NCBI GenBank assembly: GCA_022969815.1
Contig: GCA_022969815.1_4535.1
Direction: 5' to 3' (one strand)
Source of the DNA: Escherichia coli
GTDB lineage: Bacteria > Pseudomonadota > Gammaproteobacteria > Enterobacterales > Enterobacteriaceae
Length of the DNA stretch: 64,000 nucleotides
Each line of letters starts with the position of its first letter. Position 1 is the stretch's first letter. The translations under genes were made by a program, and so were the position numbers. This document shows positions 1 to 64,000 of this stretch, piece by piece. A model generated the notes under the pieces. That model was not told the origin of the DNA and made no database searches. It worked only from the letters and a program-made list of their open reading frames with translations.

Positions 1-10
1 GCCAAAAGCT

Positions 11-973
11 GTGCCTACCCTGCCAACAATGTCTCGTAAAGAGATTGAAGAAGTAGGTGCAGAAGCAGGTTTAACTCTCCGTTCTCTGAACGCTGAAGTG
101 CTGAAGCACCAACGTAGCAATCAAGGTGACGAAATGAGTCAACGCCTTACCGCCTTGATTAAACAAGCCAAACAGCTTGATCCTGCCTCCATTAAGCAGA
201 GTAAAGGTGTAGGTAAACTCATCAAGAAACTGATGGGGATGAAAGAAGATCTCTTCGGCGAGTTTGATAACGTGAACAACCGTATCGAAGAACTCGTTAA
301 GAATCTTCAAATGGATATCCGTAAAGAAGAAGACTCTCTGGTGTACCTGGAGAAGCTGCACCAGGCGATCGGGCAGTACGCCGCAAGTCTGAATCGTGAT
401 ATGGAATTACTCACAGCAGCTTATGAGCAAGAACTGGCTACTTTTGAAGCCACACCAGAAGATGATGTAGAAGCCCGTCAGAGCGTCCGTGACACGCTTG
501 ATCTTCTGGAGATACGTATTGCTGACTTAAAGGCATTACGCTTGCTGTGCGTGCAAATGGGGCCGCGTGTACTGGGTATGCAGAAAGTATCTGCCAGCCT
601 CATGCGTTCTGCTCGTAATATTGTGAACAATGTGATTCCTGCTTACTCTGCCAACTTCTCAATGTATATTGAAAGTCTGCGCCAGAAGAAAGCAGCAGAA
701 ACACAGAACAACGTTCTGGACGAGTTCAACCTGGCAATCAAACTGGGTAGCGATCTTGCCACACAGAATCAGATCGAAGCAGCAGCACTGGCTAACCGCC
801 AAGTGTTGGATATTGAAACCCTGCGTCACGATCAGGAAAACTTGGTTAAGATGTTGGAAGAAACTAACCGCATCAATACGGAAGCCCGTGCTGCCCGTGT
901 TGATTACATCAATGAAGTTCAATCTCTCGAAGATGGGATGGTTGATGCTGTTAAGAAGGGGCTTGGTAAATGA
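11..973 (+). CDS. TelA-like (toxic anion resistance family) all-alpha protein, tentative; may be 5'-partial (frame is open to the window edge; candidate starts GTG 11 or ATG 29)
   Basis: 320-aa ORF with no upstream stop in frame; helical, charged composition; the name rests on the TerD and vWA genes immediately downstream, not on an alignment. Confidence 0.4.
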   Translation: MPTLPTMSRKEIEEVGAEAGLTLRSLNAEVLKHQRSNQGDEMSQRLTALIKQAKQLDPASIKQSKGVGKLIKKLMGMKEDLFGEFDNVNNRIEELVKNLQMDIRKEEDSLVYLEKLHQAIGQYAASLNRDMELLTAAYEQELATFEATPEDDVEARQSVRDTLDLLEIRIADLKALRLLCVQMGPRVLGMQKVSASLMRSARNIVNNVIPAYSANFSMYIESLRQKKAAETQNNVLDEFNLAIKLGSDLATQNQIEAAALANRQVLDIETLRHDQENLVKMLEETNRINTEARAARVDYINEVQSLEDGMVDAVKKGLGK

Positions 974-1164
974 GAATCCGTATCTATATAATTGATGATA
1001 GTTTTGGTGTACGTTATGATGACGAACGTCGATTCGCACCTATGAGCAGCGTACATCCCCCAAGCATTTTAGCAAGTTTACGGAAAGATTATTCTTATGA
1101 AACTTGTAATAGTTTCGGTTTTGAGATTCTTTCAGATATAGAATTTAATGAGGAAGAAGAATGA
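970..1164 (+). CDS. hypothetical protein
   Basis: ATGA start/stop overlap with upstream gene (translational coupling); acidic C-terminus. Confidence 0.5.
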   Translation: MRIRIYIIDDSFGVRYDDERRFAPMSSVHPPSILASLRKDYSYETCNSFGFEILSDIEFNEEEE

Positions 1165-1334
1165 AAATTTTACGAGTGAGCATCGAAACAGCTTGGTGTG
1201 GATGTAGTGAGGTTGTTGATATTGAGATTGAAGAGGATATGTCTCAAGAAGATATCGAAGATCTTGCAAAAGAAACATTCCAGGATTATTGTAACTACGG
1301 GTTCCATATTTTAGAGGAGGGAGAAGATGTTTAA
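1161..1334 (+). CDS. hypothetical small acidic protein (57 aa, below ORF-track cutoff)
   Basis: ATG at 1161 overlapping upstream stop; stop TAA 1332-1334 overlaps next start at 1327; fills an otherwise empty gap. Confidence 0.4.
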   Translation: MKILRVSIETAWCGCSEVVDIEIEEDMSQEDIEDLAKETFQDYCNYGFHILEEGEDV

Positions 1335-1530
1335 CTACGAGAACGACCCTAACATTATCCAGTTAACTCGACAAGAACTGATCACAATCATGGAAGATGC
1401 TTTTATCGATGGGTGGAAGACTCAAAACTATGATTGGAGTGGCCCAGAAGACTTTCTGCGTCTTCATAAAGAGTATGACGAGTCCAGTGAGACGACTATT
1501 GCCATTGACGATCTTAAGGCAGGTGTATAA
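1327..1530 (+). CDS. hypothetical protein
   Basis: GGAGG upstream of ATG; tightly packed operon. Confidence 0.55.
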   Translation: MFNYENDPNIIQLTRQELITIMEDAFIDGWKTQNYDWSGPEDFLRLHKEYDESSETTIAIDDLKAGV

Positions 1531-2099
1531 TGGGTTGCTTTAGTTTTCTGTGTAAGGAGTCGGGCAAAGCTGCCCTCTCCACCTCTTTCGATGGATCTCC
1601 TTGCTATCTCTTTCTACTGAAAGATGGAAAGGTTATCGAAGAGATGCACGGCAATTATGATAGTTATGGGCGTGTCTTCTCCAGTAAGCAGGATGCTCAC
1701 GGGAACAGAGAAAGCTTTAAATGGACTATACCTTGGAGCGACGTTTGTGATCTTATGTTCTCTGTAAACCGTGGAGACGGTATTGCTATGGTTTTAGCAG
1801 AACACTTTACAGGAGAAGCCCCCACAGAACGATCCGAGGATGATCCTAATCAAGGTTGGGGAGACGGAGAAGAAGAGGAAGAAGAGGATTATTTCTACAG
1901 CACCGAAAATAATATTTTCAAACGTGTTGACAACCCTTATCATAAAGTGCATAATGTCCTCACTGAAACAGAAGACGACAAAATGGAAATTGAAGAAGAT
2001 GATCCTCTTGTAACACTGCCTACAAGCGAGTTACAAAAAATCATCAAAGAAGCTTACGATTTGGGCTTCAAAACTGGTAAAGGAGGAGTTAATGTTTGA
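1530..2099 (+). CDS. hypothetical protein with poly-Glu acidic stretch
   Basis: ORF with overlapping start/stop coupling; EEEEEED run. Confidence 0.55.
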   Translation: MGCFSFLCKESGKAALSTSFDGSPCYLFLLKDGKVIEEMHGNYDSYGRVFSSKQDAHGNRESFKWTIPWSDVCDLMFSVNRGDGIAMVLAEHFTGEAPTERSEDDPNQGWGDGEEEEEEDYFYSTENNIFKRVDNPYHKVHNVLTETEDDKMEIEEDDPLVTLPTSELQKIIKEAYDLGFKTGKGGVNV

Positions 2100-2364
2100 T
2101 TTTAAAATAAAAGATTCAAAACCCCAAGACGTAGCGGTTCGCTTCGAAGAGTTGGGGATTGGTGAAACTTTCATGTATTATTCAGCATACGAAGAAAATG
2201 GTTTGGATACATTTGCAAACTTAGTATTTCTTAAAAGCGGCGGCGCGACTGCTGTTTGTTTGAATAGTTCATCAAGAGGGAGTGTTCATACCGTATCCCC
2301 AGATGTGCCGATGGTTGCAGTTCGTTTAGTAGTTACCGATATTACACTTACAGAGGAGAAATAA
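2092..2364 (+). CDS. small protein, paralogue A of duplicated cassette (pairs with 3386..3667)
   Basis: N-terminus MFDFKIKDSKP and internal YSAYEENGLD match MLNFAIKKDSKP and KSAYDEDGLDP in the 3386 ORF. Confidence 0.55.
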   Translation: MFDFKIKDSKPQDVAVRFEELGIGETFMYYSAYEENGLDTFANLVFLKSGGATAVCLNSSSRGSVHTVSPDVPMVAVRLVVTDITLTEEK

Positions 2365-2365
2365 T

Positions 2366-3166
2366 ATGTCCAATAAAATTAGCCTGAAGAAACGCCAAGA
2401 CACCCTGACCATTTCACTGAAGAAAAAGAAAATCGTGAACGAAGATCAAAAGATCGTTCTGCGTGTTGCAAGTGCACTGGATATCTCCGGTAGCATGTCC
2501 AGCCTGTATCGTAACGGTACTGTAAGTGAGTTTGTTGGTAAGTTGCTTCCGTTTGGTATGCTGTTCGATGATAACGCGCAGATCGATATGTGGGCTTTCA
2601 ACAATAGCTCTCGTGAAATCACTCCAGCAACTGCTGATGTGTATGATGATTACGTTGGTAAATGCATTAATGGTCGTGTAACAGTCCAGGGTGGCACAAG
2701 CTATGCACCTGTTATGCAGGATATTTACGATTCCTACTTCGGTAGCACCACTAAATATGAAACTGTAGAAACTCCTGTAACCAAAGAAGTTCCTAAGAAA
2801 GGTTTCTTCAACCGTTTACTGGGTAAAACTGAAACTGTAGAAGCTGTTGTAGAAAAAACTGTAGCCGTTGCTGTGCCTGGTGTAGACGTTACTCCGGCAG
2901 TTGTGTTCTTCCAGACAGATGGTGAGAACGATGATCCGAGCCGTGTACTCTCCGTACTGGAAAAGAACAAGGGTAAACCTATCTACTGGTTCATGGTGGG
3001 TGTTGGTAGTGCTCGTTTCTCTTTCCTGAAAGATTTGGCTGAAGCTTACGACAACGTAGCATTCATTGGTCTGAACGATCTTTCCTTGACAGACGAGCAG
3101 CTTTACGATAAACTCTTGTCTGAAGAGTTCGGTGAGTGGGTCGAAAAGGTTGGTGCTAAGAAATGA
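2366..3166 (+). CDS. vWA-domain protein with TerD-like N-terminal tag (TerY-like)
   Basis: N-terminus MSNKISLKK...ISLKK nearly identical to the TerD ORF at 3683; DxSxS MIDAS-like motif (DISGSMSS) typical of von Willebrand A domains. Confidence 0.6.
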   Translation: MSNKISLKKRQDTLTISLKKKKIVNEDQKIVLRVASALDISGSMSSLYRNGTVSEFVGKLLPFGMLFDDNAQIDMWAFNNSSREITPATADVYDDYVGKCINGRVTVQGGTSYAPVMQDIYDSYFGSTTKYETVETPVTKEVPKKGFFNRLLGKTETVEAVVEKTVAVAVPGVDVTPAVVFFQTDGENDDPSRVLSVLEKNKGKPIYWFMVGVGSARFSFLKDLAEAYDNVAFIGLNDLSLTDEQLYDKLLSEEFGEWVEKVGAKK

Positions 3167-3405
3167 TCGACACGCTGATCTCTCAAACGGTGTTACAAGT
3201 GATGCGCGAGAGAGAAGCTTTCATCATGAAGGGTCTTAAAGATTACTTTGGGACTCTTTCTTTGGAAGAACTCAAGCTACGCGTTGAAATCCATCAGTAT
3301 CCTTTTTATGAAGAATGGATTGACAAAGCAAATAAAGCTGTTATAATGCGTATCAACAAACCAGAAATCACGACAGGAGGACAAGATGTTAAATTTCGCC
3401 ATTAA
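3163..3405 (+). CDS. hypothetical protein
   Basis: ORF overlapping upstream stop. Confidence 0.5.
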   Translation: MIDTLISQTVLQVMREREAFIMKGLKDYFGTLSLEELKLRVEIHQYPFYEEWIDKANKAVIMRINKPEITTGGQDVKFRH

Positions 3406-3667
3406 GAAAGATAGCAAACCAGAGATTCAGACTTGTCGCATTGCAAATCTTACACATCGGGATTTGTTTGTTCTGAAAAGCGCCTACGATGAAGACGGTC
3501 TTGACCCAGAAGCAGTCATCGTTTATATGGTATTGCGGCGAGACGAAGACACCAAGCACCCATATAATGCGGTAGAAATGAATTACAATGCAATGTTGTG
3601 TTCAATACACCATACGGCAGAGTTGGTGCAGGTAGAGTTAACAGTTAACGAAATTAAACTTAAATAA
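3386..3667 (+). CDS. small protein, paralogue B of duplicated cassette
   Basis: Shares N-terminal and internal motifs with 2092..2364; sits immediately upstream of the TerD gene in the same arrangement. Confidence 0.55.
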   Translation: MLNFAIKKDSKPEIQTCRIANLTHRDLFVLKSAYDEDGLDPEAVIVYMVLRRDEDTKHPYNAVEMNYNAMLCSIHHTAELVQVELTVNEIKLK

Positions 3668-3682
3668 TAGAGGAGACATATA

Positions 3683-4285
3683 ATGAGCGATAAAATTTCC
3701 CTGAAAAAAGGTTCCACCGACAAGATTTCCCTGAAGAAAGTTGCTCCGGCACTGAAAGAACTGCGTCTGGAGTTCTCCTGGAAATCAAACTCTAAACTGG
3801 ATCTGGATGTAAGCGCACTGGTATGCCGACACAACGCTTCTGGCAACCCTGAAATGCTGTCTGCACGTCATCTGGTTTGTTATGCTAACAAGTTTGATCC
3901 AGAACGTTCTGTATTCGCGGGTGATGATGTTCGTGACGGTACTGGTCAAATGGAACAGATCGATGTAACCTTGGCTAAGATCTCCGATAAAGCCGAAGAG
4001 ATTGCTTTTGTCCTGACTATTGATGATGAAACGGGTCAGAAACGTCTGGGTCACGCTACTGAAGGTATGCTGAAGATTTTCGATTCCGAACGTAACGTAG
4101 AGATCCTGGACTTCGACTTCCTGGCTCCTGAAGTAGCTGGTAACACGATCTGCCACGTAGCTTCCTTGGTTCGTGAAGACGGCGAATGGAAACTGAAAGC
4201 TTACGGTGTTGGTAAAGCAGGTATGGATATCTGTGATGTGGTTATGGCCTTCGGTGGTCAGAAAGAATGGTATGATTGCCCGTAA
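3683..4285 (+). CDS. TerD-family protein (tellurium-resistance / Ca-binding TerD domain)
   Basis: ISLKK repeats at N-terminus, GDDVRDGTGQ Ca-binding-like motif, GEWKLKAYGVG near C-terminus; matches my recollection of bacterial TerD; RBS AGGAGA upstream. Confidence 0.65.
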   Translation: MSDKISLKKGSTDKISLKKVAPALKELRLEFSWKSNSKLDLDVSALVCRHNASGNPEMLSARHLVCYANKFDPERSVFAGDDVRDGTGQMEQIDVTLAKISDKAEEIAFVLTIDDETGQKRLGHATEGMLKIFDSERNVEILDFDFLAPEVAGNTICHVASLVREDGEWKLKAYGVGKAGMDICDVVMAFGGQKEWYDCP

Positions 4286-4382
4286 GATTTAACTGAAATG
4301 TTGTTGGGGGAGAAATCCCCCATTGCAAAAACGCCTCTCATGTGTTATACTGGTAGTTCATTCACCCAAAAGGAGGCAAAAT

Positions 4383-4904
4383 TTGCTGATAAAAAACTTT
4401 GTAACAGTTGCGTTACTATCCTTAACTGCTTTTACATTTACACCTGTCACGGCAACCGCCGAAGCTGCAAACGTAAAGACTGCTAAAGTAGTTCACAAAT
4501 GTGCAAAGCAAGATACTAAAGAAAATCTCTTAGCTTGTGCAATTTACGCTGAAAGTCGTAATCAGGGTAAACGTGGAATGTATGCTGTAGGTAACGTAGT
4601 ATTGAACAGGAAAGGTGATGATTACTTCCCTGACAATATTAAAGATATTCTCTTCCAACGGGGACAATTCTCTTACAGGAAGAAGTTTAACGTTACTGAA
4701 GCAGAGCGATGGAAAGAAGCTAAAGCTATCGCAAAACGACTTATATACCTGGATACAAACTTCCCTACACTTAGAGAAGCCCAGGACATGACAAAAGGTG
4801 CGACATTTTTTAAGAAAGTAAAAACCCGTGCACACTGGACAAAAGATATGGTCTTAGTGTATCGTTATAAAGAACATCAGTTCTACTCACCGACAAGGAG
4901 CTAA
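4383..4904 (+). CDS. SleB-like cell wall hydrolase with N-terminal signal peptide (endolysin candidate); likely TTG start at 4383
   Basis: AAGGAGG at 4371-4377 followed by TTG 4383; hydrophobic signal VTVALLSLTAFTFTPVTATAEA; CAIYAESRNQ...GMYAVGNVVLNR resembles the SleB/Hydrolase_2 family. The ORF track shows a longer 4323 start. Confidence 0.55.
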   Translation: MLIKNFVTVALLSLTAFTFTPVTATAEAANVKTAKVVHKCAKQDTKENLLACAIYAESRNQGKRGMYAVGNVVLNRKGDDYFPDNIKDILFQRGQFSYRKKFNVTEAERWKEAKAIAKRLIYLDTNFPTLREAQDMTKGATFFKKVKTRAHWTKDMVLVYRYKEHQFYSPTRS

Positions 4905-4905
4905 T

Positions 4906-5190
4906 ATGCGAGAAGATAATACTGTTGTTGTTGCGAGCTATCTCGTTATCGGTTTAACCGAAGAAGATGTGTACTACATTCGTAAAGGTTTGGAAGCTTA
5001 CGCTACCCTCTTCATGGAAGACGAAAGCGATGTTGATAAATATTCCGTGGAGTTGATCAACGACAGTATTTATCCTTGCATAGCTCTTAAAGTAGATGCT
5101 GTTCTGTGGGAGCGTTTTGCAAGAAGTCACGATGCTATTGAATCTTCAATGGTTATGACACAAAACAACATTTTGGGGGTGATTCACTAA
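4906..5190 (+). CDS. hypothetical protein
   Basis: ORF with AGGAG upstream. Confidence 0.5.
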   Translation: MREDNTVVVASYLVIGLTEEDVYYIRKGLEAYATLFMEDESDVDKYSVELINDSIYPCIALKVDAVLWERFARSHDAIESSMVMTQNNILGVIH

Positions 5191-5420
5191 TGGCAGATAT
5201 CATTGAGGTAAACTTCCGTACTCGGAAGAAAGTAGAGAAATATACAATATTGAAAAGTGTTTGCGTTGTTTGTTTCAATAGTGTAATCTACGATTCAAGA
5301 AAGGGCGAAGACGGTAATGAGCCGTATATCGAACTGTCAAAGGGCAACGGTAGTTGCATTTGTAAAGCTTGTGCTGTTCAGATTAAGGGGGTTGTTGATG
5401 AAAACGAATGGGATAAATAA
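5190..5420 (+). CDS. hypothetical zinc-ribbon protein
   Basis: CxxC...CxxC pairs (CVVC, CICKAC). Confidence 0.45.
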   Translation: MADIIEVNFRTRKKVEKYTILKSVCVVCFNSVIYDSRKGEDGNEPYIELSKGNGSCICKACAVQIKGVVDENEWDK

Positions 5421-5592
5421 TACAGGGGAACTTTCTCTTGAGAACGTAACAAACGACAAACTGATTAAAATGCGAGATGTAGCTTTGGATCATCTCCAAG
5501 ACTCCTTCAAGGAATATATGGAAGCACGGGATCGTGTGCTTGAGATTCGTCAAGCAATGGTTAAACGCGGAATGGTAGTGGATTCTAAGTAA
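5398..5592 (+). CDS. hypothetical protein (start chosen at internal ATG preceded by GGGGG)
   Basis: Track ORF 5317..5592 overlaps the previous gene heavily; ATG 5398 reduces the overlap to 23 nt. Confidence 0.35.
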   Translation: MKTNGINNTGELSLENVTNDKLIKMRDVALDHLQDSFKEYMEARDRVLEIRQAMVKRGMVVDSK

Positions 5593-5601
5593 GGGGTTAG
5601 T

Positions 5602-6165
5602 ATGATTTATTATATTACCCCGTATCTGACTGGAGATATCGGCAAAGCAATTAACGATGCTATTGCCGTTCTTCATGAAGATAGTTGGGTGTGTTTACGT
5701 GATACAGATACCATGTTCTTACTGCCAGACCAACCTTCCATGTTGGAAGATTTGGTAGCAACCAACCCACCGTTCGATGTAATCGGTGCATCCTGTAACC
5801 GTTTAGGCAGTAGTTATCAACTCCTCGGCGGAAAGATTGATGATGATCCTGACATTCTGAACCATATTTCTCATGCCAAAGTTGCTCGTGATTACTATGG
5901 TGATGAAATTGAGGAAGTCCCACAAGGCACTCCCTTGGCAGGTTTCTTCCTATTGTTCAGGAAATCATTATGGAAGGAGATCCCTTTTGAAGAACGTAGC
6001 ATCCAGTTCGATATAATCTTCTCAAACACTTTACATGAACGAGGGAAAAGGTTAGGATTGATGCGTGGGATGTATCTCTTCCACATTTACCGTTTAGGTC
6101 AAAAAGATCCTCAACGGGCAATATCACACCTCATGCATTGTCATGATCACCGGAAAACTATTTAG
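5602..6165 (+). CDS. hypothetical protein (possibly glycosylation-associated)
   Basis: ORF directly upstream of the glycosyltransferase block. Confidence 0.5.
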   Translation: MIYYITPYLTGDIGKAINDAIAVLHEDSWVCLRDTDTMFLLPDQPSMLEDLVATNPPFDVIGASCNRLGSSYQLLGGKIDDDPDILNHISHAKVARDYYGDEIEEVPQGTPLAGFFLLFRKSLWKEIPFEERSIQFDIIFSNTLHERGKRLGLMRGMYLFHIYRLGQKDPQRAISHLMHCHDHRKTI

Positions 6166-6173
6166 GGGGAAAG

Positions 6174-6857
6174 ATGGAAAATGTTAAAATTGGGGTTGGC
6201 GTTATCACTGTAGGCGTTCGTCCACTTAAAGATTACATGGTTGCACCTGGTGTAGACTTCAAAGTGTTTCACGATCCCGATCGTAAAGGTGTAGCTTATG
6301 CTCGCAACCAATTGATGAAACAGTTCTACGATGAAGGTTTTGACTACTGGTTTATTTTCGACGATGATTGCTATCCAGTTAAACGTGGTTGGGAAGAATA
6401 CTTCGTTAACCAGGCTGTCGAGAATGGTTGGGACTTCTTCGGTATGCCAGAATACTTCAAAGATACTGTGATCGGTTGTTCTGGAGAAGTAGTCTTCTGG
6501 GAATTGGCTATGTGTCAGTTTGCAATGTATTCTCGTGCAATTGTTGAGACGATGGGTTATTTCCGCCCGTATACGCACGGATATGGTTTTGAAGATGCGG
6601 AATGGACTAACCGTCTGAAAGCTTCAGGTTTGAATAAAGGACTCCAGGGCGTACCTTGCCCGATGCGCATTATGGCGTACATTCACCCCGACGATGTTTT
6701 CGGAGACAACCCTTTACCTTTTGCGAATCTGACGAAAGAAGAGAAAGAAGCAGCAATCGGGATCAACTGGGAAGAATACAAACTATCTTTGGAGGATATC
6801 AATAATGGCAAAACATACATCTCTTTTGAAGAGGCTGAAGGATATGGCGTTAAATAA
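6174..6857 (+). CDS. putative GT-A-like glycosyltransferase
   Basis: DDD (DxD-like) motif in FIFDDDCYP; GGAAAG RBS-like upstream. Confidence 0.4.
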   Translation: MENVKIGVGVITVGVRPLKDYMVAPGVDFKVFHDPDRKGVAYARNQLMKQFYDEGFDYWFIFDDDCYPVKRGWEEYFVNQAVENGWDFFGMPEYFKDTVIGCSGEVVFWELAMCQFAMYSRAIVETMGYFRPYTHGYGFEDAEWTNRLKASGLNKGLQGVPCPMRIMAYIHPDDVFGDNPLPFANLTKEEKEAAIGINWEEYKLSLEDINNGKTYISFEEAEGYGVK

Positions 6858-7791
6858 GAAACCAACCCTACTGTGCGATAACAAATTCAACAGTGGTTGT
6901 GATTATCATCGCATTGTTATGCCATTTTCTCACATAGAGATCAAGCCACGTACTGATGTACTGGTCTTTAACCGCATCTTCTCGAAAGGTTCTGATGAAG
7001 TAGCCAAACTTAAGCGTCAAGGTGTTAAGATTGTTGTAGATTTGGATGATTTCTATCAGTTGAATCCAGAGCACTACCTTGCGCATCTGTACGCGCCAAA
7101 CACCCGCACCATTGTGGAAATGGTTAAATTGGCAGATGCGGTCATCGTGACAACAGAATACCTGGCATATAAAATTCGTCACTTAAACTCTAATGTTGTT
7201 GTGATCCGAAATGCTCTACCGTTCGATGATGACCAGTTCACTCTCTCGAATGATCGTACTTCGGGTACGCCTATTATCTGGGCTGGAGGTGCAAGTCATG
7301 AGCCTGATTTACGTTTGCTTTCAAATACTTTTGATGATAGTCTGTTGTCTATCGCAGGGTATGAAGCGAGCAGCACAGTGACAGGGCAAGAGTGGGTTAA
7401 GATTCGCCGTAGTTTGCCTAATGCGCAGTATAAACCTGCTGTACATTCTTTGGATGAGTATATGTCGGCATACGATGGTCACGCTATGGCGGTAGCCCCG
7501 TTAGTAGATAATGACTTCAACCATTGCAAGAGCAACCTGAAAGTATTAGAAGCTGGTGCTAAAGGCATTCCAATCGTTTGTTCTAAGGTATTACCTTACT
7601 ACAACCCGATCGATGCCCGTGCAGTAACCTTCGCAGATAGCAAGGCAGAGTGGCACTATGAAGTTGTAAAACTACTTCGTAATCCAAACTACCGTGAAGA
7701 TCGTGGACTGTTCTTGGCTGAACATGTTCGTACTCATTACAACTTGAAGGATGCAAACGAATTGCGTCGTCAAGTGATCGAAAGTCTATAG
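6805..7791 (+). CDS. putative GT-B fold glycosyltransferase, tandem paralogue 1
   Basis: C-terminal LEAGAKGIPIVCS resembles the GT-B EX7E region; strong similarity to the next ORF (CDYHRIVMP, PFDDDQFTL, YDGH..APL.DN.FN.CKSNLKVLEAGAKG); true start may be the internal ATG near 6844. Confidence 0.5.
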   Translation: MAKHTSLLKRLKDMALNKKPTLLCDNKFNSGCDYHRIVMPFSHIEIKPRTDVLVFNRIFSKGSDEVAKLKRQGVKIVVDLDDFYQLNPEHYLAHLYAPNTRTIVEMVKLADAVIVTTEYLAYKIRHLNSNVVVIRNALPFDDDQFTLSNDRTSGTPIIWAGGASHEPDLRLLSNTFDDSLLSIAGYEASSTVTGQEWVKIRRSLPNAQYKPAVHSLDEYMSAYDGHAMAVAPLVDNDFNHCKSNLKVLEAGAKGIPIVCSKVLPYYNPIDARAVTFADSKAEWHYEVVKLLRNPNYREDRGLFLAEHVRTHYNLKDANELRRQVIESL

Positions 7792-8742
7792 GTGTCTATG
7801 GGACAAATTATTCTTGACAATCGTGCTGGAAAAGAATATAGTGTCTGCGATTATCACCGAGTAATGCTGCCTTACACAAGGCAGTTCTCGGCTCAACCGT
7901 CACAGAACGTATATGTCTTTAACGGTGTCCCTACAAAAGGGAAACAAGGTTTCATAGCCCTTAAGAGCATGGGTTTTAAGATGGTAATGGATTTGGATGA
8001 CTCCTTAAACATTCCTCAAGGACACATGCTGGAAGACATTTTTGATGCAGGTATTCGAGAAGACTTGCAATGGTTTCTTGAACGTAGCGATCTTGTGACG
8101 ACAACAACACCTGCTCTCCAGGTGGAACTGTCCCAGTACAATCCTAACGTACATATTATTCCAAATGGCTTACCGTTTGATGAGGATCAGTTCACGTTAA
8201 CTCGTGATCGCTATTCCAAATCGCCGATAGTATGGGCTGGAAGTGAAACACATAAACAAGATTTAGCTCTACTGCCGAATTTTGGAAGGGATTTAACAAT
8301 CTGCGGATTCCGTAGAGATAGTGAAGTCTTAAGTAGTAAGCAATGGACTGACATACGTGAAAAAGTGGCTCCAAGCTGCAATTATGAGGCTGTTAGACCA
8401 TATGAGAGCTATATGGAATCTTATGATGGTCATCAAATAATGCTTGCGCCTTTGACCGATAACCTGTTTAATAACGCCAAAAGTAACCTTAAGATTCTGG
8501 AGGCTGGTGCCAAGGGTCTGCCTTTGGTCTGTTCTCCTCGTGAGAATTACTTCACAGAAGAGTTTAAGGATTTACTGTTCTTTGCAGAATCAAGAAGTGA
8601 ATGGGAAGATATTGTTAATTACCTGATCCAAGAACCTGATGTGGGGATCGAGAAGGGATTGGCTTTAGCTAAATATGTTCGTAAGCATTATCACATTGAT
8701 GTGCTGAATGAACGCCGTAGATTATTATTTGAGGAGCTATAA
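7792..8742 (+). CDS. putative GT-B fold glycosyltransferase, tandem paralogue 2 (start GTG 7792 or ATG 7798)
   Basis: Shares motifs with paralogue 1 (CDYHRVMLP, PFDEDQFTL, YDGH..APL.DN.FNNAKSNLKILEAGAKG). Confidence 0.5.
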   Translation: MSMGQIILDNRAGKEYSVCDYHRVMLPYTRQFSAQPSQNVYVFNGVPTKGKQGFIALKSMGFKMVMDLDDSLNIPQGHMLEDIFDAGIREDLQWFLERSDLVTTTTPALQVELSQYNPNVHIIPNGLPFDEDQFTLTRDRYSKSPIVWAGSETHKQDLALLPNFGRDLTICGFRRDSEVLSSKQWTDIREKVAPSCNYEAVRPYESYMESYDGHQIMLAPLTDNLFNNAKSNLKILEAGAKGLPLVCSPRENYFTEEFKDLLFFAESRSEWEDIVNYLIQEPDVGIEKGLALAKYVRKHYHIDVLNERRRLLFEEL

Positions 8743-9020
8743 TGCTGAATACTTTTGATTTTGAGTACACTACGAAAAGTGGTTTTAATGTTGTGGTGGA
8801 AGTTGATTATTACTACGAAGAACCTGATCCACACTCACGGGAAAGTGATTGGGATTACCACGGTGGGTTACTGATCGACGGTATCCGTTTCTATGCGGGT
8901 CTGGAACAGCTTGATGCGGAAGATATTAACGTGACCGTAACAGAAATCGCATACCAATTCAAAAAACATATGGAGGCATTAGAAGCCGCGTACATGATGG
9001 AAACTAACGAATCATTTTAA
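8742..9020 (+). CDS. hypothetical protein
   Basis: ATGA-coupled ORF. Confidence 0.5.
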   Translation: MLNTFDFEYTTKSGFNVVVEVDYYYEEPDPHSRESDWDYHGGLLIDGIRFYAGLEQLDAEDINVTVTEIAYQFKKHMEALEAAYMMETNESF

Positions 9021-9032
9021 CAGGAGAGGATT

Positions 9033-10814
9033 GTGACACACATTATAACGAAATATGGATTTGATGTTGATCTTAGCAGGGAAGGGCACACTGGCTGTCC
9101 ACGCTGCATGAAAAATGGCAAGGATCGCTCTCGTAATAACCTGATGGTTTATGGATTGGATTCTAACGGTGAGCATAAAGGAGCTAAATGCTTTGCGTGT
9201 GAGTACACAATCCCCAGCGTTGAATGGTTAAGAGAGAATGGTGAAGTTTTAGAAGAAGAGGAGGATATTGTGGGTTCGGAATTTAATAAAGAGATTCATC
9301 GTAAGATTGTAGAAGAAACAGGTACTAACCCACGAGGCTACCGTGGGATCAAGGAAGAATATTCTAAATTCTACGGTGTTCGTTACCAGTATAAACAAGA
9401 AGAATCTAATCTTGTTGTGGAACATACTTTGTATCCAACAACTATCGGTAAAGAACTGGTAGGTTTTAAGCGTCGTATCCATCCTAAAGACTTCTCCAAG
9501 CCCATTGGTCAAGTAGGTAAAGATGTAGATTTGTTTGGACAATTTCGTTTCCTTGAGCGTTCCCATACCGTAATCATTACTGGTGGTGAACATGATGCCT
9601 TGGCAGCATATCAAATGTTGGCAGAAGGTCTTGACAGGAAATATGAATTACCAGCAGTAGTTAGTGGCACAACTGGTGAAACCAGTATGTACAAACAGGT
9701 ACAGGCACAGTACCCTTTCTTTGAGAAGTTCAAGAAGATCATCGTCTGCATGGATAATGATAAAGCAGGTAAGGAAGCTTTTGAGAACATTGTAAAAGTG
9801 TTGCCTCGTAATAAAGTTTACCTGATGAAGATGGAACTGAAAGATGCTAATGAATACCTGTTGCAAGATAAAGCAAAAGACTTTGTGAAGGCTTATTGGG
9901 GTGCAAAACTCTATACCCCAGCAGGTGTTTATGCTTCAAACGAACTTTATGAAGCTGCAATGGATTGCTTGGATGCACAAGTGATCACTCTCCCTCCGTT
10001 CATGCGTACTGCTGCGAACATGTTGGGTGGTGGTCTGGTAGAAGAAGAGATCACAGTTATTCTGGCTAAAACGAGTATCGGTAAGACGTTGATGGTGAAT
10101 GAGATCACCAAACACATTATCGTAGCTCATCCAGAACATGTGTTGGGTATTCTGTCCCTGGAAGCAACGTATAAGAAATACTCACGTAACCTTCTTTCTT
10201 CGTTCCTGCATATTCCTTTGCATCGTAAGACTAAGGAAGAAAAGGCTGCGATCCTGGAAGAGAACAAGGAAGCTATTAATAACTTCTACGTTCGTGAAGA
10301 TGGTTCTCCTCGCTTCTTTGTCTGTGATGACCGTGGTGCAGACATTGATTCAATCAAGGAGAAGGTGCTGGAGATGATTATCTACTTTGGCATTACCATC
10401 TTGGTAATTGACCCATACTCGGATCTGTTGTCGGGGATGAGTGTTCAGGAACAAGAAGAATTGGCAACGTGGTTGAAGCGCATCATGAAAGAATATGGCA
10501 TTACGATCATCGTGATCTCTCACGTTAAGAAAGCTGCGAACAATGGTAATGAGCACTTAACCGAAGATGATGCAATGGGTAGTAGTTTCTTGGCAAAAGG
10601 TGCAGGTATTACACTGGCACTGGAACGAGATAAAGCCGCAGAAGACCCTGTTGAGCGCAACACAACTCATTGTTATATCTTGAAAAACCGTGAGTTCTCA
10701 GAAACTGGTCCTGCTGGACAATTCTATTACGATATTAAAACTGCCACACTGCACGACAAAGCACAGTATTTTGCTAATCCTGATAATGCAGGTGGTGCAG
10801 AAGGCGCATATTGA
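9033..10814 (+). CDS. DNA primase-helicase (zinc-ribbon primase N-terminus fused to a DnaB-like helicase)
   Basis: CPRCMKNG...CFAC zinc ribbon, central primase-like region, C-terminal helicase-like region; RBS AGGAGAGGA before GTG start; gene ends at a terminator hairpin. Confidence 0.75.
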   Translation: MTHIITKYGFDVDLSREGHTGCPRCMKNGKDRSRNNLMVYGLDSNGEHKGAKCFACEYTIPSVEWLRENGEVLEEEEDIVGSEFNKEIHRKIVEETGTNPRGYRGIKEEYSKFYGVRYQYKQEESNLVVEHTLYPTTIGKELVGFKRRIHPKDFSKPIGQVGKDVDLFGQFRFLERSHTVIITGGEHDALAAYQMLAEGLDRKYELPAVVSGTTGETSMYKQVQAQYPFFEKFKKIIVCMDNDKAGKEAFENIVKVLPRNKVYLMKMELKDANEYLLQDKAKDFVKAYWGAKLYTPAGVYASNELYEAAMDCLDAQVITLPPFMRTAANMLGGGLVEEEITVILAKTSIGKTLMVNEITKHIIVAHPEHVLGILSLEATYKKYSRNLLSSFLHIPLHRKTKEEKAAILEENKEAINNFYVREDGSPRFFVCDDRGADIDSIKEKVLEMIIYFGITILVIDPYSDLLSGMSVQEQEELATWLKRIMKEYGITIIVISHVKKAANNGNEHLTEDDAMGSSFLAKGAGITLALERDKAAEDPVERNTTHCYILKNREFSETGPAGQFYYDIKTATLHDKAQYFANPDNAGGAEGAY

Positions 10815-10815
10815 T

Positions 10816-10848
10816 TCAGAAGGGGCGCAAGCCCCTCTTGACTTTTGA
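10816..10848 (+). terminator. rho-independent terminator-like hairpin
   Basis: GAAGGGGC-GCAA-GCCCCTCTT stem-loop followed by a T-rich stretch. Confidence 0.5.
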
Positions 10849-10897
10849 TTGAGGAATGTGATACCCTTCAGGTTGAGTTACATAATATGGAGGACTA

Positions 10898-13495
10898 ATG
10901 AGTAAGTTTACATGGGATATTGAAGCAACCGCATTACTGAACAATGACACAATTGATTACCTGGCAAGCCCTTATCGATTGAAAGACACTTTTGGTATGC
11001 ATTGTATTTGTCTGGAAAACCACGAAACAGGAGAGATCATTGCTTTTCACGATGGTCCTAAGTACATTTTCGATGGTCGTCCTTATGAAGAGTCTGACGG
11101 TAAGTACACTTATGTACTGAAGGAGTATGTGGCACAAGAATACACACACTTTCCTCTGGCAGATTTTCCAGATTTTGTCAACCATACAGGCAAGTTCGCA
11201 GATAAGCCTGAATACCTCGTAGAAATGGCTGTAGCCCATAACGGCATCAACTATGACCACTTGGCAGTTAAGCTTTACTACGGGCTGAATTACAGCGTTA
11301 AATACAACACTTGGGGTGATTCAAAAGTTAAGATTATTGATACCTTAATCCTTAGTAAAGTATTGAACCCTGATCGCAAGGTTGATGGTAAACCTGGACA
11401 CAACTTGAATGCCCTTTCTAAAAAAGCTGGCGGGGATGTTAAGATCGATTTCCGTAAAGAGATTCCAGAAGGAGAGCGATTCAAGACGTTCGCCGCAGAT
11501 ATGTTGTACTACTGTATCTACGACAACAAGGCAACTACAGCAGTATATTATTACCTCATGGAAGAATGGGGTGATTATAAGAAGTGGCAAGAGCCGTTCG
11601 ACTTGGAGCAACGTATTGCGGATATCATCACCCGTCAAGAACACCGTGGCTTTAAGTTCAACATGCAACAAGCTGAACAGAACCTGGAATTCTTGGACAA
11701 AGAAATGGAACGTCTACGTTTGTTGGTAGAGCCTATTCTTCCACCTAAACCAGCGACTAAAGGTTATCTGAAAGATTTTATTCCACCGAAACTTCAAATC
11801 AAGAAGAACGGTGAGCCAACAAATCATATCATCAGGTTTGCGGAGAAACATGGCGGTAGCCTTGAAGAACGTGAAGGTGATTGGTGGCTGCTTGTTTTAG
11901 ATAAAGAGTTTAAGTTACCGATCTCAAGTGAAGAACCTATTTGTGAACCTACCATTCCGTCTACACTGAATGATACGACACACATTAAAAACTGGCTTGT
12001 AGGTTTGGGTTGGGTTCCGTCTGAATATAAAGACAAAGACTTGACGCTTAAATCTGGTTCGAAGATCAAGAAAGATCCTGACGACTTAGAGAAAGGTATT
12101 CTGTCTTATGTCAAACAAACTCTGGAAAGCAACTTCTGTAATGATCGTTGCGAACACTTACAAGCTGATGCTGAAACATTAGAGCTTAGAATCCGTGAAC
12201 GTCTGGCTAAAGGGAAAGGTCGTGGTCTTAAAGTGCTGACCAACCCATGCTTCACGAAGGGGCAGGAGAAAGAGATTTGTCCTAATCTTGAAGCACTGGG
12301 CGAGAAGTTCCCGTATGCCACGCAGATTGTGCAGTACCTGACGTACAAACATCGTCGAAACTCTATTTTGGGCGGTGGTGCAGATTGGGAAGACGATGAG
12401 GAAGATCAAGAATACGATAAAGGCTTCTTAGCAGCAGTTCGTGCCGATGGTCGTATATCGACTCCAGCGGCTACGTGTGACGCTGCAACATCTCGTATGA
12501 AGCATCGCTCTGTTGCGAACGTTCCTCGCGTTACATCGTTGTTTGGGTACGAAATGCGTAACTTGTTTGGGGTAGAAACACCGCGTTACTTCCAGATCGG
12601 TTATGACTTTGACTCCTTGGAAGCAAAGATTGAGTCGCATTATTGTTGGCGCTACGAACCGGAGCCTCATGAATATTGTAACGCTCTCTTGTTGGAGAAG
12701 CCTAACGATGTTCATACCATGATGGCAAGACGTATCACAGAAACTATTGGACGTAAGTTTGAACGTAGTCCAGCTAAATCTGTTAAGTACGGGATTACAT
12801 ATGGAGCACAGGCAGACAAGGTTGCTAAGACAATTGGTAGTGATAAGTACACAGGACAACTGGTGTTTGATGCATTCTGGGAAGCGGCTTTCCCGTTAGC
12901 ACAACTGAAAGAGAAGTTGAATGCTTTCTGGGTTAACACTGGCAAGCAGTATGTTCTCGGTATCGATGGACGTAAAGTCCCAACACGATCTGCACATGCA
13001 ATCTTAAACTCACTGTTCCAAAGTGGCGGGGTTATCTGTGCTAAACGTGCAATGGTGATTTATGACGATATGATCGAAGAGGAAGGTTTAGCTGTTGACT
13101 TCTTCGTTGACGACTGGAAGAATAAAGACTTCGTTCAGCAAATGATCGCTTACCACGATGAAGCGCAGCTTGAAGTATCTCGTAACTTGGTGGAATTTAA
13201 ATGGTTCTCCAAAGAATCTTTAGGTTGGGTTAAAGTGGATGACGAGAAAGAGCAGAAGAAAATAGATGCGGAATGTCTTGCAAAAGCTAACGAATGGAAG
13301 CATAATAAAGAGAAAGAGACAGGGCAGATTTGGGCTAACGTTCACGAATCACCTAAAGGTGGTTGGTTTACCGCTTACAGTCGTGCCGGAGAACTTGCTT
13401 CTCTTGCTGTTATCAAAGCTGGGGAATATTACAAACTAAATGTTCAGCTTACTGCTGGATACGATGTTGGTAGTTCCTGGGCGAGCTGTCACTGA
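10898..13495 (+). CDS. DNA polymerase, family A (Pol I-like) with 3'-5' exonuclease domain
   Basis: 865 aa; N-terminal WDIEAT exonuclease motif (DxE); RBS GGAGGA 8 nt upstream. Confidence 0.8.
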   Translation: MSKFTWDIEATALLNNDTIDYLASPYRLKDTFGMHCICLENHETGEIIAFHDGPKYIFDGRPYEESDGKYTYVLKEYVAQEYTHFPLADFPDFVNHTGKFADKPEYLVEMAVAHNGINYDHLAVKLYYGLNYSVKYNTWGDSKVKIIDTLILSKVLNPDRKVDGKPGHNLNALSKKAGGDVKIDFRKEIPEGERFKTFAADMLYYCIYDNKATTAVYYYLMEEWGDYKKWQEPFDLEQRIADIITRQEHRGFKFNMQQAEQNLEFLDKEMERLRLLVEPILPPKPATKGYLKDFIPPKLQIKKNGEPTNHIIRFAEKHGGSLEEREGDWWLLVLDKEFKLPISSEEPICEPTIPSTLNDTTHIKNWLVGLGWVPSEYKDKDLTLKSGSKIKKDPDDLEKGILSYVKQTLESNFCNDRCEHLQADAETLELRIRERLAKGKGRGLKVLTNPCFTKGQEKEICPNLEALGEKFPYATQIVQYLTYKHRRNSILGGGADWEDDEEDQEYDKGFLAAVRADGRISTPAATCDAATSRMKHRSVANVPRVTSLFGYEMRNLFGVETPRYFQIGYDFDSLEAKIESHYCWRYEPEPHEYCNALLLEKPNDVHTMMARRITETIGRKFERSPAKSVKYGITYGAQADKVAKTIGSDKYTGQLVFDAFWEAAFPLAQLKEKLNAFWVNTGKQYVLGIDGRKVPTRSAHAILNSLFQSGGVICAKRAMVIYDDMIEEEGLAVDFFVDDWKNKDFVQQMIAYHDEAQLEVSRNLVEFKWFSKESLGWVKVDDEKEQKKIDAECLAKANEWKHNKEKETGQIWANVHESPKGGWFTAYSRAGELASLAVIKAGEYYKLNVQLTAGYDVGSSWASCH

Positions 13496-13499
13496 TGGT

Positions 13500-13520
13500 A
13501 CGGGGCTTCGGCCCCTTTAT
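13500..13520 (+). terminator. terminator-like hairpin
   Basis: GGGGC-TTCG-GCCCC followed by TTTAT. Confidence 0.45.
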
Positions 13521-13530
13521 AGGAGGATAT

Positions 13531-13725
13531 ATGAGTTACGATTTAGATTACTTTGGTATGCCTTACCTACCCGATGAGTTCGCAGATGAGGCGGAGGATC
13601 GTGAGTGGGATGATGGGGATATCCGTTGTTGGTCTTGTGGTAAAGACATGTCTTATGAACAACACATGCACAACGATGGCTTCTGTCCACACTGTCAGAA
13701 TGAAATCGATTTAGAGGAGGACTAA
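13531..13725 (+). CDS. hypothetical zinc-ribbon protein
   Basis: AGGAGG then ATG 13531 downstream of the hairpin; CWSCG...CPHC motif; the track's longer 13495 start would overlap the hairpin. Confidence 0.45.
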   Translation: MSYDLDYFGMPYLPDEFADEAEDREWDDGDIRCWSCGKDMSYEQHMHNDGFCPHCQNEIDLEED

Positions 13726-13727
13726 TA

Positions 13728-13895
13728 ATGACTTCCGGTATTATGATCTGTTATAAGATCGTTCGTATTGTTGGGGATGAAGTTACTACTCGCCACTTTA
13801 TGATTGAAAATCACGCTGACGAAGTGTATAATGATTGGCTGGAACAAGGCGGATACGACTTCGTATCTAAAGAAACTTTCCACTTGGAAGTATAA
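13728..13895 (+). CDS. hypothetical small protein (55 aa)
   Basis: GAGGAGG RBS 13714-13720, ATG 13728, TAA 13893-13895. Confidence 0.4.
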   Translation: MTSGIMICYKIVRIVGDEVTTRHFMIENHADEVYNDWLEQGGYDFVSKETFHLEV

Positions 13896-13904
13896 GGAGA
13901 AGAA

Positions 13905-14123
13905 ATGCGTAAATTAGTGAGTTTTAATGTTTCAATTCTTGTTGATGAACAACATGAAGATGTTATTAAAGGTCTTGCAAATAAGCTTGCAGGTGGAATG
14001 ACGGAAGCTGAAGTGTGGGAAGAATGTGCTCGACTTTATGAGGAAGGTGTTATTGAGGTCTTGGGGGATGAGATTAATATGGACGATGTTGTAAAAGTAA
14101 CTGTGGAGCGTATCAATGACTAA
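13905..14123 (+). CDS. hypothetical protein
   Basis: AAGGAGA RBS, ORF. Confidence 0.5.
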   Translation: MRKLVSFNVSILVDEQHEDVIKGLANKLAGGMTEAEVWEECARLYEEGVIEVLGDEINMDDVVKVTVERIND

Positions 14124-14712
14124 ATCAAGCCAGATTACCCTTGCCTGTGAGATCCTTACTGTTCTTAAGATTGCTGATCCTCGTTCAATCCTGGCAGGTG
14201 GCGCAGTCCGTGACTGGCGAATGTTAAATGCTGCTGGGCGAGATCTTGACTTCTACACCTCTCTTCCTGCATATAACGGGGAAGCAGAGATTAAAGAATT
14301 TATCACCACATCTTTACGTGGGACAAATATTAAGCTTTTAGGTAACAAAGATTTACCTGAAAACTATTCGTCAATGGTTGGTTTGAAACATGTGTTTGAA
14401 TTTGAACGTGATGGTCAATTATGTAACCTCATGATCATGGAAAGGGGCTACCTACCACAAGTAGCACATAACTTTGATACATCTGTTTGCCAAGCTTCTT
14501 TCGACGGAGACACCTACTGGTATAGTGATAACTTTGAAGTTACACTCGCTACTGGTATTTGTTTCTTGCACAAAGATGCAAAGGAGGATGCCAAACATGT
14601 TCGTAAACTTGCTGATCGCTTCCCAACTATGCGTTTTGTTCGTGAAGTACATGTTCGTCCCGACCCGCAAGCGGATAATTTTGAAGATTTTCAGGACGAC
14701 ATTCCTTGGTAA
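14116..14712 (+). CDS. nucleotidyltransferase, Pol-beta superfamily, CCA-adding/poly(A) polymerase head-like, with SSB-like acidic tail
   Basis: AGGAVRDW...GRDLDF matches the GGxVRD...DxD signature of tRNA nucleotidyltransferase heads; C-terminus ends DFQDDIPW. Confidence 0.5.
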   Translation: MTKSSQITLACEILTVLKIADPRSILAGGAVRDWRMLNAAGRDLDFYTSLPAYNGEAEIKEFITTSLRGTNIKLLGNKDLPENYSSMVGLKHVFEFERDGQLCNLMIMERGYLPQVAHNFDTSVCQASFDGDTYWYSDNFEVTLATGICFLHKDAKEDAKHVRKLADRFPTMRFVREVHVRPDPQADNFEDFQDDIPW

Positions 14713-14757
14713 ATAAAGCTTGACTTTCACTAATCTTTTATGATAGGATGACAATCA

Positions 14758-15153
14758 ATGACTGAACGTTCAAAAATAAGTGTTGAAACTGAATACAGCG
14801 AATACCTGAACAGTTTGATACTTGTTGAAAAAGATGTAATAGGTCTGGATAACTCGTTCTTCTTTCAAATCCTGATAGGTAAGGGTGGACACCGAAAGTT
14901 ATTCTCTCGTGTGGAAGACTCTGACCTATCCGAAACTGAAATAACGGTTAAAGAATTTATTAGCTTGCAGGATAACATCCGAAAAGTTATTGACACAGCC
15001 GGAAACGCTGTTACAATAAAACTCGATATGCATTCTGTGCAATTTGTTCATTTTCCGAATGGAGAAATTGGAGTTGGAATAGGTAAAGGTAAGTACCTTT
15101 TAGAAAAAGAAAACGCAGAGCTTCTTCGTGAGTTCTGTGCAAAAACAATGTGA
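14758..15153 (+). CDS. hypothetical protein
   Basis: ORF. Confidence 0.5.
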   Translation: MTERSKISVETEYSEYLNSLILVEKDVIGLDNSFFFQILIGKGGHRKLFSRVEDSDLSETEITVKEFISLQDNIRKVIDTAGNAVTIKLDMHSVQFVHFPNGEIGVGIGKGKYLLEKENAELLREFCAKTM

Positions 15154-15170
15154 ATATAGAGGAGATAATA

Positions 15171-16079
15171 ATGTCCGTAATTAATACTGAAACTGATCGT
15201 AAAGGCAAAACTGTAACTTATGCAACTGGTGTTGTAGACTACGTTAAACTGGATAAATTTGCAGAGCCTAAAACCTTCCAATGGGATGGTAAGTCGATTG
15301 TTTCTACTCACCGTGCTTCACTCGTTCTGAAAGAAAAGGGTGCCAAGCAGGATGCAAAAGGGACGTGGATTAGCCTGGGTGATATTGAACTGAAAGAAGG
15401 TTACGAAAATCTTCAGGTTAAAGATGGTGATACTTGGATCACTATCGAAAAAGGTGTTGAAGTTAGTATTGATATCGACAAAGTTGATACCAAAGGTGAC
15501 AAAACTTACTACAATACTAAGAAATCTCGTATCACTGTTCTTTCTACTGAAGGCGTTCAAAAGAAAGAAAATAAATCAGGTGGCACTGGCGTTTCAGGTA
15601 ACACTGGAAACAAACAATCCTTCAAAAAACGTGATACCGTAGGTCTTGAGACTGGTCACGCAGTTAACGGAGCTTTGGAACTGATTCGTAATGGTGTGAA
15701 AGGTGAAGCGTTTGATATTGCAGGTGTGGTTCAGTCTGCTACTGTGACTCTGAAAGCTGAAGTGGCTAAAGAGCGTGGCGTAGATATCAGTGATTATGAT
15801 CTGGGGGCTTCTGTTGGTCACGCTGTTCTGAATGCCTGTAAAGATCATTCCGGTAAGTCTGTTTCAGTAGAAGATTTGATTGAAACTGCTCGTGAAGTTC
15901 TGGCACTTTCTGACAAGGTAGCTAATGCCATTCGTGGTGCAGCAGAACAACCTAAGAAAGAAGAAGCCAAGAAAGAGCCTAAGAAGGAAGAACCTAAGCA
16001 GGAGCCTAAGCAAGAACCTGCTCCTCAACAAAATCAAGAAGAACCTCCAATGGACTTCGACGATGATATTCCTTTTTGA
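15171..16079 (+). CDS. ssb: single-stranded DNA-binding protein (SSB-like) with canonical acidic C-terminal tail
   Basis: C-terminus ...PPMDFDDDIPF matches the bacterial SSB tail; GAGGAG RBS then ATG 15171; low-complexity linker before the tail. Confidence 0.6.
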   Translation: MSVINTETDRKGKTVTYATGVVDYVKLDKFAEPKTFQWDGKSIVSTHRASLVLKEKGAKQDAKGTWISLGDIELKEGYENLQVKDGDTWITIEKGVEVSIDIDKVDTKGDKTYYNTKKSRITVLSTEGVQKKENKSGGTGVSGNTGNKQSFKKRDTVGLETGHAVNGALELIRNGVKGEAFDIAGVVQSATVTLKAEVAKERGVDISDYDLGASVGHAVLNACKDHSGKSVSVEDLIETAREVLALSDKVANAIRGAAEQPKKEEAKKEPKKEEPKQEPKQEPAPQQNQEEPPMDFDDDIPF

Positions 16080-16108
16080 TCTTATTGATTTATAAAGAGT
16101 TTTTATAA

Positions 16109-16142
16109 AAGAAAAGGGAACCTTTGCGGGTTCCCTTTTTTA
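16109..16142. terminator. bidirectional rho-independent terminator between convergent genes
   Basis: AAAAGGGAACC-TTTGCG-GGTTCCCTTTTTTATT, with A-run and T-run flanking a perfect stem. Confidence 0.7.
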
Positions 16143-18818
16143 TTAGTCGTAATATTTCAAACCTGTAATGAACTTCGATCCCCAATCCGCACTTGCGGCG
16201 GTGAACGTCAACATCCAAGTAGTAGCTGTACCAGTGAAGACCTCTCGTTGCACAGTCCCATCCGTGTGGTAAATGTCCACCCCAGTGTGTCCGTTCTTAG
16301 GAATAGTGAAGGTAGCAGCACTGGAACTGTCTCGTGCATAAGAACAAACAAATGGTGTCCCCGCCCAAACTGGATTTGTCATATCACCCATCTCAAGCTG
16401 TGGAACCCAAGCAATAAGACCTGCCGTACCATCTCCTGCGAAAGTGTCTGATCCACTTGCATTCAAAGCTATAATCTCATAGGTTATAGATGCTTGTTTG
16501 GCAACTGTCACTTTGTGTAGAATTACACGATACCAACCATTCCCCATATCGATTATGTTTGCATCTGCACCTGTAAATGTTCCAGCTACAAGATCATAAG
16601 TCCCTTCGTTAATCTCGTCTCCTGAAGTCAATTTGAGTTTCACTTTAGTGATCCCGTCTGGCTTCAAGAATACAGATGCCGCCCATTGTTTACCTGCTGT
16701 GATATCCGAAGCCGTGTTCACTGCTGATAAAATATGTTGTCCTGAAGTTGTAGAAGGTGTTAACTTGTAAGTGTTAGCGGTAGTTCCAACCGGAGAGTTG
16801 ATTGTTGATGCTGCTACTGTCAAGTTAGTCTTCAGCCACGGGGAGGCGGTTGTCAAGTTATTGTTGATAAAGATATGTGTACGACTGTTTGCTACAACAC
16901 GTCTACCCTGTGGAGTTGTACCAACATATTCTAAAGGTGCTACGGGAGCAGAACTCTCTGTAGGTACAAGGATATCTCCAGAAGTCCTCGCATAACGGTT
17001 ACTCCTGTTTACGCTTACACCTGCCGGAATAGTTTCTTGCGTCAAATCATAGTCCATCACAATCACCACAGCATTTACCGCTAAATAAGAACTATCTTCC
17101 GCAGTTACCACGCCTTGATAGGTTGCTCTACAACCGATACGACAATCCCCATCAGTAACCGCTGTAATAACGCCTGTAACGGGGTCAACTGTTGCTACCG
17201 TAGGGTCGTTAGAGAAATACTCAACAACCATGCCAGGGAGGTTCTCCGCCCCTGCTGGAGTTATTTCTGCCACCAATGTCTGCGTTGTTCCTTCATCCAT
17301 AGCTGAAAGGCTCGGAGTATACACCCCCAGTACAGAAGCATATCCCCCAGAACTGTCGGATAAGGTTGTTCCTGCTGCGTTTAATGCTGTCATCCCTGCA
17401 TCAAAACCACCTTCAGCAACAAACGTCATCAAACCAGAGGAAGATATCGTCATATAAGCTGGGGCAGATGTTGTGTAAGCTTCGTTGAAGATCTTACCTC
17501 CTGAAGGACTTACTGAATAGGTTAACTGTTTGCTCCCACCAACAATACAAATACCTAAAGAATCTGTAGTTAAACTGGTAGCCAAATCTGATCCTAAGAT
17601 CGAATCTTGTGAAATAGGTGCGAACTTGTTAGAATTCAACGTCCCATTAAACAGAGGGTTGGTCTTACCGTCAACAGTAACACCAGAGTAAAACAGATTA
17701 CCATCGTAGACAAAGAAAGTAGCATGGTAGCCTAACTGGTTAGTCACATCCAGATTCTGACTGTGGACACTTGTTAGTTTGCTCATGTCCCAATTCGGAA
17801 CACCTTCGGGTTTAAGAGGCTTCTCAACAACCAAAGGATCTGCTGCCAGAGATGCGTAACCAACACCTAAGTTTCCTGTGTAGTTTTTACCTACAGCCCA
17901 CAAACTGTTATTAATACTTAAGAAGAAAGCGTGGCGACTCATTGGGAAACTCCATGCAGAGAAACCGCCGGAGAAGTTGCTTACTTTCGTATAAGTTGTC
18001 GCAGTGTTAGAACGTGCATACAAATAATTCGTTGTTCCAGTACCGCCAGAGGTATCTCCAATTACCAATGTCTGGGAAACCGTGTTAACGTAATCTTTCA
18101 CAAAAACTGTTTCGGTAGAAGATATAGTCGCAGTAACGAAAGCTGTTGTTGTACTGTTGTTACCTGCCATACCTTTGCTTGCACCGCAAACACGTAATGC
18201 ACCGACATTGTTAAGGTAAGAACACTGGTTGTATCCTGCATCAAATGCTAAAGCAACAGAAGTTATTTGACGTGGATTTGGGATTTGGTTAGTATTACTT
18301 GCACCAAGGCTTCCTACTGTGTTTTGTCCCGAACCATAAAGGACTCCATTGTTCATGAGCCACAAGGTGTTATTATAACCCCCTTTGACCTCTTTCAGGT
18401 TGGCTAAGGTTATGATTGAGGTAATAGATGATGGGAAGCTGGTCCACGTAGTCATGCAAACATCAGCGCCGCCAGCGGCTGTAGATCCAACAAGACCTGC
18501 TAACAATCCTGCATACTGCCAACCACCACTTTGAAGCTTGATAACGAAGCAACGATCTGCTGGAAATATATCTGCTGCTGTTGTTGATGCTAAATGGAAG
18601 GTAGAGTATTTTGCTGTACGTGTGCCGTCAGCAATCTCTCCGAACACATTATCCCCTTGAGTGAATAAACGCCCATCGTTCAAGAGGAGAGCTAAACTGC
18701 TTTTAGAATTGCCAGAAGCATCTGGGTAATCTAAAGTTATTACTTTCTTGATTATTCCTGCTGGAAGTGGAACTACACCTGTGCTGGTCATAATCATCAT
18801 TACTGGAATTGGAAACAT
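16143..18818 (-). CDS. tail fibre / receptor-binding protein with Ig-like (Big_2-like) segment
   Basis: 891 aa, Thr/Ser/Gly-rich beta composition; segment TVDPVTGVITAVTDGDCRIGCRATYQGVVTAEDSSYLAVNAV resembles bacterial Ig-like domains. Confidence 0.55.
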   Translation of the reverse strand: MFPIPVMMIMTSTGVVPLPAGIIKKVITLDYPDASGNSKSSLALLLNDGRLFTQGDNVFGEIADGTRTAKYSTFHLASTTAADIFPADRCFVIKLQSGGWQYAGLLAGLVGSTAAGGADVCMTTWTSFPSSITSIITLANLKEVKGGYNNTLWLMNNGVLYGSGQNTVGSLGASNTNQIPNPRQITSVALAFDAGYNQCSYLNNVGALRVCGASKGMAGNNSTTTAFVTATISSTETVFVKDYVNTVSQTLVIGDTSGGTGTTNYLYARSNTATTYTKVSNFSGGFSAWSFPMSRHAFFLSINNSLWAVGKNYTGNLGVGYASLAADPLVVEKPLKPEGVPNWDMSKLTSVHSQNLDVTNQLGYHATFFVYDGNLFYSGVTVDGKTNPLFNGTLNSNKFAPISQDSILGSDLATSLTTDSLGICIVGGSKQLTYSVSPSGGKIFNEAYTTSAPAYMTISSSGLMTFVAEGGFDAGMTALNAAGTTLSDSSGGYASVLGVYTPSLSAMDEGTTQTLVAEITPAGAENLPGMVVEYFSNDPTVATVDPVTGVITAVTDGDCRIGCRATYQGVVTAEDSSYLAVNAVVIVMDYDLTQETIPAGVSVNRSNRYARTSGDILVPTESSAPVAPLEYVGTTPQGRRVVANSRTHIFINNNLTTASPWLKTNLTVAASTINSPVGTTANTYKLTPSTTSGQHILSAVNTASDITAGKQWAASVFLKPDGITKVKLKLTSGDEINEGTYDLVAGTFTGADANIIDMGNGWYRVILHKVTVAKQASITYEIIALNASGSDTFAGDGTAGLIAWVPQLEMGDMTNPVWAGTPFVCSYARDSSSAATFTIPKNGHTGVDIYHTDGTVQREVFTGTATTWMLTFTAASADWGSKFITGLKYYD

Positions 18819-18835
18819 TTTTATCCTCCATAAAA

Positions 18836-18859
18836 GAAAAGCCCCTTGCGGGGCTTCTA
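18836..18859 (-). terminator. terminator hairpin (minus strand)
   Basis: minus-strand AGCCCCGCAAGGGGCT followed by TTTTCTTTT. Confidence 0.55.
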
Positions 18860-20905
18860 TTATCGTGTTACAACAACCATGTCCACGATATTACCCACAC
18901 CTGGATACGTCAACTGTAGAATTGTCACAGCACTTGCTGCTGTTGCTACATCCGTATCGTTCAGTGCTCCGTAAGACGCATCCAGCGTCACGGTGTGTCC
19001 CGTTGTATCTTGCAGAAGGTAAATCATTGCAGAGAAAGCTTTCGGTTTTGTAGCCCCTGTAACTCCAGGCCATGCTCCGATCGTCAATGCGTCTGTAACG
19101 TTGACCACGTACATATTGGTGGCTCCAGAAGGAGTCCAAGAAGTACCTGAACTTGCTACCGTAGTAGTTTCCAGTTCCAGATAACCCGCTGTTACCTTCG
19201 TAGGCGTGATTGCTTCTGTAGGATCTCCCGCAGAGATTTCAATCCAATCACCATCAGAACGCCCGTAGGTTAAACCATCTTCAGGAGCTTCAGGAATGCT
19301 TGGAAGTGTACCAACTTGCGTCCAAACAGTAGCAGCGGTTTTCTTAAAGACAGCCCCTGTTGCAGTGTTGAAAGCGTAGTCGTTAATAACACCTTCGGCA
19401 TTGGTTGGGTTGGTTGCAGCTACAAACCATTGCGCTCCATCCTTACCATCTGTTCCATCAGTCCCTGGTGTACCGTTAGTTCCGTCTGTTCCGTTAGTAC
19501 CTGCTGGACCTGGATCACCCTTATCTCCCTTGTCACCTTTGTCCCCTTTTATACTACCCATGTCAACAAAAGAGGCGGTGTTCGTATCTTTGTCATAAGT
19601 GTAGATATAGAGGTTGCTGGTGTCTTCTGTCAGATAAGCATCGCCGTAGCTGTTGTACGTTGGCAGCGCAGAACCGTTTGGTACATGACCTTTGGCAGTG
19701 ATAGATGTTCCACCAAGGCTTCCTACGTTCATCCAGTCTGTAGCGCCTTCTACCCAAACATACAAGTTGTTGTTGATAATATATGCATCACCAACTTCCC
19801 CTGTTGCTGGGAGTTCAGATTCATTAGAGAGAACGTCTAAGATTTCCAAGCCAGAACCTGTTGCACCAACTGGACCTTGTGGGCCTACTTCACCCTGATC
19901 GCCTTGTTGACCCTGAATCCCTTGGTCGCCTTTCTCCCCTTTGATCGCTGCGATAAAATCTACTTCTGTCCCTGTGTTACCGATATCTAACCAAGATTGG
20001 TAAGCTGACTTCCCTTCGTCACCGTCTGTCCCATCAAGACCATCAACACCTGCTTCACCTTGCGGACCTTGTGGGCCTACAATGTTACCCATGTTAACCC
20101 AGTCTTCACCATTAGAGACATAAAGATATCCGCCAATAGAGTAAGCTTGGCTTACGTTATTTGGGTTAGCTGCTGGTAGGTTAGCAGTAGAGTCAAGATC
20201 CCCACGGTAATCAAAACCGTTCGCATTAAGACCTGCCGCCCCTTGTGGACCTTGAGGACCAACATCTCCTCGATCTCCTTTCAGGGATTCCAGGTAGTCG
20301 TAAATTGTACCAGTATTACCTATTGACAACCATACTTGGTACGCTGACTTCCCTTCTGGACCCAGAGAAGAAATCATTTTCCAAGTTGCGCCGTCCCAAG
20401 CGTAAATTGCGTCCCCGACAATCCAACCATCTCCTAAAGCATTACCTGTTGTAGGTAATTGGTTGATGTTGTTCAAAGATCCTTTGATATTTAATTGTGC
20501 GCCAGTGTCACCTTTAAGAGACGCTAACCACTGTTGTTCTGTGCCTACGAAACCATTATCCAGAGCAATCTGGTAGGCTGATTTCCCAGCTTCAGGGATT
20601 TGAGAAGAGATGTTATTGATCTCTTGCTGCATTATTGCAAAACGGGCATTAATTACTGCGATATCATCAGCAGTGCCTACGCTCTCCCATCCAGTGGAGT
20701 TAATGCCGCCTGTGCTTGCCGGAGTAGAGTTCTCAGGAACAACTTTCGGAAAAGCACCTTTCCATTTATAATAGTTACCGTCATCATCTAAAAGCAGAAC
20801 TTCACGGGCATTACGTAAAGTAAATCCCGCTGCAAAGCTTCGACGTTTACGGTACGTAGCTTCGACCATATCTGCAATCGAGCTATTCGGTCTTGTTAAA
20901 AGCAT
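18860..20905 (-). CDS. tail fibre protein with collagen-like Gly-X-Y repeats
   Basis: Several G-X-Y runs (GPQGPQGEAGVDGLDGTDGDEG, GDQGIQGQQGDQGEVGPQGPVGATG, GDKGDKGDKGDPGPAGTNGTDGTNGTPGTDGTDGKDG) interspersed with repeated GKSAYQxWL..GNTGT...LKG modules. Confidence 0.65.
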   Translation of the reverse strand: MLLTRPNSSIADMVEATYRKRRSFAAGFTLRNAREVLLLDDDGNYYKWKGAFPKVVPENSTPASTGGINSTGWESVGTADDIAVINARFAIMQQEINNISSQIPEAGKSAYQIALDNGFVGTEQQWLASLKGDTGAQLNIKGSLNNINQLPTTGNALGDGWIVGDAIYAWDGATWKMISSLGPEGKSAYQVWLSIGNTGTIYDYLESLKGDRGDVGPQGPQGAAGLNANGFDYRGDLDSTANLPAANPNNVSQAYSIGGYLYVSNGEDWVNMGNIVGPQGPQGEAGVDGLDGTDGDEGKSAYQSWLDIGNTGTEVDFIAAIKGEKGDQGIQGQQGDQGEVGPQGPVGATGSGLEILDVLSNESELPATGEVGDAYIINNNLYVWVEGATDWMNVGSLGGTSITAKGHVPNGSALPTYNSYGDAYLTEDTSNLYIYTYDKDTNTASFVDMGSIKGDKGDKGDKGDPGPAGTNGTDGTNGTPGTDGTDGKDGAQWFVAATNPTNAEGVINDYAFNTATGAVFKKTAATVWTQVGTLPSIPEAPEDGLTYGRSDGDWIEISAGDPTEAITPTKVTAGYLELETTTVASSGTSWTPSGATNMYVVNVTDALTIGAWPGVTGATKPKAFSAMIYLLQDTTGHTVTLDASYGALNDTDVATAASAVTILQLTYPGVGNIVDMVVVTR

Positions 20906-20944
20906 TTATTTACTCCTGATTAATCATTCGTTTATCGTTGGGAG

Positions 20945-20970
20945 TTAAAAGGGGGACAAGCCCCCTTTCA
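20945..20970 (-). terminator. terminator hairpin (minus strand)
   Basis: minus-strand AAGGGGGCTTGTCCCCCTTTT. Confidence 0.55.
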
Positions 20971-20971
20971 C

Positions 20972-23900
20972 TTATGTCGTCGGAGTATCAATCACCGGAG
21001 TAGGACGAATTACCGCAGTGTTACCAACCGCAACGTTGCTTGCGCTATTAGGAATAGTTGTGATACGTACTCCTGCTGCTGTCGCTGTTTGGATAGGATC
21101 TGCAATATCCACCTTCACTGGGTTGGTCCAAGTATCGTTATCCTGATAAGGGGCACGAGTGATTACTGTGTCCAAATCAGATCCGCCTGGACCCGCACCT
21201 GGGATACGGATACGTGTACCTGCTGACAGTGGGTAATGATATAACCAAGAAGCATTTGTCGCTGTACCGTTAGGTGTCAGGTTCTGCACAATCGATTTAT
21301 CACCAACATTTGTCGCTCGGATACCGAAGGCTGGAATGTCTGGGATGTACGCACCACTTGTAGTTACAAGGAAGAACGTGTTATCTGCTTTAACGATAAT
21401 ATCTCCTTTATCGAACTCTTTCCCTGTTGGGAAGTGCATCCCGTCAATGTTACGACCTGGGATTGCTTCGATGTAGTAAGATTTACCAGTAGAGCCTACC
21501 AGAGCACCAATACCACCTGCGATGTTCGTATACATATTCGCTTCAACGTTACAGTTGATACGATGTATATCCGAGTAACGGCAACGGCTCCATTGAGGAC
21601 GACCAGTTACCATTGTGTTTCCATTTGGATAGCAGTTTACGTTCACCATCTCCAGTACGGACTTCTCTCTACGGAAGAAACCATCGTAGAAAGTACCTGG
21701 ACCAGATTCAGGCTGACCCACACACTCGAAAGAGTTACAAGTGATGTTAGCCATTGACAACCAAGAAGCGATACCAAACAATTGCAGAGCGTTACAACGG
21801 ATGTTATCGAAGCTAACGCGGTTCTCAAAGCCTGGACCCGCTGATACACCTGCGAAGACACGTCCTGTAGCTGTATGTACGTTACGTACCGAGTAATTGA
21901 AGCAAGGGTTTGATGGGCGACCCTGTGCAGGAACAACAGGTTTACCATCCTCGCCTAAAACTGCGTTCGTACCCCATTCCAGATAGATCATACGGATTGC
22001 ACTTGGCAACGTACTGTCGTCTGTAATAGGCTCACCATAAACACCATCGATCGTGAAATCTTTACAGCCGTACATTACAACAGCGCCTGTTGCAAGCCCT
22101 GTACCAACAGAAACTGTCTGGTCAGGATCACCGTGGATGTTCTGGATAGAAATGTTACGACCAACTTCTACGTGAACAATCTGGCGGCAACGTTTCGCAA
22201 ATACGTTACGGATTGTAATATTCTTACAATACTGCGTATCTGGAATGTCATAACCGTATGGGCCTTTACCTGCTACACCGATACCGATACCCCAGTTGGA
22301 AAGAGGAATTGGTGCGTTCGTTCCGTCGATGTGAGACAAGTAGATGTTCTCAATAACACAACCTTCATCGTAGTGCTTGTTGATTACGTTCAGTTCGATT
22401 GCATCGCCCTGCATATCCATAAACGTCAAGTTACGGAAGACACCGCGACTAACTGGTTCACCAGTACCTTGTTGAAGGATACCGTAAAGTCCGTTTTTAA
22501 ACGTACAGTTGTCAATCTCAAAAGTACCTGGAATTGGGTTGCCCTGGAATACCAAGCTACCAACCTGTCCTGGACGAGGTGCACCATCCCACAAGCAGTC
22601 ATAGATACGCACATCGCCACCCCAGTACATTACACGGGAGTTGCGGAAAGTTGTACCTTCCACTTTACAGTTTTGTAGACGGTAGTCACGTTGTCCACGG
22701 AAGACACCACCAAGGAGGGTGATCCCAGTAATATCAAAAGAACTTGTAGTGAAGGTCATATCACAACCATAAGCATTCAGGATCTTGCTCTTGGTTGCTG
22801 CTGTTGCCACGAGAGCCGCTTGGAAAGCTGCTTCTGGAGTAGCGTACACTGCACTGTTTGCAAACTCGGACAGGTAAACAACATCAAACAGATCATCAAA
22901 CTTACCACCATGTGGAGTTAACAGACCTTCTGTGTTTGTCAGTACCCAAGCATTTGGACCTACGCCACCAGAGGAGGCAAGGGTGTCACTCGCAGAGAGA
23001 GTTTTTGGCAAAGTGCCAGCCCAACGGTAACGACCTGCACCCATACCAATAGTCTGGTGTTTAAGGGTCAGGGTAATTTCATTACCGAAACTGGTAGGCA
23101 GATGTACATATTGCTGACGTTCAACTGCTAATGCTGCCAAGTCAACAGTACCAGAAGAGTGGGTAAGAACACCAGTATCTGATAAGCTAACAAATGTCCC
23201 AGTTAAACCAGGTGGCAGGGTGTAAGCTATTTGGTTAGTGGCATCATACAGGGCTTTCAGACCTACTAAAGCTTGTCCTGATTTTGCGTAAGCCACTTCA
23301 TAATTCAGGAAACCATATTTACGAGCAATTGTCTGAAGAGGAACAGCGTTCATATCTTCGGTCAATGTTTCAGTAGTTGTTTCCAGGTTAGAAATTCGGT
23401 TTTCGAGGTTAGGATCGTTTTCTGCGCTTGCTACAATCTTGCCGATGTAAGCAAACAACTGATTAGGTAATCCAGTTGCAGGATCATGTCCAAGTGGTTC
23501 GGACAAGATGATCTGACTGTTCTCAATACGGAATGCATCACCCACGATCTGGATAACGCCGTTGATAGTCACAATAGCACTATCGAACACATAAGGAGGA
23601 CTGATTACTTTTTCATAACCTGTTGCAGAGGTATACAGCCAAGGAATAACTTCACTTGGCAGTTGTTCAGTCTGCATTCCCCACAGCACCCAGTTATTGT
23701 CCCCGACTGGAGTCCCTTGCATTGGGATAGGGTTCACCAGTGTTGCTGCTGGAGCGTAGTAGTATCCACTCAAGATTCCGTTCTGATAGAAACGGAGTTG
23801 GTTGAATACTGTTTCATTGGTCCCTTGCGCCCAGGCAATAGGACTTTTGAAGTAAAAGTTATCAACCAAAGCCTTACGTAAAGTCGGAATCAATCCTGAT

Positions 23901-24022
23901 TCCGTATCAATACTTTCTGTTGCGCTTCCGTTGATGATATCATGTATCTGGTTAGAAGAAAAGATTACCAGATCTACGCCCTGTTCCAAGGACGTAGCGG
24001 GATATGTTGGGAATAGTGTCAT
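20972..24022 (-). CDS. tailspike-like protein, probable right-handed beta-helix (depolymerase candidate)
   Basis: 1016 aa; long Asn/Gly/Val-rich repetitive central region typical of pectate-lyase-like beta-helices. Confidence 0.5.
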   Translation of the reverse strand: MTLFPTYPATSLEQGVDLVIFSSNQIHDIINGSATESIDTESGLIPTLRKALVDNFYFKSPIAWAQGTNETVFNQLRFYQNGILSGYYYAPAATLVNPIPMQGTPVGDNNWVLWGMQTEQLPSEVIPWLYTSATGYEKVISPPYVFDSAIVTINGVIQIVGDAFRIENSQIILSEPLGHDPATGLPNQLFAYIGKIVASAENDPNLENRISNLETTTETLTEDMNAVPLQTIARKYGFLNYEVAYAKSGQALVGLKALYDATNQIAYTLPPGLTGTFVSLSDTGVLTHSSGTVDLAALAVERQQYVHLPTSFGNEITLTLKHQTIGMGAGRYRWAGTLPKTLSASDTLASSGGVGPNAWVLTNTEGLLTPHGGKFDDLFDVVYLSEFANSAVYATPEAAFQAALVATAATKSKILNAYGCDMTFTTSSFDITGITLLGGVFRGQRDYRLQNCKVEGTTFRNSRVMYWGGDVRIYDCLWDGAPRPGQVGSLVFQGNPIPGTFEIDNCTFKNGLYGILQQGTGEPVSRGVFRNLTFMDMQGDAIELNVINKHYDEGCVIENIYLSHIDGTNAPIPLSNWGIGIGVAGKGPYGYDIPDTQYCKNITIRNVFAKRCRQIVHVEVGRNISIQNIHGDPDQTVSVGTGLATGAVVMYGCKDFTIDGVYGEPITDDSTLPSAIRMIYLEWGTNAVLGEDGKPVVPAQGRPSNPCFNYSVRNVHTATGRVFAGVSAGPGFENRVSFDNIRCNALQLFGIASWLSMANITCNSFECVGQPESGPGTFYDGFFRREKSVLEMVNVNCYPNGNTMVTGRPQWSRCRYSDIHRINCNVEANMYTNIAGGIGALVGSTGKSYYIEAIPGRNIDGMHFPTGKEFDKGDIIVKADNTFFLVTTSGAYIPDIPAFGIRATNVGDKSIVQNLTPNGTATNASWLYHYPLSAGTRIRIPGAGPGGSDLDTVITRAPYQDNDTWTNPVKVDIADPIQTATAAGVRITTIPNSASNVAVGNTAVIRPTPVIDTPTT

Positions 24023-24028
24023 TTATAA

Positions 24029-24364
24029 TTAACCCTTACTCTGTGTACGTTTAGTAATATCCTCTAACATCATCTGGATCGTTGCATTCTTGAGGTCCAT
24101 GATTTTTTCAATCTTCTGCTCAAGAGTCGTATTGTTCGCCAGTAATGTAGAGTTAATCTGATTCAGCATTTGAGTAAGTTCAGCTTTCGTTGCGTAAGTG
24201 GATTCGACGAAAACAAGTTTCTTTTCCAACTCACGGGCCTTGTCTTCGACCTTCTCCAAATCAACACCAAACTTATCTATTTTTTGTTTAAACAGAAACC
24301 AGATTAAACCGATTAGAGGGATGATTGCATCCTTAGCAAGACCCCAGACTTCTTGAAATTCCAT
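24029..24364 (-). CDS. hypothetical membrane-anchored coiled-coil protein
   Basis: N-terminal hydrophobic segment IIPLIGLIWFLF then coiled-coil-like sequence. Confidence 0.45.
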   Translation of the reverse strand: MEFQEVWGLAKDAIIPLIGLIWFLFKQKIDKFGVDLEKVEDKARELEKKLVFVESTYATKAELTQMLNQINSTLLANNTTLEQKIEKIMDLKNATIQMMLEDITKRTQSKG

Positions 24365-24375
24365 ATTTGCATCCC

Positions 24376-24921
24376 TTATTTTGTTGGTAGGGTAGGCCAG
24401 TTAACCTCGTAAGGATATCCCTCTTGAAGAGGCACACGGTTCAATTCCACAACATAAACTTGGAGTTGCTTCAGTTCCGCAAGTTCTTCGGGTGTCGCTA
24501 TCTCAAGATCTTTTGCATATTGCAAAGGCGTGATAAGGGCAACGGCTGCTTCTTGCTTATTCTTTATTTCAGCAGAAACCTTGACAATCATTTGTTCACG
24601 ACTGTACTCTTTATCTTTCAGTGTAAGAGTTTCTAAGTCTAAAACCTTGTCACGGATATCTTCGAAACTTGTAATCTCAAAATCAACTTGTGCAAGAGAC
24701 ATGTTTTCGGGACACAACAGAGTAGGATCTGTGTTCCAAAAAACTATACGGTTCTGATCGTCAAACACAACTTTCATTTTGTCGTTTTTTAACAGACCAT
24801 CGCGTAATTCATACCAATCAAAACCCTGGTCGCAAAGTAGGAACAAAATGTTCTCTACTTCTACGAGTTCTCTTAGGGCGGGATCTTCTGGGATATACTT
24901 CTTAAAATTAGTGTAGAGCAT
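24376..24921 (-). CDS. hypothetical protein (possible tail fibre assembly factor)
   Basis: ORF between fibre genes. Confidence 0.4.
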   Translation of the reverse strand: MLYTNFKKYIPEDPALRELVEVENILFLLCDQGFDWYELRDGLLKNDKMKVVFDDQNRIVFWNTDPTLLCPENMSLAQVDFEITSFEDIRDKVLDLETLTLKDKEYSREQMIVKVSAEIKNKQEAAVALITPLQYAKDLEIATPEELAELKQLQVYVVELNRVPLQEGYPYEVNWPTLPTK

Positions 24922-25983
24922 TTAGCCTCCAATATCGTACCAGTTTCCGTTCACGTTTCGCTGGAGACGTTTGAAGTAAACACCACCAATGTTATCCGCA
25001 GAACTACGGCCTGTTTCCTGGACAATAATACCAGAAAGAACATAGCCGGAAGAACAAACATATGTCCAAGACACTTCGTTACCTGGTGGGTAATATACGC
25101 CTTGGCTGGTATAACGTATGTCACGAACAAAAGTACCATTCGCATAGTTATAGTTGTTACTGATCTGGTTTTGCAAGTTATTGTTCACGTTGTCAATACG
25201 TGAGTTCAAGTTGTTGTTAACGTTGTTCAGGTTGTTTTGAACAGAGTTAATATTCGTTTGCAAGGTGTTCTGTAAAGAGCTTAAACGTGAGTTCAAGTAA
25301 TCTAAACGAACCAGAGCATTACCGTTCCCAGTATCTTGTCCACTATTAGATCGTGGATTATCAATCAGGACATAACCACCATCATACAAACGTACTGCAC
25401 AGGATACGTTACCATTGGTAGGGTTCCTGCGATACATGTAAAGGTGTCCTCCGTTATTGTATTCGGAAGAGATTTCACCGTTGGTTTGACCTGCGAAGTT
25501 TTTAAAGAATATAGTAGCAGGATCTGAAGTAGATGTACCATTTACATAAATATCTCCACCATAGATAGCACCGCCGCCGTCACGTTTAACTAACACGTTA
25601 GGGGTTACTGTAGTGCTTGTTGCATCTGTGATGTTTGAAGATAAGTGGTTGTGGCTGTTATCTACAACTTGGATAGAAAGCGTTACTGCTGCATTTCCGT
25701 TCCAGGTTACTTCACCTGTTGCATCCCCTGCCATTGTTATTTTAGTACCAACCAGAGGAAGATATGTATTTGGTAATGTTGGAAGAAACTCGTCAACCAG
25801 ATAACGAATCCATAGCCCGTTATTGTTGAGTACCCAGTTCATTTCTTCACAAGTCATGATCTGACCATAATCCATACCCACGGTACGAATAATTTCTTTA
25901 GGTCGAATCTTGTTTAAGTTTTGTGTTCCTGGGAGGGTAACTGTTTCTACAGCCCAATCAGGATAGTATATTGGCTTCGCCAT
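24922..25983 (-). CDS. tail fibre protein (short) with Asn-rich coiled-coil repeats
   Basis: NNLNNVNNNLNSRIDNVNNNLQNQ heptad-like repeats. Confidence 0.5.
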   Translation of the reverse strand: MAKPIYYPDWAVETVTLPGTQNLNKIRPKEIIRTVGMDYGQIMTCEEMNWVLNNNGLWIRYLVDEFLPTLPNTYLPLVGTKITMAGDATGEVTWNGNAAVTLSIQVVDNSHNHLSSNITDATSTTVTPNVLVKRDGGGAIYGGDIYVNGTSTSDPATIFFKNFAGQTNGEISSEYNNGGHLYMYRRNPTNGNVSCAVRLYDGGYVLIDNPRSNSGQDTGNGNALVRLDYLNSRLSSLQNTLQTNINSVQNNLNNVNNNLNSRIDNVNNNLQNQISNNYNYANGTFVRDIRYTSQGVYYPPGNEVSWTYVCSSGYVLSGIIVQETGRSSADNIGGVYFKRLQRNVNGNWYDIGG

Positions 25984-25992
25984 TGGAACTCC

Positions 25993-26622
25993 TTAATCGA
26001 TTTGTTTCAGAAGCATACACATGCGTCCAGTTTCATCTCCTGTAGATTCCAAGTACAAGGAACCCAAACCACCAATACCATGAGGATCTTTGGTAGCGTA
26101 ATAAGAGGTGAATCCAAAAGCTGATCCGGCTTTAGCTCCCAGTCGATAGTTGCTTATAATTGGGAACACACTTAAAAGTTGCTCAAGAGCTTGATCAGAC
26201 TGAAGACACAAGTTATAAAAGAACACATCAAAGGATTTATTCAATCCCACATATGTGTTAATTGTATCTCGTTTTGTACCTGTGAAACGGGCGAAGATAT
26301 CAATAATGTCCCCACGAGTCCCCGAAGAGGCAACACGATAAGCCCTGATTTTTAAAATTGTGCGGTACTCTTCATCATCAGAACCATTTCGTTCAATACC
26401 CATCTCTTCACCAAGGAGATCAAGATAATCTCCCGTGGCTGTAGATATTAAACGGTGTTTAGCAAGATAGATCATTGCCTGATCTATCTTTTGCTTTTCA
26501 CTTGATACGATGTAGAGGAGCTTGACAATGTTAGGGGAAGATTTAAAATCTTCAATCAACAGATCTTTAACGTCTTCATTGATATTCTCCCAAGTCGTTA
26601 CATGGTCAACACTCACTGCCAT
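25993..26622 (-). CDS. baseplate-associated protein
   Basis: Position immediately downstream of the baseplate J-like gene. Confidence 0.4.
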   Translation of the reverse strand: MAVSVDHVTTWENINEDVKDLLIEDFKSSPNIVKLLYIVSSEKQKIDQAMIYLAKHRLISTATGDYLDLLGEEMGIERNGSDDEEYRTILKIRAYRVASSGTRGDIIDIFARFTGTKRDTINTYVGLNKSFDVFFYNLCLQSDQALEQLLSVFPIISNYRLGAKAGSAFGFTSYYATKDPHGIGGLGSLYLESTGDETGRMCMLLKQID

Positions 26623-26624
26623 TT

Positions 26625-28112
26625 TTAGACTCCATACTCGTAGGAAATGTTATCAAGGTCGAAAGACGGGACAATATTGTAGGCAGGAATAATGTTCCCT
26701 TCTGTATATTTACTGTCGTCTTCATTATTAAGTTTAACATAAACACGGAGAGAAGTCAAGCGCCCAAAGGCAAGTGCTGCATAAATAACACCTTTAATCT
26801 GGTCGTTTGTCACAGAAGAACCCAATTCGAAATAGGCTTGCAGGTTATCCAATGCTTTAACAATGTTTTCTTTCTCTGTTCCACTTAACGTTGTACCGTT
26901 GATTGTCTGGTATACAAGTTTCAAAGAGTACGTTGCAGTAGCACCAGGAGAGAAGCGGATAATCTCTTGTCCACCGTCTTCCGTCATGACAGTAATGTTA
27001 GTTGTGCCATACGTCAAGGTATTGATTGGTTTAGTGTCGTAAATCACTTTAGCAACTTCTTCGGCACTCCCACCATACACGATTGTCTGGAAACTCATTG
27101 CAGGTGCATGTTCCTGATCGTGGATTGTCGGGTTGTCGTAAATCTTAACCTTAGTTACGCCATCAGTTTGCAACAAGGCTTTAACGATAGCTGCGCGTGT
27201 ACCTGCGTTTGCTTCATCAAGGTTATCGTTGAAACGTGAGCGGAACTCTGCGTCTGTCTCTACATCTCGTCCTGAAGAGAAAGCATAGAAGTTACCAGAA
27301 TCAAGGTAGCCTGTGAAGGTTGAAGAGATTCCAGAAATGGATTCCACACCTACCGGATTGTACCCTGCTTCCGCCCCTACCACTGGAATTTCACTCCACT
27401 TCATCCCAACAGGGACAGAAGCGTAGAATTTTATTGGTGTTACCAAACCAACAGGTTCTGCATCTCCCGCTGCTGCGAAGCCAACGTAAACGTTACTTGC
27501 GTCTGCGTGGATTAAACCTTGATCCGTAGTGGAGAGGTTGTCTCGAATAAAGTTTGCAAGATCTGTAATGAATGTCGAAGAAGCTGGAGAGAGTACTCGA
27601 CTGTTCAGACCACCATCATTTGCACTTTGTGCGTAGAAAGTTATGTTAGCCATACCTGTAGCTGTTGCATTCGCACGCGAGATTTGATATGCTGCGATCT
27701 TAGCATTCAACATAGTAGGTGCACTGACATAATAGTTCATGTCGTTGTCTGCATTAAAATACGTATCTGTACCAAGTTCAAAAGTCCAAGGGGCTTTGTT
27801 GTTGCTTTTCACATAAGCAAAACCTGAACCAGGTGCAGCGGCTGAACGGTAGAAACCACGTTTGGAGAAGATCTCATCAAGGTAGATACCTTCGGCACCA
27901 TCCAGTGTCTGGGTATTATAAACCCCTTGCATCCCTTCCCATAATGTGTAGTCGGTATAAGCAATAATACGGAACAACTGCCCGAAAACAGTATCCTCCG
28001 AAGTCGCTGCATCAGCACCAAAGGTGTTCTTAAGTGCAGTCATGTAGTTGTTAAGTACATCGTCGAATGTCGGGATTACAAATCCCGCATCGGTTAAACC
28101 ATATTCATCCAT
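26625..28112 (-). CDS. baseplate J-like protein (gp47/gpJ family), tentative
   Basis: Size, N-terminal composition and position in the baseplate block. Confidence 0.5.
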   Translation of the reverse strand: MDEYGLTDAGFVIPTFDDVLNNYMTALKNTFGADAATSEDTVFGQLFRIIAYTDYTLWEGMQGVYNTQTLDGAEGIYLDEIFSKRGFYRSAAAPGSGFAYVKSNNKAPWTFELGTDTYFNADNDMNYYVSAPTMLNAKIAAYQISRANATATGMANITFYAQSANDGGLNSRVLSPASSTFITDLANFIRDNLSTTDQGLIHADASNVYVGFAAAGDAEPVGLVTPIKFYASVPVGMKWSEIPVVGAEAGYNPVGVESISGISSTFTGYLDSGNFYAFSSGRDVETDAEFRSRFNDNLDEANAGTRAAIVKALLQTDGVTKVKIYDNPTIHDQEHAPAMSFQTIVYGGSAEEVAKVIYDTKPINTLTYGTTNITVMTEDGGQEIIRFSPGATATYSLKLVYQTINGTTLSGTEKENIVKALDNLQAYFELGSSVTNDQIKGVIYAALAFGRLTSLRVYVKLNNEDDSKYTEGNIIPAYNIVPSFDLDNISYEYGV

Positions 28113-28369
28113 TACTCATCCTCTTTGTTGTGTTCAGGGTTAGAAGACCTACCCCAACGCAGGTCTATTAGATTTTTCATTAATCGTGAGGGAGTGATCA
28201 TAAAAACAAAAGCCCAGCCCATCCATTCAGGAATTTCTTTTTCTATTCCTAAAAAGATGAACATGCCTGTCATTGTCATCATACCTACGGCGTTCCATAC
28301 TTTAGTGGAACTTACCCCGTTCCCAGGGTAAGTGCAGAACATGCCACGTAAAAATTTTTTAATGCTCAT
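28112..28369 (-). CDS. small membrane protein
   Basis: Hydrophobic segments (GMMTMTGMFIFLGI, MGWAFVFMI). Confidence 0.4.
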   Translation of the reverse strand: MSIKKFLRGMFCTYPGNGVSSTKVWNAVGMMTMTGMFIFLGIEKEIPEWMGWAFVFMITPSRLMKNLIDLRWGRSSNPEHNKEDE

Positions 28370-28370
28370 A

Positions 28371-31202
28371 TTATGGCCTCAAGTCAATACCGATGTTTGG
28401 TAAGCTGGATTGTGCATTGCTTCGACGATACAAAGCGTACAGACCAAAGCCACGGAGGATTTCTCCAGAGTGGAAACCAAACGCCGGAGCGTTATCATTT
28501 GCAGCATCAGGGTTAGAACTCCAAGAACCGTTCATTACATGGTTGGGACCAGCAACAACATAATTCTCTTGCAGGAGGTCAAAGCAACGATCCGCTACGA
28601 TGGAAATATTAGGGATCTGGTTTTCCAGATTAGCCAACCCGATATAACAGCAACCCGCCAGGAACAATGCAGACATGTGGGATGTAAAGTCCCATGTAGG
28701 AGCCGAGACTGTGCCATCAGGCATGAAGATTGTAGGAGTACGCCCTTCGTTGTTGTCTTGGAACCACTTCAGATAGTTCACCCAGTTCTTAGTCACTGTC
28801 ATGAGTTTGGCTGGAATAGGTTCACCACGAGCTTGCAGTTCATGCAAACAACGAGCACCACAATAAAATGCACGAGCTTCATATCCATCCCAAGCTTTTT
28901 CATTCCAGTGTTTCATTGTAAACTGGTTCTTTTCCCCGTACTTCAATGCATCCCAACGATCCCATACAAAGGCTTGAGCCATTGGTCCAGGCATAACAGG
29001 ATCAAATGTTTCATAGAACCACATTTGAGAGTCATAAAGGAAGTTGATACTTTCTGTTAATCGTGTATACTCAATATTCTCACCAGCAAAGCAATACAAT
29101 ACTGGGTACTGGTATCCAGGGTAGGGCAGTCCACGCCAACCATCAAAGAGCGCCGTATTAGGATCGCTAATGTTGGAGAATGGAATAATACCTGGTGTGT
29201 AATGGAGGCTATTCAGTTTGTAGTCAACAATTACGCAGTCGCCAAGTTTCGCGCTGTATGGATTTTGTGCTTGCAAAGAGATGCGGAAATACATTGTGTA
29301 ATCATCACCATTTGCAGAAGAATACCGAGTAGGTACTTCATTCACACAATACCAATCAAACTGTGCGTTAACACCATTAACAGGATCAGTGTCCAATCCG
29401 ATGTTGATTTGGTCGAGAGCACTAATGTCGATAGTCGCAGGTTTAGGATCTGTTTCTGGGTGATTCGGTTGCCAAGAGCTTAACTGGAAACTTGCCGCAG
29501 TTATTGTCTTAGTTACCCAAGTCCCACCAGTTTTCTCCAACATAGCCCACCATCTCCATCCGTCTTTATCCGTCAATGTGATATTGAAATCATCATTGTA
29601 AGTACGGTAAGATAAAGATTGGAGTGGTGCTACTTCTTCATCCAGTAACCAGAAACCAATAGAGATTCCACCGTCAGTATCCATAACCGCAGTGCAAATC
29701 TGATCGCTAATGTTTGAAGGTAAAATATTCGTTGTATACTGGAAGTTTACCACAGTATTGTCACCCCAGTCAATAACATTTCGCGGATCAGCAACAATAT
29801 ACTGTCCACCACCTGGAGGTGTTGAACGAATGAAGCTGGATAGCGGAATATCCATCGACTGGATAGAGGTTGTCGCTGTTGGGATACCACAACGATAATC
29901 TACCAGGTCATCATTCGTTTTTGTCTTACTCAAAGACAATTCTGGACGGAAGATAACAGGGACACCCGCATCATCCACACCTGCAAACTCTACACGCAAT
30001 TTGGAATTATTATCCACACGGAACCAAATAGCTTGTTGCTCCATTGTCGTCTGTGCAGCCACTTTCTGACGAATGGTAATGTACCCTTGAGCATCACGAC
30101 CAAAATCAGCCGTAGATCCTGATGGATAGTAATAGTCATAACTAATACCATCTGTGAACGGAATACTTGCCAATGTGGATTTACGGAAGAACTTGTCGAA
30201 ACGGTCAATATCAGAGTAATCAATACAAACCATCAAAGAAGACTTCCATGCCAGACGATACTTTTCTTCTCCGGTGATCTTGTACATCATGTAACAAGCA
30301 TCGCACCACCAAGTTTCAGCATCGGAAGCATTATCTGCAAACGAAATATCAATCGGAACGTTTACTGGGCGGTTATGCCACATTTCGTTACGTCCGATCA
30401 GATAACCACCTTTGTCTACAGGATTACATGTTGCATAGTTGAACTTGTAGTTGCCAGTGACTGTCTTGTTTTTCAGTTGAACCGTACCGTACTCGGAAAG
30501 AGAGTGTCCAGTAGAAAGAATGTTTCCGTCCCAGTCTACTTTACGTCCCAGACGATCGATAATCCAATCTACATCCCACTGACTACCCTTAACGTCCCAA
30601 TCTGTTGATCCGTCTGCCTTGGTGCCATATACTGTAGCGTTTACAGAGTTCCATCCCAGATTACCGTCGAAAGCAAACCAAGCTTTATCCAAGTATTCTC
30701 CCCAATGTGGAGCACCTTTAGGAATCACTGTGCGTCCGTTGGTCCAAGTCATCACGCTTCCTTTAAAGCCGCCGTGAGTTGGATACCCATCGTCTGTCAG
30801 AGGATAGTGAGCCAAACGAGGCTCCTTTCCGTTGATGATCCAGTTAGGACGATATTTTGCCGGAGGATTAGGGATTGGCTGACCACCAAAGAAGTGGTCA
30901 ATGTAAGCTTGCCAGTAAGTTTTAGCCAAGTCAAGATACTTAACATCGCCAGTACCCAAATAAGCATAAGCACACCCCAGAACTAAAACAGATTGACCTT
31001 CTGTGGTCGCATCTCCGTTGGGCTGTCCTTCCTGTCCAGTCCAGTTGATGAAGTGTCGGTTGTTTGCAAGAACATGCTCTGGGTTGATAAGGTAATGCTG
31101 TACCGTTGGGTCGATTGTCAAACCTGTGCTTCTTTCCATGAACTGGACATGACCATCAATCAGTTGGAAAGCATTATCAATATTGTGCTTAATTTGAGAC
31201 AT
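28371..31202 (-). CDS. large baseplate/tail-associated protein, possible C-terminal glycosidase-like domain
   Basis: 943 aa; Trp/Tyr/Asp-rich, consistent with a carbohydrate-active fold; position in baseplate block. Confidence 0.45.
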   Translation of the reverse strand: MSQIKHNIDNAFQLIDGHVQFMERSTGLTIDPTVQHYLINPEHVLANNRHFINWTGQEGQPNGDATTEGQSVLVLGCAYAYLGTGDVKYLDLAKTYWQAYIDHFFGGQPIPNPPAKYRPNWIINGKEPRLAHYPLTDDGYPTHGGFKGSVMTWTNGRTVIPKGAPHWGEYLDKAWFAFDGNLGWNSVNATVYGTKADGSTDWDVKGSQWDVDWIIDRLGRKVDWDGNILSTGHSLSEYGTVQLKNKTVTGNYKFNYATCNPVDKGGYLIGRNEMWHNRPVNVPIDISFADNASDAETWWCDACYMMYKITGEEKYRLAWKSSLMVCIDYSDIDRFDKFFRKSTLASIPFTDGISYDYYYPSGSTADFGRDAQGYITIRQKVAAQTTMEQQAIWFRVDNNSKLRVEFAGVDDAGVPVIFRPELSLSKTKTNDDLVDYRCGIPTATTSIQSMDIPLSSFIRSTPPGGGQYIVADPRNVIDWGDNTVVNFQYTTNILPSNISDQICTAVMDTDGGISIGFWLLDEEVAPLQSLSYRTYNDDFNITLTDKDGWRWWAMLEKTGGTWVTKTITAASFQLSSWQPNHPETDPKPATIDISALDQINIGLDTDPVNGVNAQFDWYCVNEVPTRYSSANGDDYTMYFRISLQAQNPYSAKLGDCVIVDYKLNSLHYTPGIIPFSNISDPNTALFDGWRGLPYPGYQYPVLYCFAGENIEYTRLTESINFLYDSQMWFYETFDPVMPGPMAQAFVWDRWDALKYGEKNQFTMKHWNEKAWDGYEARAFYCGARCLHELQARGEPIPAKLMTVTKNWVNYLKWFQDNNEGRTPTIFMPDGTVSAPTWDFTSHMSALFLAGCCYIGLANLENQIPNISIVADRCFDLLQENYVVAGPNHVMNGSWSSNPDAANDNAPAFGFHSGEILRGFGLYALYRRSNAQSSLPNIGIDLRP

Positions 31203-31675
31203 TAGATCACTCCCGCCATTACCATACTTCCAATCCAGGAAGCACCGTTGTCTAAACTGATAAATTCAAAAGTATCGATCGCACCTTGACGATAACTCAA
31301 AACAGGTGCACGCCCAAAACTCCACTTAACCGATGCTGGCCATACCACTTTATTCGCCCCACTACCCTGACGCAAAGCCAAACTAAAGTTTAAAACTGTC
31401 GCTGTGGTAACAGGAATGTTTGTAAAGCTGATCGTACAAGAAGCGGAAGAGAGAGTCGCATAAAAATACTCTGCCGAACCCACATCTAAAGCCAATGTAC
31501 TGGTGGCAGTGCCACGGGTACTTAAACGATTACGAGTAACCCCAGCACCATTCAAAAGAACGCGCAGGGACGTTTTCTTAGTTATCCCTGCCTGATCCGT
31601 TACAAAGAAATCTGTATCTGAGACAGACGTGGTTTGAACCAAATCTGTAACTTTGATAGTTGTTAAATCTGCCAT
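31202..31675 (-). CDS. hypothetical baseplate/tail protein
   Basis: ORF in baseplate block. Confidence 0.45.
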   Translation of the reverse strand: MADLTTIKVTDLVQTTSVSDTDFFVTDQAGITKKTSLRVLLNGAGVTRNRLSTRGTATSTLALDVGSAEYFYATLSSASCTISFTNIPVTTATVLNFSLALRQGSGANKVVWPASVKWSFGRAPVLSYRQGAIDTFEFISLDNGASWIGSMVMAGVI

Positions 31676-31676
31676 T

Positions 31677-32297
31677 TTATACTCCTGTCATAGCCGTAAG
31701 GCCGAAGTTATTACTTGTTGAAAGAACTGAACCAGAATCGCTAACCATCATGCGTTCAACAGCAGTTTCCGTCGCCCATTCATTCCACCAAGTAGAATAT
31801 GTATTTTCAGGCAGACCAACAAAGTTAATGAAGCGGTACAGACGGTTAGAAGATTCAACAATGGTATATGCTTCACAAGTGATTGCTGCATTGTCATCGC
31901 CAGCTTCTGGGTAAATAAATTCTTCAGAAGGTTGGGTGTTGAAACTTGTTGTTACTGTGTCTGCGCCTACTGTGACAACAACATCCATATTATAATAGCG
32001 TTGGTCACGATCGTAATAAGATTTGTAAGAATTGATTGTGTCTATATAAATGTTCTTGGCAATCTCTGCCAGGAAGATTCGGTCCACAATATCTTTCTTT
32101 CGTGCTACACCGATAATCTCTTGCAGGTAAGGAACACCGAACGAGGTGTTAAGGAACCATTCTCCACGATATGTTTTGAGGGTGATCCCTAATGTCTGCG
32201 CTGCAATCTCGGTACGAGTGGTTGTCAAAACAAGATCCCCATCATCCATGATGAGGTCGTTGTCTGATCCCAATTTTAAATCATATGGGATACCCAT
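31677..32297 (-). CDS. baseplate wedge-like protein, tentative
   Basis: Position and size. Confidence 0.4.
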   Translation of the reverse strand: MGIPYDLKLGSDNDLIMDDGDLVLTTTRTEIAAQTLGITLKTYRGEWFLNTSFGVPYLQEIIGVARKKDIVDRIFLAEIAKNIYIDTINSYKSYYDRDQRYYNMDVVVTVGADTVTTSFNTQPSEEFIYPEAGDDNAAITCEAYTIVESSNRLYRFINFVGLPENTYSTWWNEWATETAVERMMVSDSGSVLSTSNNFGLTAMTGV

Positions 32298-32299
32298 TA

Positions 32300-33034
32300 T
32301 TATGCTCCTGAAGGTTTCAAGGATTCCGCACTTGAGCTTCCGCTCTGAATGTTGCGAACCGTATGGGTGTGGGTATGGAAGCCAATACCATTACCGTCTG
32401 TCATCAATCCATTCTGATCAATCTGTAGTCCGTTAATGTTTGCAGACGTGCCTTTGAAAGTCATGACACCACCTGTCAAATCCAGGGTGCCGGAACCGTC
32501 TGTCATTGTTATTCCAGAAGGAGTAATATCAATCTTCATTCCTTGGCTATTCCATATAGATATAGTGCCAGAAGGATCGAAAGATGCATACGTGTTTTTG
32601 TTATTTGAAATAACTACCTTCTCGGAATCTACTGCTTCTGTTGAATCGGTGCCTGTGGAAATCTTAGGAATAAAGCAAATCGGATATAAACCGCAAGGCT
32701 GCATCAATGTAGTCGTTGTGGCTGCTTCTCCAGAAGTTTGCATTGCATTCGAAGGATCTCGTTCAGAGAAAATAACAACACCAATATCACCGGATTTAAT
32801 AGGGAAGGAGATACGCCCTGTACCTCCTCCGTTAACCATAAAAGGAACATCGTGGAAGGTTGGATAGTCGATAGAATCTTCTTCTGATCGCGTATTCTTC
32901 ACAATGGATTCCAATGTCAGTGTTTTTGCACCGTAGTTAACACCTGTAACTCGCACTGGTAATGAGGTATGCACCTCTGCCAGTTGTTCTGTCATCATGC
33001 CACGCATTGCTGTGACAAAGTTCAAAGCATCCAT
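32300..33034 (-). CDS. baseplate spike (gpV-like) protein, tentative
   Basis: Position; Gly-rich beta composition. Confidence 0.4.
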   Translation of the reverse strand: MDALNFVTAMRGMMTEQLAEVHTSLPVRVTGVNYGAKTLTLESIVKNTRSEEDSIDYPTFHDVPFMVNGGGTGRISFPIKSGDIGVVIFSERDPSNAMQTSGEAATTTTLMQPCGLYPICFIPKISTGTDSTEAVDSEKVVISNNKNTYASFDPSGTISIWNSQGMKIDITPSGITMTDGSGTLDLTGGVMTFKGTSANINGLQIDQNGLMTDGNGIGFHTHTHTVRNIQSGSSSAESLKPSGA

Positions 33035-34047
33035 TATTTACCTTCCTTCGTCATAATTGCAGATACAGATACACACTCAACTTCTGTCACCCACTCGCTA
33101 CCTTCCTTGTCCCCGTGATGCGATACAGATACCACTTTAAATGGACCATCATAATCGCGGCTCTTGAGCCAAATGGTTTTTTCAGGTAAGATTGCACCAT
33201 TCATCTGGCATTTGAACTTCACACCGTCTGTAGGTTTCTTGGCTTTCTTAGAAGCTTTAGTCACCTTCTTGGCAGGTTTGATATCGTTGTGGAATGGTTC
33301 TGGGCTTCCTATCAACCCTGTTTCAGGACTGATGTAGGCGCTTCTTGCGTTGGACATTTGAGAACGAGGTGTAACATAAACAGACCCATCTTGAATGGAC
33401 ACGTTATGATCAATACTCTTACAAATGTGTTCCAGGTAGTGTGAAGTATTTCCACACATCGCTGTCGCAGAAGAAAGGGTCTGATCATTATCAATATGAA
33501 TGTTACCTTCTGTTGTCCCAAGATCCTTAACAAGATCTGCAACAACACGTTTTACTTTCGTTCCTTTAGGGTAGCTACGACTGGTACGGGCTTCAGAGAT
33601 GTTGATACCCCCGTCCAGACAATGGAGAACAGTTTTACGATCGACGCTATCAAACGTATCACTTACCCACTGAATTGTACCCTTGAAAATCATAACCAAT
33701 TCTTGCCCTTCGTATCCAACTGCTAAAGCTACTGCCAGGTTGTTACGAATGCCTCGGTTGATGTAGTTTACTGTGTCATCCGACAGGTTGTAAATAGTAA
33801 TCTCCGCCTGGTTAGGATCTTTGTTATTATCTTTCTTGATATTGAAAGTAATTTGATGATGTTCAAGTAGATACAAATTAGAAGAAGATTTTGTAGTGCT
33901 TCCCAATTTAGTATCCAAATCTACTGTTGATTTAAAGGATGAGTTGCTTGTCCTTTTCTGCACGGTATTCGTTGCCGTACCAATCAACAGTTTATATGCC
34001 CTGTTCAGATTGGGAACAGGGGCTTTTGTATATTCTCTTTCTGCCAT
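33034..34047 (-). CDS. baseplate hub / tail protein, tentative
   Basis: ORF in tail block with ATGA-type coupling to the downstream gene. Confidence 0.4.
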   Translation of the reverse strand: MAEREYTKAPVPNLNRAYKLLIGTATNTVQKRTSNSSFKSTVDLDTKLGSTTKSSSNLYLLEHHQITFNIKKDNNKDPNQAEITIYNLSDDTVNYINRGIRNNLAVALAVGYEGQELVMIFKGTIQWVSDTFDSVDRKTVLHCLDGGINISEARTSRSYPKGTKVKRVVADLVKDLGTTEGNIHIDNDQTLSSATAMCGNTSHYLEHICKSIDHNVSIQDGSVYVTPRSQMSNARSAYISPETGLIGSPEPFHNDIKPAKKVTKASKKAKKPTDGVKFKCQMNGAILPEKTIWLKSRDYDGPFKVVSVSHHGDKEGSEWVTEVECVSVSAIMTKEGK

Positions 34048-34065
34048 ACAATCTCCCCTTAACTA

Positions 34066-34479
34066 TTAAGCTTGGTTCGATAGATTATCTATGTAAACCA
34101 AAACAAAACGTTTTTCAATTCCTGTTGTTGTGTAACCAGGACGACCATTAATCTTCACCGTGTCAATCATATAAAGCTGTCCGTCTGGAACGCCTTCAAG
34201 ATATTTGTACGGTTTCAACAGATCGAGTCCGTTGGTTATCTTAAACGTTACACTTGGTTCATCTCCTGACAAACCTATAAGACACTGCCAGGCTTCATCA
34301 CGAGTATTCCAGCGTAAACGTATGTCATAATCCACACCATCCAATGTTACGGTGTAGGTTTGGTCTGGATACTCTTCAGTTTTTAAATACCAGGCGAAGT
34401 AATCAGAACGGTCTTCCAAGAAGACAGCCTTGTATCCAGAGTTTGTTGTGCTTCGTGTTGCTTTAGAGTAAGTTGCCAC
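34066..34479 (-). CDS. hypothetical tail protein
   Basis: ORF. Confidence 0.45.
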   Translation of the reverse strand: MATYSKATRSTTNSGYKAVFLEDRSDYFAWYLKTEEYPDQTYTVTLDGVDYDIRLRWNTRDEAWQCLIGLSGDEPSVTFKITNGLDLLKPYKYLEGVPDGQLYMIDTVKINGRPGYTTTGIEKRFVLVYIDNLSNQA

Positions 34480-34481
34480 GA

Positions 34482-35216
34482 TTAACCTCCGTTATTCGAC
34501 GGTGTGTTGGTATCCCTTGCAGCATCCCTGTTGATCGGGTTGTCAACTTTAGCTCCGCCAGTTGGCGCTTTGCTCTTAACTTCACCACCAGTAGATTTGT
34601 TCGGAGCGGTCTTCACAGCTATCGCGTTAGTTGTTGCAGTGCTCACCAGACGAATCTGTTCCAGTTCCAGATTAAATTGCATAGCAAACTCTGAACGATA
34701 TTCGTAAGTGTAACCTTTCAGGATCACGTTCTCGAAAGTACGGTGTTCTGTCAATAGAACTATCGGTTGACGAGCATCAAAAATCTGATCCAAATACTCA
34801 ATTGCTTGAGAGATACGTGTTCCATTAACACCTGCACTGTAAAGCTGATCACGCATCAAACGTACAGGCGTTTCTGTAATAACACCTGTCAATTTAAAAG
34901 TGTTGTTGTTTATTTTGACGTTATCACTCACTGTACTACCTGATTCAACAGGGAAGCTTGTGATATCGGCTGAACGAGTTACTCCAACTTCCGGTGCGGA
35001 GTCGAAAGTAATCGCCATAAAGTTTTGTATGTATTGATCACTTGAGCTATTGTAAACACTGGCTAAGATACAAAAACCGTTATCACCTTTCACCGTGGAG
35101 GCGGAGTTATTCGTATTTTGTGTTGAGTTCACCTCTTGCTCGGATTTGTAGACGGCTCTTACCGACTGTTGTGGAGTCATTGCTGCCATGATAACCTCAT
35201 AGTAATGGTAATGCAA
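34482..35216 (-). CDS. hypothetical tail protein
   Basis: ORF. Confidence 0.45.
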   Translation of the reverse strand: MHYHYYEVIMAAMTPQQSVRAVYKSEQEVNSTQNTNNSASTVKGDNGFCILASVYNSSSDQYIQNFMAITFDSAPEVGVTRSADITSFPVESGSTVSDNVKINNNTFKLTGVITETPVRLMRDQLYSAGVNGTRISQAIEYLDQIFDARQPIVLLTEHRTFENVILKGYTYEYRSEFAMQFNLELEQIRLVSTATTNAIAVKTAPNKSTGGEVKSKAPTGGAKVDNPINRDAARDTNTPSNNGG

Positions 35217-35291
35217 AGAGGAAGATGCAAGATCTTCCCATATTGATTATAATACCACAAATGTCGCCGTTATGTCAATGTAAAAATAATC

Positions 35292-35321
35292 CTTGACTAC
35301 CGTGATCCGCCTTGCTACACT
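35292..35321 (+). promoter_or_regulatory. sigma70-like promoter for the plus-strand cassette gene
   Basis: TTGACT (35293-35298), 17-nt spacer, TACACT (35316-35321), upstream of RBS AAGGAGG and ATG 35347. Confidence 0.4.
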
Positions 35322-35346
35322 GTATTTATTAACTAAGGAGGAAATT

Positions 35347-36360
35347 ATGGGCGTGATTAAAGGTTGGGACATTCAGAAGAAAGAATGTGAAGAAGTGGCA
35401 AGACCAGGTATTACTGTTCTTGGATTTGTTGAACCGTGGAATGGTGCACATACTAAACTGATGCTGAAATGTGAGAAGCATGGAGAATGGAATACAACCT
35501 CCATCAACAACTTCAAAAAGAATGGTTCTGGTTGTAATGGTTGTCGAGCAGATATATGTGGTGCGAGAGCAGAAGGGAATAGTTTTGCAAGTAAAAATGC
35601 TATCTCAGATGAGCAACACATTAAGGATTTCTTGGCTACCGGATTGTTTGCAGAGGGGACGACTTTCGTAAACACAGGGGTGAAAACAAAAGCTAAGAAC
35701 GATTGTTTCTGGAAAGTAACTTGTCCTGTTTGTGCGGTAGACGAATACTCCAAAGCAGGATTAGGAGATGGATCTTTTGAAGCCAGAACTTCGCATATGA
35801 AACGGGGTCAAATCCCTTGTCGTTGCTCTCCTCGGCATATCTACTCTAAAGATCAGTGGATGTTTAGATTTCAGTTAATGTGTGAAGAAAAAGGTTATAC
35901 TTTTGTCAAGGCCATTTATGAAGGGGAAGCATACTCTCACGGAGATGTTGAATACACCTGTCCAGAACACGGCTCGCAACGCATGACTGTGAAGAACCTC
36001 ATGTCAGGTAAAGGTTGTCCAGAGTGTGCCAATAAAACGCAACAGTTCTGTTATATTAATGAAGTGTACGATGAAGATAATAATCTCTGTGCTCTTAAAT
36101 TTGGAATTGCCAATGATGCTGAACGTAGGATCAAAGGTCAGAATTCGAAGAATGCTTTCATAATGAAACAGAAAGTTGTCTACTTCTTTGATGATATCAA
36201 GTCGTGCCGAGCAGCGGAGAGGGAGTGTTTGAAGCTGTTGGAGTGCGGTGTTGTGAATAAATTTCAGTTGAAGGATGGACACACAGAAACAACACACCTT
36301 TCAAACTACACCAAGATTGTCGATATCTTTGAAGAATTTGGAGGGATGTTACAGAAATGA
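35347..36360 (+). CDS. zinc-ribbon repeat protein, possible free-standing homing endonuclease-like gene
   Basis: Opposite strand to the surrounding tail genes; own promoter-like and terminator elements; repeated HG.W...G.GC..C modules; weak GIY-YIG-like spacing (YINEVY ... LKFGIA ... RRIKGQN) near the C-terminus; about 0.8 kb from the intron. Confidence 0.4.
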   Translation: MGVIKGWDIQKKECEEVARPGITVLGFVEPWNGAHTKLMLKCEKHGEWNTTSINNFKKNGSGCNGCRADICGARAEGNSFASKNAISDEQHIKDFLATGLFAEGTTFVNTGVKTKAKNDCFWKVTCPVCAVDEYSKAGLGDGSFEARTSHMKRGQIPCRCSPRHIYSKDQWMFRFQLMCEEKGYTFVKAIYEGEAYSHGDVEYTCPEHGSQRMTVKNLMSGKGCPECANKTQQFCYINEVYDEDNNLCALKFGIANDAERRIKGQNSKNAFIMKQKVVYFFDDIKSCRAAERECLKLLECGVVNKFQLKDGHTETTHLSNYTKIVDIFEEFGGMLQK

Positions 36361-36386
36361 AAAAAGGGGCCGAAGCCCCTTTCTTT
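36361..36386. terminator. bidirectional terminator
   Basis: AAAAAGGGGC-CGAAG-CCCCTTTCTTTT. Confidence 0.65.
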
Positions 36387-37156
36387 TAGTTGCTGTTTGA
36401 CTGTCCACTTAACGTCTGCAAAGTCAGGCTCTGCATGAACGATTCAGAAGAAGCTTTAGCATTGAAATCAATGTAATCGGAAAGACGAGAAACATCACTT
36501 TGTAATGTCAAGGCAACTTCCGGTGTCAACGTAATGTTGAAGGTCGGGTTTGTCTGGTACTGCATAGCTTTAGATTGGAAATTCTGTGCGTCTTGACGAA
36601 TAGATTCTCCGGTAAACGTATAATTGTTTGCCGCAGATCCTGATCCATCTTTCTCAAAATATCCCACAACCTTATCCCAAATAGAAACACCTTCATCATT
36701 TTTGGAAGTGAGTCCATCTGAAACCGCCGCAAAAGGGTTAAAGGTTCTGTTCGCCATATCCCACACACTGGCATCTTTTCCTGTAGCTGCATAAATGAAA
36801 CCGAAGTTCTCGCGCATGAAGCTATCCAACCCTGTAAAGATGTTCAGGAACATGGTTGCAGTTTTGGCTGTGTTGACAGTTAACTTACCCATCTCTTCAC
36901 CCAAATCTTTCGCTACCTTATCCAACATTTTTACGTTGTCCAACCAGGACTCGTCTTTAGGTATTGCGTTCATAAATCCTTCCAGGAAATAGTTCTGCAT
37001 ACCTTGCCCGACCAAGCCTACCGTGGCAGTCAAGCGTGTGTACTCTTTAGAAGCTTCCATTTGCTCATTGGTCAACGCAGCACCAGTACGTTGAAGCATA
37101 CGGAGGGTTTCTTGGAAGCCTTCTCCGTTCTTGCTAAACATACGTTGGTAATGCAT
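36386..37156 (-). CDS. tail tape measure protein, C-terminal segment (3' exon; the ORF continues upstream of this ATG in frame to 37189)
   Basis: In-frame open reading continues 33 nt upstream of ATG 37156 into the intron 3' end; position after tube and chaperone genes. Confidence 0.5.
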   Translation of the reverse strand: MHYQRMFSKNGEGFQETLRMLQRTGAALTNEQMEASKEYTRLTATVGLVGQGMQNYFLEGFMNAIPKDESWLDNVKMLDKVAKDLGEEMGKLTVNTAKTATMFLNIFTGLDSFMRENFGFIYAATGKDASVWDMANRTFNPFAAVSDGLTSKNDEGVSIWDKVVGYFEKDGSGSAANNYTFTGESIRQDAQNFQSKAMQYQTNPTFNITLTPEVALTLQSDVSRLSDYIDFNAKASSESFMQSLTLQTLSGQSNSN

Positions 37157-37523
37157 GAGGTCGTCACCAAGGTTCTCAAGGCTTTGATTTTAAAGGAGTT
37201 TTTGTTAGTAACTCCCCCAGTTCTAACTTCGAACTGCTGCAACTTTCATTGCAGGAAAGACTATATCTTCATCTACGTGAGATGCTTCGCACTTCGCCCC
37301 ACTTGGGGCTACTCTACTCGCTTCCGTATCACTACGTGCTTTCGATAGTCGTTGAACTTTACTCTCGGTGAGAGTCTTAGCTGCTGATTACCCATTGTAC
37401 CATCTTGACAATTTTCAAGCATTCACGCCTGGCGTTGCCGCCTACGTTGTAGCTTGTCAAGCTTTAGGGAGTTCCAGCAATTCACGAAGTTTTCATTACC
37501 TTATCGCTAAGGTACGGCCCCTG
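37157..37523 (-). ncRNA. group I self-splicing intron (compact, no ORF) interrupting the tape measure gene; boundaries approximate
   Basis: On the minus strand the four conserved core elements occur in order: P AATTGCTGGAA (plus 37472-37482), Q AATCAGCAG (37381-37389), R GTTCAACGACTAT (37345-37357), S AAGATATAGTC (37259-37269), with P/Q and R/S pairings; region has no ORF. Confidence 0.75.
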
Positions 37524-38690
37524 TTAAGAAAGGCGACCAATCTGTGCCGAGTTCATGCCACGACGCTCACCTTCATTCACAGTTGCCTGTATGAAAGCTA
37601 ATGGATCGTTCTGCATGTGTTTAATTTGTGAAGGGTTCCAACCGAACATGTTCATGATATCGTTGATACCGTTATCACCCCCACGCCATTTTCCTTTTTT
37701 CTCATCCCATTCAGCAGCCATCATCGAGTTACCCAAACGTTCACGAACGTCTTTAAGGTTATCGATTGACTTAATAATGTTTGCCGAGTCAACACCGTTC
37801 TGTTCACCCCAAGCAGTCATTGTCATAATGGCGTTAGCGTTTGCCTGAACGTTCTCTGCACCACGACCTATGAACTTGATACGATCGTTAGCAGTTTGTA
37901 ACGTATTACCTACAACAGAACCACCTGCAAACAGTCCTGCACCAATCATGGATGAAACCATCATGCGAGGATTAAGGCCCAAAGCGCCATCTCTCATTTG
38001 CGAGTATTGACGATCTTTATCTCGGCGTTGCTGTGCCAGTTCACGTTTATGGTTACGCTCAATATCACGTAGCTCTTTATCACGCATACGCTGACGTTGT
38101 TTGGCTTCTGCTTCCAATTCACGACGAACTCGACGACGACCACGTACTTCATCTTCGATATCTTTTACTTTCTCTCGGTGAGATCGACGAAGATTATCAA
38201 GCTGGTGGGCCAGTGTCTGGTTCATACGTTGAAGAGTGATATCTCCACGTTTGTACGATTCTACAGAAGCATCCATGATTTGTTTGGCTTGGCGTTGCGC
38301 ATCTAAGGAAGCTTTGGTATACTGCATACCACGCTTTTCAAAGTTCTCCATACGGAGATTGCCTAAATCATTACGACGAGCCTGTAGCTCGGCAGCGCGT
38401 TCTTCTGGAGTTTTCTTTCCTGGTTTAGCTGGACGACCAGGACCGGAGGTAGTTCCACCACCTTTTGGAGTAGGAGGGGGAGCAGGGCGAGCAGGGAAAG
38501 TCTGCGCTTTACGCATTTCTCTTTCGATCTCTTTCATCTGCTGCCTAAACTTACTCATGTTTAAGGTGGGCTGTATTCTTTCAGCGAACTTTTTAACACT
38601 CTCTACAGAATCTTTGGCTTCTTTGAGACTGTTCTTGTCCACCTTAAATGTGACTACGTTACTGATTTTAGCCGCGTTTATATCTAACAA
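37524..38690 (-). CDS. tail tape measure protein, N-terminal segment (5' exon; the annotated TAA stop is probably inside the intron)
   Basis: 388-aa charged coiled-coil protein rich in R/K/E/Q; located after tail tube and chaperone genes; too short alone for a tape measure. Confidence 0.55.
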   Translation of the reverse strand: MLDINAAKISNVVTFKVDKNSLKEAKDSVESVKKFAERIQPTLNMSKFRQQMKEIEREMRKAQTFPARPAPPPTPKGGGTTSGPGRPAKPGKKTPEERAAELQARRNDLGNLRMENFEKRGMQYTKASLDAQRQAKQIMDASVESYKRGDITLQRMNQTLAHQLDNLRRSHREKVKDIEDEVRGRRRVRRELEAEAKQRQRMRDKELRDIERNHKRELAQQRRDKDRQYSQMRDGALGLNPRMMVSSMIGAGLFAGGSVVGNTLQTANDRIKFIGRGAENVQANANAIMTMTAWGEQNGVDSANIIKSIDNLKDVRERLGNSMMAAEWDEKKGKWRGGDNGINDIMNMFGWNPSQIKHMQNDPLAFIQATVNEGERRGMNSAQIGRLS

Positions 38691-38705
38691 AGTATTTTCC
38701 TCATG

Positions 38706-38954
38706 TTAGTGGATCATTTTCTTAAACATGTCTTGCATTTGAGTAGCGTTCTCTTGTTGCTTTCTCTTTATTGAAGTGTCTTTGGTGTACAGAGCTTCAA
38801 TATATTCCTCATAAGTGAGGTACTCGTACATCCCCAATAGATAATCCACCCCGTATTGATCCAGGGTGGAGCGTGTTTCCGAGGTATTCTTCACGACCTT
38901 GCAGAGAATGATCTCATACCACTTCAACGTAAGGGTCTTCTCTGCTGTTTCCAT
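38706..38954 (-). CDS. tail assembly chaperone-like protein
   Basis: Position between tube and tape measure. Confidence 0.4.
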   Translation of the reverse strand: METAEKTLTLKWYEIILCKVVKNTSETRSTLDQYGVDYLLGMYEYLTYEEYIEALYTKDTSIKRKQQENATQMQDMFKKMIH

Positions 38955-38974
38955 CGCATGACGAATGGCTGGGC

Positions 38975-39457
38975 TTAGTTCGTTGCCAGATCCTGAACTG
39001 CTTGGAACTGGGTCAACAGTTTTCCGAAACCTCGTTTGAAAAAAGGGCCGTAGTTCACCTCAAGAACTTTTGCTGTCAAGTCGAGGACAAGTTCTGGGTG
39101 AGCAAAGAAGAGTTCGTCGAAGTTATCAGATACGTTGTGACCTGCTTCGGTATATACTTCATCTAAGATCTTACGGAGGAACACAGTAAGGTTCTTCTCT
39201 TCAAGACCAGAGAACAATTGAATAAGTGCCATTGCAATACGAGATTCCAGATCTTCTTCAGCCGACATAAGGGCAGTATTGTACATGGTCATAGGTACAG
39301 CTAAAACGCTACCGAGTTCTGGGATACGCTCGAAGACCTTTGAAGGACTCCATTTCAGAATACGGAAGGTTACAAAACGGGTTTCATCTAAGTAGATTTT
39401 TACGATTTCTTCTGGACGTGCATATTGTTTGATAGTATCATCTTGTTGTTCGGACAT
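38975..39457 (-). CDS. tail assembly chaperone-like protein
   Basis: Position between tube and tape measure. Confidence 0.45.
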   Translation of the reverse strand: MSEQQDDTIKQYARPEEIVKIYLDETRFVTFRILKWSPSKVFERIPELGSVLAVPMTMYNTALMSAEEDLESRIAMALIQLFSGLEEKNLTVFLRKILDEVYTEAGHNVSDNFDELFFAHPELVLDLTAKVLEVNYGPFFKRGFGKLLTQFQAVQDLATN

Positions 39458-39480
39458 AGTTTCCTCTCTTTTTAGTTAAA

Positions 39481-39505
39481 TAAAAAGGGCATTTCTGCCC
39501 TTTCG
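39481..39505 (-). terminator. terminator hairpin after the tube gene (minus strand)
   Basis: minus-strand AAGGGCAGAAATGCCCTTTTTATTT. Confidence 0.55.
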
Positions 39506-39508
39506 TTA

Positions 39509-39988
39509 TTATTGAATGGTCAGTGCGGAGATAGAGTTAAGAACACTCATACCTACACCAACTTCATTACGTAACAGGCTTGCATCTTTCAGACCGATAA
39601 CCCATTGGTTCTCTGTAATCATTTCGCCCATAGTGTCTTCAGGTTGAGATTGAATCCAACCAATGGTGCTAATGTAGTAACCACGAGGATCTTCCAGGTA
39701 AACACTGAATGCTACTTGACGAGTAGAATACATTGTTTGAGCATAAGTTGCCAAAACTTCGTTTGCCGGAGATGTACGTTGCAGAGAAATAGTCATGGTG
39801 CCGAGACGGTTGCGGCTAAGAGCCAGAGAAACATCGCCATCAGTACCAGCATATGGGTTAATAATATCGTTGGCTTTTGCAATTACAATTTTAGTGTCGG
39901 TTGCAAAACCCCACGGCTCCCATCCACCCAGGGACAGAACGATTTGGGAAGGATCATAGGCCATTACGCCAGTAAGCATTTTATCCAA
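39509..39988 (-). CDS. tail tube protein
   Basis: 159 aa, immediately downstream of the sheath gene. Confidence 0.55.
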   Translation of the reverse strand: MDKMLTGVMAYDPSQIVLSLGGWEPWGFATDTKIVIAKANDIINPYAGTDGDVSLALSRNRLGTMTISLQRTSPANEVLATYAQTMYSTRQVAFSVYLEDPRGYYISTIGWIQSQPEDTMGEMITENQWVIGLKDASLLRNEVGVGMSVLNSISALTIQ

Positions 39989-40034
39989 TTTGGATCTCCT
40001 TTAGGGATAAGGCGAGGTTGCCCCCGCCAAATTA

Positions 40035-41408
40035 TTAGTTTGCAGTACGGTTGGTCAGGACGTGAACCTGAACCTTAACGTAATGGAAGAATCCTGCGTA
40101 AACGTATTCAATCTTCATGCCGTCAACCAGACGCTGATTAATCTGCGAATCAGTCATGTCAGCACGAGAAGGAAGGTAAACGATAGGCTTCAGGTCAACA
40201 CGCAGTCCAGTTTCTTCTGAAACAACCACTTCGTTAGAAATAGAGCCATTCAGAATACCAACTTGGATCGGGTTAGCCAGAACCGCTTGTTTAATCAGAG
40301 CCAGACCATTGGAAGTAGCACGAACACCACCACCCAACATTGACTGCTGTTTGAACAGAGTGAACAGAGATTCTTCGGTACGAGCTTTGAACCACAGAGC
40401 GTGAACTACGTAGTCAGCAAAGAAACCGTTAACCATCAGACCATCGCGGTAGAACAGAGTTGCGTGTTCTTTACGGTAGATGTTACCATTCTGTTGAACA
40501 ATGTTATTTTCCGCAGTCTGACCGAGTTTCTCGATTTCAACTCCAACCAGAGTTTTACCATGCAGAGTCGTAGTACCAGGCTGTGCAGAGCAGATAGAAC
40601 CAACAACAGCAGCTTCTGGGAATACAGAGTCTGCGTCGCTCATCCACAGAGCAAAACAGGTATTGACATAGCCAAGGTCATTTAAACGCTCAAGAACGTT
40701 GTCTTCGGCTTTAGTAGTGATACCAACGTCTGAACTGGAGAAGAAGTATACTTTGTCATTCTCTTCTACCCAAGCAGCTACGTCAAGAATATCTTCAACA
40801 GCATGGGAGTCAGACAGAACCCAGAACCAGCTACTATCAATATCGTGCAGAGCGGAGATATCTTCGGTAATACCGTTAGCGTAGACGGTTTCTTTAGCGA
40901 AGCCGCTTGCATCCAGAGAAGCGTATTTGCCTACAACTGGAGAAACAGTGATCACAGCGCCATCGTTAGCAACGGTAAACAGACCACCGTAAACTACGTC
41001 TGCATTGATCATTTCTGTCAGACCAACAACGATTTCTTGTGCTGTTGCAGTGTCGTCAGCAATGAATTTGAAATCTTTCTTGTTCTTGCCTTCTTTGATA
41101 GTGATAACATATGTTGCACTATCTTCAACTGCTGGGGTCAGGGTAAAGTTTGTTACTTCACGCTTACCAACAATCACTTGACTTGGTGCGAATAATCCGT
41201 TAAACAGTTTAACTGCCATGATATAGGCTGGATCATTAACACCGTAACCCGCTTCCAGAAGTGCGTCAGAAGAGGTGTAATATTCAATCGCGTTACCAGT
41301 GACAGTCTGACCAGTAAGGATCAGGGGAATGTCAAACTGGGTTTCACGGATTGATGTAGCTCCGTACAGTAAAGTTACGGTTGCTACCTTTTCACGAAAA
41401 GTTGCCAT
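40035..41408 (-). CDS. contractile tail sheath protein
   Basis: 457 aa; composition and size typical of sheath proteins; followed by the tube gene. Confidence 0.65.
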   Translation of the reverse strand: MATFREKVATVTLLYGATSIRETQFDIPLILTGQTVTGNAIEYYTSSDALLEAGYGVNDPAYIMAVKLFNGLFAPSQVIVGKREVTNFTLTPAVEDSATYVITIKEGKNKKDFKFIADDTATAQEIVVGLTEMINADVVYGGLFTVANDGAVITVSPVVGKYASLDASGFAKETVYANGITEDISALHDIDSSWFWVLSDSHAVEDILDVAAWVEENDKVYFFSSSDVGITTKAEDNVLERLNDLGYVNTCFALWMSDADSVFPEAAVVGSICSAQPGTTTLHGKTLVGVEIEKLGQTAENNIVQQNGNIYRKEHATLFYRDGLMVNGFFADYVVHALWFKARTEESLFTLFKQQSMLGGGVRATSNGLALIKQAVLANPIQVGILNGSISNEVVVSEETGLRVDLKPIVYLPSRADMTDSQINQRLVDGMKIEYVYAGFFHYVKVQVHVLTNRTAN

Positions 41409-41441
41409 TTATGCTCCTGTTAGAAACTTATTCCAATGAAT

Positions 41442-42080
41442 TTATTCGTTGGGGTTGTTAAATAATGATCCATCATCAGTTACTGGTGAGTATTCGCCAT
41501 TAACCTCATGAACTACGTAAATTCTATCCAGAGTTAAATCCAGAGGTGTGGGATCATTGTAGCTATCTCTGAATGATCGAATATGCATGTTGACAGCCTC
41601 TATAGGGGTTGTCATAATATCCTCAATACTCATACGAGTGTTGAAGGTCATAATCATACGCGCTCTAACTTCAGTCTTATCTCCATCCAGAACTGTGTTT
41701 GCCTGTGTGATATTTGTTGCTGACAGGAAACCCATCCCTTTGGAATAGAGATGCTTGTATTTTAATTCCTCTGCACCACGTAGAGCAGCCAGAACATAGC
41801 TCAACAGAGTAGTGGGTCTTCCACGGAAAGCCATGAGTTCAATCTCATAGGTATTGTCCATCTCGTAGGAAAACATATCCTGCTCTATTTTGCCTCGGTA
41901 AGACCACCCGCCAGAATCACTGGAGGTGATAATACGTAGTGCCAGGTATGGATTGGTTGGTTGGACGAACGGTTTGTCCATCACGTAAATTGGCAATCCA
42001 GTTAATTCTTGAAGGAAACTACCTATGTTAAGATAGATAGCATTCTCATACGCTTCGATTTGTTCGTAGATATTAGCCAA
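41442..42080 (-). CDS. neck / tail completion protein
   Basis: Position between head and tail blocks. Confidence 0.4.
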   Translation of the reverse strand: MANIYEQIEAYENAIYLNIGSFLQELTGLPIYVMDKPFVQPTNPYLALRIITSSDSGGWSYRGKIEQDMFSYEMDNTYEIELMAFRGRPTTLLSYVLAALRGAEELKYKHLYSKGMGFLSATNITQANTVLDGDKTEVRARMIMTFNTRMSIEDIMTTPIEAVNMHIRSFRDSYNDPTPLDLTLDRIYVVHEVNGEYSPVTDDGSLFNNPNE

Positions 42081-42522
42081 AGTTTCCTCCCTCTTGATCG
42101 TAATCCCACGTATTGTTTTGATCGTCTAATATGGCGACACAATGATGATGGGTTAGGAAAGTAGTTCGAGTCCAATCTTTAAGGGAGTACACAGAATACC
42201 ACTGACCATCAATCAAGATTTGGTCGGATAGTTGAGAGGTTCCTTGTTGGATGCCTCGCATTTCTGTTTTAGTCCAGAAACTATATTGCGCCTTTGATCT
42301 GTACCCTTCGGGCAGTGCTTTTAGAGTTTTTCCAGAGATTGGTTGCAGACTTGCAGCCGCTATCTCAAACTCTTCATATTCTACGGTACTACCCATATTG
42401 GCGATAACAGAACCTACAGCTTCTTTGTAGACACGTCTACGCCCTTGATATGAGGTAAGATCAAGGAGAGTGAATTGATCAAGTAACACCTGTATCTCCT
42501 TTTTAGTATACATCAAAAACAA
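42073..42522 (-). CDS. neck / tail terminator-like protein
   Basis: Position. Confidence 0.4.
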   Translation of the reverse strand: MFLMYTKKEIQVLLDQFTLLDLTSYQGRRRVYKEAVGSVIANMGSTVEYEEFEIAAASLQPISGKTLKALPEGYRSKAQYSFWTKTEMRGIQQGTSQLSDQILIDGQWYSVYSLKDWTRTTFLTHHHCVAILDDQNNTWDYDQEGGNFG

Positions 42523-42534
42523 AATTTATGCAAG

Positions 42535-43023
42535 TTATTTTTTAGACTTGCCTTTTGTGATCTTCGAGTCTATCTCGTTAATCATGTGCCCTGTGTCAAT
42601 CAAAGTATGCGTAGAGTAATTCCCTTTATCACGACGAATCTTAATTGTCACCGGAGAAAGTGCTCTATATCGTTGGGAAGCTATTGCTCTTGCTATTCCT
42701 TCACGAGAAGCTTTCGCTATCGGCTCAAAAACTCCGAGTCCTTTATTTCGCATAAGGTATTGAACAAAAACATTCGGTAATAGCTTGGCTATCTCTTTAC
42801 TGGAAATCACAGCACCGTCAGTCATAAACGGACGGGCTGGAATATTATTTGTTTCGTTACCATATTGCTGGATAGCAGCTATCGCTGGAATAGTGAGATC
42901 TGATTCAGGGTGTCTCTTGTTTTCAAGGAAACCAGCTTCAATTTCCACATTCTCTAATACCATCATCTTTTTAATGATTGTATCCCAGTCTGTGTCTGTA
43001 CCTGGTAAGATCTCACTTTTCAT
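42535..43023 (-). CDS. head-tail joining protein
   Basis: Position. Confidence 0.4.
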   Translation of the reverse strand: MKSEILPGTDTDWDTIIKKMMVLENVEIEAGFLENKRHPESDLTIPAIAAIQQYGNETNNIPARPFMTDGAVISSKEIAKLLPNVFVQYLMRNKGLGVFEPIAKASREGIARAIASQRYRALSPVTIKIRRDKGNYSTHTLIDTGHMINEIDSKITKGKSKK

Positions 43024-43571
43024 TATTTGTCCCTACGATAATATGATACAGGTCCGTAGTTTCGCAGATAGTTTACGTTACGTGTTTTACGATCTACACT
43101 GGCAACATTACCTAAACCATTCACAGAGTTAGGATCGCTGTTGACACGATCGATTTCACGAGCATCTACACCGCCAATCAGAACACGACTTGTTGCACCA
43201 CGTCCAGCGGTACACCCTGGAATAACCATTAAGCCGTTCAGGTAGTTGTTGTAGATATCTTCCCAAGGAGATTTGTATTCTACTTGACCGTTACTAAATT
43301 TAACTTCTACTTCCACTTCGCCCATCTTTTCACGGCGGGACATTGCACCACCACTTTGACTGTTGTTATTTAAAACATCAGTGTTCCACAGGTATTCAAG
43401 AACAGAAATTAAACTGTTCCATAGAACAGCACACTTATTAGAGTCGGCGTTACCAATAATATCGATCCATGTCTGGATAATCTGAATCAACACTGCGTCT
43501 GGCAAAGTTTCTTGAGACGGATTATAAACAAGGATTCGAACCATTGGTGCCAATTCAGTAGCAATCAGCAT
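43023..43571 (-). CDS. head completion / adaptor protein
   Basis: Position. Confidence 0.4.
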   Translation of the reverse strand: MLIATELAPMVRILVYNPSQETLPDAVLIQIIQTWIDIIGNADSNKCAVLWNSLISVLEYLWNTDVLNNNSQSGGAMSRREKMGEVEVEVKFSNGQVEYKSPWEDIYNNYLNGLMVIPGCTAGRGATSRVLIGGVDAREIDRVNSDPNSVNGLGNVASVDRKTRNVNYLRNYGPVSYYRRDK

Positions 43572-43580
43572 AACTTCTCC

Positions 43581-43925
43581 TTACTTTTTACGGAGTGATC
43601 GTTTCTTGGCTGGTGAATCTACTGCTTCAACTTTCAGAACTTCCTGTTCGACTTCGATCTCTTTGTAATCTTCGAAGCTGACAAGGAAATAGCCCATGTG
43701 CTCTTCGCTACTAAACGGATGAACCAACAGACCAGTTTCTTCACGCAGACGTTGTAAGAAATGAATAAAATTACCACCTAAAGCAACACGACCATCTTTC
43801 AGATAGAAAGACATTGGAGGCGCTTGAGTGAGAGTCTTCTCTGCATCCAGATTGCTCACGAGCTTAGAGAAGTCCTGAATCATTTCGTGGTAGCTGAAGT
43901 AACGTTTTAATTGTGGGTTTGACAT
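43581..43925 (-). CDS. head-tail connector protein
   Basis: Position. Confidence 0.4.
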   Translation of the reverse strand: MSNPQLKRYFSYHEMIQDFSKLVSNLDAEKTLTQAPPMSFYLKDGRVALGGNFIHFLQRLREETGLLVHPFSSEEHMGYFLVSFEDYKEIEVEQEVLKVEAVDSPAKKRSLRKK

Positions 43926-43958
43926 AACAATCTCCTCGGTATATAGTGTTCATATAAC

Positions 43959-43995
43959 AAAAAAGGCTCGCCCATCACGGACGAGCCTCTTTTAG
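43959..43995 (-). terminator. terminator hairpin after the major capsid gene (minus strand)
   Basis: minus-strand AGGCTCG-TCCGTGATGG-CGAGCCT followed by TTTTTTGTT. Confidence 0.6.
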
Positions 43996-44007
43996 AACAG
44001 AGTTCTA

Positions 44008-45006
44008 TTAAGCAGTGGTCAGACGAACAATCAGTTCTGGGCGAACGTTAACTGCCAGAAGAGAGAATTCAGACTGAAGACTTACAGTACGGTGCTCACT
44101 GATCATGAACGTGTACAGTTCACGAGCAACAGTGTTAGCCAGTTCTGGAGTATCCGCAGGAGCGTAGTGCGCCTGGAACATATCCGCGATACCCATAGGC
44201 AGAACATATGCTTCACCAGCAGGGATGTTACCGTGAATATCTTCGATGTAGGTTACGCCGTTCCATTCGAACACCTGAACGTCCATGTTACCGTTCAGAC
44301 GGTCACGCAGGAGGTTAGGAGTGCCCTGGAAGTACTGGTAAGCCTGACGAACGAACGGAGAGTTAACCAGAGAAGCGAAGAACTCACGAGAGCACAGAGC
44401 AACGATACGAGTAGCGGTAGAACCGTCTTGTTTTTCGTCGATGATGTATGCACGAGCTTCTTGCTCAACGGTAGCCGCTGGAGAAACAGTGGTAGAAGCG
44501 AAATCTACAGGAACTGATTTCTGGGTAGCGCCCCACTCGGTGTACCAGTTGTACGCAGAGTTAGCAGCGCCGCCGCCAGTGTATGCACGACCCATTACTG
44601 CTTCAGCAAAGATCTTCTCTTTGGTTTTTGCAGCATCGCGCAGAATCTGCGTCATATAACGGTTAACTACTTCTGCTTCAGTACGCAGAGAGTCGTTGAT
44701 ACCAGCCATAGCGAAGCTACGGAAAGACTGGATATCTTGAGCTTTGATGTTCTTATCCAGTGGGAAGAATGGGATACGGAACACTTTGACTTCTGGAGTA
44801 TCCATAGTCAGGAAGTTACGCTCACCACCACGTTCACGGGCAGGAATCAGACCATCTTGAGTTTTTTGTTTGCCGATTTCAACAACGGTAGTTGCATGGT
44901 ACTGTACATCAAACAGACCCAGGCTGGCAATCAGTGTATCAGGAGTATCCTGAAGTTCGATCATTGGGCTGAAATCAACAACCTGATCTAAAATTACTGC
45001 TGGCAT
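44008..45006 (-). CDS. major capsid protein, lambda gpE-like
   Basis: 332 aa; size and sequence character consistent with the lambda E capsid family; preceded by a decoration-protein-sized ORF and followed by a strong terminator. Confidence 0.6.
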   Translation of the reverse strand: MPAVILDQVVDFSPMIELQDTPDTLIASLGLFDVQYHATTVVEIGKQKTQDGLIPARERGGERNFLTMDTPEVKVFRIPFFPLDKNIKAQDIQSFRSFAMAGINDSLRTEAEVVNRYMTQILRDAAKTKEKIFAEAVMGRAYTGGGAANSAYNWYTEWGATQKSVPVDFASTTVSPAATVEQEARAYIIDEKQDGSTATRIVALCSREFFASLVNSPFVRQAYQYFQGTPNLLRDRLNGNMDVQVFEWNGVTYIEDIHGNIPAGEAYVLPMGIADMFQAHYAPADTPELANTVARELYTFMISEHRTVSLQSEFSLLAVNVRPELIVRLTTA

Positions 45007-45028
45007 TATATTAATCTCCTATCAAAAA

Positions 45029-45421
45029 TTAAGAAGTGAAAACGACTTTTTCAGTCAGTTTCAGATCACGAGTTTCCAGTGCTGCTACGCCAGCGTCGTC
45101 AATCAGATTACCGTTGCTATAGAATACAGCAAAGCGGTTCAGAGTCAGGTCGCGTACACCAACAACGGCGGTGAAAGTGTCACCAACTGCAACATCATCG
45201 ATACCGAACAGAGCATCAGTCCACAGCAGAACTTTAGCAGCATCAGCGGCAGCGGCAGCTTCGGTGTTGTCAGCTTTCAGTACGGAACCAATTTTCATGG
45301 TTGCGGTTTTAACCAGGTTTACTTCGCGTACACAGTGTCCGAGGTCAGAGCTAAAAACTCCACCCAGAACCAGGTGTCCGAATTCCTGGCGAGAGTTAGA
45401 TAAAGTAATTCCTTTAGCCAT
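45029..45421 (-). CDS. head decoration protein (gpD-like), tentative
   Basis: 130 aa, directly upstream of the capsid gene. Confidence 0.45.
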   Translation of the reverse strand: MAKGITLSNSRQEFGHLVLGGVFSSDLGHCVREVNLVKTATMKIGSVLKADNTEAAAAADAAKVLLWTDALFGIDDVAVGDTFTAVVGVRDLTLNRFAVFYSNGNLIDDAGVAALETRDLKLTEKVVFTS

Positions 45422-45440
45422 TTAATTTAATCTCCTAAGA

Positions 45441-46559
45441 TTATTGTTTCTGGGCTTTTTTGAGTTCGGCAGCTTTCTGACGAATCAGTTCAGATGCAGA
45501 TTTGGCAACAACTTCCACATTGGCAACATCAGCGCCTTGTTCTTTACCAAACTCTTTCTTAACTGCTTCAACTTCTGCACGGGCTTTTTCGAATGCGTTA
45601 ACAACAGTTTCAGCGATCTCTTTATTATCGATCAGGTATTTAACCAGTGCTTCAACTTTTTCTTCTTCTACGAAAGCGTAAGACTTAACAACAGTGGTGT
45701 ACTCTTCTTCGATACGAGCCAGTTCAGCTTTACGAAGTTCTTCTGCTGCGAGTTCTGCTTTAGCGATCTTTTCCTGTGCTGCCAGTTCTGCTTGTTCACG
45801 GGCTTCTGTCGCTGCTTTTTCTACAGCTTCAGCAATCTGTGCTTTCATCAGGTCTTGGAATTCGGCAGATTTCAGGAATTCTTCTTTGTTAATATTTTCC
45901 AAAGGTAATTCTCCTTTATTGATTCCAGTTGTGTTTGCAGATTTGTCACCTGCGGGGTTAGCCTCTGCATCCACAGAGTTCTTATTGGTTTGAGCATTAT
46001 GTGCTTTCACCAGATAATCTTTAACTTGATCGTGTTTCAGAGCACCTTTAATAAGATCGCCAAGAGCATCTTCGATCAGGTCTTCAAAGAAATCGACGGA
46101 AACCATAACGTCACCATCAACAACTTGATAATCGGTAGTACGTACAACAGGTTTAGCAACTTCTTCGAGTTCAACAACTAAACCGTTCAAAGTAAAGTTT
46201 ACGGCAAACATACCGTGATCAGAACAGAAGATTGCAACGTTAGCATCAAAGTCTACATCTGCCAGCCAAACCCAGTCCCAACATGTGGAGAACTTTTCGT
46301 TTACAGCGTTGGCGATGCGGTCCATTACTTGCTGAATGTAACCTTTACGTAATTCAGTAACGTCTTCACCCATTTTAGCCAGAGCTTCGATTTTCTCGAA
46401 GGTCACTTCAGGAGAGCCGTCAGATTTAAAAAGCAGTGGGGTATTGTAACCAGACGCTGCACCACCTTGAAAATCGAAAGTGTATGCGATATGTGCGCCC
46501 AGAGTTTCTTCCGTAGCTTTACCCGAAAAGTCTACGTTAGTAAGATATGTATTTGCCAC
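45441..46559 (-). CDS. scaffolding protein, possibly fused to a prohead protease
   Basis: C-terminal half is an A/E/K-rich coiled coil (AEAVEKAATEAREQAELAAQEKIAKAELAAEELRKAEL); position between portal and capsid. Confidence 0.5.
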   Translation of the reverse strand: MANTYLTNVDFSGKATEETLGAHIAYTFDFQGGAASGYNTPLLFKSDGSPEVTFEKIEALAKMGEDVTELRKGYIQQVMDRIANAVNEKFSTCWDWVWLADVDFDANVAIFCSDHGMFAVNFTLNGLVVELEEVAKPVVRTTDYQVVDGDVMVSVDFFEDLIEDALGDLIKGALKHDQVKDYLVKAHNAQTNKNSVDAEANPAGDKSANTTGINKGELPLENINKEEFLKSAEFQDLMKAQIAEAVEKAATEAREQAELAAQEKIAKAELAAEELRKAELARIEEEYTTVVKSYAFVEEEKVEALVKYLIDNKEIAETVVNAFEKARAEVEAVKKEFGKEQGADVANVEVVAKSASELIRQKAAELKKAQKQ

Positions 46560-46561
46560 AA

Positions 46562-47041
46562 TTAGTCCTTCTTGACTTTCACGCCCATCGCACCTATACT
46601 CAAACCTTTAAGAACGCCGTCCTTACGAGCTTGATATAGTTCAGGGTCGTTGAATTGGATTTTAACGAGGGGAGTTCCTTCCACAACGAGTTCGTCACCA
46701 ATGTAACAATCAACTTCGTTCACCCAAGCTTTAACTGGGGCAAATTTGTCTGTGTTCTTCATGTGACCAAGATTACCACTTACGTTAGTAATATTCTCAT
46801 TGAAGTTGTCTACCATCTTCCTGATTTCCATATCAGACATACGCTCACCGTGGAGGTCGTCTTTTTCAGGTGGACAATACAATACCTCAATAACCTGCAT
46901 TTGCTCTTCGTCAAACTTATTATGTTTGATTACTGTTTGAGGTTGTTGAGGGGGTGTAGAATCTTGTTGGGATGGGGTTGATTCTTTCATACCGCTGAAC
47001 GATTTGAAGAGTTCCCAGAGTGTATCTTTATTAAGTTCCAT
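46562..47041 (-). CDS. hypothetical head morphogenesis protein
   Basis: Position after the portal gene. Confidence 0.4.
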   Translation of the reverse strand: MELNKDTLWELFKSFSGMKESTPSQQDSTPPQQPQTVIKHNKFDEEQMQVIEVLYCPPEKDDLHGERMSDMEIRKMVDNFNENITNVSGNLGHMKNTDKFAPVKAWVNEVDCYIGDELVVEGTPLVKIQFNDPELYQARKDGVLKGLSIGAMGVKVKKD

Positions 47042-47132
47042 ATGAACCTCTTAAAAACAAATATCCCATAAATCTTAGTCTACAGGATATTCGTCATTTT
47101 GTCAATACCTAAAATCAAAAAAGTTTAATTTT

Positions 47133-48698
47133 TTAATTCGATAAGTTTGCTGCTGATGGATCAAGAGCCGAAACGCTGGTGGATGTACCTGTACCTGCGG
47201 TCGCCATACCGTCTCCAGAACGTGAAGTTTTATCTGGCATGAATGTCTCCATATATTCTACGAATTTATCCTTGTCAGAAACAATGTCGTCTGGTATACG
47301 ATAATCAAAGCCTAACTTCTCTAAGAACTCATTGATAATTTCCGCTGTAAGTGGAATAGCTCCTGCTGCAACAATCTGTTGGATCGCTTTAGCGTTTACT
47401 TCGATATCAGGATCACCCATTTCACCACTAACAAACTTCGGCATATCTTCATCAGAAAGGAAGATATTGTTTAAGCGAAGTGCTTGTGGAATGAGTTGAG
47501 AGTTAATAGCTTCAACAACAATATCTACATCGCGTTCAATGAAGTGTGAGAGCAGGGTCTGTTTATTATCGGACAATGCAAAACTGCCAGCGTCCCCGTC
47601 ACCCATTATCAATACACCCGCACCAAAACGGTTGTAAATATCCAGTTTACGTTGTTTGATCAGTTCTTGCGTATCAAACTGTTTACCAGCCCCTTCTACG
47701 CCCTGGAACACCAGATCGTACTGACGCATAACAGTTCCTTCATAAACGTCTGAAGGTAATACCATGTATGCTTGTTCACCAGAGTGCAGGTTGGCAATAT
47801 TTGCCTGGAGAACTCGTAAGGACTGTGCTTCATCTCCAGCAGGATCAAGAGATGCGCGGTTAAGAATATCGCTCGGTACTTTCAGAACAGGCATACCGCC
47901 CAAATCTTTAGAAACCCCGATAACTTCGAATTCTTGAATTAAAGATTTTTCACGCCAACTACGATAAACAGCCAACAGAGGTGACACACCCAAAGGATTG
48001 TTTTCTGTGATATTGCTACCCACAAAAATAACCTTGTTCATAGGGATTTGACGTACACCCAGTTGCAACTTACTGTTACCTGGAGCCAACATGGTATTAG
48101 TGATGTTCTGGTTTACCGAAATAACGGTGCGACCATCATCAGAATAGGTGAAAGGGTTTGCCATATCCAAAGTATCTTGCGGTCGGAAAGCAAGTTTAGT
48201 GAGGCGGTAATAGCCATAGTATGGACTCTTCGGATCTTCGTCAAGTTCAAACACCTTTTCAGCAAATGCAAAACCGAACTGTTTGTAAGTAAGAAGAGAT
48301 CTCACATACTGACGTAATGGTGCTTGCATGTTGCGTAACATATATTCAATAAACTTTGCAGCTTTTCTTGACTTGGCAGAGTTTACGTTGTATTTTATTT
48401 TAAAGTCGAAAAATGCTCTGTCTACGAAAATGTATGTTGCGTCAAGAGCGGTAGCAACATCTGGGTCTTCACCCATTTCCTTATAAGTACGGATGTTTTC
48501 AGGAAAGCGTGTTTCATACGGTTGCATGAAGTTAGTGAATGCTTTGATTGAGTTCAACCCAATCGTCCCGATTTCAGGAGAGAGAAGTAAACTCTTTTCT
48601 TTCTCTGCCTGTTTTGACGGAGAGAGAGCAGCTTTGTTCACTGCACTTTGTTTCCAGTAATCCGACTTCTTAGTGTACTGTCTTTTTTCTGTTGACAC
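47133..48698 (-). CDS. portal protein
   Basis: 521 aa, directly downstream of the large terminase. Confidence 0.65.
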   Translation of the reverse strand: MSTEKRQYTKKSDYWKQSAVNKAALSPSKQAEKEKSLLLSPEIGTIGLNSIKAFTNFMQPYETRFPENIRTYKEMGEDPDVATALDATYIFVDRAFFDFKIKYNVNSAKSRKAAKFIEYMLRNMQAPLRQYVRSLLTYKQFGFAFAEKVFELDEDPKSPYYGYYRLTKLAFRPQDTLDMANPFTYSDDGRTVISVNQNITNTMLAPGNSKLQLGVRQIPMNKVIFVGSNITENNPLGVSPLLAVYRSWREKSLIQEFEVIGVSKDLGGMPVLKVPSDILNRASLDPAGDEAQSLRVLQANIANLHSGEQAYMVLPSDVYEGTVMRQYDLVFQGVEGAGKQFDTQELIKQRKLDIYNRFGAGVLIMGDGDAGSFALSDNKQTLLSHFIERDVDIVVEAINSQLIPQALRLNNIFLSDEDMPKFVSGEMGDPDIEVNAKAIQQIVAAGAIPLTAEIINEFLEKLGFDYRIPDDIVSDKDKFVEYMETFMPDKTSRSGDGMATAGTGTSTSVSALDPSAANLSN

Positions 48699-48769
48699 TT
48701 TCTTCCTCCGGCACTGTGCTTAAAGATCAATAGGGCAAGGGTTAAATAAATTAACCCGCCCATAAAGTC

Positions 48770-48798
48770 ATTGTACACTTTAAAGTAACTTTTGTCAA
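48770..48798 (-). promoter_or_regulatory. sigma70-like promoter upstream of the portal gene (minus strand)
   Basis: minus-strand TTGACA (plus 48793-48798), 17-nt spacer, TACAAT (plus 48770-48775). Confidence 0.55.
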
Positions 48799-48801
48799 CA
48801 A

Positions 48802-50880
48802 TTATCTTCGACGAGGGGCACTTACCGTAGTGAAATGCCTTGAGTTCATGTTACTGTACCCAGTAGGTGCATTTGTTGTTGCAGGTATCGCTACAGCCTT
48901 GTGTGCCGTCTCTTTCGCCAGAGTGTTGAAGCAAGATGCTGCGGCATCTGGAAGGTCATCTTTAAGCATTGCTGTAGATCGTTCACCGTTAAAAGATTCC
49001 AATTCTTTATAAAAGTGATTCAAAGTTTCAATGTTAGGAAATGAATCTTCCACGATATAAACAAAGCCGTTCTGACAGGCACTACTGAATGGCATGAAAC
49101 GTTGGAGTTTCTTTTTGTTACCTGGCATTGCGTCCGGTTTAACAACGAAGCCTTCAACAATAAGTTTTTTAGCCGATTCCGTGTATTCGATGAGTCCAGC
49201 ACCAGACGGGTCTTTTGGAAGAACGATCTGAACATCTGGTCCATCAATCTTAGCTTGTTGGAGGATCAGGTTATCCCTGTCACCAGGTAAGCGTCGGAAT
49301 CTTCCGAAAACTTTACTCTTCTCGTCTATAGCATCGTAATCATAATCCCCGAAGATATAAATGTTCCCGTTTAGGTCTTTACCCATCTTAACAGATGCCG
49401 TATAGTCGGGATAACGATAACGTTCACTTGGAACGGATACAGCTTTATCCCATGCACGCATATACTTCATGTTGTTAGGAACATCTTTGTATTCTATCTT
49501 GTGAAGCCATTCACGTTGGAAGAATGATTCCTCTTGAATACGGGCAAACCAACAACCGTCCAGAAGCTGTGCTCGCTTGATCGCTGTCTGCGATTTAAGA
49601 GAAGCCAGGTATTTCGGGTTAAGGCGAATCAGTTCAGGGTTATCAAAGATCGTACCACCGATAAACACAAACGTTTGAGGCTCGATCGTAACAACCTCAC
49701 CAGTGTTTGGGTTCTCCATGAAACAGTTTTCAGGATACTTCTCTTTAAGTTCCTCTGCTGTGTCGGCAAATACAGGCTCATCATTTACAATAATGAAGTA
49801 GGTTTGTTTACCACACATATCTTCACGAGGATAACCACCTTCGTCAAGATAAGGTAACACCCAGTTCAGTACCCAGCTATCCGCATCGGGGTTACAGGTA
49901 CAGAGCATGAAAGATGTTTCTGACTCGGAACGCATACGACCGAGAAGATAAAGCATCTCATACTGGGTGAAATGGGTGAGTTCGTCAAAACCAACCATAC
50001 TGTACTGTGTACCCTGATGGTTAGTCTCGGCTGTAACGTTATCATTTTCCAGATGGTCAAACTTCAAAGTACCGCCGTTAGTGGCCTCGAAGATAATGTC
50101 CATCGTACTTTCTTTTACGTGCGGTTGTAAAGGCAGGTACAGACGTTTAGCTTCTGTAAACAAACCACCTGGCTTACGGTGTGCAGTGGTGTTCTTACGG
50201 AATAAGATACCACCGAACAAAGGATCTTTATAGGCAAACTTAAGAGCTTTTAGCAGTAGCAGACGAGACTTGCCGCTATTGCCAGTAACGAAGCAGTGAT
50301 TGCCCCGTCTAAGGACAATATAGCTACTTGGAGTTTCAAAGCAATATTTTTTATCATCGGATGTAATAACCTCGTGTATTTTTAAATAAGTGTTTTGTTT
50401 GCCTGGGATGTTAAACGGAACGCGCTTACCAAAAGGATCTTCAATGTATCCTTTCAGTGGTGCTCCTGCTTGTTGCAGAGCAATAAGATCTCCCACAGCA
50501 ATCTCAAAATGTTTTTTGGATTTCTTTTTCTTGTAAAAGACGAAACGATGTTCCATACTCAATTCTTGGAACACTCCTGCACCGTTAGTGATTCGGTACA
50601 AGTTATCATCTTTCATATCATATTCTACGAAGTAAGGCGTGACCAATTCTAAGCGTTTTCTCTTAGGATTATACTGATAGATATCTTCTCCGCTGTATTG
50701 GCTTATTTGTTTCCAGCCGTCGCGGGTAAGATACTCTGTTTCAGCAGATACACAACCTGCGGCACCACCATAAATCATAACTTCCGGCATTAGATCCATT
50801 GCCAGCGTCTGTTTACCTGGTTGAGCTTTTACTTCGATATCAGCGCCAGCTAAACTGCCAGCCGCTTTTTTCTTAGCCAC
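48802..50880 (-). CDS. terminase large subunit, containing an in-frame mini-intein in the Walker A motif
   Basis: 692-aa precursor; ...MIYGGAAG / C...159 aa.../ SGKSRLLLLKA, so excision would give GGAAGSGKS; C-terminal nuclease-like region. Confidence 0.7.
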   Translation of the reverse strand: MAKKKAAGSLAGADIEVKAQPGKQTLAMDLMPEVMIYGGAAGCVSAETEYLTRDGWKQISQYSGEDIYQYNPKRKRLELVTPYFVEYDMKDDNLYRITNGAGVFQELSMEHRFVFYKKKKSKKHFEIAVGDLIALQQAGAPLKGYIEDPFGKRVPFNIPGKQNTYLKIHEVITSDDKKYCFETPSSYIVLRRGNHCFVTGNSGKSRLLLLKALKFAYKDPLFGGILFRKNTTAHRKPGGLFTEAKRLYLPLQPHVKESTMDIIFEATNGGTLKFDHLENDNVTAETNHQGTQYSMVGFDELTHFTQYEMLYLLGRMRSESETSFMLCTCNPDADSWVLNWVLPYLDEGGYPREDMCGKQTYFIIVNDEPVFADTAEELKEKYPENCFMENPNTGEVVTIEPQTFVFIGGTIFDNPELIRLNPKYLASLKSQTAIKRAQLLDGCWFARIQEESFFQREWLHKIEYKDVPNNMKYMRAWDKAVSVPSERYRYPDYTASVKMGKDLNGNIYIFGDYDYDAIDEKSKVFGRFRRLPGDRDNLILQQAKIDGPDVQIVLPKDPSGAGLIEYTESAKKLIVEGFVVKPDAMPGNKKKLQRFMPFSSACQNGFVYIVEDSFPNIETLNHFYKELESFNGERSTAMLKDDLPDAAASCFNTLAKETAHKAVAIPATTNAPTGYSNMNSRHFTTVSAPRRR
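50278..50754 (-). other. mini-intein (Hint domain, no endonuclease domain) within the terminase; about 159 aa, boundaries inferred
   Basis: Starts with Cys (CVSAETEYLTRDGW), ends ...NHCFVTGN followed by Ser; excision restores a canonical P-loop. Confidence 0.5.
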
Positions 50881-50889
50881 TTCTCCTCC

Positions 50890-51231
50890 TTACTTACTGA
50901 TAATCCCTTTCTCTTGCAGAGCCTTAATGTAGTTTTGTAAACCGATCACTTTGTTTCGGTCTTGACTCCAGAGAACATTATTTGTGGTCCCGTTATCAAC
51001 TACTTCAGAACGAGAAACACCTTTAGCAATTTGTTGATCTGTGTACGGTACAGGTTCACTTACACCTTCCATTAAAGAAGAGTCTGGTCCTCTGACTTCC
51101 TGCACTGCTACAGCTTTACATTCGTCAATTAGAATCGGGGAGGCTTTTGTTGAGGATGTGCAACCCGTCATCATTAGGGCCGAAGCAAGACATAGACCCA
51201 GTAGTAGTTTTTGCATAATTTGTTTTCTCAT
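50890..51231 (-). CDS. outer-membrane lipoprotein, o-spanin candidate (Rz1-like)
   Basis: Signal peptide with lipobox-like LMMTGC; start lies inside the upstream gene in a different frame. Confidence 0.4.
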   Translation of the reverse strand: MRKQIMQKLLLGLCLASALMMTGCTSSTKASPILIDECKAVAVQEVRGPDSSLMEGVSEPVPYTDQQIAKGVSRSEVVDNGTTNNVLWSQDRNKVIGLQNYIKALQEKGIISK

Positions 51232-51532
51232 CGTTTACCTTCTTCTCCTTGTTTGCTAAATCTTTTTTCAATTTAGCATTCTTTTCGGAGAGGGAAGCTA
51301 TTTGGTTGTTAAGTGCCAGACGTTCATCATCGGCTTTCTTTTGAAGAACATCGAAGTCTTGTTTAGCTTTTGCTTGTTGTTGCTGATAGATAGTTACTTG
51401 ATGTTGTTCTCCTGCTGCGTAACCATTATCATACAGAGCCTTTCCGCCGAAGTACAAACCAGCTAAAAGTGCAACTAACAGAAGAATAACGTAAAACCAC
51501 TTACTCTTCAGAATCATTGTTATCAGTGTCAT
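51125..51532 (-). CDS. i-spanin candidate (Rz-like): N-terminal transmembrane segment plus coiled coil
   Basis: FYVILLLVALLAGLYFGG transmembrane segment then coiled coil; 107-nt overlap with the lipoprotein ORF. Confidence 0.45.
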   Translation of the reverse strand: MTLITMILKSKWFYVILLLVALLAGLYFGGKALYDNGYAAGEQHQVTIYQQQQAKAKQDFDVLQKKADDERLALNNQIASLSEKNAKLKKDLANKEKKVNDEKTNYAKTTTGSMSCFGPNDDGLHILNKSLPDSN

Positions 51533-51564
51533 CTTTAAATCTCACTTTAGGTAAGGATGGAGAG

Positions 51565-51738
51565 TTATTCACTACCTTCTTCACTTCCATCGGTTTGGCT
51601 TCCGCAAGAATCTCTTCCCACGTCTTCTCGATCATCATCTAATTCGTCCTCAAGATCCCATTGACGGGAGTAATCATTTTTCCTGTCACGATGGACAGAA
51701 GCTTTGTTAAAATCATTCTTAACTACAAAGTTGCGCAT
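51565..51738 (-). CDS. hypothetical small acidic protein (57 aa, below ORF-track cutoff)
   Basis: Strong RBS (minus-strand GAGGAGG) 7 nt before ATG at plus 51738; fills a gap. Confidence 0.4.
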   Translation of the reverse strand: MRNFVVKNDFNKASVHRDRKNDYSRQWDLEDELDDDREDVGRDSCGSQTDGSEEGSE

Positions 51739-51799
51739 ATTTTATCCTCCTCAATATTGATCTTATCACAAAACATATACACAATGCAAGCCCTAAAAA

Positions 51800-51836
51800 G
51801 AAAAAAGCCCCTAACCTTTCGGAAAGGGGTTGTTAA
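51800..51836 (-). terminator. terminator-like hairpin
   Basis: minus-strand CCCCTTTCCGAAAGGTTAGGGGCTTTTTTCTTTTT. Confidence 0.5.
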
Positions 51837-51879
51837 AATAACAAGGAGGAGAGGGCAAAGTGCCCCAAGAGAGGAGAGG

Positions 51880-52170
51880 TTAAATTACAATTTTCTTAGG
51901 CTGTTCTTCCACAACGGTAGGAGTTTCTTCCTCCATTGCTTCATAATGTTCTTCCAACCAGTCTTCTACTTGCTCTTTAATGGCTTTCGCTGCTTGGAAT
52001 CGGAGAGGTTTTGCTGCTTCGTTATCATACACAAGTTCAACGATGTATTTCATTGCTGCGAGATAGTTCTCGGCAAACAATTCCTTCACTGTTGCTTGTG
52101 CTGCATCCATAGCATAAATTTGTTGCATTTCTGCTGTAGGTCGTCCACGACCACGTTTGAGTTTAGGCAT
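51880..52170 (-). CDS. small DNA-binding protein with AT-hook-like N-terminus (small terminase candidate, speculative)
   Basis: N-terminal KRGRGRPT; 96 aa; upstream of the terminase region. Confidence 0.35.
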   Translation of the reverse strand: MPKLKRGRGRPTAEMQQIYAMDAAQATVKELFAENYLAAMKYIVELVYDNEAAKPLRFQAAKAIKEQVEDWLEEHYEAMEEETPTVVEEQPKKIVI

Positions 52171-52228
52171 ATACAGTCCTCCTACATTTTATCCTATCAT
52201 ATAAAAAGGATGGTGTCAAGGTTTATAA

Positions 52229-53065
52229 TTAAGACAGTACAGAAGTAGGGGCTTCTAACCAAGTAAGGGAGATAACCACCCTGTTTGCATTTCCAGATGT
52301 GTTTATCAGTTCCATCCTAAAAGATCCACCTGCTGGTATTATCCTGTAACCAGAAGATACTGAACTAACTCCTGTTGCCCTGTTGTTCGGATTTGCACCA
52401 GAGGCTGGGATAAATGCAGGTATGAAGTACACAGTACCCACCGTAGGGTTTCCAGTTAAGGATCGAAATTGCGCAGCGGAGTTTGTTCCATATTTTAAGT
52501 TAACGTTCCTGTTAGCGTAAGAAGTACCGACTACACCTCCCGTAGAACCTGTGATAATTTTAGCTTCAAAACCTGTATAGAAAGGAGCAAAACTCCAATC
52601 TATAAAAGCACATTCTTTATCTGTAGGAGCCATAAACTCAAACCACTGTGTCACTCCTGATGGTAAACTAACATCTACCGTAAGTTGAAAAAGTCTACCT
52701 TCTATACTTGCAGCTTCTACTTGTGTCAATGTTTGTGTGAGGACTCTTGGATCTGACAAACCTGCAATTTTACGCATCGCGGCTTTTATATCAGTGTTTT
52801 CTGCCCTACGTATCGAAATCTTACCTGGTGCTGTACCCTCTGCTATTACAGAAGCAACGCCCCAGTTAGGCTGGATGAAAAAATCTTCATTAGGTTGTAA
52901 TAAGATGCAGTTTTTAACTTCAGACAGTGTTTCATTGTTTAAAGCTAAACGTATACCGACAGAGGATACGTTCTCTATGACATGTGCATATTTAGGATCT
53001 ACTTGAACTATGTCGAAAATGTTAGTCCATGCATTCGTCCCTATACCAGGTGCAATTATTTTCAT
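52229..53065 (-). CDS. hypothetical protein (start moved to the internal ATG with RBS)
   Basis: Minus-strand GGAG 8 nt before ATG at plus 53065; the track's 53125 start would overlap the terminator hairpin at 53075-53106. Confidence 0.5.
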   Translation of the reverse strand: MKIIAPGIGTNAWTNIFDIVQVDPKYAHVIENVSSVGIRLALNNETLSEVKNCILLQPNEDFFIQPNWGVASVIAEGTAPGKISIRRAENTDIKAAMRKIAGLSDPRVLTQTLTQVEAASIEGRLFQLTVDVSLPSGVTQWFEFMAPTDKECAFIDWSFAPFYTGFEAKIITGSTGGVVGTSYANRNVNLKYGTNSAAQFRSLTGNPTVGTVYFIPAFIPASGANPNNRATGVSSVSSGYRIIPAGGSFRMELINTSGNANRVVISLTWLEAPTSVLS

Positions 53066-53074
53066 TGGTATCTC

Positions 53075-53106
53075 CAAAATAAAAAGCCTCCACGAGGGAG
53101 GCTTGG
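53075..53106 (-). terminator. terminator hairpin (minus strand)
   Basis: minus-strand AGCCTCCCTCGTGGAGGCT followed by TTTTATTTT. Confidence 0.55.
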
Positions 53107-53185
53107 AATATGTTAGGGCTAACATGTGTCCCTAATGCTATTTTAACATTTTGGTATAAAAATGTCTTTAGGATAATTCTTAGAA

Positions 53186-53455
53186 TTAAGGTCGGTTAAT
53201 TACCTTAACAGTTTGTCCTTTGTCGTTCATCAGATAGGCTGATTCAGTTTTGTGAACAAAGATAACACGTTCACCTGCGATAACAGAGGCTACCACGCCA
53301 TCTGGTCGATCATAACCTTCCCAATGATACTGAATAATTACGTCATCCTCTAAGCAGTAAAAGAATTCTTCTTCATTTACATTGAAAGGGACGGTATTGT
53401 AAATCTTTACTTCATCTTCTTTAGAAAATTTACGGATTGTTTTTAACGTATACAT
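53186..53455 (-). CDS. hypothetical protein (start moved so as not to overlap tRNA genes)
   Basis: Track ORF 53186..53683 runs through two tRNA genes; internal ATG at plus 53455 has an AGGA RBS. Confidence 0.45.
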   Translation of the reverse strand: MYTLKTIRKFSKEDEVKIYNTVPFNVNEEEFFYCLEDDVIIQYHWEGYDRPDGVVASVIAGERVIFVHKTESAYLMNDKGQTVKVINRP

Positions 53456-53575
53456 GATTTGTCCTATTAAGTATTTAGTGTTTAGTGGGTTGTGCGTTTT
53501 AGGAGTCGCACCCCTCCCTCTTAGAAGGAACCAGGCAAGGTCTTCAAAGATACCGCTGGCGCGATATTTGGAGGC

Positions 53576-53654
53576 GGGAATCGGATTCGAACCGATGATC
53601 TCCAGCATATGAAACTGGCGAGGACGACCAAACTCCTCTATCCCGCTATTAGGT
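53576..53654 (-). tRNA. tRNA-Met (anticodon CAU), CCA encoded; A1/C72 mismatch suggests initiator or Ile2 identity
   Basis: Hand-folded cloverleaf: D-stem GAGG/CCTC, anticodon stem CCAGT/GCTGG, loop TTCATAT, T-arm ATCGG-TTCGAAT-CCGAT. Confidence 0.7.
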
Positions 53655-53660
53655 GTCCCG

Positions 53661-53729
53661 TGCTGGATTCGAACCAGCATCACAATAGTTGTGGATCTCT
53701 TATCCTGTAAGTCTAACGGGAAACTGGTT
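53661..53729 (-). tRNA. tRNA-like element, non-canonical (possible pseudo-tRNA)
   Basis: Intact T-arm (GCTGG-TTCGAAT-CCAGC) and 6/7 acceptor pairing, but I could not fold a canonical D-arm or a 5-7-5 anticodon arm; no encoded CCA. Confidence 0.35.
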
Positions 53730-53731
53730 GT

Positions 53732-53805
53732 TTCGACAAGAATCGAACTTGTATCTCACGATTATCAGTCGTGGGTTCTACCATTGAACTACGAAACATT
53801 TAATT
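53732..53805 (-). tRNA. tRNA-Ile (anticodon GAU), CCA encoded
   Basis: Acceptor TGTTTCG/CGAAACA, D-arm GTTC-AATGGTA-GAAC, anticodon arm CACGA-CTGATAA-TCGTG, T-loop TTCGATT. Confidence 0.75.
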
Positions 53806-53821
53806 GGTAGGAATTGCAGGA

Positions 53822-54163
53822 TTACCAAGTAACATCATGCCCTGAATGGAAAGCGCAATGACAGTTCTTACAGAGTAAGACGCAATTCTCTATCTCTTTG
53901 TCTATTCTTGCAAGTGACCAGCCACGCATAGATCCGTAGTTCTTATCTTTTATTGCTGGGTCAAGATGGTGAATATCCAAAGATTCTTCATACTGATTAA
54001 ATCCGCAAGCGGCGCACTTACCTCCTAACTTATCACGAGCATATTTTTTCTTATGTTGTCCAAGTTCTGTCGTATACTTATTATGACAGGCTCCACAAAT
54101 AGATTTCTTATGTCCGTAGAATTTCGTAGGATCTTCTTCGCCACAATGACTGCATTTACACAT
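53822..54163 (-). CDS. HNH homing endonuclease inserted in the tRNA cluster
   Basis: Cys-rich with HHLDP ... N ... LLCKNCH (HNH-type motif); sits between tRNA genes. Confidence 0.65.
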   Translation of the reverse strand: MCKCSHCGEEDPTKFYGHKKSICGACHNKYTTELGQHKKKYARDKLGGKCAACGFNQYEESLDIHHLDPAIKDKNYGSMRGWSLARIDKEIENCVLLCKNCHCAFHSGHDVTW

Positions 54164-54184
54164 ACAAAAAATCTCTTTACAAAT

Positions 54185-54260
54185 TGGTCAGCCTAAGAAG
54201 ACTTGAACTTCTAACCTCACCGCCCCAAACGGCGCACTCTTCCAATTGAGCTATAGGCTG
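54185..54260 (-). tRNA. tRNA-Pro (anticodon UGG), CCA encoded
   Basis: Acceptor CAGCCTA/TAGGCTG, anticodon arm CGCCG-TTTGGGG-CGGTG, T-loop TTCAAGT. Confidence 0.75.
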
Positions 54261-54460
54261 TTAATAAAAAATCTCACGTCTTATACAAGCTAACCTTTTG
54301 CCTGATGCATGAAATTTAAATACATTCTAAAGGTACACCGTAAAAGATTGTCGGGGCGATACTTCAAAAACATACCGATCCGTAGATCGATAATCAGACA
54401 AACTTCGACGGCTCCTCGTTTTTAACTTCACACTTAAGGTAGTGACTCACCTTTGTTATA

Positions 54461-54536
54461 TGGCTGGTCTGTCTGGATTTGAACCAAACCTACGACAGTC
54501 AAAGTGTCGTGTGCTACCGGACTACAATACAAACCA
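54461..54536 (-). tRNA. tRNA-Gln (anticodon UUG), CCA encoded
   Basis: Acceptor TGGTTTG/CAGACCA, anticodon arm CGACA-CTTTGAC-TGTCG, T-loop TTCAAAT; D-stem looks to be 3 bp. Confidence 0.65.
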
Positions 54537-54626
54537 TTTAATGAAGGGCAACCAGAAGAGGTGTGAGAGAAGGAGAAAACCATGAGTAAAAGAGAAAGTT
54601 TTCTGGCAACCCTTTATTAAATAATT

Positions 54627-54700
54627 TGGAGCGTTCTACGAGTTTCGAACTCGTGCCGCCGACTTGGAAGGACGGAATGCTACCGCTACACCAAGAACGC
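54627..54700 (-). tRNA. tRNA-Gly (anticodon UCC), CCA encoded
   Basis: Acceptor GCGTTCT/AGAACGC, anticodon loop CTTCCAA, T-loop TTCGAAA; one U-U mismatch in the anticodon stem. Confidence 0.65.
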
Positions 54701-55268
54701 CCTACATCTTTACTATACTACATTTTACTATCAGTTGTCAATAGTTTTATTGGGCGGGACAGTGACGAGTATCCCATTGGGTGACTAACCCTACGTTCGG
54801 TTGTGATTAATCTCCTGGGTGTCGCTTGCAACACTGGAAAACTCTCACGTCGATGGGAGAATCCGCTTCTTCTTTACCCCATCCAACCCTACTCCGGTCA
54901 AGTTTCAGGTGACTCTTTTTGTGATCAACACAATACTAAGAACACTGTCTTTCGAGCAGACCTTGTGCACAGGATACGACGATCAATCACAGTGCTCTTA
55001 ATGTTGTGCCACAATAATAAGAACATTCAAACGATGACCACTTTTAGTGGAGAGATTTACAAAATGCTCTTAATGTTGTGTTGTGAATACTAACCTCGGA
55101 ACTCATTACCGCGCTTTGGCTCGACCTTATTACAGGTTAGTGAATGTCTTTCGTCCGATTACATTCAATAAATTTGCTTTCTTCACAACGATAAGAACAC
55201 TTAACAGAAGATAGGTCTGATTGCCTCGGATGATTTCTCAGTAGCCTAAATGTTCTTACCTGTTATGT

Positions 55269-55344
55269 TGGTGCTCCAAGTAGGACTCGAACCTACGACC
55301 TCATGCTTACAAGGCAAGTGCTCTACCAACTGAGCTATTGAAGC
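55269..55344 (-). tRNA. tRNA-Thr (anticodon UGU), CCA encoded
   Basis: D-arm GCTC-AGTTGGTA-GAGC, anticodon loop CTTGTAA, T-arm GTAGG-TTCGAGT-CCTAC. Confidence 0.7.
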
Positions 55345-55696
55345 GTATTGCGCCCCTTCAGCCATGCTTGATGTTGACCAGAACACAGTTAAACTGTGGG
55401 AGGAGGAACACCGCAGGGGGCTTCAGTTGGACGACTTACAGGGAGCGACCCTGTTTCTTTTCTGGGACTCGGCAGGATTCGATACCTGCAATTCCAGAAG
55501 CCTCTTGGCAACTGAGGGTTTACCTTAACCCTACAAGTCCATAATTCTTAAATACTTTGGAGCCTTACTGATAAACCGTTAGTTTGTAACATAGCGTATT
55601 TCCATTCTGGGGCACCGCCTGTGAATGTAATTCCAATACAAACTTTCTCAAGATCAAACCAATTATCAAATAACATTACAACCTCCAGTTTGAATT

Positions 55697-55780
55697 TGGT
55701 GTGAGATGATGGATTCGAACCACCGCGCCTTTCAGAAGGGATTTACAGTCCCCCGCAATCGACCACTCTGCCAATCTCAC
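55697..55780 (-). tRNA. tRNA-Tyr (anticodon GUA), long variable arm, CCA encoded
   Basis: Acceptor GTGAGAT/ATCTCAC, anticodon arm GGGGA-CTGTAAA-TCCCT, 12-nt variable arm, T-loop TTCGAAT. Confidence 0.7.
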
Positions 55781-55904
55781 AAAATTGTTTTTAAAGTAGC
55801 CAGTATTCGCGGTACTGACTATGCGGTATCGGAGATGGTGAGAGCCATCTGCCGAAAGTTTACTCTGTTAAAGTAAGAAACAACAAGCTACATTAAAAAC
55901 AACT

Positions 55905-55990
55905 TGGCGGTAGATGTAGGACTCGAACCTACACGCCGTTTCCGACTACAGTTTAGCAAACTGTTGTGGCTACCATTTCACCAATCTACC
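55905..55990 (-). tRNA. tRNA-Ser (anticodon GCU), long variable arm, CCA encoded
   Basis: Acceptor GGTAGAT/ATCTACC, anticodon arm ACAGT-TTGCTAA-ACTGT, 15-nt variable arm, T-loop TTCGAGT. Confidence 0.7.
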
Positions 55991-55996
55991 TAAATT

Positions 55997-56086
55997 TGGA
56001 GGAAGGTAATGGAGTCGAACCATCACCGTATCTCTACAATGGGCCAGGGTTCAAATCTGGTTGCGTACCACTACGCCCTACCTTCC
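55997..56086 (-). tRNA. tRNA-Ser (anticodon UGA), long variable arm, CCA encoded
   Basis: Acceptor GGAAGGT/ACCTTCC, anticodon loop TTTGAAC with A31-C39 mismatch, long variable arm, T-loop TTCGACT. Confidence 0.6.
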
Positions 56087-56321
56087 ATACATTTAATCTA
56101 ACATAAAACGATGTTGATTGTCAACACCTTTTAAAACATTTTATTATGAATGGTGACTCCACCAACCCCCGTTCTCCACGAACGGTACTCTTCGAGCAAT
56201 CTACCCTTGCAATCAAACGTTGTACACCGTTAGCTTACTCATGCATATTTGCCTCATTCTCTGCCAACCATGATCAGTGGTAGGGTTCAAATCACTTGAG
56301 CTAATTCATACTAAAATGTTC

Positions 56322-56396
56322 TGGTGTCTTTACAAGGAATCGAACCTTGACTAAGAGTTTAGAAGACTCCTGTGCTATCCATTACACCATAAAGAC
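56322..56396 (-). tRNA. tRNA-Arg (anticodon UCU), CCA encoded
   Basis: Acceptor GTCTTTA/TAAAGAC, anticodon arm GGAGT-CTTCTAA-ACTCT, T-loop TTCGATT. Confidence 0.75.
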
Positions 56397-56398
56397 GT

Positions 56399-56473
56399 TG
56401 GTGGCCCTGACTGGTTTCGATCCAGTTGCCTATCGGTTATGAGCCGACTGCTCTCCCATTGAGCTACAGGGCC
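56399..56473 (-). tRNA. tRNA-Met or Ile2 (anticodon CAU), CCA encoded; unusual A at T-loop position 54
   Basis: Acceptor GGCCCTG/CAGGGCC, D-arm GCTC-AATGGGA-GAGC, anticodon arm GTCGG-CTCATAA-CCGAT, T-loop ATCGAAA. Confidence 0.65.
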
Positions 56474-56684
56474 GTAAATGTGGTAACAGAGACGTTGAAA
56501 GTAGTAGGAAGTAGCTACCATTCCTCGGACGTAAGCCCAACATTCAGCGTAAATGTTCTTGAGCCGAAGCTTTTCCATATGTTCTTTGGTAGCTAACCTC
56601 CGAACAAGTAGCCTCTAACATCTCCCCGATGCAAATCCGTCTTAACAACAGTCAACGACCCTGTTACCACACTTGATAAAGCGT

Positions 56685-56713
56685 ATCTTAACAAAATAAG
56701 ACACGCTTGTCAA
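56685..56713 (-). promoter_or_regulatory. sigma70-like promoter reading into the tRNA cluster (minus strand)
   Basis: minus-strand TTGACA (plus 56708-56713), 17-nt spacer, TAAGAT (plus 56685-56690), AT-rich UP-like region upstream. Confidence 0.45.
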
Positions 56714-56730
56714 TACTTATTTCAAATATT

Positions 56731-56979
56731 TTAGGCGTAATCTTGAACCTCTTCAGAGTCACGTTTTTCAAGTAGTGCTATAACAAGTGCTTCAGCATTT
56801 TGCCAAGAGTTCTCCAGGTCCATTTGACGCATAAGAGCCAGGAAATCGATAACTTTAACGTCCTCGTTGATGACGATCCTAACACCGTCTTCACTCTCGG
56901 TAACATACTTCTCTGGGTTGAACATGAAGATTGCTCCACCTTCACCGTCAGTCAACACATGTTTTTCTACTAAAGACAT
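56731..56979 (-). CDS. hypothetical protein
   Basis: ORF with minus-strand AGGAGG-type RBS. Confidence 0.45.
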   Translation of the reverse strand: MSLVEKHVLTDGEGGAIFMFNPEKYVTESEDGVRIVINEDVKVIDFLALMRQMDLENSWQNAEALVIALLEKRDSEEVQDYA

Positions 56980-56990
56980 ATTGATTCCTC

Positions 56991-57251
56991 CTAATCGATT
57001 GTTTGTTCGTCCTCCATTACATTAGAAATGAGAACGTCTGTTATACCTTGATGCTGATAGACCCTTTCGGGGCTGTCGTCAAATGCCAAGCCTGTACATA
57101 TCGAACAGAGATCTGACTCTTGAATAATTCCATTTTTATCACGTCTGGAATGGTTAGTCAAGTGTCTGTTACAAGCCCGACAACGAAAATAAAAATTGTT
57201 TTGCATAAATCCTTCGAACCCCAAAATGGGGAGTAATCGGCATCTCCTCAC
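56991..57251 (-). CDS. hypothetical zinc-ribbon protein
   Basis: CRACN ... CSIC motif; true start may be an internal Met. Confidence 0.4.
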   Translation of the reverse strand: MRRCRLLPILGFEGFMQNNFYFRCRACNRHLTNHSRRDKNGIIQESDLCSICTGLAFDDSPERVYQHQGITDVLISNVMEDEQTID

Positions 57252-57280
57252 TTTTAGTGTAGCACGAAGGTTATGTTAAG

Positions 57281-57472
57281 TCAACTGGGAATAATCTTAT
57301 CGCGTTTTGTTTCGTAACCTGTCCACTCAAGATCTCCCCAACCCTCATCACCATCCATCAAGTTATCTTCATCATCGTAAGATGAAATGTTGTAAATTGA
57401 CTTCGGATTACAAGACATACAATCTTTGATTGGGATGTGGTGCCACTTGCACGGATTCTCGCTGGTACTCAT
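57281..57472 (-). CDS. hypothetical small protein
   Basis: ORF with minus-strand GAGGAG RBS. Confidence 0.4.
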   Translation of the reverse strand: MSTSENPCKWHHIPIKDCMSCNPKSIYNISSYDDEDNLMDGDEGWGDLEWTGYETKRDKIIPS

Positions 57473-57789
57473 GTTAATCTCCTCTGTTATCGTGTTCTTG
57501 GGATGAACTCTAACATATGTAAGATCTAAAAGTCAACTAATTCTTTTAACTACTAACTAATAATAATTATTTTCTTTTTTGTTAGTTAGTTTGTTGATCA
57601 GTATAGAGCAGATCTGTTACTATCTAACTGTCTTTAAGATCTTTAAAACCTAAGTCTTTTAGATCGAGCATATACTTAACCAATAAAAACAAGACCTTAA
57701 CTCGCTGCGCTCGTTAATAGGTTTTTAGGGTATCACATTTCGATAATCAAAGTCAAGACAATTTTCAAATTATTTTCATTGTGCAAAGC

Positions 57790-57817
57790 TTGTGTTCTTT
57801 GGTGTATGTGTTATAGT
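57790..57817 (+). promoter_or_regulatory. sigma70-like promoter with extended -10 for the rightward early genes
   Basis: TTGTGT (57790-57795), 16-nt spacer, TGnTATAGT extended -10 (57809-57817), then RBS GAGAGGAG and ATG 57848. Confidence 0.45.
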
Positions 57818-57847
57818 GAATAAACTTAAACAAGAGAGGAGATATAA

Positions 57848-58060
57848 ATGAGTATTGCTAAGACAGCCAAACAACGTATGAAAGAAGGTATCAACCTAAC
57901 ACCACGACCTAAGCCTGGAGGTCACTATGTAACACATGCAAAAACTTACTGGGTTGATCAGATAGTCGGTAGTCGTGAAGTGGACAGTCCAAAAGAGTTC
58001 GACCGCCTGTGTTATGGGTACAGCGATATGGAAGACTTCATAGATCGCATTGTGGATTGA
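57848..58060 (+). CDS. hypothetical early protein
   Basis: RBS GAGGAG, ORF. Confidence 0.5.
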   Translation: MSIAKTAKQRMKEGINLTPRPKPGGHYVTHAKTYWVDQIVGSREVDSPKEFDRLCYGYSDMEDFIDRIVD

Positions 58061-58132
58061 TTAAGGTGCGAGGTAAGGTGATTTATCATCTTCATTTAAA
58101 TAGTACGTTAGAGACGCATTTAGGAGGGTAGG

Positions 58133-58459
58133 ATGAGGTTTACAAGACAAGAGGTGGTTGTACTGGACGAGGTAATGACAATGATCGTCTTTTACTATGA
58201 AGATATCTTCTGTGCAGCGTATCATTTAAACGACATTCAAATTGAATGGCAGCAGATAGCATTCCTGTTGGACAAGAGTAATCATCTGGATGGATTTGAG
58301 TATTTGGAATGGGATGGTGCAAGACAAATCAAAATTGTTGGATTAAATCATGATCAGCTTGTTGACATTGATTGCAAGCTGTGTCATTATCAGTTCTCAA
58401 ACAAAGTTAAACTCGAAAGACAATTGGAGGTAGTTAAAGATGATAGCACTAATCAGTGA
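58133..58459 (+). CDS. hypothetical early protein
   Basis: RBS GGAGGG, ORF. Confidence 0.5.
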   Translation: MRFTRQEVVVLDEVMTMIVFYYEDIFCAAYHLNDIQIEWQQIAFLLDKSNHLDGFEYLEWDGARQIKIVGLNHDQLVDIDCKLCHYQFSNKVKLERQLEVVKDDSTNQ

Positions 58460-58552
58460 TCACCCATACCTGGCAACATTTGTTCTGATTTTTGCCCTTG
58501 CTGTAATTCACGATGTTCTGATAAGTTATTTTGACAACAAAGGAGGTAAGAA

Positions 58553-58747
58553 ATGAAAGATGTTATTCAAATGATTTTCCGTGTCACCCTTGATGATAAT
58601 CATGTTGTTAAAGGCACCCAGAACTACACAGAAGCGAAAGAACATTTCCTGGAATGGATTGAGACGTTGAAGACACAAAACGTGTCCTACAGTCGCGTTA
58701 CGCTCTCTGGCGACCATATGCCGATCATGGAGTATACAAAGAAATGA
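58553..58747 (+). CDS. hypothetical early protein
   Basis: RBS AGGAGG, ORF. Confidence 0.5.
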   Translation: MKDVIQMIFRVTLDDNHVVKGTQNYTEAKEHFLEWIETLKTQNVSYSRVTLSGDHMPIMEYTKK

Positions 58748-58983
58748 GTAAATATCCAATTACAGGTGTGACCTACTCGTGCGTAGGTAAAGGTGGTTTG
58801 TATTCGGTTGTGGAATTTCCAAAACCTGCTGGAGTATCTAAAGTCTTCGATCCAATCGTTATCTATGAAGACTTACGTACTGGACAACACTACTGGCGTT
58901 TCCAGGGTGATTTTTTAGATCGTATGGAGGTAGTTAATGGCGACAACACCGAAGAAGTCATCAAAAACAAAAACCGCTACTAA
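58744..58983 (+). CDS. hypothetical early protein
   Basis: ATGA-coupled ORF. Confidence 0.5.
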   Translation: MSKYPITGVTYSCVGKGGLYSVVEFPKPAGVSKVFDPIVIYEDLRTGQHYWRFQGDFLDRMEVVNGDNTEEVIKNKNRY

Positions 58984-59293
58984 GAAACCCAAGAAGAACG
59001 AAGTTCTGAAGGTTGCTAAATCAGTCCCTAAGAAAGATAAATTTGATACGGAGGCATTCGTCTTTGACACAGCTATCGAGAAAATTGAAGAAGCGTTGCA
59101 GCGTCTTGAGGAGCAGGAGGCAGACCCAATGGCTGAACCACTCACCCAAGATCAACTCTACTGGTGGGGAGTATGGACCTTGCAAATGCCAGACGCAAAA
59201 AGACGAGGAATGACTTCAGTTCCTACTTGTGCAAAAGAGGCTGCTGTGTTAGGCTTGTACGAGAAATCCAAGAAAGGGGGTAAAAAGAAATGA
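58937..59293 (+). CDS. hypothetical lysine-rich basic protein
   Basis: K-rich N- and C-termini; overlaps the previous ORF by 47 nt. Confidence 0.4.
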   Translation: MATTPKKSSKTKTATKKPKKNEVLKVAKSVPKKDKFDTEAFVFDTAIEKIEEALQRLEEQEADPMAEPLTQDQLYWWGVWTLQMPDAKRRGMTSVPTCAKEAAVLGLYEKSKKGGKKK

Positions 59294-59571
59294 CCAAGAC
59301 TTTCCTGAAGTGTGTAAAAGCAAAAGAGAACGAATGGTACTCTGGACTCTTTACTGTAGGCAAGAAGTACGAGATCCTCAACGGGACAGGTAAGAAGTTT
59401 TCTCTTGTTGTAAACGACGAAGGTGCGGAGCAAATGGTATTTGCTGAAAGCTCTGTCTACGGTATCTTTGAAGTAGTGCAAGAAGGTTCTCCATTAGTCC
59501 TGGAGTATCTCGGCACTAATCAACCATACACTGCCCTGGATGTTATCAACAACAAGAAGGATGCAAAATGA
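59290..59571 (+). CDS. hypothetical protein
   Basis: ATGA-coupled ORF. Confidence 0.5.
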   Translation: MTKTFLKCVKAKENEWYSGLFTVGKKYEILNGTGKKFSLVVNDEGAEQMVFAESSVYGIFEVVQEGSPLVLEYLGTNQPYTALDVINNKKDAK

Positions 59572-59750
59572 TTCTGCTTTATTCCGGTAAGGCAAAATAC
59601 ATGCAAGGTGTTAAGCGTGTAGAGGTTACTAAGACGGTTACAATTGGAAAGTCTTTCGTGGTATACTGCTTCCTTGTTAACGGAACAGAGTATGCTGTTG
59701 CAAAGACTTTGGTTGATAATGGTAAAACTTGGAAAGTGGAGGCACTATGA
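59568..59750 (+). CDS. hypothetical protein
   Basis: ATGA-coupled ORF. Confidence 0.45.
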   Translation: MILLYSGKAKYMQGVKRVEVTKTVTIGKSFVVYCFLVNGTEYAVAKTLVDNGKTWKVEAL

Positions 59751-59944
59751 TCAGTGTGGCTGGATGGGTTGTACTGGCAACCCTCAATGGGAATGTCACC
59801 GTGGAGACTAAAACAATCTTCAAAGCACCAGAAGATTGTTATAACTCTCTGGTGGCATGGCCTCGTGATGAGGATGATAAGGCAGAGTATCAGTGTTTTT
59901 ACATTGAAGCTCAACCTGTTGAATTTGAGGTTAAAGTGAAATGA
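59729..59944 (+). CDS. hypothetical protein
   Basis: ORF; alternative overlapping frame 59754..59939 not preferred. Confidence 0.4.
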   Translation: MESGGTMISVAGWVVLATLNGNVTVETKTIFKAPEDCYNSLVAWPRDEDDKAEYQCFYIEAQPVEFEVKVK

Positions 59945-60426
59945 AAATAAAAATTACTAAAGCAGAGGTAGATAATCCACAATTCTTTTCTTTGAATAAA
60001 AGCTACGATATTAAAAACGGAGACGAGTTTGATGTTGTAGATATTGTAACAGAGGCTGATGGTGTAGACATTGGATATATGATTGTTCCGCCTTGTGGTG
60101 GTAGTCCTATTATCGTATTGCGTGACGAAGCTGTAGAGGTATGTTCCGATGAACCTCCATATGACAGCCCATACATGACAGAGTGGGTTGTTGCTGTGGA
60201 TGTTGGAGGTATGGTTTCTGTACTGAAAGCTCCTAATCTCCACCCTGGCTTCACAGAGAACGGTAAGACAGCTTTGGATTACGGGTTGCCGGAAGATGTT
60301 GACAATACACCGCCAGGTATGTATCGTTGGATCTGCTCTTTCCACGAAGAGAAGGATTGGGAATCAGGTCTTGTGGATGATTGGCATTTCGAAGTGGAGA
60401 GTTCCTTTTTAATCATGCCAGCTTAG
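59941..60426 (+). CDS. hypothetical protein
   Basis: ATGA-coupled ORF. Confidence 0.5.
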   Translation: MKIKITKAEVDNPQFFSLNKSYDIKNGDEFDVVDIVTEADGVDIGYMIVPPCGGSPIIVLRDEAVEVCSDEPPYDSPYMTEWVVAVDVGGMVSVLKAPNLHPGFTENGKTALDYGLPEDVDNTPPGMYRWICSFHEEKDWESGLVDDWHFEVESSFLIMPA

Positions 60427-60436
60427 AGGAGGTTAT

Positions 60437-60793
60437 ATGGGTGCTATTATTTGGCTTGACGATTTACGTGATCCGAAAGATTACGGTTGTCCAGATGCAA
60501 TCTGGTTTAAAACATCACAGGAACTTCTTGCCTCTCGTTACATGAATGAGGTGCAGAAGGGTTATCGTTCTGTAGACGAGTGGCATTTTGACAATGATTT
60601 AGGAGAAGACTCTGATCAAGAGGGGTACGATGTTTTCTTGCGCTTGGAAGAACTTCTGTTTTTCGGTAAGCCTTGTTTTGGCAATCCTCTTATTTTTGTA
60701 CATACTTCTAACCCAGCAGCGGCAGAGAAGTTTATGCTTGCAGAGGAATCTATGTTGAGGTATGGTATTGAAATGATTCGTGTGAACTATTAA
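60437..60793 (+). CDS. hypothetical protein
   Basis: RBS GAGGAGG, ORF. Confidence 0.5.
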   Translation: MGAIIWLDDLRDPKDYGCPDAIWFKTSQELLASRYMNEVQKGYRSVDEWHFDNDLGEDSDQEGYDVFLRLEELLFFGKPCFGNPLIFVHTSNPAAAEKFMLAEESMLRYGIEMIRVNY

Positions 60794-60948
60794 GGAGGTG
60801 TTATGCTTTATGTTATTTGGGTAGATGAAGGGGATGGGTTTTATGTATACAAACACACTAACCACTGGCCCGATGTAGAAAAAGCACTTGCAACTTTTGA
60901 AGATTGCTTTTACGATATACATACAGACGAAGAGTAAGGAGAAACCTA

Positions 60949-61305
60949 ATGAGCAGTCTTGATCATAACATTTGTCACCAACCTCTCACCTGGATTGGTG
61001 AGGGTCATTATGCGCAACGTGTTATCGTCTGTGCTGCGAATAAGTATATTCTGAATAATGGTGAAGAGTTAATTATCCCTTGCGTTCGACATGCAAATCC
61101 TGTACTATATGCACAGTTAAGCGTGTTGAAAGAAGCAGGTGCGATCAGCAAAACTTTGTGCACGCCAGATAATCAAGGCTTTATCGATCAGTATTACAAT
61201 TGGTGGAGTCGTGAGGATGCTTACATCATCGCGGAAAATGCTGACCAGATTGACCATGAGCGTAATGGTCACGACCATGAACTATTTAGCGAGGGATTAT
61301 ACTAA
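60949..61305 (+). CDS. hypothetical protein (start at ATG 60949 after RBS TAAGGAG)
   Basis: Same frame as track ORF 60904..61305 but with a proper RBS. Confidence 0.45.
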   Translation: MSSLDHNICHQPLTWIGEGHYAQRVIVCAANKYILNNGEELIIPCVRHANPVLYAQLSVLKEAGAISKTLCTPDNQGFIDQYYNWWSREDAYIIAENADQIDHERNGHDHELFSEGLY

Positions 61306-61850
61306 TGTTTATTACAAGCGATTTGCATTTTATGCACAAACGTATTCGAGAGTTTGCTCCTGAATATCGTCCGTGGGAAGATATGGACCACATGACAGAA
61401 GCTCTGATTGAAGCATGGAACAAATGTGCTACTACTCCTGGTGTTAAGATGTGGCATTTGGGCGACTTCTGTTTCGGGACTGAAGAAGATACCCGTAAGA
61501 TTGCTTCCCGTCTCCAAGGAGATATCACTTATCTTGTTGGGAACCATGATTACAGCAAGCACCGAGAAGTGCTTGCAGAGTATGGCGAAGTGGTGTATTA
61601 TGACGAAGTGAAATACCAGAAGCTGTTCTTCGTCTTAAGTCATTACCCTATTGCCTCCTGGAACAAACAGGGTCGCGGTAGCATAATGCTCCACGGACAT
61701 TCTCACGGATCTTTCCCTGATGAAGCCTACGGTAAGATGCTTGACGTTGGTTGGGATGCACATGGCAAGATCCTGCACTTTGATGAAGTTATTGAAATGA
61801 TGGAAAAACGAGAAGTCATCACTGTAGACCATCATAAAATTATCCGATAG
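61305..61850 (+). CDS. calcineurin-like metallophosphoesterase
   Basis: Spacing of metal-binding motifs typical of the metallophosphatase fold: D..H near the N-terminus, GDF, GNHD, then GHSH. Confidence 0.55.
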   Translation: MFITSDLHFMHKRIREFAPEYRPWEDMDHMTEALIEAWNKCATTPGVKMWHLGDFCFGTEEDTRKIASRLQGDITYLVGNHDYSKHREVLAEYGEVVYYDEVKYQKLFFVLSHYPIASWNKQGRGSIMLHGHSHGSFPDEAYGKMLDVGWDAHGKILHFDEVIEMMEKREVITVDHHKIIR

Positions 61851-61858
61851 GAGGAACA

Positions 61859-62185
61859 ATGCAAATTTATACAGATGATCGTAAGTACGAAACGATTCTT
61901 GACGAAGATACTGGACGAATCACAATCTTGCGCCACGGGGAAGAGTGGCGAGATGAAACTGGGGATAATTATATCTTATCTCTGATTCATCTTGTTGAAC
62001 AGATGCGTGACGACTACACCGAACTTCATTACGAAAATGAATTGAATAAGGTGAAGTTTGAAAACGAGATTGAAGAGAAAAACTTTGAAATCCTACAGCT
62101 TAAAGAAGAAAATCTTCGTCTTGAAGAAGAGATTGATGCTCTCCAGGAAGAGATTTACGAACTCAACAACGAACTGAATGCTTAA
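61859..62185 (+). CDS. hypothetical coiled-coil protein
   Basis: C-terminal leucine-zipper-like heptads (LQLKEENLRLEEEIDALQEEIYELNNEL). Confidence 0.45.
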   Translation: MQIYTDDRKYETILDEDTGRITILRHGEEWRDETGDNYILSLIHLVEQMRDDYTELHYENELNKVKFENEIEEKNFEILQLKEENLRLEEEIDALQEEIYELNNELNA

Positions 62186-62194
62186 GGAGGAAAA

Positions 62195-62347
62195 ATGGCA
62201 ACAATCTATATTTTGTTTGCTCTTTGGAGTCATGGTAGTAATGATTATACACAAGAATTCGGATCGCAAGGGGCTTGTGAGATGGCTTTAGCAGAAGGCA
62301 TCCGTAAGAATGTATTTGATCGTGGATTCTGCACACCTAAAGGTTAA
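62195..62347 (+). CDS. hypothetical small protein (50 aa, below ORF-track cutoff)
   Basis: Strong RBS AAGGAGG then ATG 62195; TAA 62345-62347. Confidence 0.4.
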   Translation: MATIYILFALWSHGSNDYTQEFGSQGACEMALAEGIRKNVFDRGFCTPKG

Positions 62348-62356
62348 GGAGAAAAC

Positions 62357-62548
62357 ATGAAGAAAGATATCGTTGTTGTTGGTTGGCTGACTTGCCCTTG
62401 TGGTAGTAATGACATAACTGTAAACACAGAGGGTGATAAAAATTATTTATTCTACGGTGATAAAATCACTTGCAATACCTGTGGACGTGTTGGTATTATA
62501 GAAACCGATGATTGTTGTGCTTTTGAATCTTGGGATGAAGAGGAATGA
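62357..62548 (+). CDS. hypothetical zinc-ribbon protein
   Basis: CPCG ... CNTCG motifs; RBS AAGGAGA. Confidence 0.45.
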   Translation: MKKDIVVVGWLTCPCGSNDITVNTEGDKNYLFYGDKITCNTCGRVGIIETDDCCAFESWDEEE

Positions 62549-62772
62549 GTACTGCATTTTATGTACGTAACGAGGATGAAGATTTCCTTGCTTCTTTCGA
62601 CGACGATTGCGATCTTGAAGAAATGTATGAAGACATGTTGGATTATGCCAAAGGTCAACGCTTTACGAGTGTTGATCATATGTTGGCAACTTCAACCATA
62701 ATCTTGGATCAAGATTTAGATGAGATCTGCAATCGATTAAAAATTGCATTATTTACTTGGGACGAAACATAA
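62545..62772 (+). CDS. hypothetical acidic protein
   Basis: ATGA-coupled ORF. Confidence 0.45.
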   Translation: MSTAFYVRNEDEDFLASFDDDCDLEEMYEDMLDYAKGQRFTSVDHMLATSTIILDQDLDEICNRLKIALFTWDET

Positions 62773-62996
62773 TGGCAACAACATTCTATTTTGAAGGTAG
62801 TGAGAAAAAGACTTCCATTACCTTTCAAAGAAACACACCAGCAGAAGATTTCTTATGGATGATAATCGATCATCTGAGAAGCGAAGGTATTCACCATATA
62901 GACGAGTATTTCGCAGAGTCTACAGACTGGCAAAACGTTGTTATGGAAGATGTTATTTTCGAACTACACCATATTATTACGGAGGAAGGAATTTGA
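62757..62996 (+). CDS. hypothetical protein
   Basis: ORF. Confidence 0.45.
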   Translation: MGRNIMATTFYFEGSEKKTSITFQRNTPAEDFLWMIIDHLRSEGIHHIDEYFAESTDWQNVVMEDVIFELHHIITEEGI

Positions 62997-64000
62997 AACA
63001 GACGAATCAAACACTTTACGGTAAAGACTCAAATGGCAAACTGAAGCAATGGACTGTTTTCACAGACGGTGCAACAGTTACTGTAGCTCACGGTAAAGTT
63101 GGTGGAAAGATTACACAAAAATCATACGAAGCGGAAGCTAAAAATACTGGACGTGCAAATGCAACCACTCCAGAAGAACAAGCAGAAGCTGAAGCTTTTG
63201 CCAAGTGGACAAAACAACTGAAAAATGGTTATTATAAAACTATGGAAGAGGCGGAGAACCACGTCCCATCCACACCTATGAAATGCCAGGACTATAAAGA
63301 TTTTGCGCATAAGGTGGTCTTCCCTGGATATGCACAATACAAACTGAATGGCTTACGTTCAATGATCAACATGAAGGGCGAATGTTTGTCTAAAGCTGGA
63401 GAAGTTTACAAACTCCCTCCGCACTGGCAAGGTATTCCAAACTTCATCAGCGAAGTTGTTGGTCATCCTCTGGATGGGGAAGTGTTCGCTGGTCTTGGTG
63501 TTCTTAGTTTGCAACAGATTAATAGTGCATGGAAAAAGCACAATGAGAACACGCCGCTCCTGAACTATTATGTTTATGATGTTCCTGTGGCAGATATGCC
63601 ATTTGAGAAGCGTGTTGAAGTATTGGCGGCTCTTAAGGCTGTAGCTGAAGAGAGTGGTCTGGATGAACTGATCTGTGTAGTACATACAGAGTATATTGAA
63701 AATCAAGAACAGTTGGATGCATTTTATGCTAAAGCTTTGCTTGAAAAAGCTGAAGGTATTGTGTATCGTAATGCTCATGGTGTCTATGAGTTTGATAAAC
63801 GTTCCTATGACGTGATCAAACGAAAACCGCGCCAGACTTTGGAAGTTAAAGTTATTTCTATGCGTTCTGATAAAAATAACGATGGGGTGTTGACAGGTGA
63901 GATGGAGAATGGTAAACTTGTTGAGTTCTTGATGCGAAAAGATGCTCACGAAACTATCAACTACCGTAAAGCAGAAAATGCCGAAACTTTGATTGATCAG
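62993..64000 (+). CDS. ATP-dependent DNA ligase, 3'-partial (runs off the window end); TTG start
   Basis: RBS GGAGGAAGG then TTG 62993; nucleotidyltransferase motifs in order: I KLNGLR, III HPLDGEVFA, IV EGIVYRN, V DVIKRKP; no stop before position 64000. Confidence 0.6.
   Translation, partial: MKQTNQTLYGKDSNGKLKQWTVFTDGATVTVAHGKVGGKITQKSYEAEAKNTGRANATTPEEQAEAEAFAKWTKQLKNGYYKTMEEAENHVPSTPMKCQDYKDFAHKVVFPGYAQYKLNGLRSMINMKGECLSKAGEVYKLPPHWQGIPNFISEVVGHPLDGEVFAGLGVLSLQQINSAWKKHNENTPLLNYYVYDVPVADMPFEKRVEVLAALKAVAEESGLDELICVVHTEYIENQEQLDAFYAKALLEKAEGIVYRNAHGVYEFDKRSYDVIKRKPRQTLEVKVISMRSDKNNDGVLTGEMENGKLVEFLMRKDAHETINYRKAENAETLIDQ

What the first reader, a model, noticed from the sequence alone, without database searches (positions are those of the whole stretch)
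11..4285. Phage-borne Ter-like module: TelA-like protein, TerD-tagged vWA protein, TerD protein, and a duplicated two-gene cassette
Three linked genes look like components of bacterial tellurite-resistance (Ter) stress systems: a TelA-like helical protein (11..973), a vWA protein whose N-terminus carries the TerD-type MS(N/D)KISLKK tag (2366..3166), and a bona fide TerD-domain protein (3683..4285). Each of the latter two is preceded by a small ~90-aa paralogue (2092..2364, 3386..3667), so the unit [small ORF + ISLKK-tagged protein] is tandemly duplicated with domain replacement. A Ter module in the early region of a lytic phage could serve Ca/metal sensing, membrane stress management or counter-defence. 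This is the strongest candidate here for an undescribed system.
Basis: partly seen in the sequence, partly recalled or inferred. Interest (0 to 1): 0.8.

Follow-up and report, generated by a model that had tools for sequence, protein, structure and literature searches.

The report
Known Ter-like stress module in phage
This is the right-hand half of a Ter ("tellurite-resistance-like") gene cluster that phAPEC8-type E. coli phages and many other lytic phages carry; it is already annotated and discussed in the literature, its function is untested, and the only undescribed details are two fast-evolving small barrel proteins.

Summary
Profile searches confirm a TelA protein (1..973, cut at its 5' end by the window edge), a vWA-TerF-like protein (2366..3166), a TerD protein (3683..4285), and two homologous ~90-aa ORFs (2092..2364, 3386..3667).

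- The window is a Phapecoctavirus (96% identical to phage phiWec188). Its relatives already carry TelA, TerD, vWA-TerF and TerC annotations.
- Upstream of the window edge, relatives encode HAD, PRTase_3, Macro, TerC and SprT-like proteins. Together these form the extended Ter system described by Aravind's group.
- Published papers already report terC/terD/terF/telA sets in lytic phages.
- The "ISLKK tag" is not a phage tag. It is a nearly invariant N-terminal element of the whole vWA-TerF-like family, bacterial members included.
- Sister genera have one small ORF, placed before vWA, and TerD follows vWA directly. So only the small gene was duplicated, not a two-gene cassette with domain replacement.

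New minor points:
- The small proteins have an SH3-like barrel fold, occur only in this subfamily, and are the fastest-evolving genes of the cluster.
- Each small-ORF pair sits behind a conserved sigma-70-type promoter.
- The phage vWA carries a variable 56-residue beta-hairpin.

Function is inferred, not shown: an early-expressed, metal-dependent complex under the membrane.

The parts
1..973 (+). TelA-family protein, 3' 323 codons only (5' end cut by the window edge; full length 370 aa in relatives)
   Evidence: Pfam PF05816 E 2.4e-34. phrog_5890 'tellurite resistance' E 1e-120. The reading frame is open to base 2. Relatives annotate a 1113-bp gene. 91% aa identity to SKA64.
970..1530 (+). 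Three small ORFs (970..1164, 1161..1334, 1327..1530), overlapping or abutting, conserved in relatives, function unknown
   Evidence: PHROG families of unknown function for the first and third ORF (1161..1334 was not scanned). Annotated as hypothetical in relatives. 1327..1530 lacks the N-terminal ~65 aa present in relatives.
1530..2099 (+). 189-aa protein with an acidic middle, function unknown; conserved directly upstream of the small ORF in Phapecoctavirus and Justusliebigvirus
   Evidence: phrog_14928 E 3e-105. No Pfam, NCBIfam or PDB match. 76-80% identity to orthologues. Paralogous to the full-length form of 1327..1530.
1927..1955 (+). Sigma-70-type promoter-like site (TTGACA-N17-CATAAT) inside the 189-aa ORF, 137 nt upstream of small ORF A
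   Evidence: 11/12 match. Both hexamers are invariant in four phages while synonymous sites in the spacer vary. Inferred, not shown to be active.
2092..2364 (+). Small ORF A (90 aa), predicted SH3-like beta-barrel. Its stop lies 1 nt before the vWA start, and the SD for vWA lies in its 3' end
2366..3166 (+). vWA-TerF-like protein (266 aa) with a complete MIDAS motif, an N-terminal ISLKK-x-ISLKK element and a 56-residue beta-hairpin insert (residues 121-176)
   Evidence: PF10138 E 2.4e-37. D39, S41, S43, T111 and D185 invariant in 56 homologues. AF2 pLDDT 92.9. Foldseek hits to vWA domains. Insert 44% conserved against ~70% elsewhere.
3163..3405 (+). 80-aa ORF, function unknown, overlapping the vWA stop (ATGA); contains the promoter for the next unit
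   Evidence: phrog_22387 E 5e-27. 60% identity to SKA64. No convincing relative in distant phage contigs.
3320..3347 (+). Perfect sigma-70 promoter TTGACA-N16-TATAAT with TG extension, 39 nt upstream of small ORF B
   Evidence: 12/12 match. It is the only such site in the 64 kb (0.02 expected). Both hexamers are conserved in SKA64. Justusliebigvirus has TTGACT-N17-TAAAAT in the vWA-TerD spacer.
3386..3667 (+). Small ORF B (93 aa), paralogue of small ORF A
   Evidence: BLASTP against A E 7e-10. phrog_11278 E 7e-15. Present only in Phapecoctavirus. 44% identity to SKA64.
3683..4285 (+). TerD-domain protein (200 aa)
   Evidence: PF02342 E 2.6e-29. PDB TerD 3ibz and 2kxt E ~2e-14 over residues 5-184. 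91% identity to SKA64.
4306..4321 (+). GC hairpin GGGGGA-GAAA-TCCCCC after the TerD stop, with no T-run; possible unit boundary or RNA stability element
   Evidence: Read directly from the sequence. Not called as a terminator by the scan.
4383..4904 (+). SleB-like cell-wall hydrolase with an N-terminal signal-like hydrophobic segment; a conserved neighbour of the module, not a Ter protein
   Evidence: PF07486 E 4.6e-17. Relatives annotate a 522-bp gene. The order TelA-vWA-TerD-Hydrolase_2 recurs in the distant contig L012.

Best explanation
Region 1..4285 is the 3' half of a roughly 10-kb Ter-like ('tellurite-resistance-like') gene cluster. The cluster is conserved in Stephanstirmvirinae myoviruses (phAPEC8/phi92 group), and reduced forms occur in many other lytic phages.

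Shown:
- Relatives 78-96% identical in DNA to the window carry the full cluster: HAD phosphatase, PRTase_3, Macro, TerC, three unknowns, SprT-like protease, TelA, four small or acidic ORFs, an SH3-like small protein, vWA-TerF-like, (80-aa ORF plus a second SH3-like protein, in Phapecoctavirus only), and TerD.
- The vWA has an intact MIDAS metal site.
- TerD aligns end to end with solved Ca2+-binding TerD structures.
- The units [small A + vWA] and [small B + TerD] each lie behind a conserved host-type sigma-70 promoter.

Inferred:
- The genes are transcribed early by host RNA polymerase.
- TerC (a membrane cation transporter family), TelA (helical, membrane-associated), the MIDAS vWA and TerD assemble into a divalent-cation-dependent complex under the membrane. 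This complex changes inner-membrane properties of the infected cell.
- The most likely purpose is to exclude superinfecting phages or pore-formers, or to keep the envelope stable until lysis.
- The upstream PRTase/HAD/Macro enzymes make or process a nucleotide-derived ligand.
- The SH3-like small proteins are lineage-specific, translationally coupled accessory subunits (adaptor or chaperone) of the vWA and TerD proteins. They are not part of the ancestral system.
For: Family assignments:
- Pfam hits for TelA, vWA-TerF-like and TerD in the window.
- Pfam hits for PRTase_3 (4.9e-41), TerC (1.7e-39), Macro and SprT-like, plus a sub-threshold HAD hit, in the upstream genes of phiWec188.

Identity of the window:
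- 96% identical to phiWec188.
- 78% identical to annotated Phapecoctavirus records that name TelA, TerD and vWA-TerF.

Protein features:
- MIDAS residues invariant.
- vWA fold predicted at pLDDT 92.9, with vWA structural hits.
- TerD matches PDB 3ibz and 2kxt.

Conserved order:
- The same order occurs in Justusliebigvirus and Klebsiella phage 05F01.
- The order TelA-vWA-TerD also occurs in distant phage contigs.
- vWA-TerF homologues occur in 184 phage records across many host genera.

Promoters.

Literature:
- Phage Ter systems are proposed to act in inter-phage competition through sub-membrane structures (PMC7824862).
- Ter sets are reported in phiKp34 and PhiPsa374, with function unknown.
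Against: - No experiment on any phage Ter module was found in six literature searches.
- The acidic Ca2+-binding loop of TerD is partly degenerate. GDDVRDGTGQMEQ replaces the canonical GDN(R/I)TGEG(D/E)GDDE, and three acidic positions become T, Q and M.
- TerB, TerZ, TerA and TerE are absent, so this is not the classical terZABCDEF operon.
- No PADLOC defence model matches the TelA, vWA, TerD or small-ORF proteins.
- The upstream half of the cluster is inferred from relatives, because the window starts inside telA.
- Physical interaction among the proteins, and between the small proteins and vWA or TerD, is inferred only from gene order and coupling.
Confidence: 0.6

Rival explanations
1. Metal-homeostasis auxiliary module. 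TerC-family proteins export Mn2+ or Ca2+. The phage module (TerC plus metal-binding TerD and the MIDAS vWA) would tune divalent cations in the infected cell or metalate a secreted phage enzyme. An example is the signal-peptide-bearing SleB-like hydrolase encoded immediately downstream. On this view the module does not exclude competitors.
For: - TerC in the cluster.
- MIDAS intact.
- TerD homologous to Ca2+-binding structures.
- The Hydrolase_2 gene directly follows TerD both here and in the distant contig L012.
- Titles and abstracts listed link TerC-family proteins to metals: Alx, described as a manganese exporter (PMC10197570), and Klebsiella terC, linked to tellurite and zinc resistance (PMC12054061). 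Neither paper was opened.
Against: - It gives no role for TelA, SprT-like, PRTase, HAD or Macro.
- The hydrolase neighbour may be simple synteny.
- The TerD acidic loop is partly degenerate.
Confidence: 0.2
2. Counter-defence module. The phage copies host Ter or nucleotide-signalling components to jam or pre-empt a host Ter-type or nucleotide-signal-based immune response. The Macro, PRTase and HAD enzymes would degrade or mimic a signal, and the fast-evolving small proteins and the vWA hairpin would be the conflict interface.
For: - The small ORFs (44-52% identity) and the vWA hairpin (44%) evolve much faster than TelA and TerD (91%) between sub-lineages.
- Macro and PRTase genes lie in the same cluster.
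- Host ter operons confer phage inhibition (Whelan 1995, cited).
Against: - No PADLOC hit for the TelA, vWA, TerD or small-ORF proteins.
- No known anti-defence homology.
- Fast evolution of small phage ORFs is common and was not tested for positive selection.
- The module also occurs in phages of hosts that lack ter operons.
Confidence: 0.12
3. One reading: a novel phage system built by tandem duplication of a [small ORF + ISLKK-tagged protein] cassette with domain replacement, in which the ISLKK peptide is a shared tag recognised by the small paralogues.
For: - The two small ORFs are true paralogues.
- Both downstream proteins start with MS(N/D)KISLKK.
- Each pair has its own promoter and a similar AGAGGAGA SD.
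- hhalign aligns the first ~34 columns of the vWA and TerD profiles (E 0.0014).
Against: - The motif is family-wide in bacterial vWA-TerF-like proteins that have no small ORF nearby.
- It is also the normal TerD N-terminus.
- Sister genera have one small ORF yet both proteins carry the motif.
- vWA-TerD adjacency predates the small ORFs.
- The hhalign probability is only 17.6%.
- AF2 models the vWA N-terminus as a helix, unlike the TerD strands.
Confidence: 0.05
4. Genuine tellurite or toxic-anion resistance conferred on the host.
For: Only the family names and the GenBank product names ('tellurite resistance protein').
Against: - The phage belongs to a family of virulent phages, and the gene set lacks TerB, TerZ, TerA and TerE.
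- PMC9796965 judges tellurium resistance unlikely for an equivalent phage set.
Confidence: 0.03

Closest known systems
Extended Ter stress-response system (Anantharaman, Iyer & Aravind 2012, Mol Biosyst 8:3142; summarised in PMC7824862)
   Same: The component families are clustered together: TerC, TerD, TelA, the TerF-type vWA, PRTase (Pfam PRTase_3 was defined from these systems), HAD phosphoesterase and a SprT-like protease. The functional partition described in PMC7824862 also fits: nucleotide-derivative synthesis, ligand/metal-binding domains, a membrane component and sub-membrane structural components.
   Different: - No TerB and no ATP-grasp enzyme were detected in the genes examined.
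- A single TerD paralogue instead of several.
- A Macro domain, four small acidic ORFs and lineage-specific SH3-like small proteins are added.
- The vWA is stand-alone, not fused to TerD, and carries a 56-residue beta-hairpin insert.
- The 2012 paper itself could not be read here. What is attributed to it rests on PMC7824862 and on my own recollection.
Ter clusters reported in other lytic phages: PhiPsa374 (terC, terD, terF, telA), Klebsiella phiKp34, Acinetobacter ME3 and Caulobacter jumbo phages
   Same: The same four core families occur in virulent phage genomes, with function unknown and superinfection exclusion proposed. vWA homologues of the window protein are found in those groups by tblastn.
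   Different: Gene order differs; for example, L006 has vWA-TerC-64 aa-TerD-TerD. These phages lack the SH3-like small ORFs, and their vWA insert is shorter.
Classical terZABCDEF operon of IncHI2 plasmids and E. coli O157 (tellurite resistance, phage inhibition, colicin resistance)
   Same: TerC, a TerD-family protein and a TerF-like vWA domain are shared. There is a historical link to phage inhibition and to resistance against pore-forming colicins (cited).
   Different: - TerZ, TerA, TerB and TerE are absent.
- TelA comes from the separate telAB/kla system.
- In TerF-type fusions recovered here (P0102, P0103, P0105) the vWA is fused behind a TerD domain. Here the vWA is a separate gene.
Copine/BONZAI and RGLG vWA domains (eukaryotic Ca2+-dependent membrane-binding proteins)
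   Same: They are the closest solved sequence relatives of the vWA-TerF-like profile (E ~1e-5) and are also structural matches. They share the MIDAS-bearing vWA fold.
   Different: No C2 or RING domains. Identity is only 10-17%. The resemblance is at the level of domain superfamily.

Membership tests
TelA (Pfam PF05816) | Full-length match to the TelA profile above the gathering score | tested here: met
   119.4 bits against a cut-off of 30, covering profile positions 13-326 of 332. Orthologues in L004 and L005 also match. The N-terminal ~47 aa lie outside the window.
TerD domain (Pfam PF02342) | Match to the TerD profile above the gathering score, and homology to solved TerD structures | tested here: met
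   102.5 bits against a cut-off of 25.3. PDB 3ibz and 2kxt at E ~2e-14 over residues 5-184.
TerD domain (Pfam PF02342) | Conserved acidic Ca2+-binding loops (DLDxSA and GDNxTGEGDGDDE-type motifs) | tested here: inconclusive
   LDLDVSA is retained. The second loop reads GDDVRDGTGQMEQ, with three acidic positions replaced by T, Q and M (alignment). The same pattern is conserved across Stephanstirmvirinae TerDs. Which residues ligate Ca2+ is recalled from memory, not checked on coordinates.
vWA-TerF-like (Pfam PF10138) | Profile match above the gathering score | tested here: met
   129.5 bits against a cut-off of 29.4.
vWA-TerF-like (Pfam PF10138) | vWA Rossmann-like fold with a MIDAS motif (DxSxS...T...D) | tested here: met
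   D39, S41, S43, T111 and D185 are invariant in 56 homologues. AF2 model pLDDT 92.9. Foldseek matches to vWA/I-domains at E 4e-6 to 1e-4.
vWA-TerF-like (Pfam PF10138) | N-terminal double h-S-L-x-K element preceding the first vWA strand (a family feature found here) | tested here: met
   L7, K9, L18 and K20 are at least 90% conserved. The element is visible in phage, bacterial stand-alone and TerD-vWA fusion proteins.
Extended Ter system (Aravind-type gene neighbourhood) | Clustering of TerC, TerD, TelA and the TerF-type vWA with PRTase and HAD enzymes | tested here: met
   Met in phiWec188, PsgM04F and SKA64, which are 78-96% identical to the window. The HAD call rests on a sub-threshold Pfam hit (22.6 bits, cut-off 26.4), a weak TIGR02252 hit and the SKA64 annotation. 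The upstream half lies outside the window itself.
Classical terZABCDEF operon | Presence of TerB and multiple TerD paralogues (TerZ, TerA, TerE) | tested here: not met
   Only one TerD-family gene was found, and no TerB hit, among the cluster proteins scanned.
Classical terZABCDEF operon | Confers tellurite resistance, phage inhibition and colicin resistance | not testable with these tools
   Phenotypic assay required.
Known anti-phage defence systems (PADLOC, e.g. TerY-P) | Match to a PADLOC model for the module proteins | tested here: not met
   No hit for TelA, vWA, TerD, the small ORFs or the 189-aa ORF. The only hit is a weak PRTase match (E 0.0018) for the upstream PRTase.
SH3-like small beta-barrel (small ORFs) | Five- to six-stranded small barrel superposable on SH3/Tudor/KOW domains | tested here: inconclusive

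The most novel reading that the evidence does not exclude
The two fast-evolving SH3-like small proteins may be dedicated, exchangeable adaptor subunits. They would dock either on the conserved N-terminal h-S-L-x-K double element shared by vWA-TerF-like and TerD proteins, or on the phage-specific variable beta-hairpin arm of the vWA. This docking would set the assembly or target specificity of a phage Ter complex used in phage-phage or phage-host conflict.

A corollary concerns the shared N-terminal element. It has a beta-type hydrophobic periodicity and forms strands in TerD, yet AF2 models it as a helix in the vWA monomer. It could be an undescribed hetero-oligomerisation (strand-exchange) motif linking the TerD and vWA families across bacteria.
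Probability: 0.12. Interest if true: 0.5.

Novelty: already known. Interest (0 to 1): 0.28.

Why it matters
Ter-family genes are among the most widespread stress and defence gene sets in bacteria whose mechanism is still unexplained. Their recurrent capture by virulent phages (184 phage records for the vWA alone) suggests a function that matters during infection.

This window adds no new system. It does offer a compact and tractable case. E. coli K-12 phages such as the BASEL-collection phage PaulScherrer (locus tags bas60) carry the same module. The module has strong host-type promoters, an intact MIDAS site and lineage-specific accessory proteins.

A deletion and pull-down study in these phages could give the first experimental handle on what TelA, TerD, TerF-vWA and TerC do together. 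For the genome scan itself, the practical result is that this finding should be filed as known and annotated, not as a candidate new system.

Tried and rejected
- PADLOC and NCBIfam scans of the module proteins: nothing, apart from weak PRTase and HAD hits on the upstream genes.
- Word-indexed homologue search with small ORF A alone: only one hit. It had to be repeated with an alignment.
- Exhaustive profile search of 1.84 billion representatives with the small-ORF profile: 26 hits. About 20 are ~87-93-aa proteins or shorter fragments. Six are partial matches in large (714-3274 aa) proteins. The three of those checked are an fn3-repeat protein and two BlaR1-type proteins, which I regard as spurious.
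- The search for related loci in IMG/VR: only 3 loci, all Stephanstirmvirinae.
- AlphaFold DB search: library unavailable.
- hhalign of the vWA and TerD profiles, to test homology of the N-terminal motif: 34 columns, probability 17.6%. Too weak to decide.
- The 80-aa ORF against the small ORFs that occupy the same position in distant contigs: no credible similarity.
- The 189-aa ORF: no Pfam, PDB or NCBIfam relative.
- The primary Ter paper (PMID 23044854, PMC4104200) is not held.
- Searches for functional work on phage Ter genes found none.
- The idea that the vWA protein is a TerF that lost its TerD domain and kept the first strands was rejected. Fusion proteins carry the motif a second time, between the TerD and vWA domains.

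Full report
**1. What is in the sequence**

The ORF list shows a tightly packed, same-strand gene array from the left edge of the window to about 4.9 kb.

| Coordinates | Product |
|---|---|
| 1(11)..973 | TelA (partial) |
| 970..1164 | small ORF |
| 1161..1334 | small ORF |
| 1327..1530 | small ORF |
| 1530..2099 | 189-aa ORF |
| 2092..2364 | small ORF A, 90 aa |
| 2366..3166 | vWA protein, 266 aa |
| 3163..3405 | 80-aa ORF |
| 3386..3667 | small ORF B, 93 aa |
| 3683..4285 | TerD protein, 200 aa |
| 4383..4904 | SleB-like hydrolase |

Neighbouring genes overlap or are separated by 1-16 nt.

Pfam confirms the three family calls far above the curated cut-offs:
- TelA: E 2.4e-34.
- vWA-TerF-like: E 2.4e-37.
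- TerD: E 2.6e-29.

The TelA frame is open to base 2. Relatives have a 370-aa gene. The window therefore starts about 47 codons into telA, and the GTG at 11 is not a start codon.

The two small ORFs are real paralogues:
- BLASTP gives 33% identity, E 7e-10.
- Both fall in phrog_11278.
- Six orthologues and paralogues share 14 invariant columns.

The double ISLKK motif is found only at the N-termini of the vWA and TerD proteins in the whole six-frame translation.

**2. Where the window comes from, and the full extent of the module**

The region is 96% identical to Escherichia phage phiWec188 and about 78% identical to typical Phapecoctavirus genomes, including SKA64, ESCO37 and WPEC phages. An IMG/VR contig of 153 kb carries a 100% identical small ORF.

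In these relatives the array continues upstream of the window edge. The upstream genes, in order, are:
- a HAD hydrolase;
- PRTase_3 (PF15610, E 4.9e-41);
- a Macro domain protein;
- a small membrane protein;
- TerC (E 1.7e-39);
- three unknowns;
- a SprT-like protease;
- then TelA.

The HAD call rests on a sub-threshold Pfam hit, a weak TIGR02252 match and the SKA64 annotation.

This matches the component list of the extended Ter system as summarised by Iyer et al. 2021 (PMC7824862): PRTase and HAD enzymes for a nucleotide derivative, TerD-type ligand/metal binders, TerC in the membrane, and TelA plus the TerF vWA as sub-membrane components.

GenBank records of relatives already name these genes. 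Examples are 'TelA-like protein', 'TerD family protein', 'general stress protein 16U', a vWA-TerF-like note, and 'ycbR'.

**3. Is it new?**

No. Several papers report terC/terD/terF/telA sets in virulent phages:
- PhiPsa374 (PMC9796965).
- Klebsiella phiKp34 (PMC8386662).

All of them say the function is unknown. The last proposes use against superinfecting phages.

tblastn with the window's vWA protein finds 184 phage records on hosts from Escherichia to Caulobacter, Rhizobium, Bacillus and Pseudomonas. None of my literature searches found an experimental study of a phage Ter module.

**4. The 'ISLKK tag'**

I aligned 56 vWA-TerF-like proteins, including stand-alone bacterial ones from Paenibacillus, Paraclostridium and cyanobacteria. 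The pattern h-S/D-L-x-K ... h-x-L-x-K directly precedes the first vWA strand in nearly all of them. L7, K9, L18 and K20 are at least 90% conserved.

In TerD-vWA fusion proteins (P0102, P0103, P0105) the element sits between the two domains, for example '...PISLTKKEAKAISLKKELTEEPKNAISLKKREVIITLEKKK...'. It is therefore an intrinsic N-terminal element of the vWA-TerF-like family. It is not a remnant of a deleted TerD domain, and it is not a phage-specific tag.

The same pattern is the normal N-terminus of TerD domains (VSLSKGGNVSLSK in 3ibz and 2kxt).

Whether the two are homologous is undecided:
- hhalign aligns only the first 34 columns, at probability 17.6%.
- AlphaFold2 models residues 7-20 of the vWA protein as a helix (pLDDT 81-95).
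- Yet the i/i+2 hydrophobic spacing looks beta-like, as in TerD.

I leave this as an unresolved curiosity.

**5. The 'duplicated cassette'**

The comparative data show the following arrangements:
- Justusliebigvirus (PaulScherrer) and Klebsiella phage 05F01 have TelA ... [187-239-aa ORF]-[small ORF]-[vWA]-[TerD], with a single small ORF.
- More distant phage contigs have TelA-vWA-(unrelated 55-69-aa ORF)-TerD-Hydrolase_2, or vWA-TerC-TerD-TerD. They have no member of the small-ORF family.

An exhaustive profile search of 1.84 billion representatives found only 26 hits. tblastn finds small ORF A in 127 phage records and small ORF B in 72, essentially all Stephanstirmvirinae.

vWA-TerD adjacency is therefore ancestral. 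The small ORF is a subfamily-specific addition in front of vWA. Phapecoctavirus later placed a diverged copy, plus an 80-aa ORF, in front of TerD. 'Duplication of a two-gene unit with domain replacement' is not supported.

**6. What the parts look like**

The vWA model is confident (pLDDT 92.9). It matches vWA/I-domains, and copine/BONZAI and RGLG are its closest solved sequence relatives. The MIDAS residues D39, S41, S43, T111 and D185 are invariant.

Phage orthologues carry a 56-residue two-stranded beta-hairpin (residues 121-176), where most bacterial homologues have 10-15 residues. It is the least conserved part of the protein: 44% identity against about 70% elsewhere.

Amino-acid identity between the window lineage and SKA64:

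| Protein | Identity |
|---|---|
| TelA | 91% |
| TerD | 91% |
| 189-aa ORF | 80% |
| vWA | 74% |
| 80-aa ORF | 60% |
| small ORF A | 52% |
| small ORF B | 44% |

The small proteins are the fastest-evolving genes of the cluster.

TerD keeps the DLDxSA motif. Its acidic loop, however, is GDDVRDGTGQMEQ rather than the canonical GDNxTGEGDGDDE, so full Ca2+ binding is uncertain.

**7. Regulation**

A perfect TTGACA-N16-(TG)n-TATAAT promoter lies at 3320..3347, inside the 80-aa ORF and 39 nt upstream of small ORF B.
- It is the only such site in the 64 kb (0.02 expected).
- Both hexamers are conserved in SKA64.
- Justusliebigvirus, which lacks small ORF B, has TTGACT-N17-TAAAAT in the vWA-TerD spacer.

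A second site lies at 1927..1955 (TTGACA-N17-CATAAT), 137 nt upstream of small ORF A. Its hexamers are invariant in four phages while synonymous positions in the spacer vary.

I infer two host-polymerase (early) units:
- P1, small A, vWA, 80-aa ORF.
- P2, small B, TerD.

The second unit ends at a GC hairpin with a GAAA loop at 4306..4321. Promoter activity is inferred, not shown.

**8. Most likely mechanism**

The evidence falls into three tiers.

*Shown:* family membership, gene order, intact MIDAS, and conservation.

*From established knowledge (partly my own recollection, partly):*
- TerC proteins are membrane cation transporters.
- TerD binds Ca2+.
- TelA and the ter operon are linked to resistance against membrane-active agents, phages and pore-forming colicins.

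*Inferred:*
- The phage expresses the set early.
- It builds a divalent-cation-dependent complex under the membrane that alters inner-membrane behaviour. The purpose would be to exclude competitors or stabilise the envelope until lysis.
- The upstream PRTase, HAD and Macro enzymes supply or process a nucleotide-derived ligand.
- The SH3-like proteins act as lineage-specific accessory subunits.

I put the identification at about 0.95 and this mechanism at about 0.35.

Rivals:
- Metal homeostasis or metalation. The conserved neighbour is a signal-peptide SleB-like hydrolase.
- Counter-defence. Fast-evolving components and the Macro domain point this way, but there is no PADLOC match for the module proteins.
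- Literal tellurite resistance, which is unlikely.

**9. Verdict**

The system, however, is a known and already annotated phage Ter module.

The residual novelty is modest:
- an uncharacterised, subfamily-restricted pair of SH3-like proteins;
- a variable hairpin arm on the vWA;
- a conserved N-terminal element shared by the TerD and vWA-TerF families whose role is unknown.

Noticed in passing
window 3320..3347: This is the only perfect TTGACA-N16-TATAAT site (with a TG extension) in the 64-kb window (0.02 expected by chance). It is embedded in the coding sequence of the 80-aa ORF. Both hexamers are conserved in SKA64 at 78% overall DNA identity.
   Followed up: yes
window 1327..1530: This ORF (67 aa) lacks the N-terminal ~65 residues present in phiWec188 and SKA64 (132 aa), which looks like an in-frame deletion of ~195 bp. 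The full-length form appears paralogous to the adjacent 189-aa ORF 1530..2099. The two share an N-terminal beta-rich segment and a C-terminal L(T/P)xxELxxIxxxAxxxG(F/W)KT motif.
   Followed up: partly
window 2726..2893 (vWA residues 121-176): A phage-specific 56-residue beta-hairpin insert in the vWA domain is modelled with high confidence as two 17-residue strands. Most bacterial homologues have 10-15 residues here, and it is the least conserved segment among orthologues.
   Followed up: partly
window 4306..4321: A GGGGGA-GAAA-TCCCCC hairpin (GNRA-type loop) lies right after the TerD stop, with no T-run. It is followed by a promoter-like site at 4323..4351 ahead of the hydrolase gene.
   Followed up: no
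window 4383..4904 (ORF list gives 4323..4904): A SleB-like cell-wall hydrolase (PF07486) has an N-terminal hydrophobic, signal-like segment ending ...ATAEA. Relatives start it at the position equivalent to 4383, behind an AAGGAGG SD, so the TTG at 4323 is probably not the start. The order TelA-vWA-TerD-Hydrolase_2 is also kept in the distant metagenomic phage contig L012.
   Followed up: partly
window 5602..8742: Four consecutive glycosyltransferase-like genes are annotated as such in relatives. They include two adjacent paralogous GT1-type genes (6805..7791 and 7792..8742). They lie between the Ter module and the primase/helicase.
   Followed up: no
GenBank records OR584014 (L003), OP562383, MG065689/MG065639: Records labelled Pseudomonas phage PsgM04F, Acinetobacter phage ABPW7 and Campylobacter phages A110a/A150 match E. 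coli Stephanstirmvirinae phages. PsgM04F shares 95% DNA identity with this window, ABPW7 78%, and the Campylobacter records ~51-67% protein identity in Justusliebigvirus-like matches. The host labels look doubtful.
   Followed up: no
L012 4631..4888: In a distant phage contig with the order TelA-vWA-TerD-Hydrolase_2, the next gene is an 85-aa 'Phage_tudor' (PF24144) protein, followed by a SprT-like gene. This is another small Tudor/SH3-type barrel near a Ter module, but it has no detectable sequence relation to the window's small ORFs.
   Followed up: partly
L004 7779..8381 (Justusliebigvirus PaulScherrer): A 200-aa ORF directly after TerD has the same length as TerD but gives no TerD Pfam hit and aligns poorly. 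It may be a highly diverged TerD paralogue or an unrelated protein.
   Followed up: no

What the first reader, a model, noticed from the sequence alone, without database searches (positions are those of the whole stretch)
5602..8742. Glycosylation block with tandemly duplicated GT-B-like glycosyltransferases beside the replication genes
Two adjacent ORFs (6805..7791 and 7792..8742) are clear paralogues sharing several motifs, including a C-terminal LEAGAKG(I/L)P(I/L)VCS segment reminiscent of GT-B transferases. They follow a GT-A-like ORF with a DDD motif (6174..6857). Their position just upstream of primase-helicase and DNA polymerase raises the possibility of DNA base glycosylation (anti-restriction hypermodification) rather than surface polysaccharide modification. 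Duplication suggests two sugar linkages or sequential transfers.
Basis: inference. Interest (0 to 1): 0.55.

Follow-up and report, generated by a model that had tools for sequence, protein, structure and literature searches.

The report
Four-glycosyltransferase cassette in a coliphage
A large E. coli-type phage carries four sugar-transferring enzymes in a row, two of them old duplicates; they probably build a short rhamnose-containing sugar chain on something other than DNA, and that target is still unknown.

Summary
Window 5602-8742 holds four consecutive + strand genes:
- ORF1 is a putative GT-A-like transferase.
- ORF2 is a GT-A with an FDDD motif.
- ORF3 and ORF4 are GT-B paralogues (41% identity, E 4e-77).

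The window is a Stephanstirmvirinae-like myophage, 96.6% identical to phiWec188 and PsgM04F. The same cassette sits before the primase-helicase in Phapecoctavirus and in phi92-like phages. Public records already annotate it as glycosyltransferase x4.

The DNA-glycosylation reading is not new (Olsen 2020) and is not supported here:
- The GT-B model resembles GT4 enzymes (PglA, MshA, BshA, GtfC, TarM), not T4 AGT/BGT.
- No ThyA-family hydroxymethylase or hydroxylase exists in the window or in the closest relative, whose thymidylate synthase is ThyX.
- Phi92-like BASEL phages are described as exceptionally restriction-sensitive, and one of them (Bas62) was checked here and carries the same cassette.

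Close relatives encode a complete RmlABCD pathway. The GT-B family occurs in at least 563 viral contigs. There it usually lies just upstream of terminase or portal, beside methyl- and acetyl-transferases and ORF2-like GT-As.

Best reading is a soluble glycan-assembly line acting on a non-DNA acceptor. Virion proteins are the leading guess and host envelope glycans the main rival. Interest is moderate.

The parts
5602..6165 (+). ORF1, 187 aa. Putative small GT-A-like glycosyltransferase with a nearly invariant D34-x-D36. Soluble, pI 5.7.
   Evidence: phrog_14179 'glycosyltransferase' E 4e-103 and phrog_26101 E 1e-24. No Pfam, NCBIfam or PDB-sequence hit. 34 homologues, all on phage-like contigs. 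Conserved motifs. Retained with an ORF3-type GT-B in Klebsiella relatives. The transferase assignment is the weakest of the four.
6174..6857 (+). ORF2, 227 aa. GT-A fold glycosyltransferase with motifs R44 ... D63-D64-D65 ... E140-D141. Soluble, pI 4.6.
   Evidence: AF2 model pLDDT 88. Best solved folds are STIV A197, vaccinia H3, TarP, B4GALNT1 and collagen GalT. phrog_2456 E 4e-75. Pfam hits are all below cut-off: Glycos_transf_2 19.7 bits, TAGT 18.5, Glyco_transf_7C 15.8. Homologues lie next to ORF3-type GT-B genes in unrelated small phages.
6805..7791 (+). ORF3, 328 aa (or 315 aa from the ATG at 6844). GT-B glycosyltransferase, the ancestral-type copy.
   Evidence: 41% identical to ORF4. 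phrog_7162 E 1e-138. Pfam Glyco_trans_1_2 22.1 bits, below the cut-off of 25. Single-copy homologues in other phages are consistently closer to ORF3 than to ORF4: KP2025 60% vs 40%, L011 50% vs 40%.
7792..8742 (+). ORF4, 316 aa (probably 314 aa from the ATG at 7798). GT-B glycosyltransferase, the derived duplicate restricted to the lineages that also carry rml genes.
   Evidence: AF2 model pLDDT 96.3, pTM 0.93. Best solved folds are GT4 retaining enzymes. Pfam Glyco_trans_1_2 29.8 bits, above the cut-off of 25. Invariant residues D67 D69 D70 H78 N125 H154 D157 K230-S-N-L-K234 E237 R309 are shared with ORF3.
8742..9020 (+). ORF5, 92 aa, acidic (pI 4.1), function unknown. It always lies between the cassette and primase-helicase. 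Whether it belongs to the glycosylation system is uncertain.
   Evidence: phrog_4240. Homologues in the same position in Bas62 (65%), KP2025 (48%) and L011. Absent next to the GT pair in small phages.
3320..3347 (+). Consensus sigma-70-type promoter (TTGACA, 16 nt, TG-TATAAT). Putative start of the early transcription unit that contains the cassette.
   Evidence: 12 of 12 match with extended -10. The total number of promoter-like sites in the region is not above shuffles, so function is inferred from the perfect match and from the tight gene packing downstream.
10821..10836 (+). Terminator-like GC hairpin (AGGGGC-GCAA-GCCCCT) followed by a T-rich tail, just after primase-helicase. Putative end of the unit.
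   Evidence: Inferred only.

Best explanation
The block is a soluble, cytoplasmic glycan-assembly line of four enzymes: ORF1 and ORF2 with GT-A fold, and ORF3 and ORF4 with a GT4-like GT-B fold. Together with the phage's own dTDP-L-rhamnose pathway (RmlABCD, encoded outside the window in the closest relatives), it builds a short oligosaccharide that probably contains rhamnose. The acceptor is not DNA.

The ORF3-type GT-B is the conserved core enzyme and probably recognises the acceptor. ORF1, ORF2 and the derived duplicate ORF4 add or vary further sugars. Cassette size tracks sugar supply: two transferases and no rml in Klebsiella relatives, four transferases plus rml here.

The most likely acceptor is one or more phage structural proteins. 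That would give a glycan coat on the virion, as shown for some mycobacteriophages and for giant and archaeal viruses.

Shown here: the enzyme folds, the paralogy, conservation across genera, the rml pathway in relatives, the absence of ThyA-family enzymes, and the genomic contexts.

Inferred: the order of transfers, the use of rhamnose, and above all the acceptor.
For: 1. The four genes are real and conserved. The same order and position are found in Phapecoctavirus (ORF4 81% aa), Justusliebigvirus/phi92 (73%) and Bas62. Amino-acid identity exceeds nucleotide identity (99% vs 96.6% to phiWec188), which indicates purifying selection.

2. Folds. The GT-B model resembles GT4 enzymes, including the protein O-glycan enzymes GtfC/Gtf3 and SdgB. 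The best solved match of the GT-A model is STIV A197, and TarP is also a hit. From my own memory of the literature, not checked here, STIV has a glycosylated capsid protein.

3. All four proteins lack hydrophobic segments, and three are acidic. They are cytoplasmic enzymes and are not typical DNA binders.

4. PsgM04F has RmlA, B, C and D, all above NCBIfam equivalog cut-offs. RmlA is also present in phiWec179/190, Phapecoctavirus and phi92-likes, and no Klebsiella phage appears among the RmlA matches; one Klebsiella relative (KP2025) was checked and has only two transferases. Relative L011 has an NAD-dependent sugar epimerase/dehydratase inside the cassette.

5. Contexts elsewhere. The GT-B family is in at least 563 IMG/VR contigs. 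Of the 80 best loci, 73 have no primase-helicase next to the GT-B. In 46 of those 73, a terminase large subunit or portal gene lies 0.7-6 kb downstream on the same strand. Recurrent neighbours are an ORF2-like GT2 (22 loci), a SAM methyltransferase (22), a hexapeptide acyltransferase (13) and further small conserved proteins. Similar arrangements are seen in L005, L007, L008/9, L012 and Streptomyces phage KimJongPhill (UDP-glucose dehydrogenase, methyltransferase, GT, then terminase). This is the make-up of a glycan-tailoring island attached to the morphogenesis module.

6. Evidence against DNA as acceptor is given under the rival explanations.
Against: - No direct evidence for any acceptor.
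- In this window the cassette is not in the structural module. It lies in an apparently early unit with TerD, a cell-wall hydrolase and primase-helicase, behind a consensus sigma-70 promoter. That fits DNA or host-directed functions at least as well.
- Adjacency to terminase in other phages is ambiguous. DNA hypermodification genes and accessory 'moron' genes also collect there, and DNA hypermodification is said to occur late, up to packaging (PMC13326640 abstract).
- The 80 loci are phylogenetically redundant, so the count of 46 of 73 overstates independence.
- No Ser/Thr-rich acceptor-like tracts stand out in the structural proteins of the window.
- I found no report of glycosylated virions for any coliphage within ten full-text searches, and the phi92 paper was not available.
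- GT4 enzymes are usually retaining, whereas common alpha-L-rhamnosides are made by inverting enzymes. Which enzyme, if any, uses dTDP-rhamnose is open.
Confidence: 0.35

Rival explanations
1. DNA base glycosylation. The transferases would attach rhamnose-containing sugars to hydroxylated pyrimidines in phage DNA as protection against nucleases.
For: - The cassette lies in the replication region, in a probable early unit with primase-helicase and polymerase.
- The rml cluster in relatives lies among nucleotide-metabolism genes: thioredoxin, ribonucleotide reductase, ThyX.
- The N-terminal 60 residues of ORF2 match phrog_842 'beta-glucosyl-HMC-alpha-glucosyltransferase' (E 2.5e-7) and weakly match Pfam TAGT (18.5 bits).
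- ORF2 has R...DDD...ED, close to the R...DDD...EDY/F motif of proven DNA GT-A enzymes. Those enzymes also hit TarP in fold searches.
- The ThyX homologue is divergent: 331 aa, only 30 bits to TIGR thyX.
Against: - The phi92-like BASEL phages are described as exceptionally sensitive to restriction-modification systems (PMC8594841), and Stephanstirmvirinae are listed among RM-targeted families. One of these phages, Bas62, was checked here and has the same four genes.
- No ThyA-family enzyme is found in six-frame translations of the window, of 126 kb of PsgM04F, or of 90 other loci with this GT-B (seeds validated).
- No TET/JBP or hydroxymethylase is annotated in the PHROG-annotated relative.
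- The thymidylate synthase passes the Pfam Thy1 (ThyX) cut-off.
- The GT-B shows no sequence or top-50 fold relation to T4 AGT/BGT.
- The TAGT score is below its gathering threshold.
- The proteins are mostly acidic.
Confidence: 0.1
2. Remodelling of host envelope glycans. The soluble transferases would act at the inner face of the membrane on LPS core, enterobacterial common antigen, O-unit or capsule intermediates. This would alter the very glycans these phages use as receptors, giving superinfection exclusion or protecting progeny from adsorbing to debris.
For: - GT4 and GT2-like enzymes with a dTDP-rhamnose supply are the standard toolkit of O-antigen, core and capsule synthesis. PglA, PimB', TarM and TarP are among the structural matches.
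- Early expression is likely.
- Relatives use ECA and the first outer-core glucose as receptors (PMC8594841). RmlA/RmlB share the dTDP-4-keto-6-deoxyglucose intermediate with ECA Fuc4NAc synthesis (established pathway knowledge).
- TarP is a phage-borne precedent.
Against: - The cassette has no flippase, polymerase, ligase or membrane protein, and none of the four proteins has a membrane segment.
- These are strictly lytic phages with short cycles, so replacing surface glycan would be slow.
- In small phages the GT pair sits between terminase and portal, that is, in late operons, where changing the host surface would come too late.
- Known seroconversion systems (Gtr) use different, membrane-bound enzyme families (own knowledge).
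Confidence: 0.25
3. Another non-DNA acceptor: a small molecule, a host protein or an RNA. Candidates include the nucleoside-like product predicted for the neighbouring Ter/PRTase module, or a defence-system signal that becomes glycosylated.
For: - The cassette is syntenic with a TelA / vWA-TerF / TerD module. In relatives this module extends to HAD hydrolase, PRTase_3, Macro and TerC, and PRTase_3 lies 2 kb from the cassette in L011.
- The GT4 matches MshA, BshA, TreT and GlgM act on small molecules.
- Early expression is likely.
Against: - The GT-B plus GT-A pair occurs in many phages that show no Ter module nearby. Linkage is therefore confined to one phage family, where it may simply reflect conserved gene order.
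- Four transferases plus a deoxysugar pathway is a lot of machinery for tagging a metabolite.
- No precedent was found.
Confidence: 0.15

Closest known systems
T4 alpha- and beta-glucosyltransferases (hmC-DNA glucosylation; Pfam AGT and T4-Gluco-transf)
   Same: Phage-encoded, soluble, GT-B fold, and located among early or replication genes. T-even phages also have a second-step enzyme that extends the first sugar, so several transferases can work in series.
   Different: - No sequence, profile or top-50 fold similarity.
- No dCMP hydroxymethylase partner.
- Relatives are restriction-sensitive.
- The donor supply here is a dTDP-deoxyhexose pathway rather than host UDP-glucose.
TET/5mYOX- or ThyA-associated phage DNA glycosyltransferases (Pfam TAGT; bioRxiv 10.1101/2023.12.21.572611; arabinosyl-5hoC systems, PMC13326640)
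   Same: ORF2 is a small GT-A with R...DDD...ED motifs and a TarP-like fold, as described for those enzymes. Epimerases and secondary transferases also accompany those pathways.
   Different: - The TAGT score is 18.5 bits against a threshold of 27.5, and covers only 38 residues.
- No 5mYOX, C5-methyltransferase or ThyA homologue is nearby or elsewhere in the genome.
- The authors themselves regard GT contigs without such partners as less likely to modify DNA.
Mycobacteriophage virion glycosylation (Che8, Rita and others; Freeman et al. 2023, cited through PMC11256854)
   Same: Lytic-cycle, phage-encoded soluble transferases, sometimes with methyltransferases, that decorate capsid proteins. Distant homologues of ORF3/4 occur in Streptomyces and Arthrobacter phages next to terminase, with a sugar dehydrogenase and a methyltransferase.
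   Different: - The host here is Gram-negative.
- The cassette lies in the early/replication region rather than beside the structural genes.
- Identity to the actinophage proteins is only about 26%.
- Whether those particular actinophage homologues glycosylate virions is not known either.
Glycosylation machinery of archaeal and giant viruses (STIV A197; PBCV-1 and mimivirus capsid or fibril glycosylation with virus-made rhamnose)
   Same: STIV A197 is the best solved structural match of ORF2 (E 6e-6). Giant-virus GT2/GT25 proteins are among the best viral matches. The virus encodes its own deoxysugar nucleotide pathway. The giant-virus rhamnose pathway is cited from my own knowledge.
   Different: - TM-scores are low (0.44-0.52) and sequence identity is about 15%.
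- The acceptor of A197 is itself unproven.
- The giant viruses make UDP-L-rhamnose; this pathway makes dTDP-L-rhamnose.
Bacterial GT4-family retaining transferases (PglA, MshA, BshA, PimB', TarM, GtfC, SdgB; Pfam Glycos_transf_1 clan, Glyco_trans_1_2/CgeB-like)
   Same: Two-Rossmann GT-B fold. The C-terminal nucleotide-sugar segment ...LEAGAKG.P.V... is equivalent to the EAMA.G.PV segment of GT4. ORF4 passes the Pfam Glyco_trans_1_2 threshold.
   Different: - Short for the family (about 315 aa).
- Only 11-16% identity to the solved structures, with TM about 0.6.
- The first Glu of the GT4 E-x7-E motif is replaced: the family has K-S-N-L-K-x-L-E.
- The family has its own conserved N-terminal motifs, H22-R23 and D67-x-D69-D70.
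- It appears to be found mainly on phage-like contigs.
Phage seroconversion systems (GtrABC) and TarP
   Same: Phage-borne glycosyltransferases that alter the glycans phages use as receptors. TarP is a structural match of ORF2.
   Different: - Those systems are carried by temperate phages and expressed in lysogens.
- Gtr proteins are membrane-embedded, whereas none of the four proteins here has a membrane segment.

Membership tests
T4 beta-glucosyltransferase / alpha-glucosyltransferase (DNA hmC glucosyltransferases) | Sequence or profile match to the family | tested here: not met
   No Pfam hit to the T4 BGT or AGT families at E <= 0.1. The only PHROG hit is phrog_7162. A profile of 73 homologues against all PDB sequences finds only MshA (E 0.004) and weaker GT4 hits.
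T4 beta-glucosyltransferase / alpha-glucosyltransferase (DNA hmC glucosyltransferases) | Closest fold is T4 BGT or AGT | tested here: not met
   In the Foldseek PDB search the top 50 matches are GT4-type enzymes (E 2e-9 to 1e-6), with no T4 enzyme among them. The generic GT-B fold is shared.
T4 beta-glucosyltransferase / alpha-glucosyltransferase (DNA hmC glucosyltransferases) | Partner enzyme that makes a hydroxylated pyrimidine (ThyA-family dCMP/dUMP hydroxymethylase or 5hoC synthase) | tested here: not met
   phmmer with E. coli ThyA and T4 gp42 found no hit in six-frame ORFs of the window, PsgM04F 1530-128000 and 90 other loci. The seeds were confirmed against the PDB. The thymidylate synthase of the relative is ThyX (Pfam Thy1 37.3 bits against a cut-off of 24.8).
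T4 beta-glucosyltransferase / alpha-glucosyltransferase (DNA hmC glucosyltransferases) | Virion DNA carries glycosylated bases and resists restriction | not testable with these tools
   Literature only. The phi92-like BASEL phages are 'exceptionally susceptible' to RM systems (PMC8594841); Bas62 was checked here and has the same cassette. No data exist for this phage itself.
TET-associated glycosyltransferases (Pfam TAGT, PF20691) | Score at or above the Pfam gathering threshold | tested here: not met
   ORF2 scores 18.5 bits against a cut-off of 27.5, over residues 36-73 only.
TET-associated glycosyltransferases (Pfam TAGT, PF20691) | Neighbouring 5mYOX/TET dioxygenase and C5-cytosine methyltransferase | tested here: inconclusive
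   None is annotated in the PHROG-based annotation of the 96.6%-identical PsgM04F genome, and none was found by Pfam among the neighbours tested. Not every ORF was scanned against a TET profile.
TET-associated glycosyltransferases (Pfam TAGT, PF20691) | Active-site motifs R...DDD...EDY/F | tested here: inconclusive
   ORF2 has R44, D63-D65 and E140-D141, followed by Ala, Ser, Thr or Ile instead of Tyr/Phe. The motif is also shared with TarP, so it is not specific for DNA.
GT4-like GT-B transferases (Pfam Glyco_trans_1_2, PF13524) | Pfam gathering threshold | tested here: met
   ORF4 scores 29.8 bits against a cut-off of 25. ORF3 scores 22.1 bits, below the cut-off, but is 41% identical to ORF4.
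GT4-like GT-B transferases (Pfam Glyco_trans_1_2, PF13524) | Two-domain GT-B fold closest to GT4 structures | tested here: met
   pLDDT 96.3. GlgM, PglA, MshA, BshA, PimB' and TreT match at probability 1.00, TM about 0.6.
GT4-like GT-B transferases (Pfam Glyco_trans_1_2, PF13524) | E-x7-E motif of GT4 | tested here: not met
   Only the second Glu (E237) is kept. The first position falls in the invariant K230-S-N-L-K234 segment (read directly from the sequence).
GT2-like GT-A transferases (Pfam Glycos_transf_2) | GT-A fold with DxD motif; Pfam threshold | tested here: inconclusive
   For ORF2 the fold and the DDD motif are met, but its Pfam score is 19.7 against a cut-off of 23.3. ORF1 has a D-x-D but no Pfam or PDB match, and no structure model was made for it.
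Phage virion-glycosylation systems (actinophage type) | Transferase genes linked to the structural module | tested here: not met
   In the window the cassette lies before primase-helicase, about 7 kb from the nearest tail gene, which is on the other strand. The feature is met for homologues in other phages: 46 of 73 loci have terminase or portal downstream.
Phage virion-glycosylation systems (actinophage type) | Glycans covalently attached to capsid or tail proteins | not testable with these tools
   Needs mass spectrometry or glycan staining of virions.
Seroconversion Gtr systems | Membrane-embedded GtrA flippase, GtrB and a GT-C transferase | tested here: not met
   The maximum 19-residue Kyte-Doolittle hydropathy is 0.5-1.3 for all five proteins, so there are no membrane segments.
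dTDP-L-rhamnose pathway (RmlABCD) as donor supply | All four enzymes present | tested here: inconclusive
   Present in the closest relative PsgM04F above NCBIfam equivalog cut-offs: RmlA 465, RmlB 431, RmlC 246, RmlD 245 bits. RmlA is also in phiWec179/190, Phapecoctavirus and phi92-likes. They are not inside this 64 kb window, which ends in the ligase gene about 14 kb short of that cluster.

The most novel reading that the evidence does not exclude
The cassette and the phage Rml pathway put a sparse or site-specific glycan, probably rhamnose-containing, on DNA. The acceptor would be made by an enzyme outside the known ThyA and TET routes, for example the divergent 331-aa ThyX homologue. The modification would not block the type I-III restriction systems tested in BASEL but would counter other defences. 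This would be a new chemistry of phage DNA hypermodification in a common family of therapeutic coliphages.
Probability: 0.07. Interest if true: 0.8.

Novelty: new member of a known kind. Interest (0 to 1): 0.4.

Why it matters
Stephanstirmvirinae (phAPEC8-like and phi92-like phages) are frequently isolated, broad-host-range coliphages and are used in therapy cocktails. They all keep four transferases plus a complete deoxysugar pathway, about 6 kb of genome, and nobody knows what gets glycosylated.

- If the target is the virion, this would be, as far as I could find, the first glycan-coated coliphage. That has direct consequences for antibody recognition, serum half-life and mucus binding.
- If the target is the host envelope, it would be a lytic-phage route to receptor masking.
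- The GT-B family is also widespread (at least 563 viral contigs) and entirely uncharacterised. One experiment on a tractable E. coli phage would annotate a large family.

As it stands, the finding is an already annotated cassette, and the published DNA-modification hypothesis for it looks weak.

Tried and rejected
- **afdb50 fold search.** The library was not available, so a search of the viral BFVD library was run on the ORF2 (GT-A) model instead.
- **PDB sequence-profile searches for ORF1 and ORF2.** Only chance-level hits.
- **NCBIfam for all five proteins.** Nothing.
- **Literature.** There is no experimental paper on these genes. The phi92 genome paper (PMC3457257) and Freeman 2023 (PMC10527164) are not held. 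The supplement of the DNA-GT preprint does not list phi92 or phAPEC8. The 5hoC paper does not mention these phages or ThyX. 'Rhamnose' in the END-nuclease preprint refers to an inducer.
- **Scan for Ser/Thr-rich acceptor tracts in the window's structural proteins.** Nothing stands out.
- **Charge and hydropathy.** Useful only to exclude membrane proteins; acidic pI is weak evidence against DNA binding.
- **ORF5 as a carrier or acceptor protein.** Rejected for lack of evidence. It is conserved only within this phage family, beside primase-helicase.
- **Functional link to the Ter/PRTase module.** Kept only as a low-probability rival, because the GT pair occurs without a Ter module nearby in other phages.
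- **Not run.** The representative-library HMMER job was not used.

Full report
**What the window is**

The region 5602-8742 is 96.6% identical in nucleotides to Escherichia phages phiWec188 and phiWec190 and to 'Pseudomonas' phage PsgM04F. It is about 76% identical to some sixty Phapecoctavirus genomes. The window is therefore part of a roughly 150 kb Stephanstirmvirinae-like myophage. Public records already annotate the four genes as 'glycosyltransferase (x4)'. In the BASEL phage Bas62 they are called 'putative glycosyltransferase' (x2) and 'putative disaccharide synthase' (x2).

**Checking the observation**

- The ORFs are present as described.
- ORF3 (6805-7791) and ORF4 (7792-8742) are paralogues: 41% identity over 303 residues, E = 4e-77.
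- Both contain the LEAGAKG(I/L)P(I/L)VCS segment.
- ORF2 (6174-6857) has the FDDD motif.
- ORF1 (5602-6165) lies inside the finding's coordinates but was not discussed. It is a fourth putative transferase: phrog_14179 at E 4e-103, with a conserved D-x-D.
- The genes are packed tightly or overlap. They are followed by a conserved 92-aa acidic ORF, then primase-helicase and a family A polymerase.

**Anatomy of the enzymes**

*ORF4 (GT-B).*
- An AlphaFold2 model built on 73 homologues is very confident: pLDDT 96.3, pTM 0.93. It shows a two-Rossmann GT-B fold.
- Its best solved matches are GT4-type enzymes: GlgM, PglA, MshA, BshA, PimB', TreT, GtfC/Gtf3, SdgB and TarM. E-values run from 2e-9 to 1e-6 and TM is about 0.6. 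No T4 glucosyltransferase is in the top 50.
- A profile of the family against all PDB sequences finds only MshA, marginally.
- ORF4 passes the Pfam Glyco_trans_1_2 threshold, while ORF3 falls just below it.
- Sixteen columns are invariant across the family, and both paralogues keep all of them: D67, D69, D70, H78, N125, H154, D157, G172, P220, K230-S-N-L-K234, E237 and R309. Both are therefore probably active.
- The classical GT4 E-x7-E motif is only half retained.

*ORF2 (GT-A).*
- The model (pLDDT 88) is a compact GT-A.
- Its best solved matches are STIV A197, vaccinia H3, TarP, B4GALNT1 and the collagen galactosyltransferase.
- Among viral models, the best matches are unnamed phage proteins and giant-virus GT2/GT25 enzymes.
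- Its Pfam hits (Glycos_transf_2, TAGT, Glyco_transf_7C) are all below threshold.

*ORF1.* It has no Pfam, NCBIfam or PDB match. Its assignment rests on the PHROG labels, the D-x-D motif and its constant company.

*All four proteins.* None has a membrane segment, and three are acidic.

**Evolution of the cassette**

- The four-gene arrangement, in the same place, is shared by Phapecoctavirus (ORF4 81% aa) and by Justusliebigvirus/phi92-like phages (73%). Each has two GT-B copies.
- More distant myophage relatives have smaller versions:
  - Klebsiella phage KP2025 has ORF1 plus one GT-B.
  - L004 has ORF1, ORF2 and one GT-B.
  - L011 has ORF1, an NAD-dependent sugar epimerase/dehydratase, ORF2 and one GT-B.
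- Single-copy homologues are always closer to ORF3 than to ORF4. ORF3 is therefore the ancestral core enzyme and ORF4 a derived duplicate.
- The closest relative, PsgM04F, encodes RmlA, B, C and D, all above NCBIfam equivalog cut-offs. The cluster lies beside thioredoxin, ribonucleotide reductase and a thymidylate synthase.
- This cluster falls about 14 kb beyond the end of the window.
- RmlA is present in phiWec179/190, Phapecoctavirus and phi92-like phages, but no Klebsiella phage appears among the RmlA matches. The four-gene cassette and the rhamnose pathway therefore go together.

**Where else the enzymes occur**

- The GT-B family is common in viral metagenomes.
- I called ORFs in the 80 best loci, clustered them and labelled the clusters with seeds and Pfam.
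- Seven loci are Stephanstirm-like, with primase-helicase directly downstream.
- In 46 of the other 73, a terminase large subunit or portal gene lies 0.7-6 kb downstream on the same strand.
- The recurrent immediate neighbours are:
  - an ORF2-like GT2 (22 loci);
  - a class I SAM methyltransferase, Methyltransf_23 (22 loci);
  - a hexapeptide acyltransferase (13 loci);
  - two conserved proteins without Pfam matches.
- Individual look-ups show the same pattern:
  - GT-B followed by an ORF2-like GT-A, between terminase and portal in small phages (L005, L008/9).
  - GT-B just before terminase (L007).
  - An ORF1-like gene with three more GT-A genes and an FkbM-type methyltransferase near a portal gene (L012).
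  - In Streptomyces phage KimJongPhill: UDP-glucose dehydrogenase, methyltransferase and GT, then terminase.
- The loci are not independent, because many come from one phage lineage. Even so, several different architectures agree. This is a glycan-building and glycan-tailoring island, usually attached to the packaging and morphogenesis end of the genome.

**Testing the DNA-glycosylation idea**

The idea is not new. Olsen et al. 2020 proposed rhamnose glycosylation of hydroxymethylated nucleotides for exactly these phages (PMC7552041). Four lines of evidence speak against it.

1. Maffei et al. [quoted passage not shown] A 2026 preprint lists Stephanstirmvirinae among RM-targeted families. Of the phi92-like BASEL phages, I checked Bas62, and it has the same four genes in the same place.
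2. A DNA glycosyltransferase needs a hydroxyl on the base. phmmer with E. coli ThyA and T4 dCMP hydroxymethylase found nothing in six-frame translations of the window, of PsgM04F 1530-128000 or of 90 further loci. Both seeds were confirmed against the PDB. Window and relative together cover the whole genome.
3. The only thymidylate synthase is a ThyX homologue (Pfam Thy1 above threshold). No TET/JBP enzyme is annotated.
4. The GT-B shows no relation to T4 AGT/BGT beyond the generic fold.

Points in favour are weak.
- The first 60 residues of ORF2 match the PHROG of the T-even second-step glucosyltransferase (E 2.5e-7), and match TAGT below threshold.
- Its R...DDD...ED motifs resemble those of proven DNA GT-A enzymes.
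- However, those motifs and the TarP-like fold are shared with non-DNA enzymes. The authors of that study consider GT contigs without a 5mYOX or ThyA partner less likely to modify DNA.
- Sparse or unusual DNA modification cannot be excluded from sequence.

**Expression context**

A perfect sigma-70 consensus (TTGACA, 16 nt, TG-TATAAT) lies at 3320-3347. A terminator-like hairpin lies at 10821-10836, just after primase-helicase. Between them the genes are tightly packed, so the cassette is probably part of an early unit read by host polymerase. This is inferred, and the total count of promoter-like sites is not above shuffles. Early expression fits a host-directed or DNA-directed role somewhat better than a virion-directed one. 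It is the main reason for keeping the confidence low.

**Most likely mechanism**

- The four soluble enzymes, fed by host UDP-sugars and by phage-made dTDP-L-rhamnose, assemble a short oligosaccharide in the cytoplasm on a non-DNA acceptor.
- The ORF3-type GT-B, the only component common to all versions, probably makes the first, acceptor-specific linkage. The GT-A enzymes and the ORF4 duplicate extend or vary the chain.
- I put about 0.6 on 'a glycan on a non-DNA acceptor'.
- Within that, I favour phage structural proteins (overall about 0.35) because of three things: the recurrent attachment of the family to morphogenesis genes, the tailoring enzymes that accompany it, and the viral precedents. 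These precedents are mycobacteriophage capsids (via PMC11256854), STIV A197, and giant-virus rhamnose pathways (the last from my own knowledge).
- Host envelope remodelling is next, at about 0.25.
- Another acceptor, such as a small molecule linked to the neighbouring Ter/PRTase module, is about 0.15.
- DNA is about 0.1.

**Comparison with known systems and novelty**

- The enzymes belong to ordinary fold classes, GT-A and GT4-like GT-B. The system is of a known general kind: a virus-encoded glycosylation cassette with its own nucleotide-sugar supply.
- It is not a member of the T4 AGT/BGT, TAGT or Gtr families by the tests above.
- The specific protein families (phrog_7162, 2456, 14179) are uncharacterised and seem to occur mainly in phages.
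- I rate it a new member of a known kind, already annotated and already discussed in the literature, with an open and experimentally easy question attached. Interest is 0.4.

Noticed in passing
window 11-973, 2366-3166, 3683-4285 (+); L001 (PsgM04F) 710-3960 and 5481-6071: A Ter-type 'tellurite resistance' module sits just upstream of the cassette: TelA, vWA-TerF-like and TerD. In the closest relative it continues beyond the window start with a HAD hydrolase, PRTase_3 (ComF-like), a Macro domain protein, TerC and an SprT-like protease. The same order is seen in KP2025 and L011. Its function in a lytic phage is unknown.
   Followed up: partly
window 3320-3347 (+) and 10821-10836 (+): A perfect sigma-70 consensus promoter with extended -10 lies inside ORF 3163-3405. 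A GC hairpin with a T-rich tail lies right after primase-helicase. Together they may delimit one early transcription unit holding TerD, the hydrolase, the cassette and primase-helicase.
   Followed up: no
window 4323-4904 (+): A SleB-like cell-wall hydrolase (Pfam Hydrolase_2, E 5e-17) has a hydrophobic N-terminal leader and is annotated as endolysin in relatives. It lies in the apparently early unit, far from the Rz-like spanin gene near the terminase.
   Followed up: no
window 10814-10898; L001 17216-18109; L002 13307-14542: The gap between primase-helicase and DNA polymerase is a hot spot for insertions. It is empty in the window, holds an endonuclease gene in PsgM04F, and holds a small ORF plus an N6-adenine methyltransferase before a much longer polymerase gene (3.3 kb) in phage anhysbys.
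   Followed up: no
L003 (PsgM04F) 15619-18894 compared with window 7792-8742: RmlA is 98% identical in amino acids between the window's lineage and Phapecoctavirus, whereas ORF4 is only 81% identical. This points to recent exchange of the rml cluster between lineages.
   Followed up: no
L003 (PsgM04F) 24241-25846 (-): The thymidylate synthase is a long (331 aa), divergent ThyX homologue: 30 bits to TIGR thyX, and Pfam Thy1 above threshold. It is followed by an NT5C-like deoxynucleotidase. Whether it is an ordinary ThyX was not examined further.
   Followed up: partly
records OR584014 (PsgM04F), MG065645 (Campylobacter phage A145), OP562383 (Acinetobacter phage ABPW7): Phages labelled as infecting Pseudomonas, Campylobacter or Acinetobacter match coliphage sequence closely here. 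PsgM04F is 96.6% identical to the window, the same identity as the coliphages phiWec188/190, and A145 and ABPW7 match at the same identity as the phi92-like and Phapecoctavirus coliphages. The host labels look doubtful.
   Followed up: no
window 8742-9020 (+): A small acidic protein (92 aa, pI 4.1, phrog_4240) is always found between the cassette and primase-helicase in Bas62, KP2025 and L011. Its function is unknown.
   Followed up: partly
L032-L095 (IMG/VR loci), genes directly flanking the GT-B: Two conserved neighbour families have no Pfam match. One is about 245 aa, has a DxDxT HAD-like start and is found in 32 loci (cluster count). The other is about 215 aa and is found in 16 loci. They accompany the GT-B upstream of terminase in many environmental phages.
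   Followed up: partly
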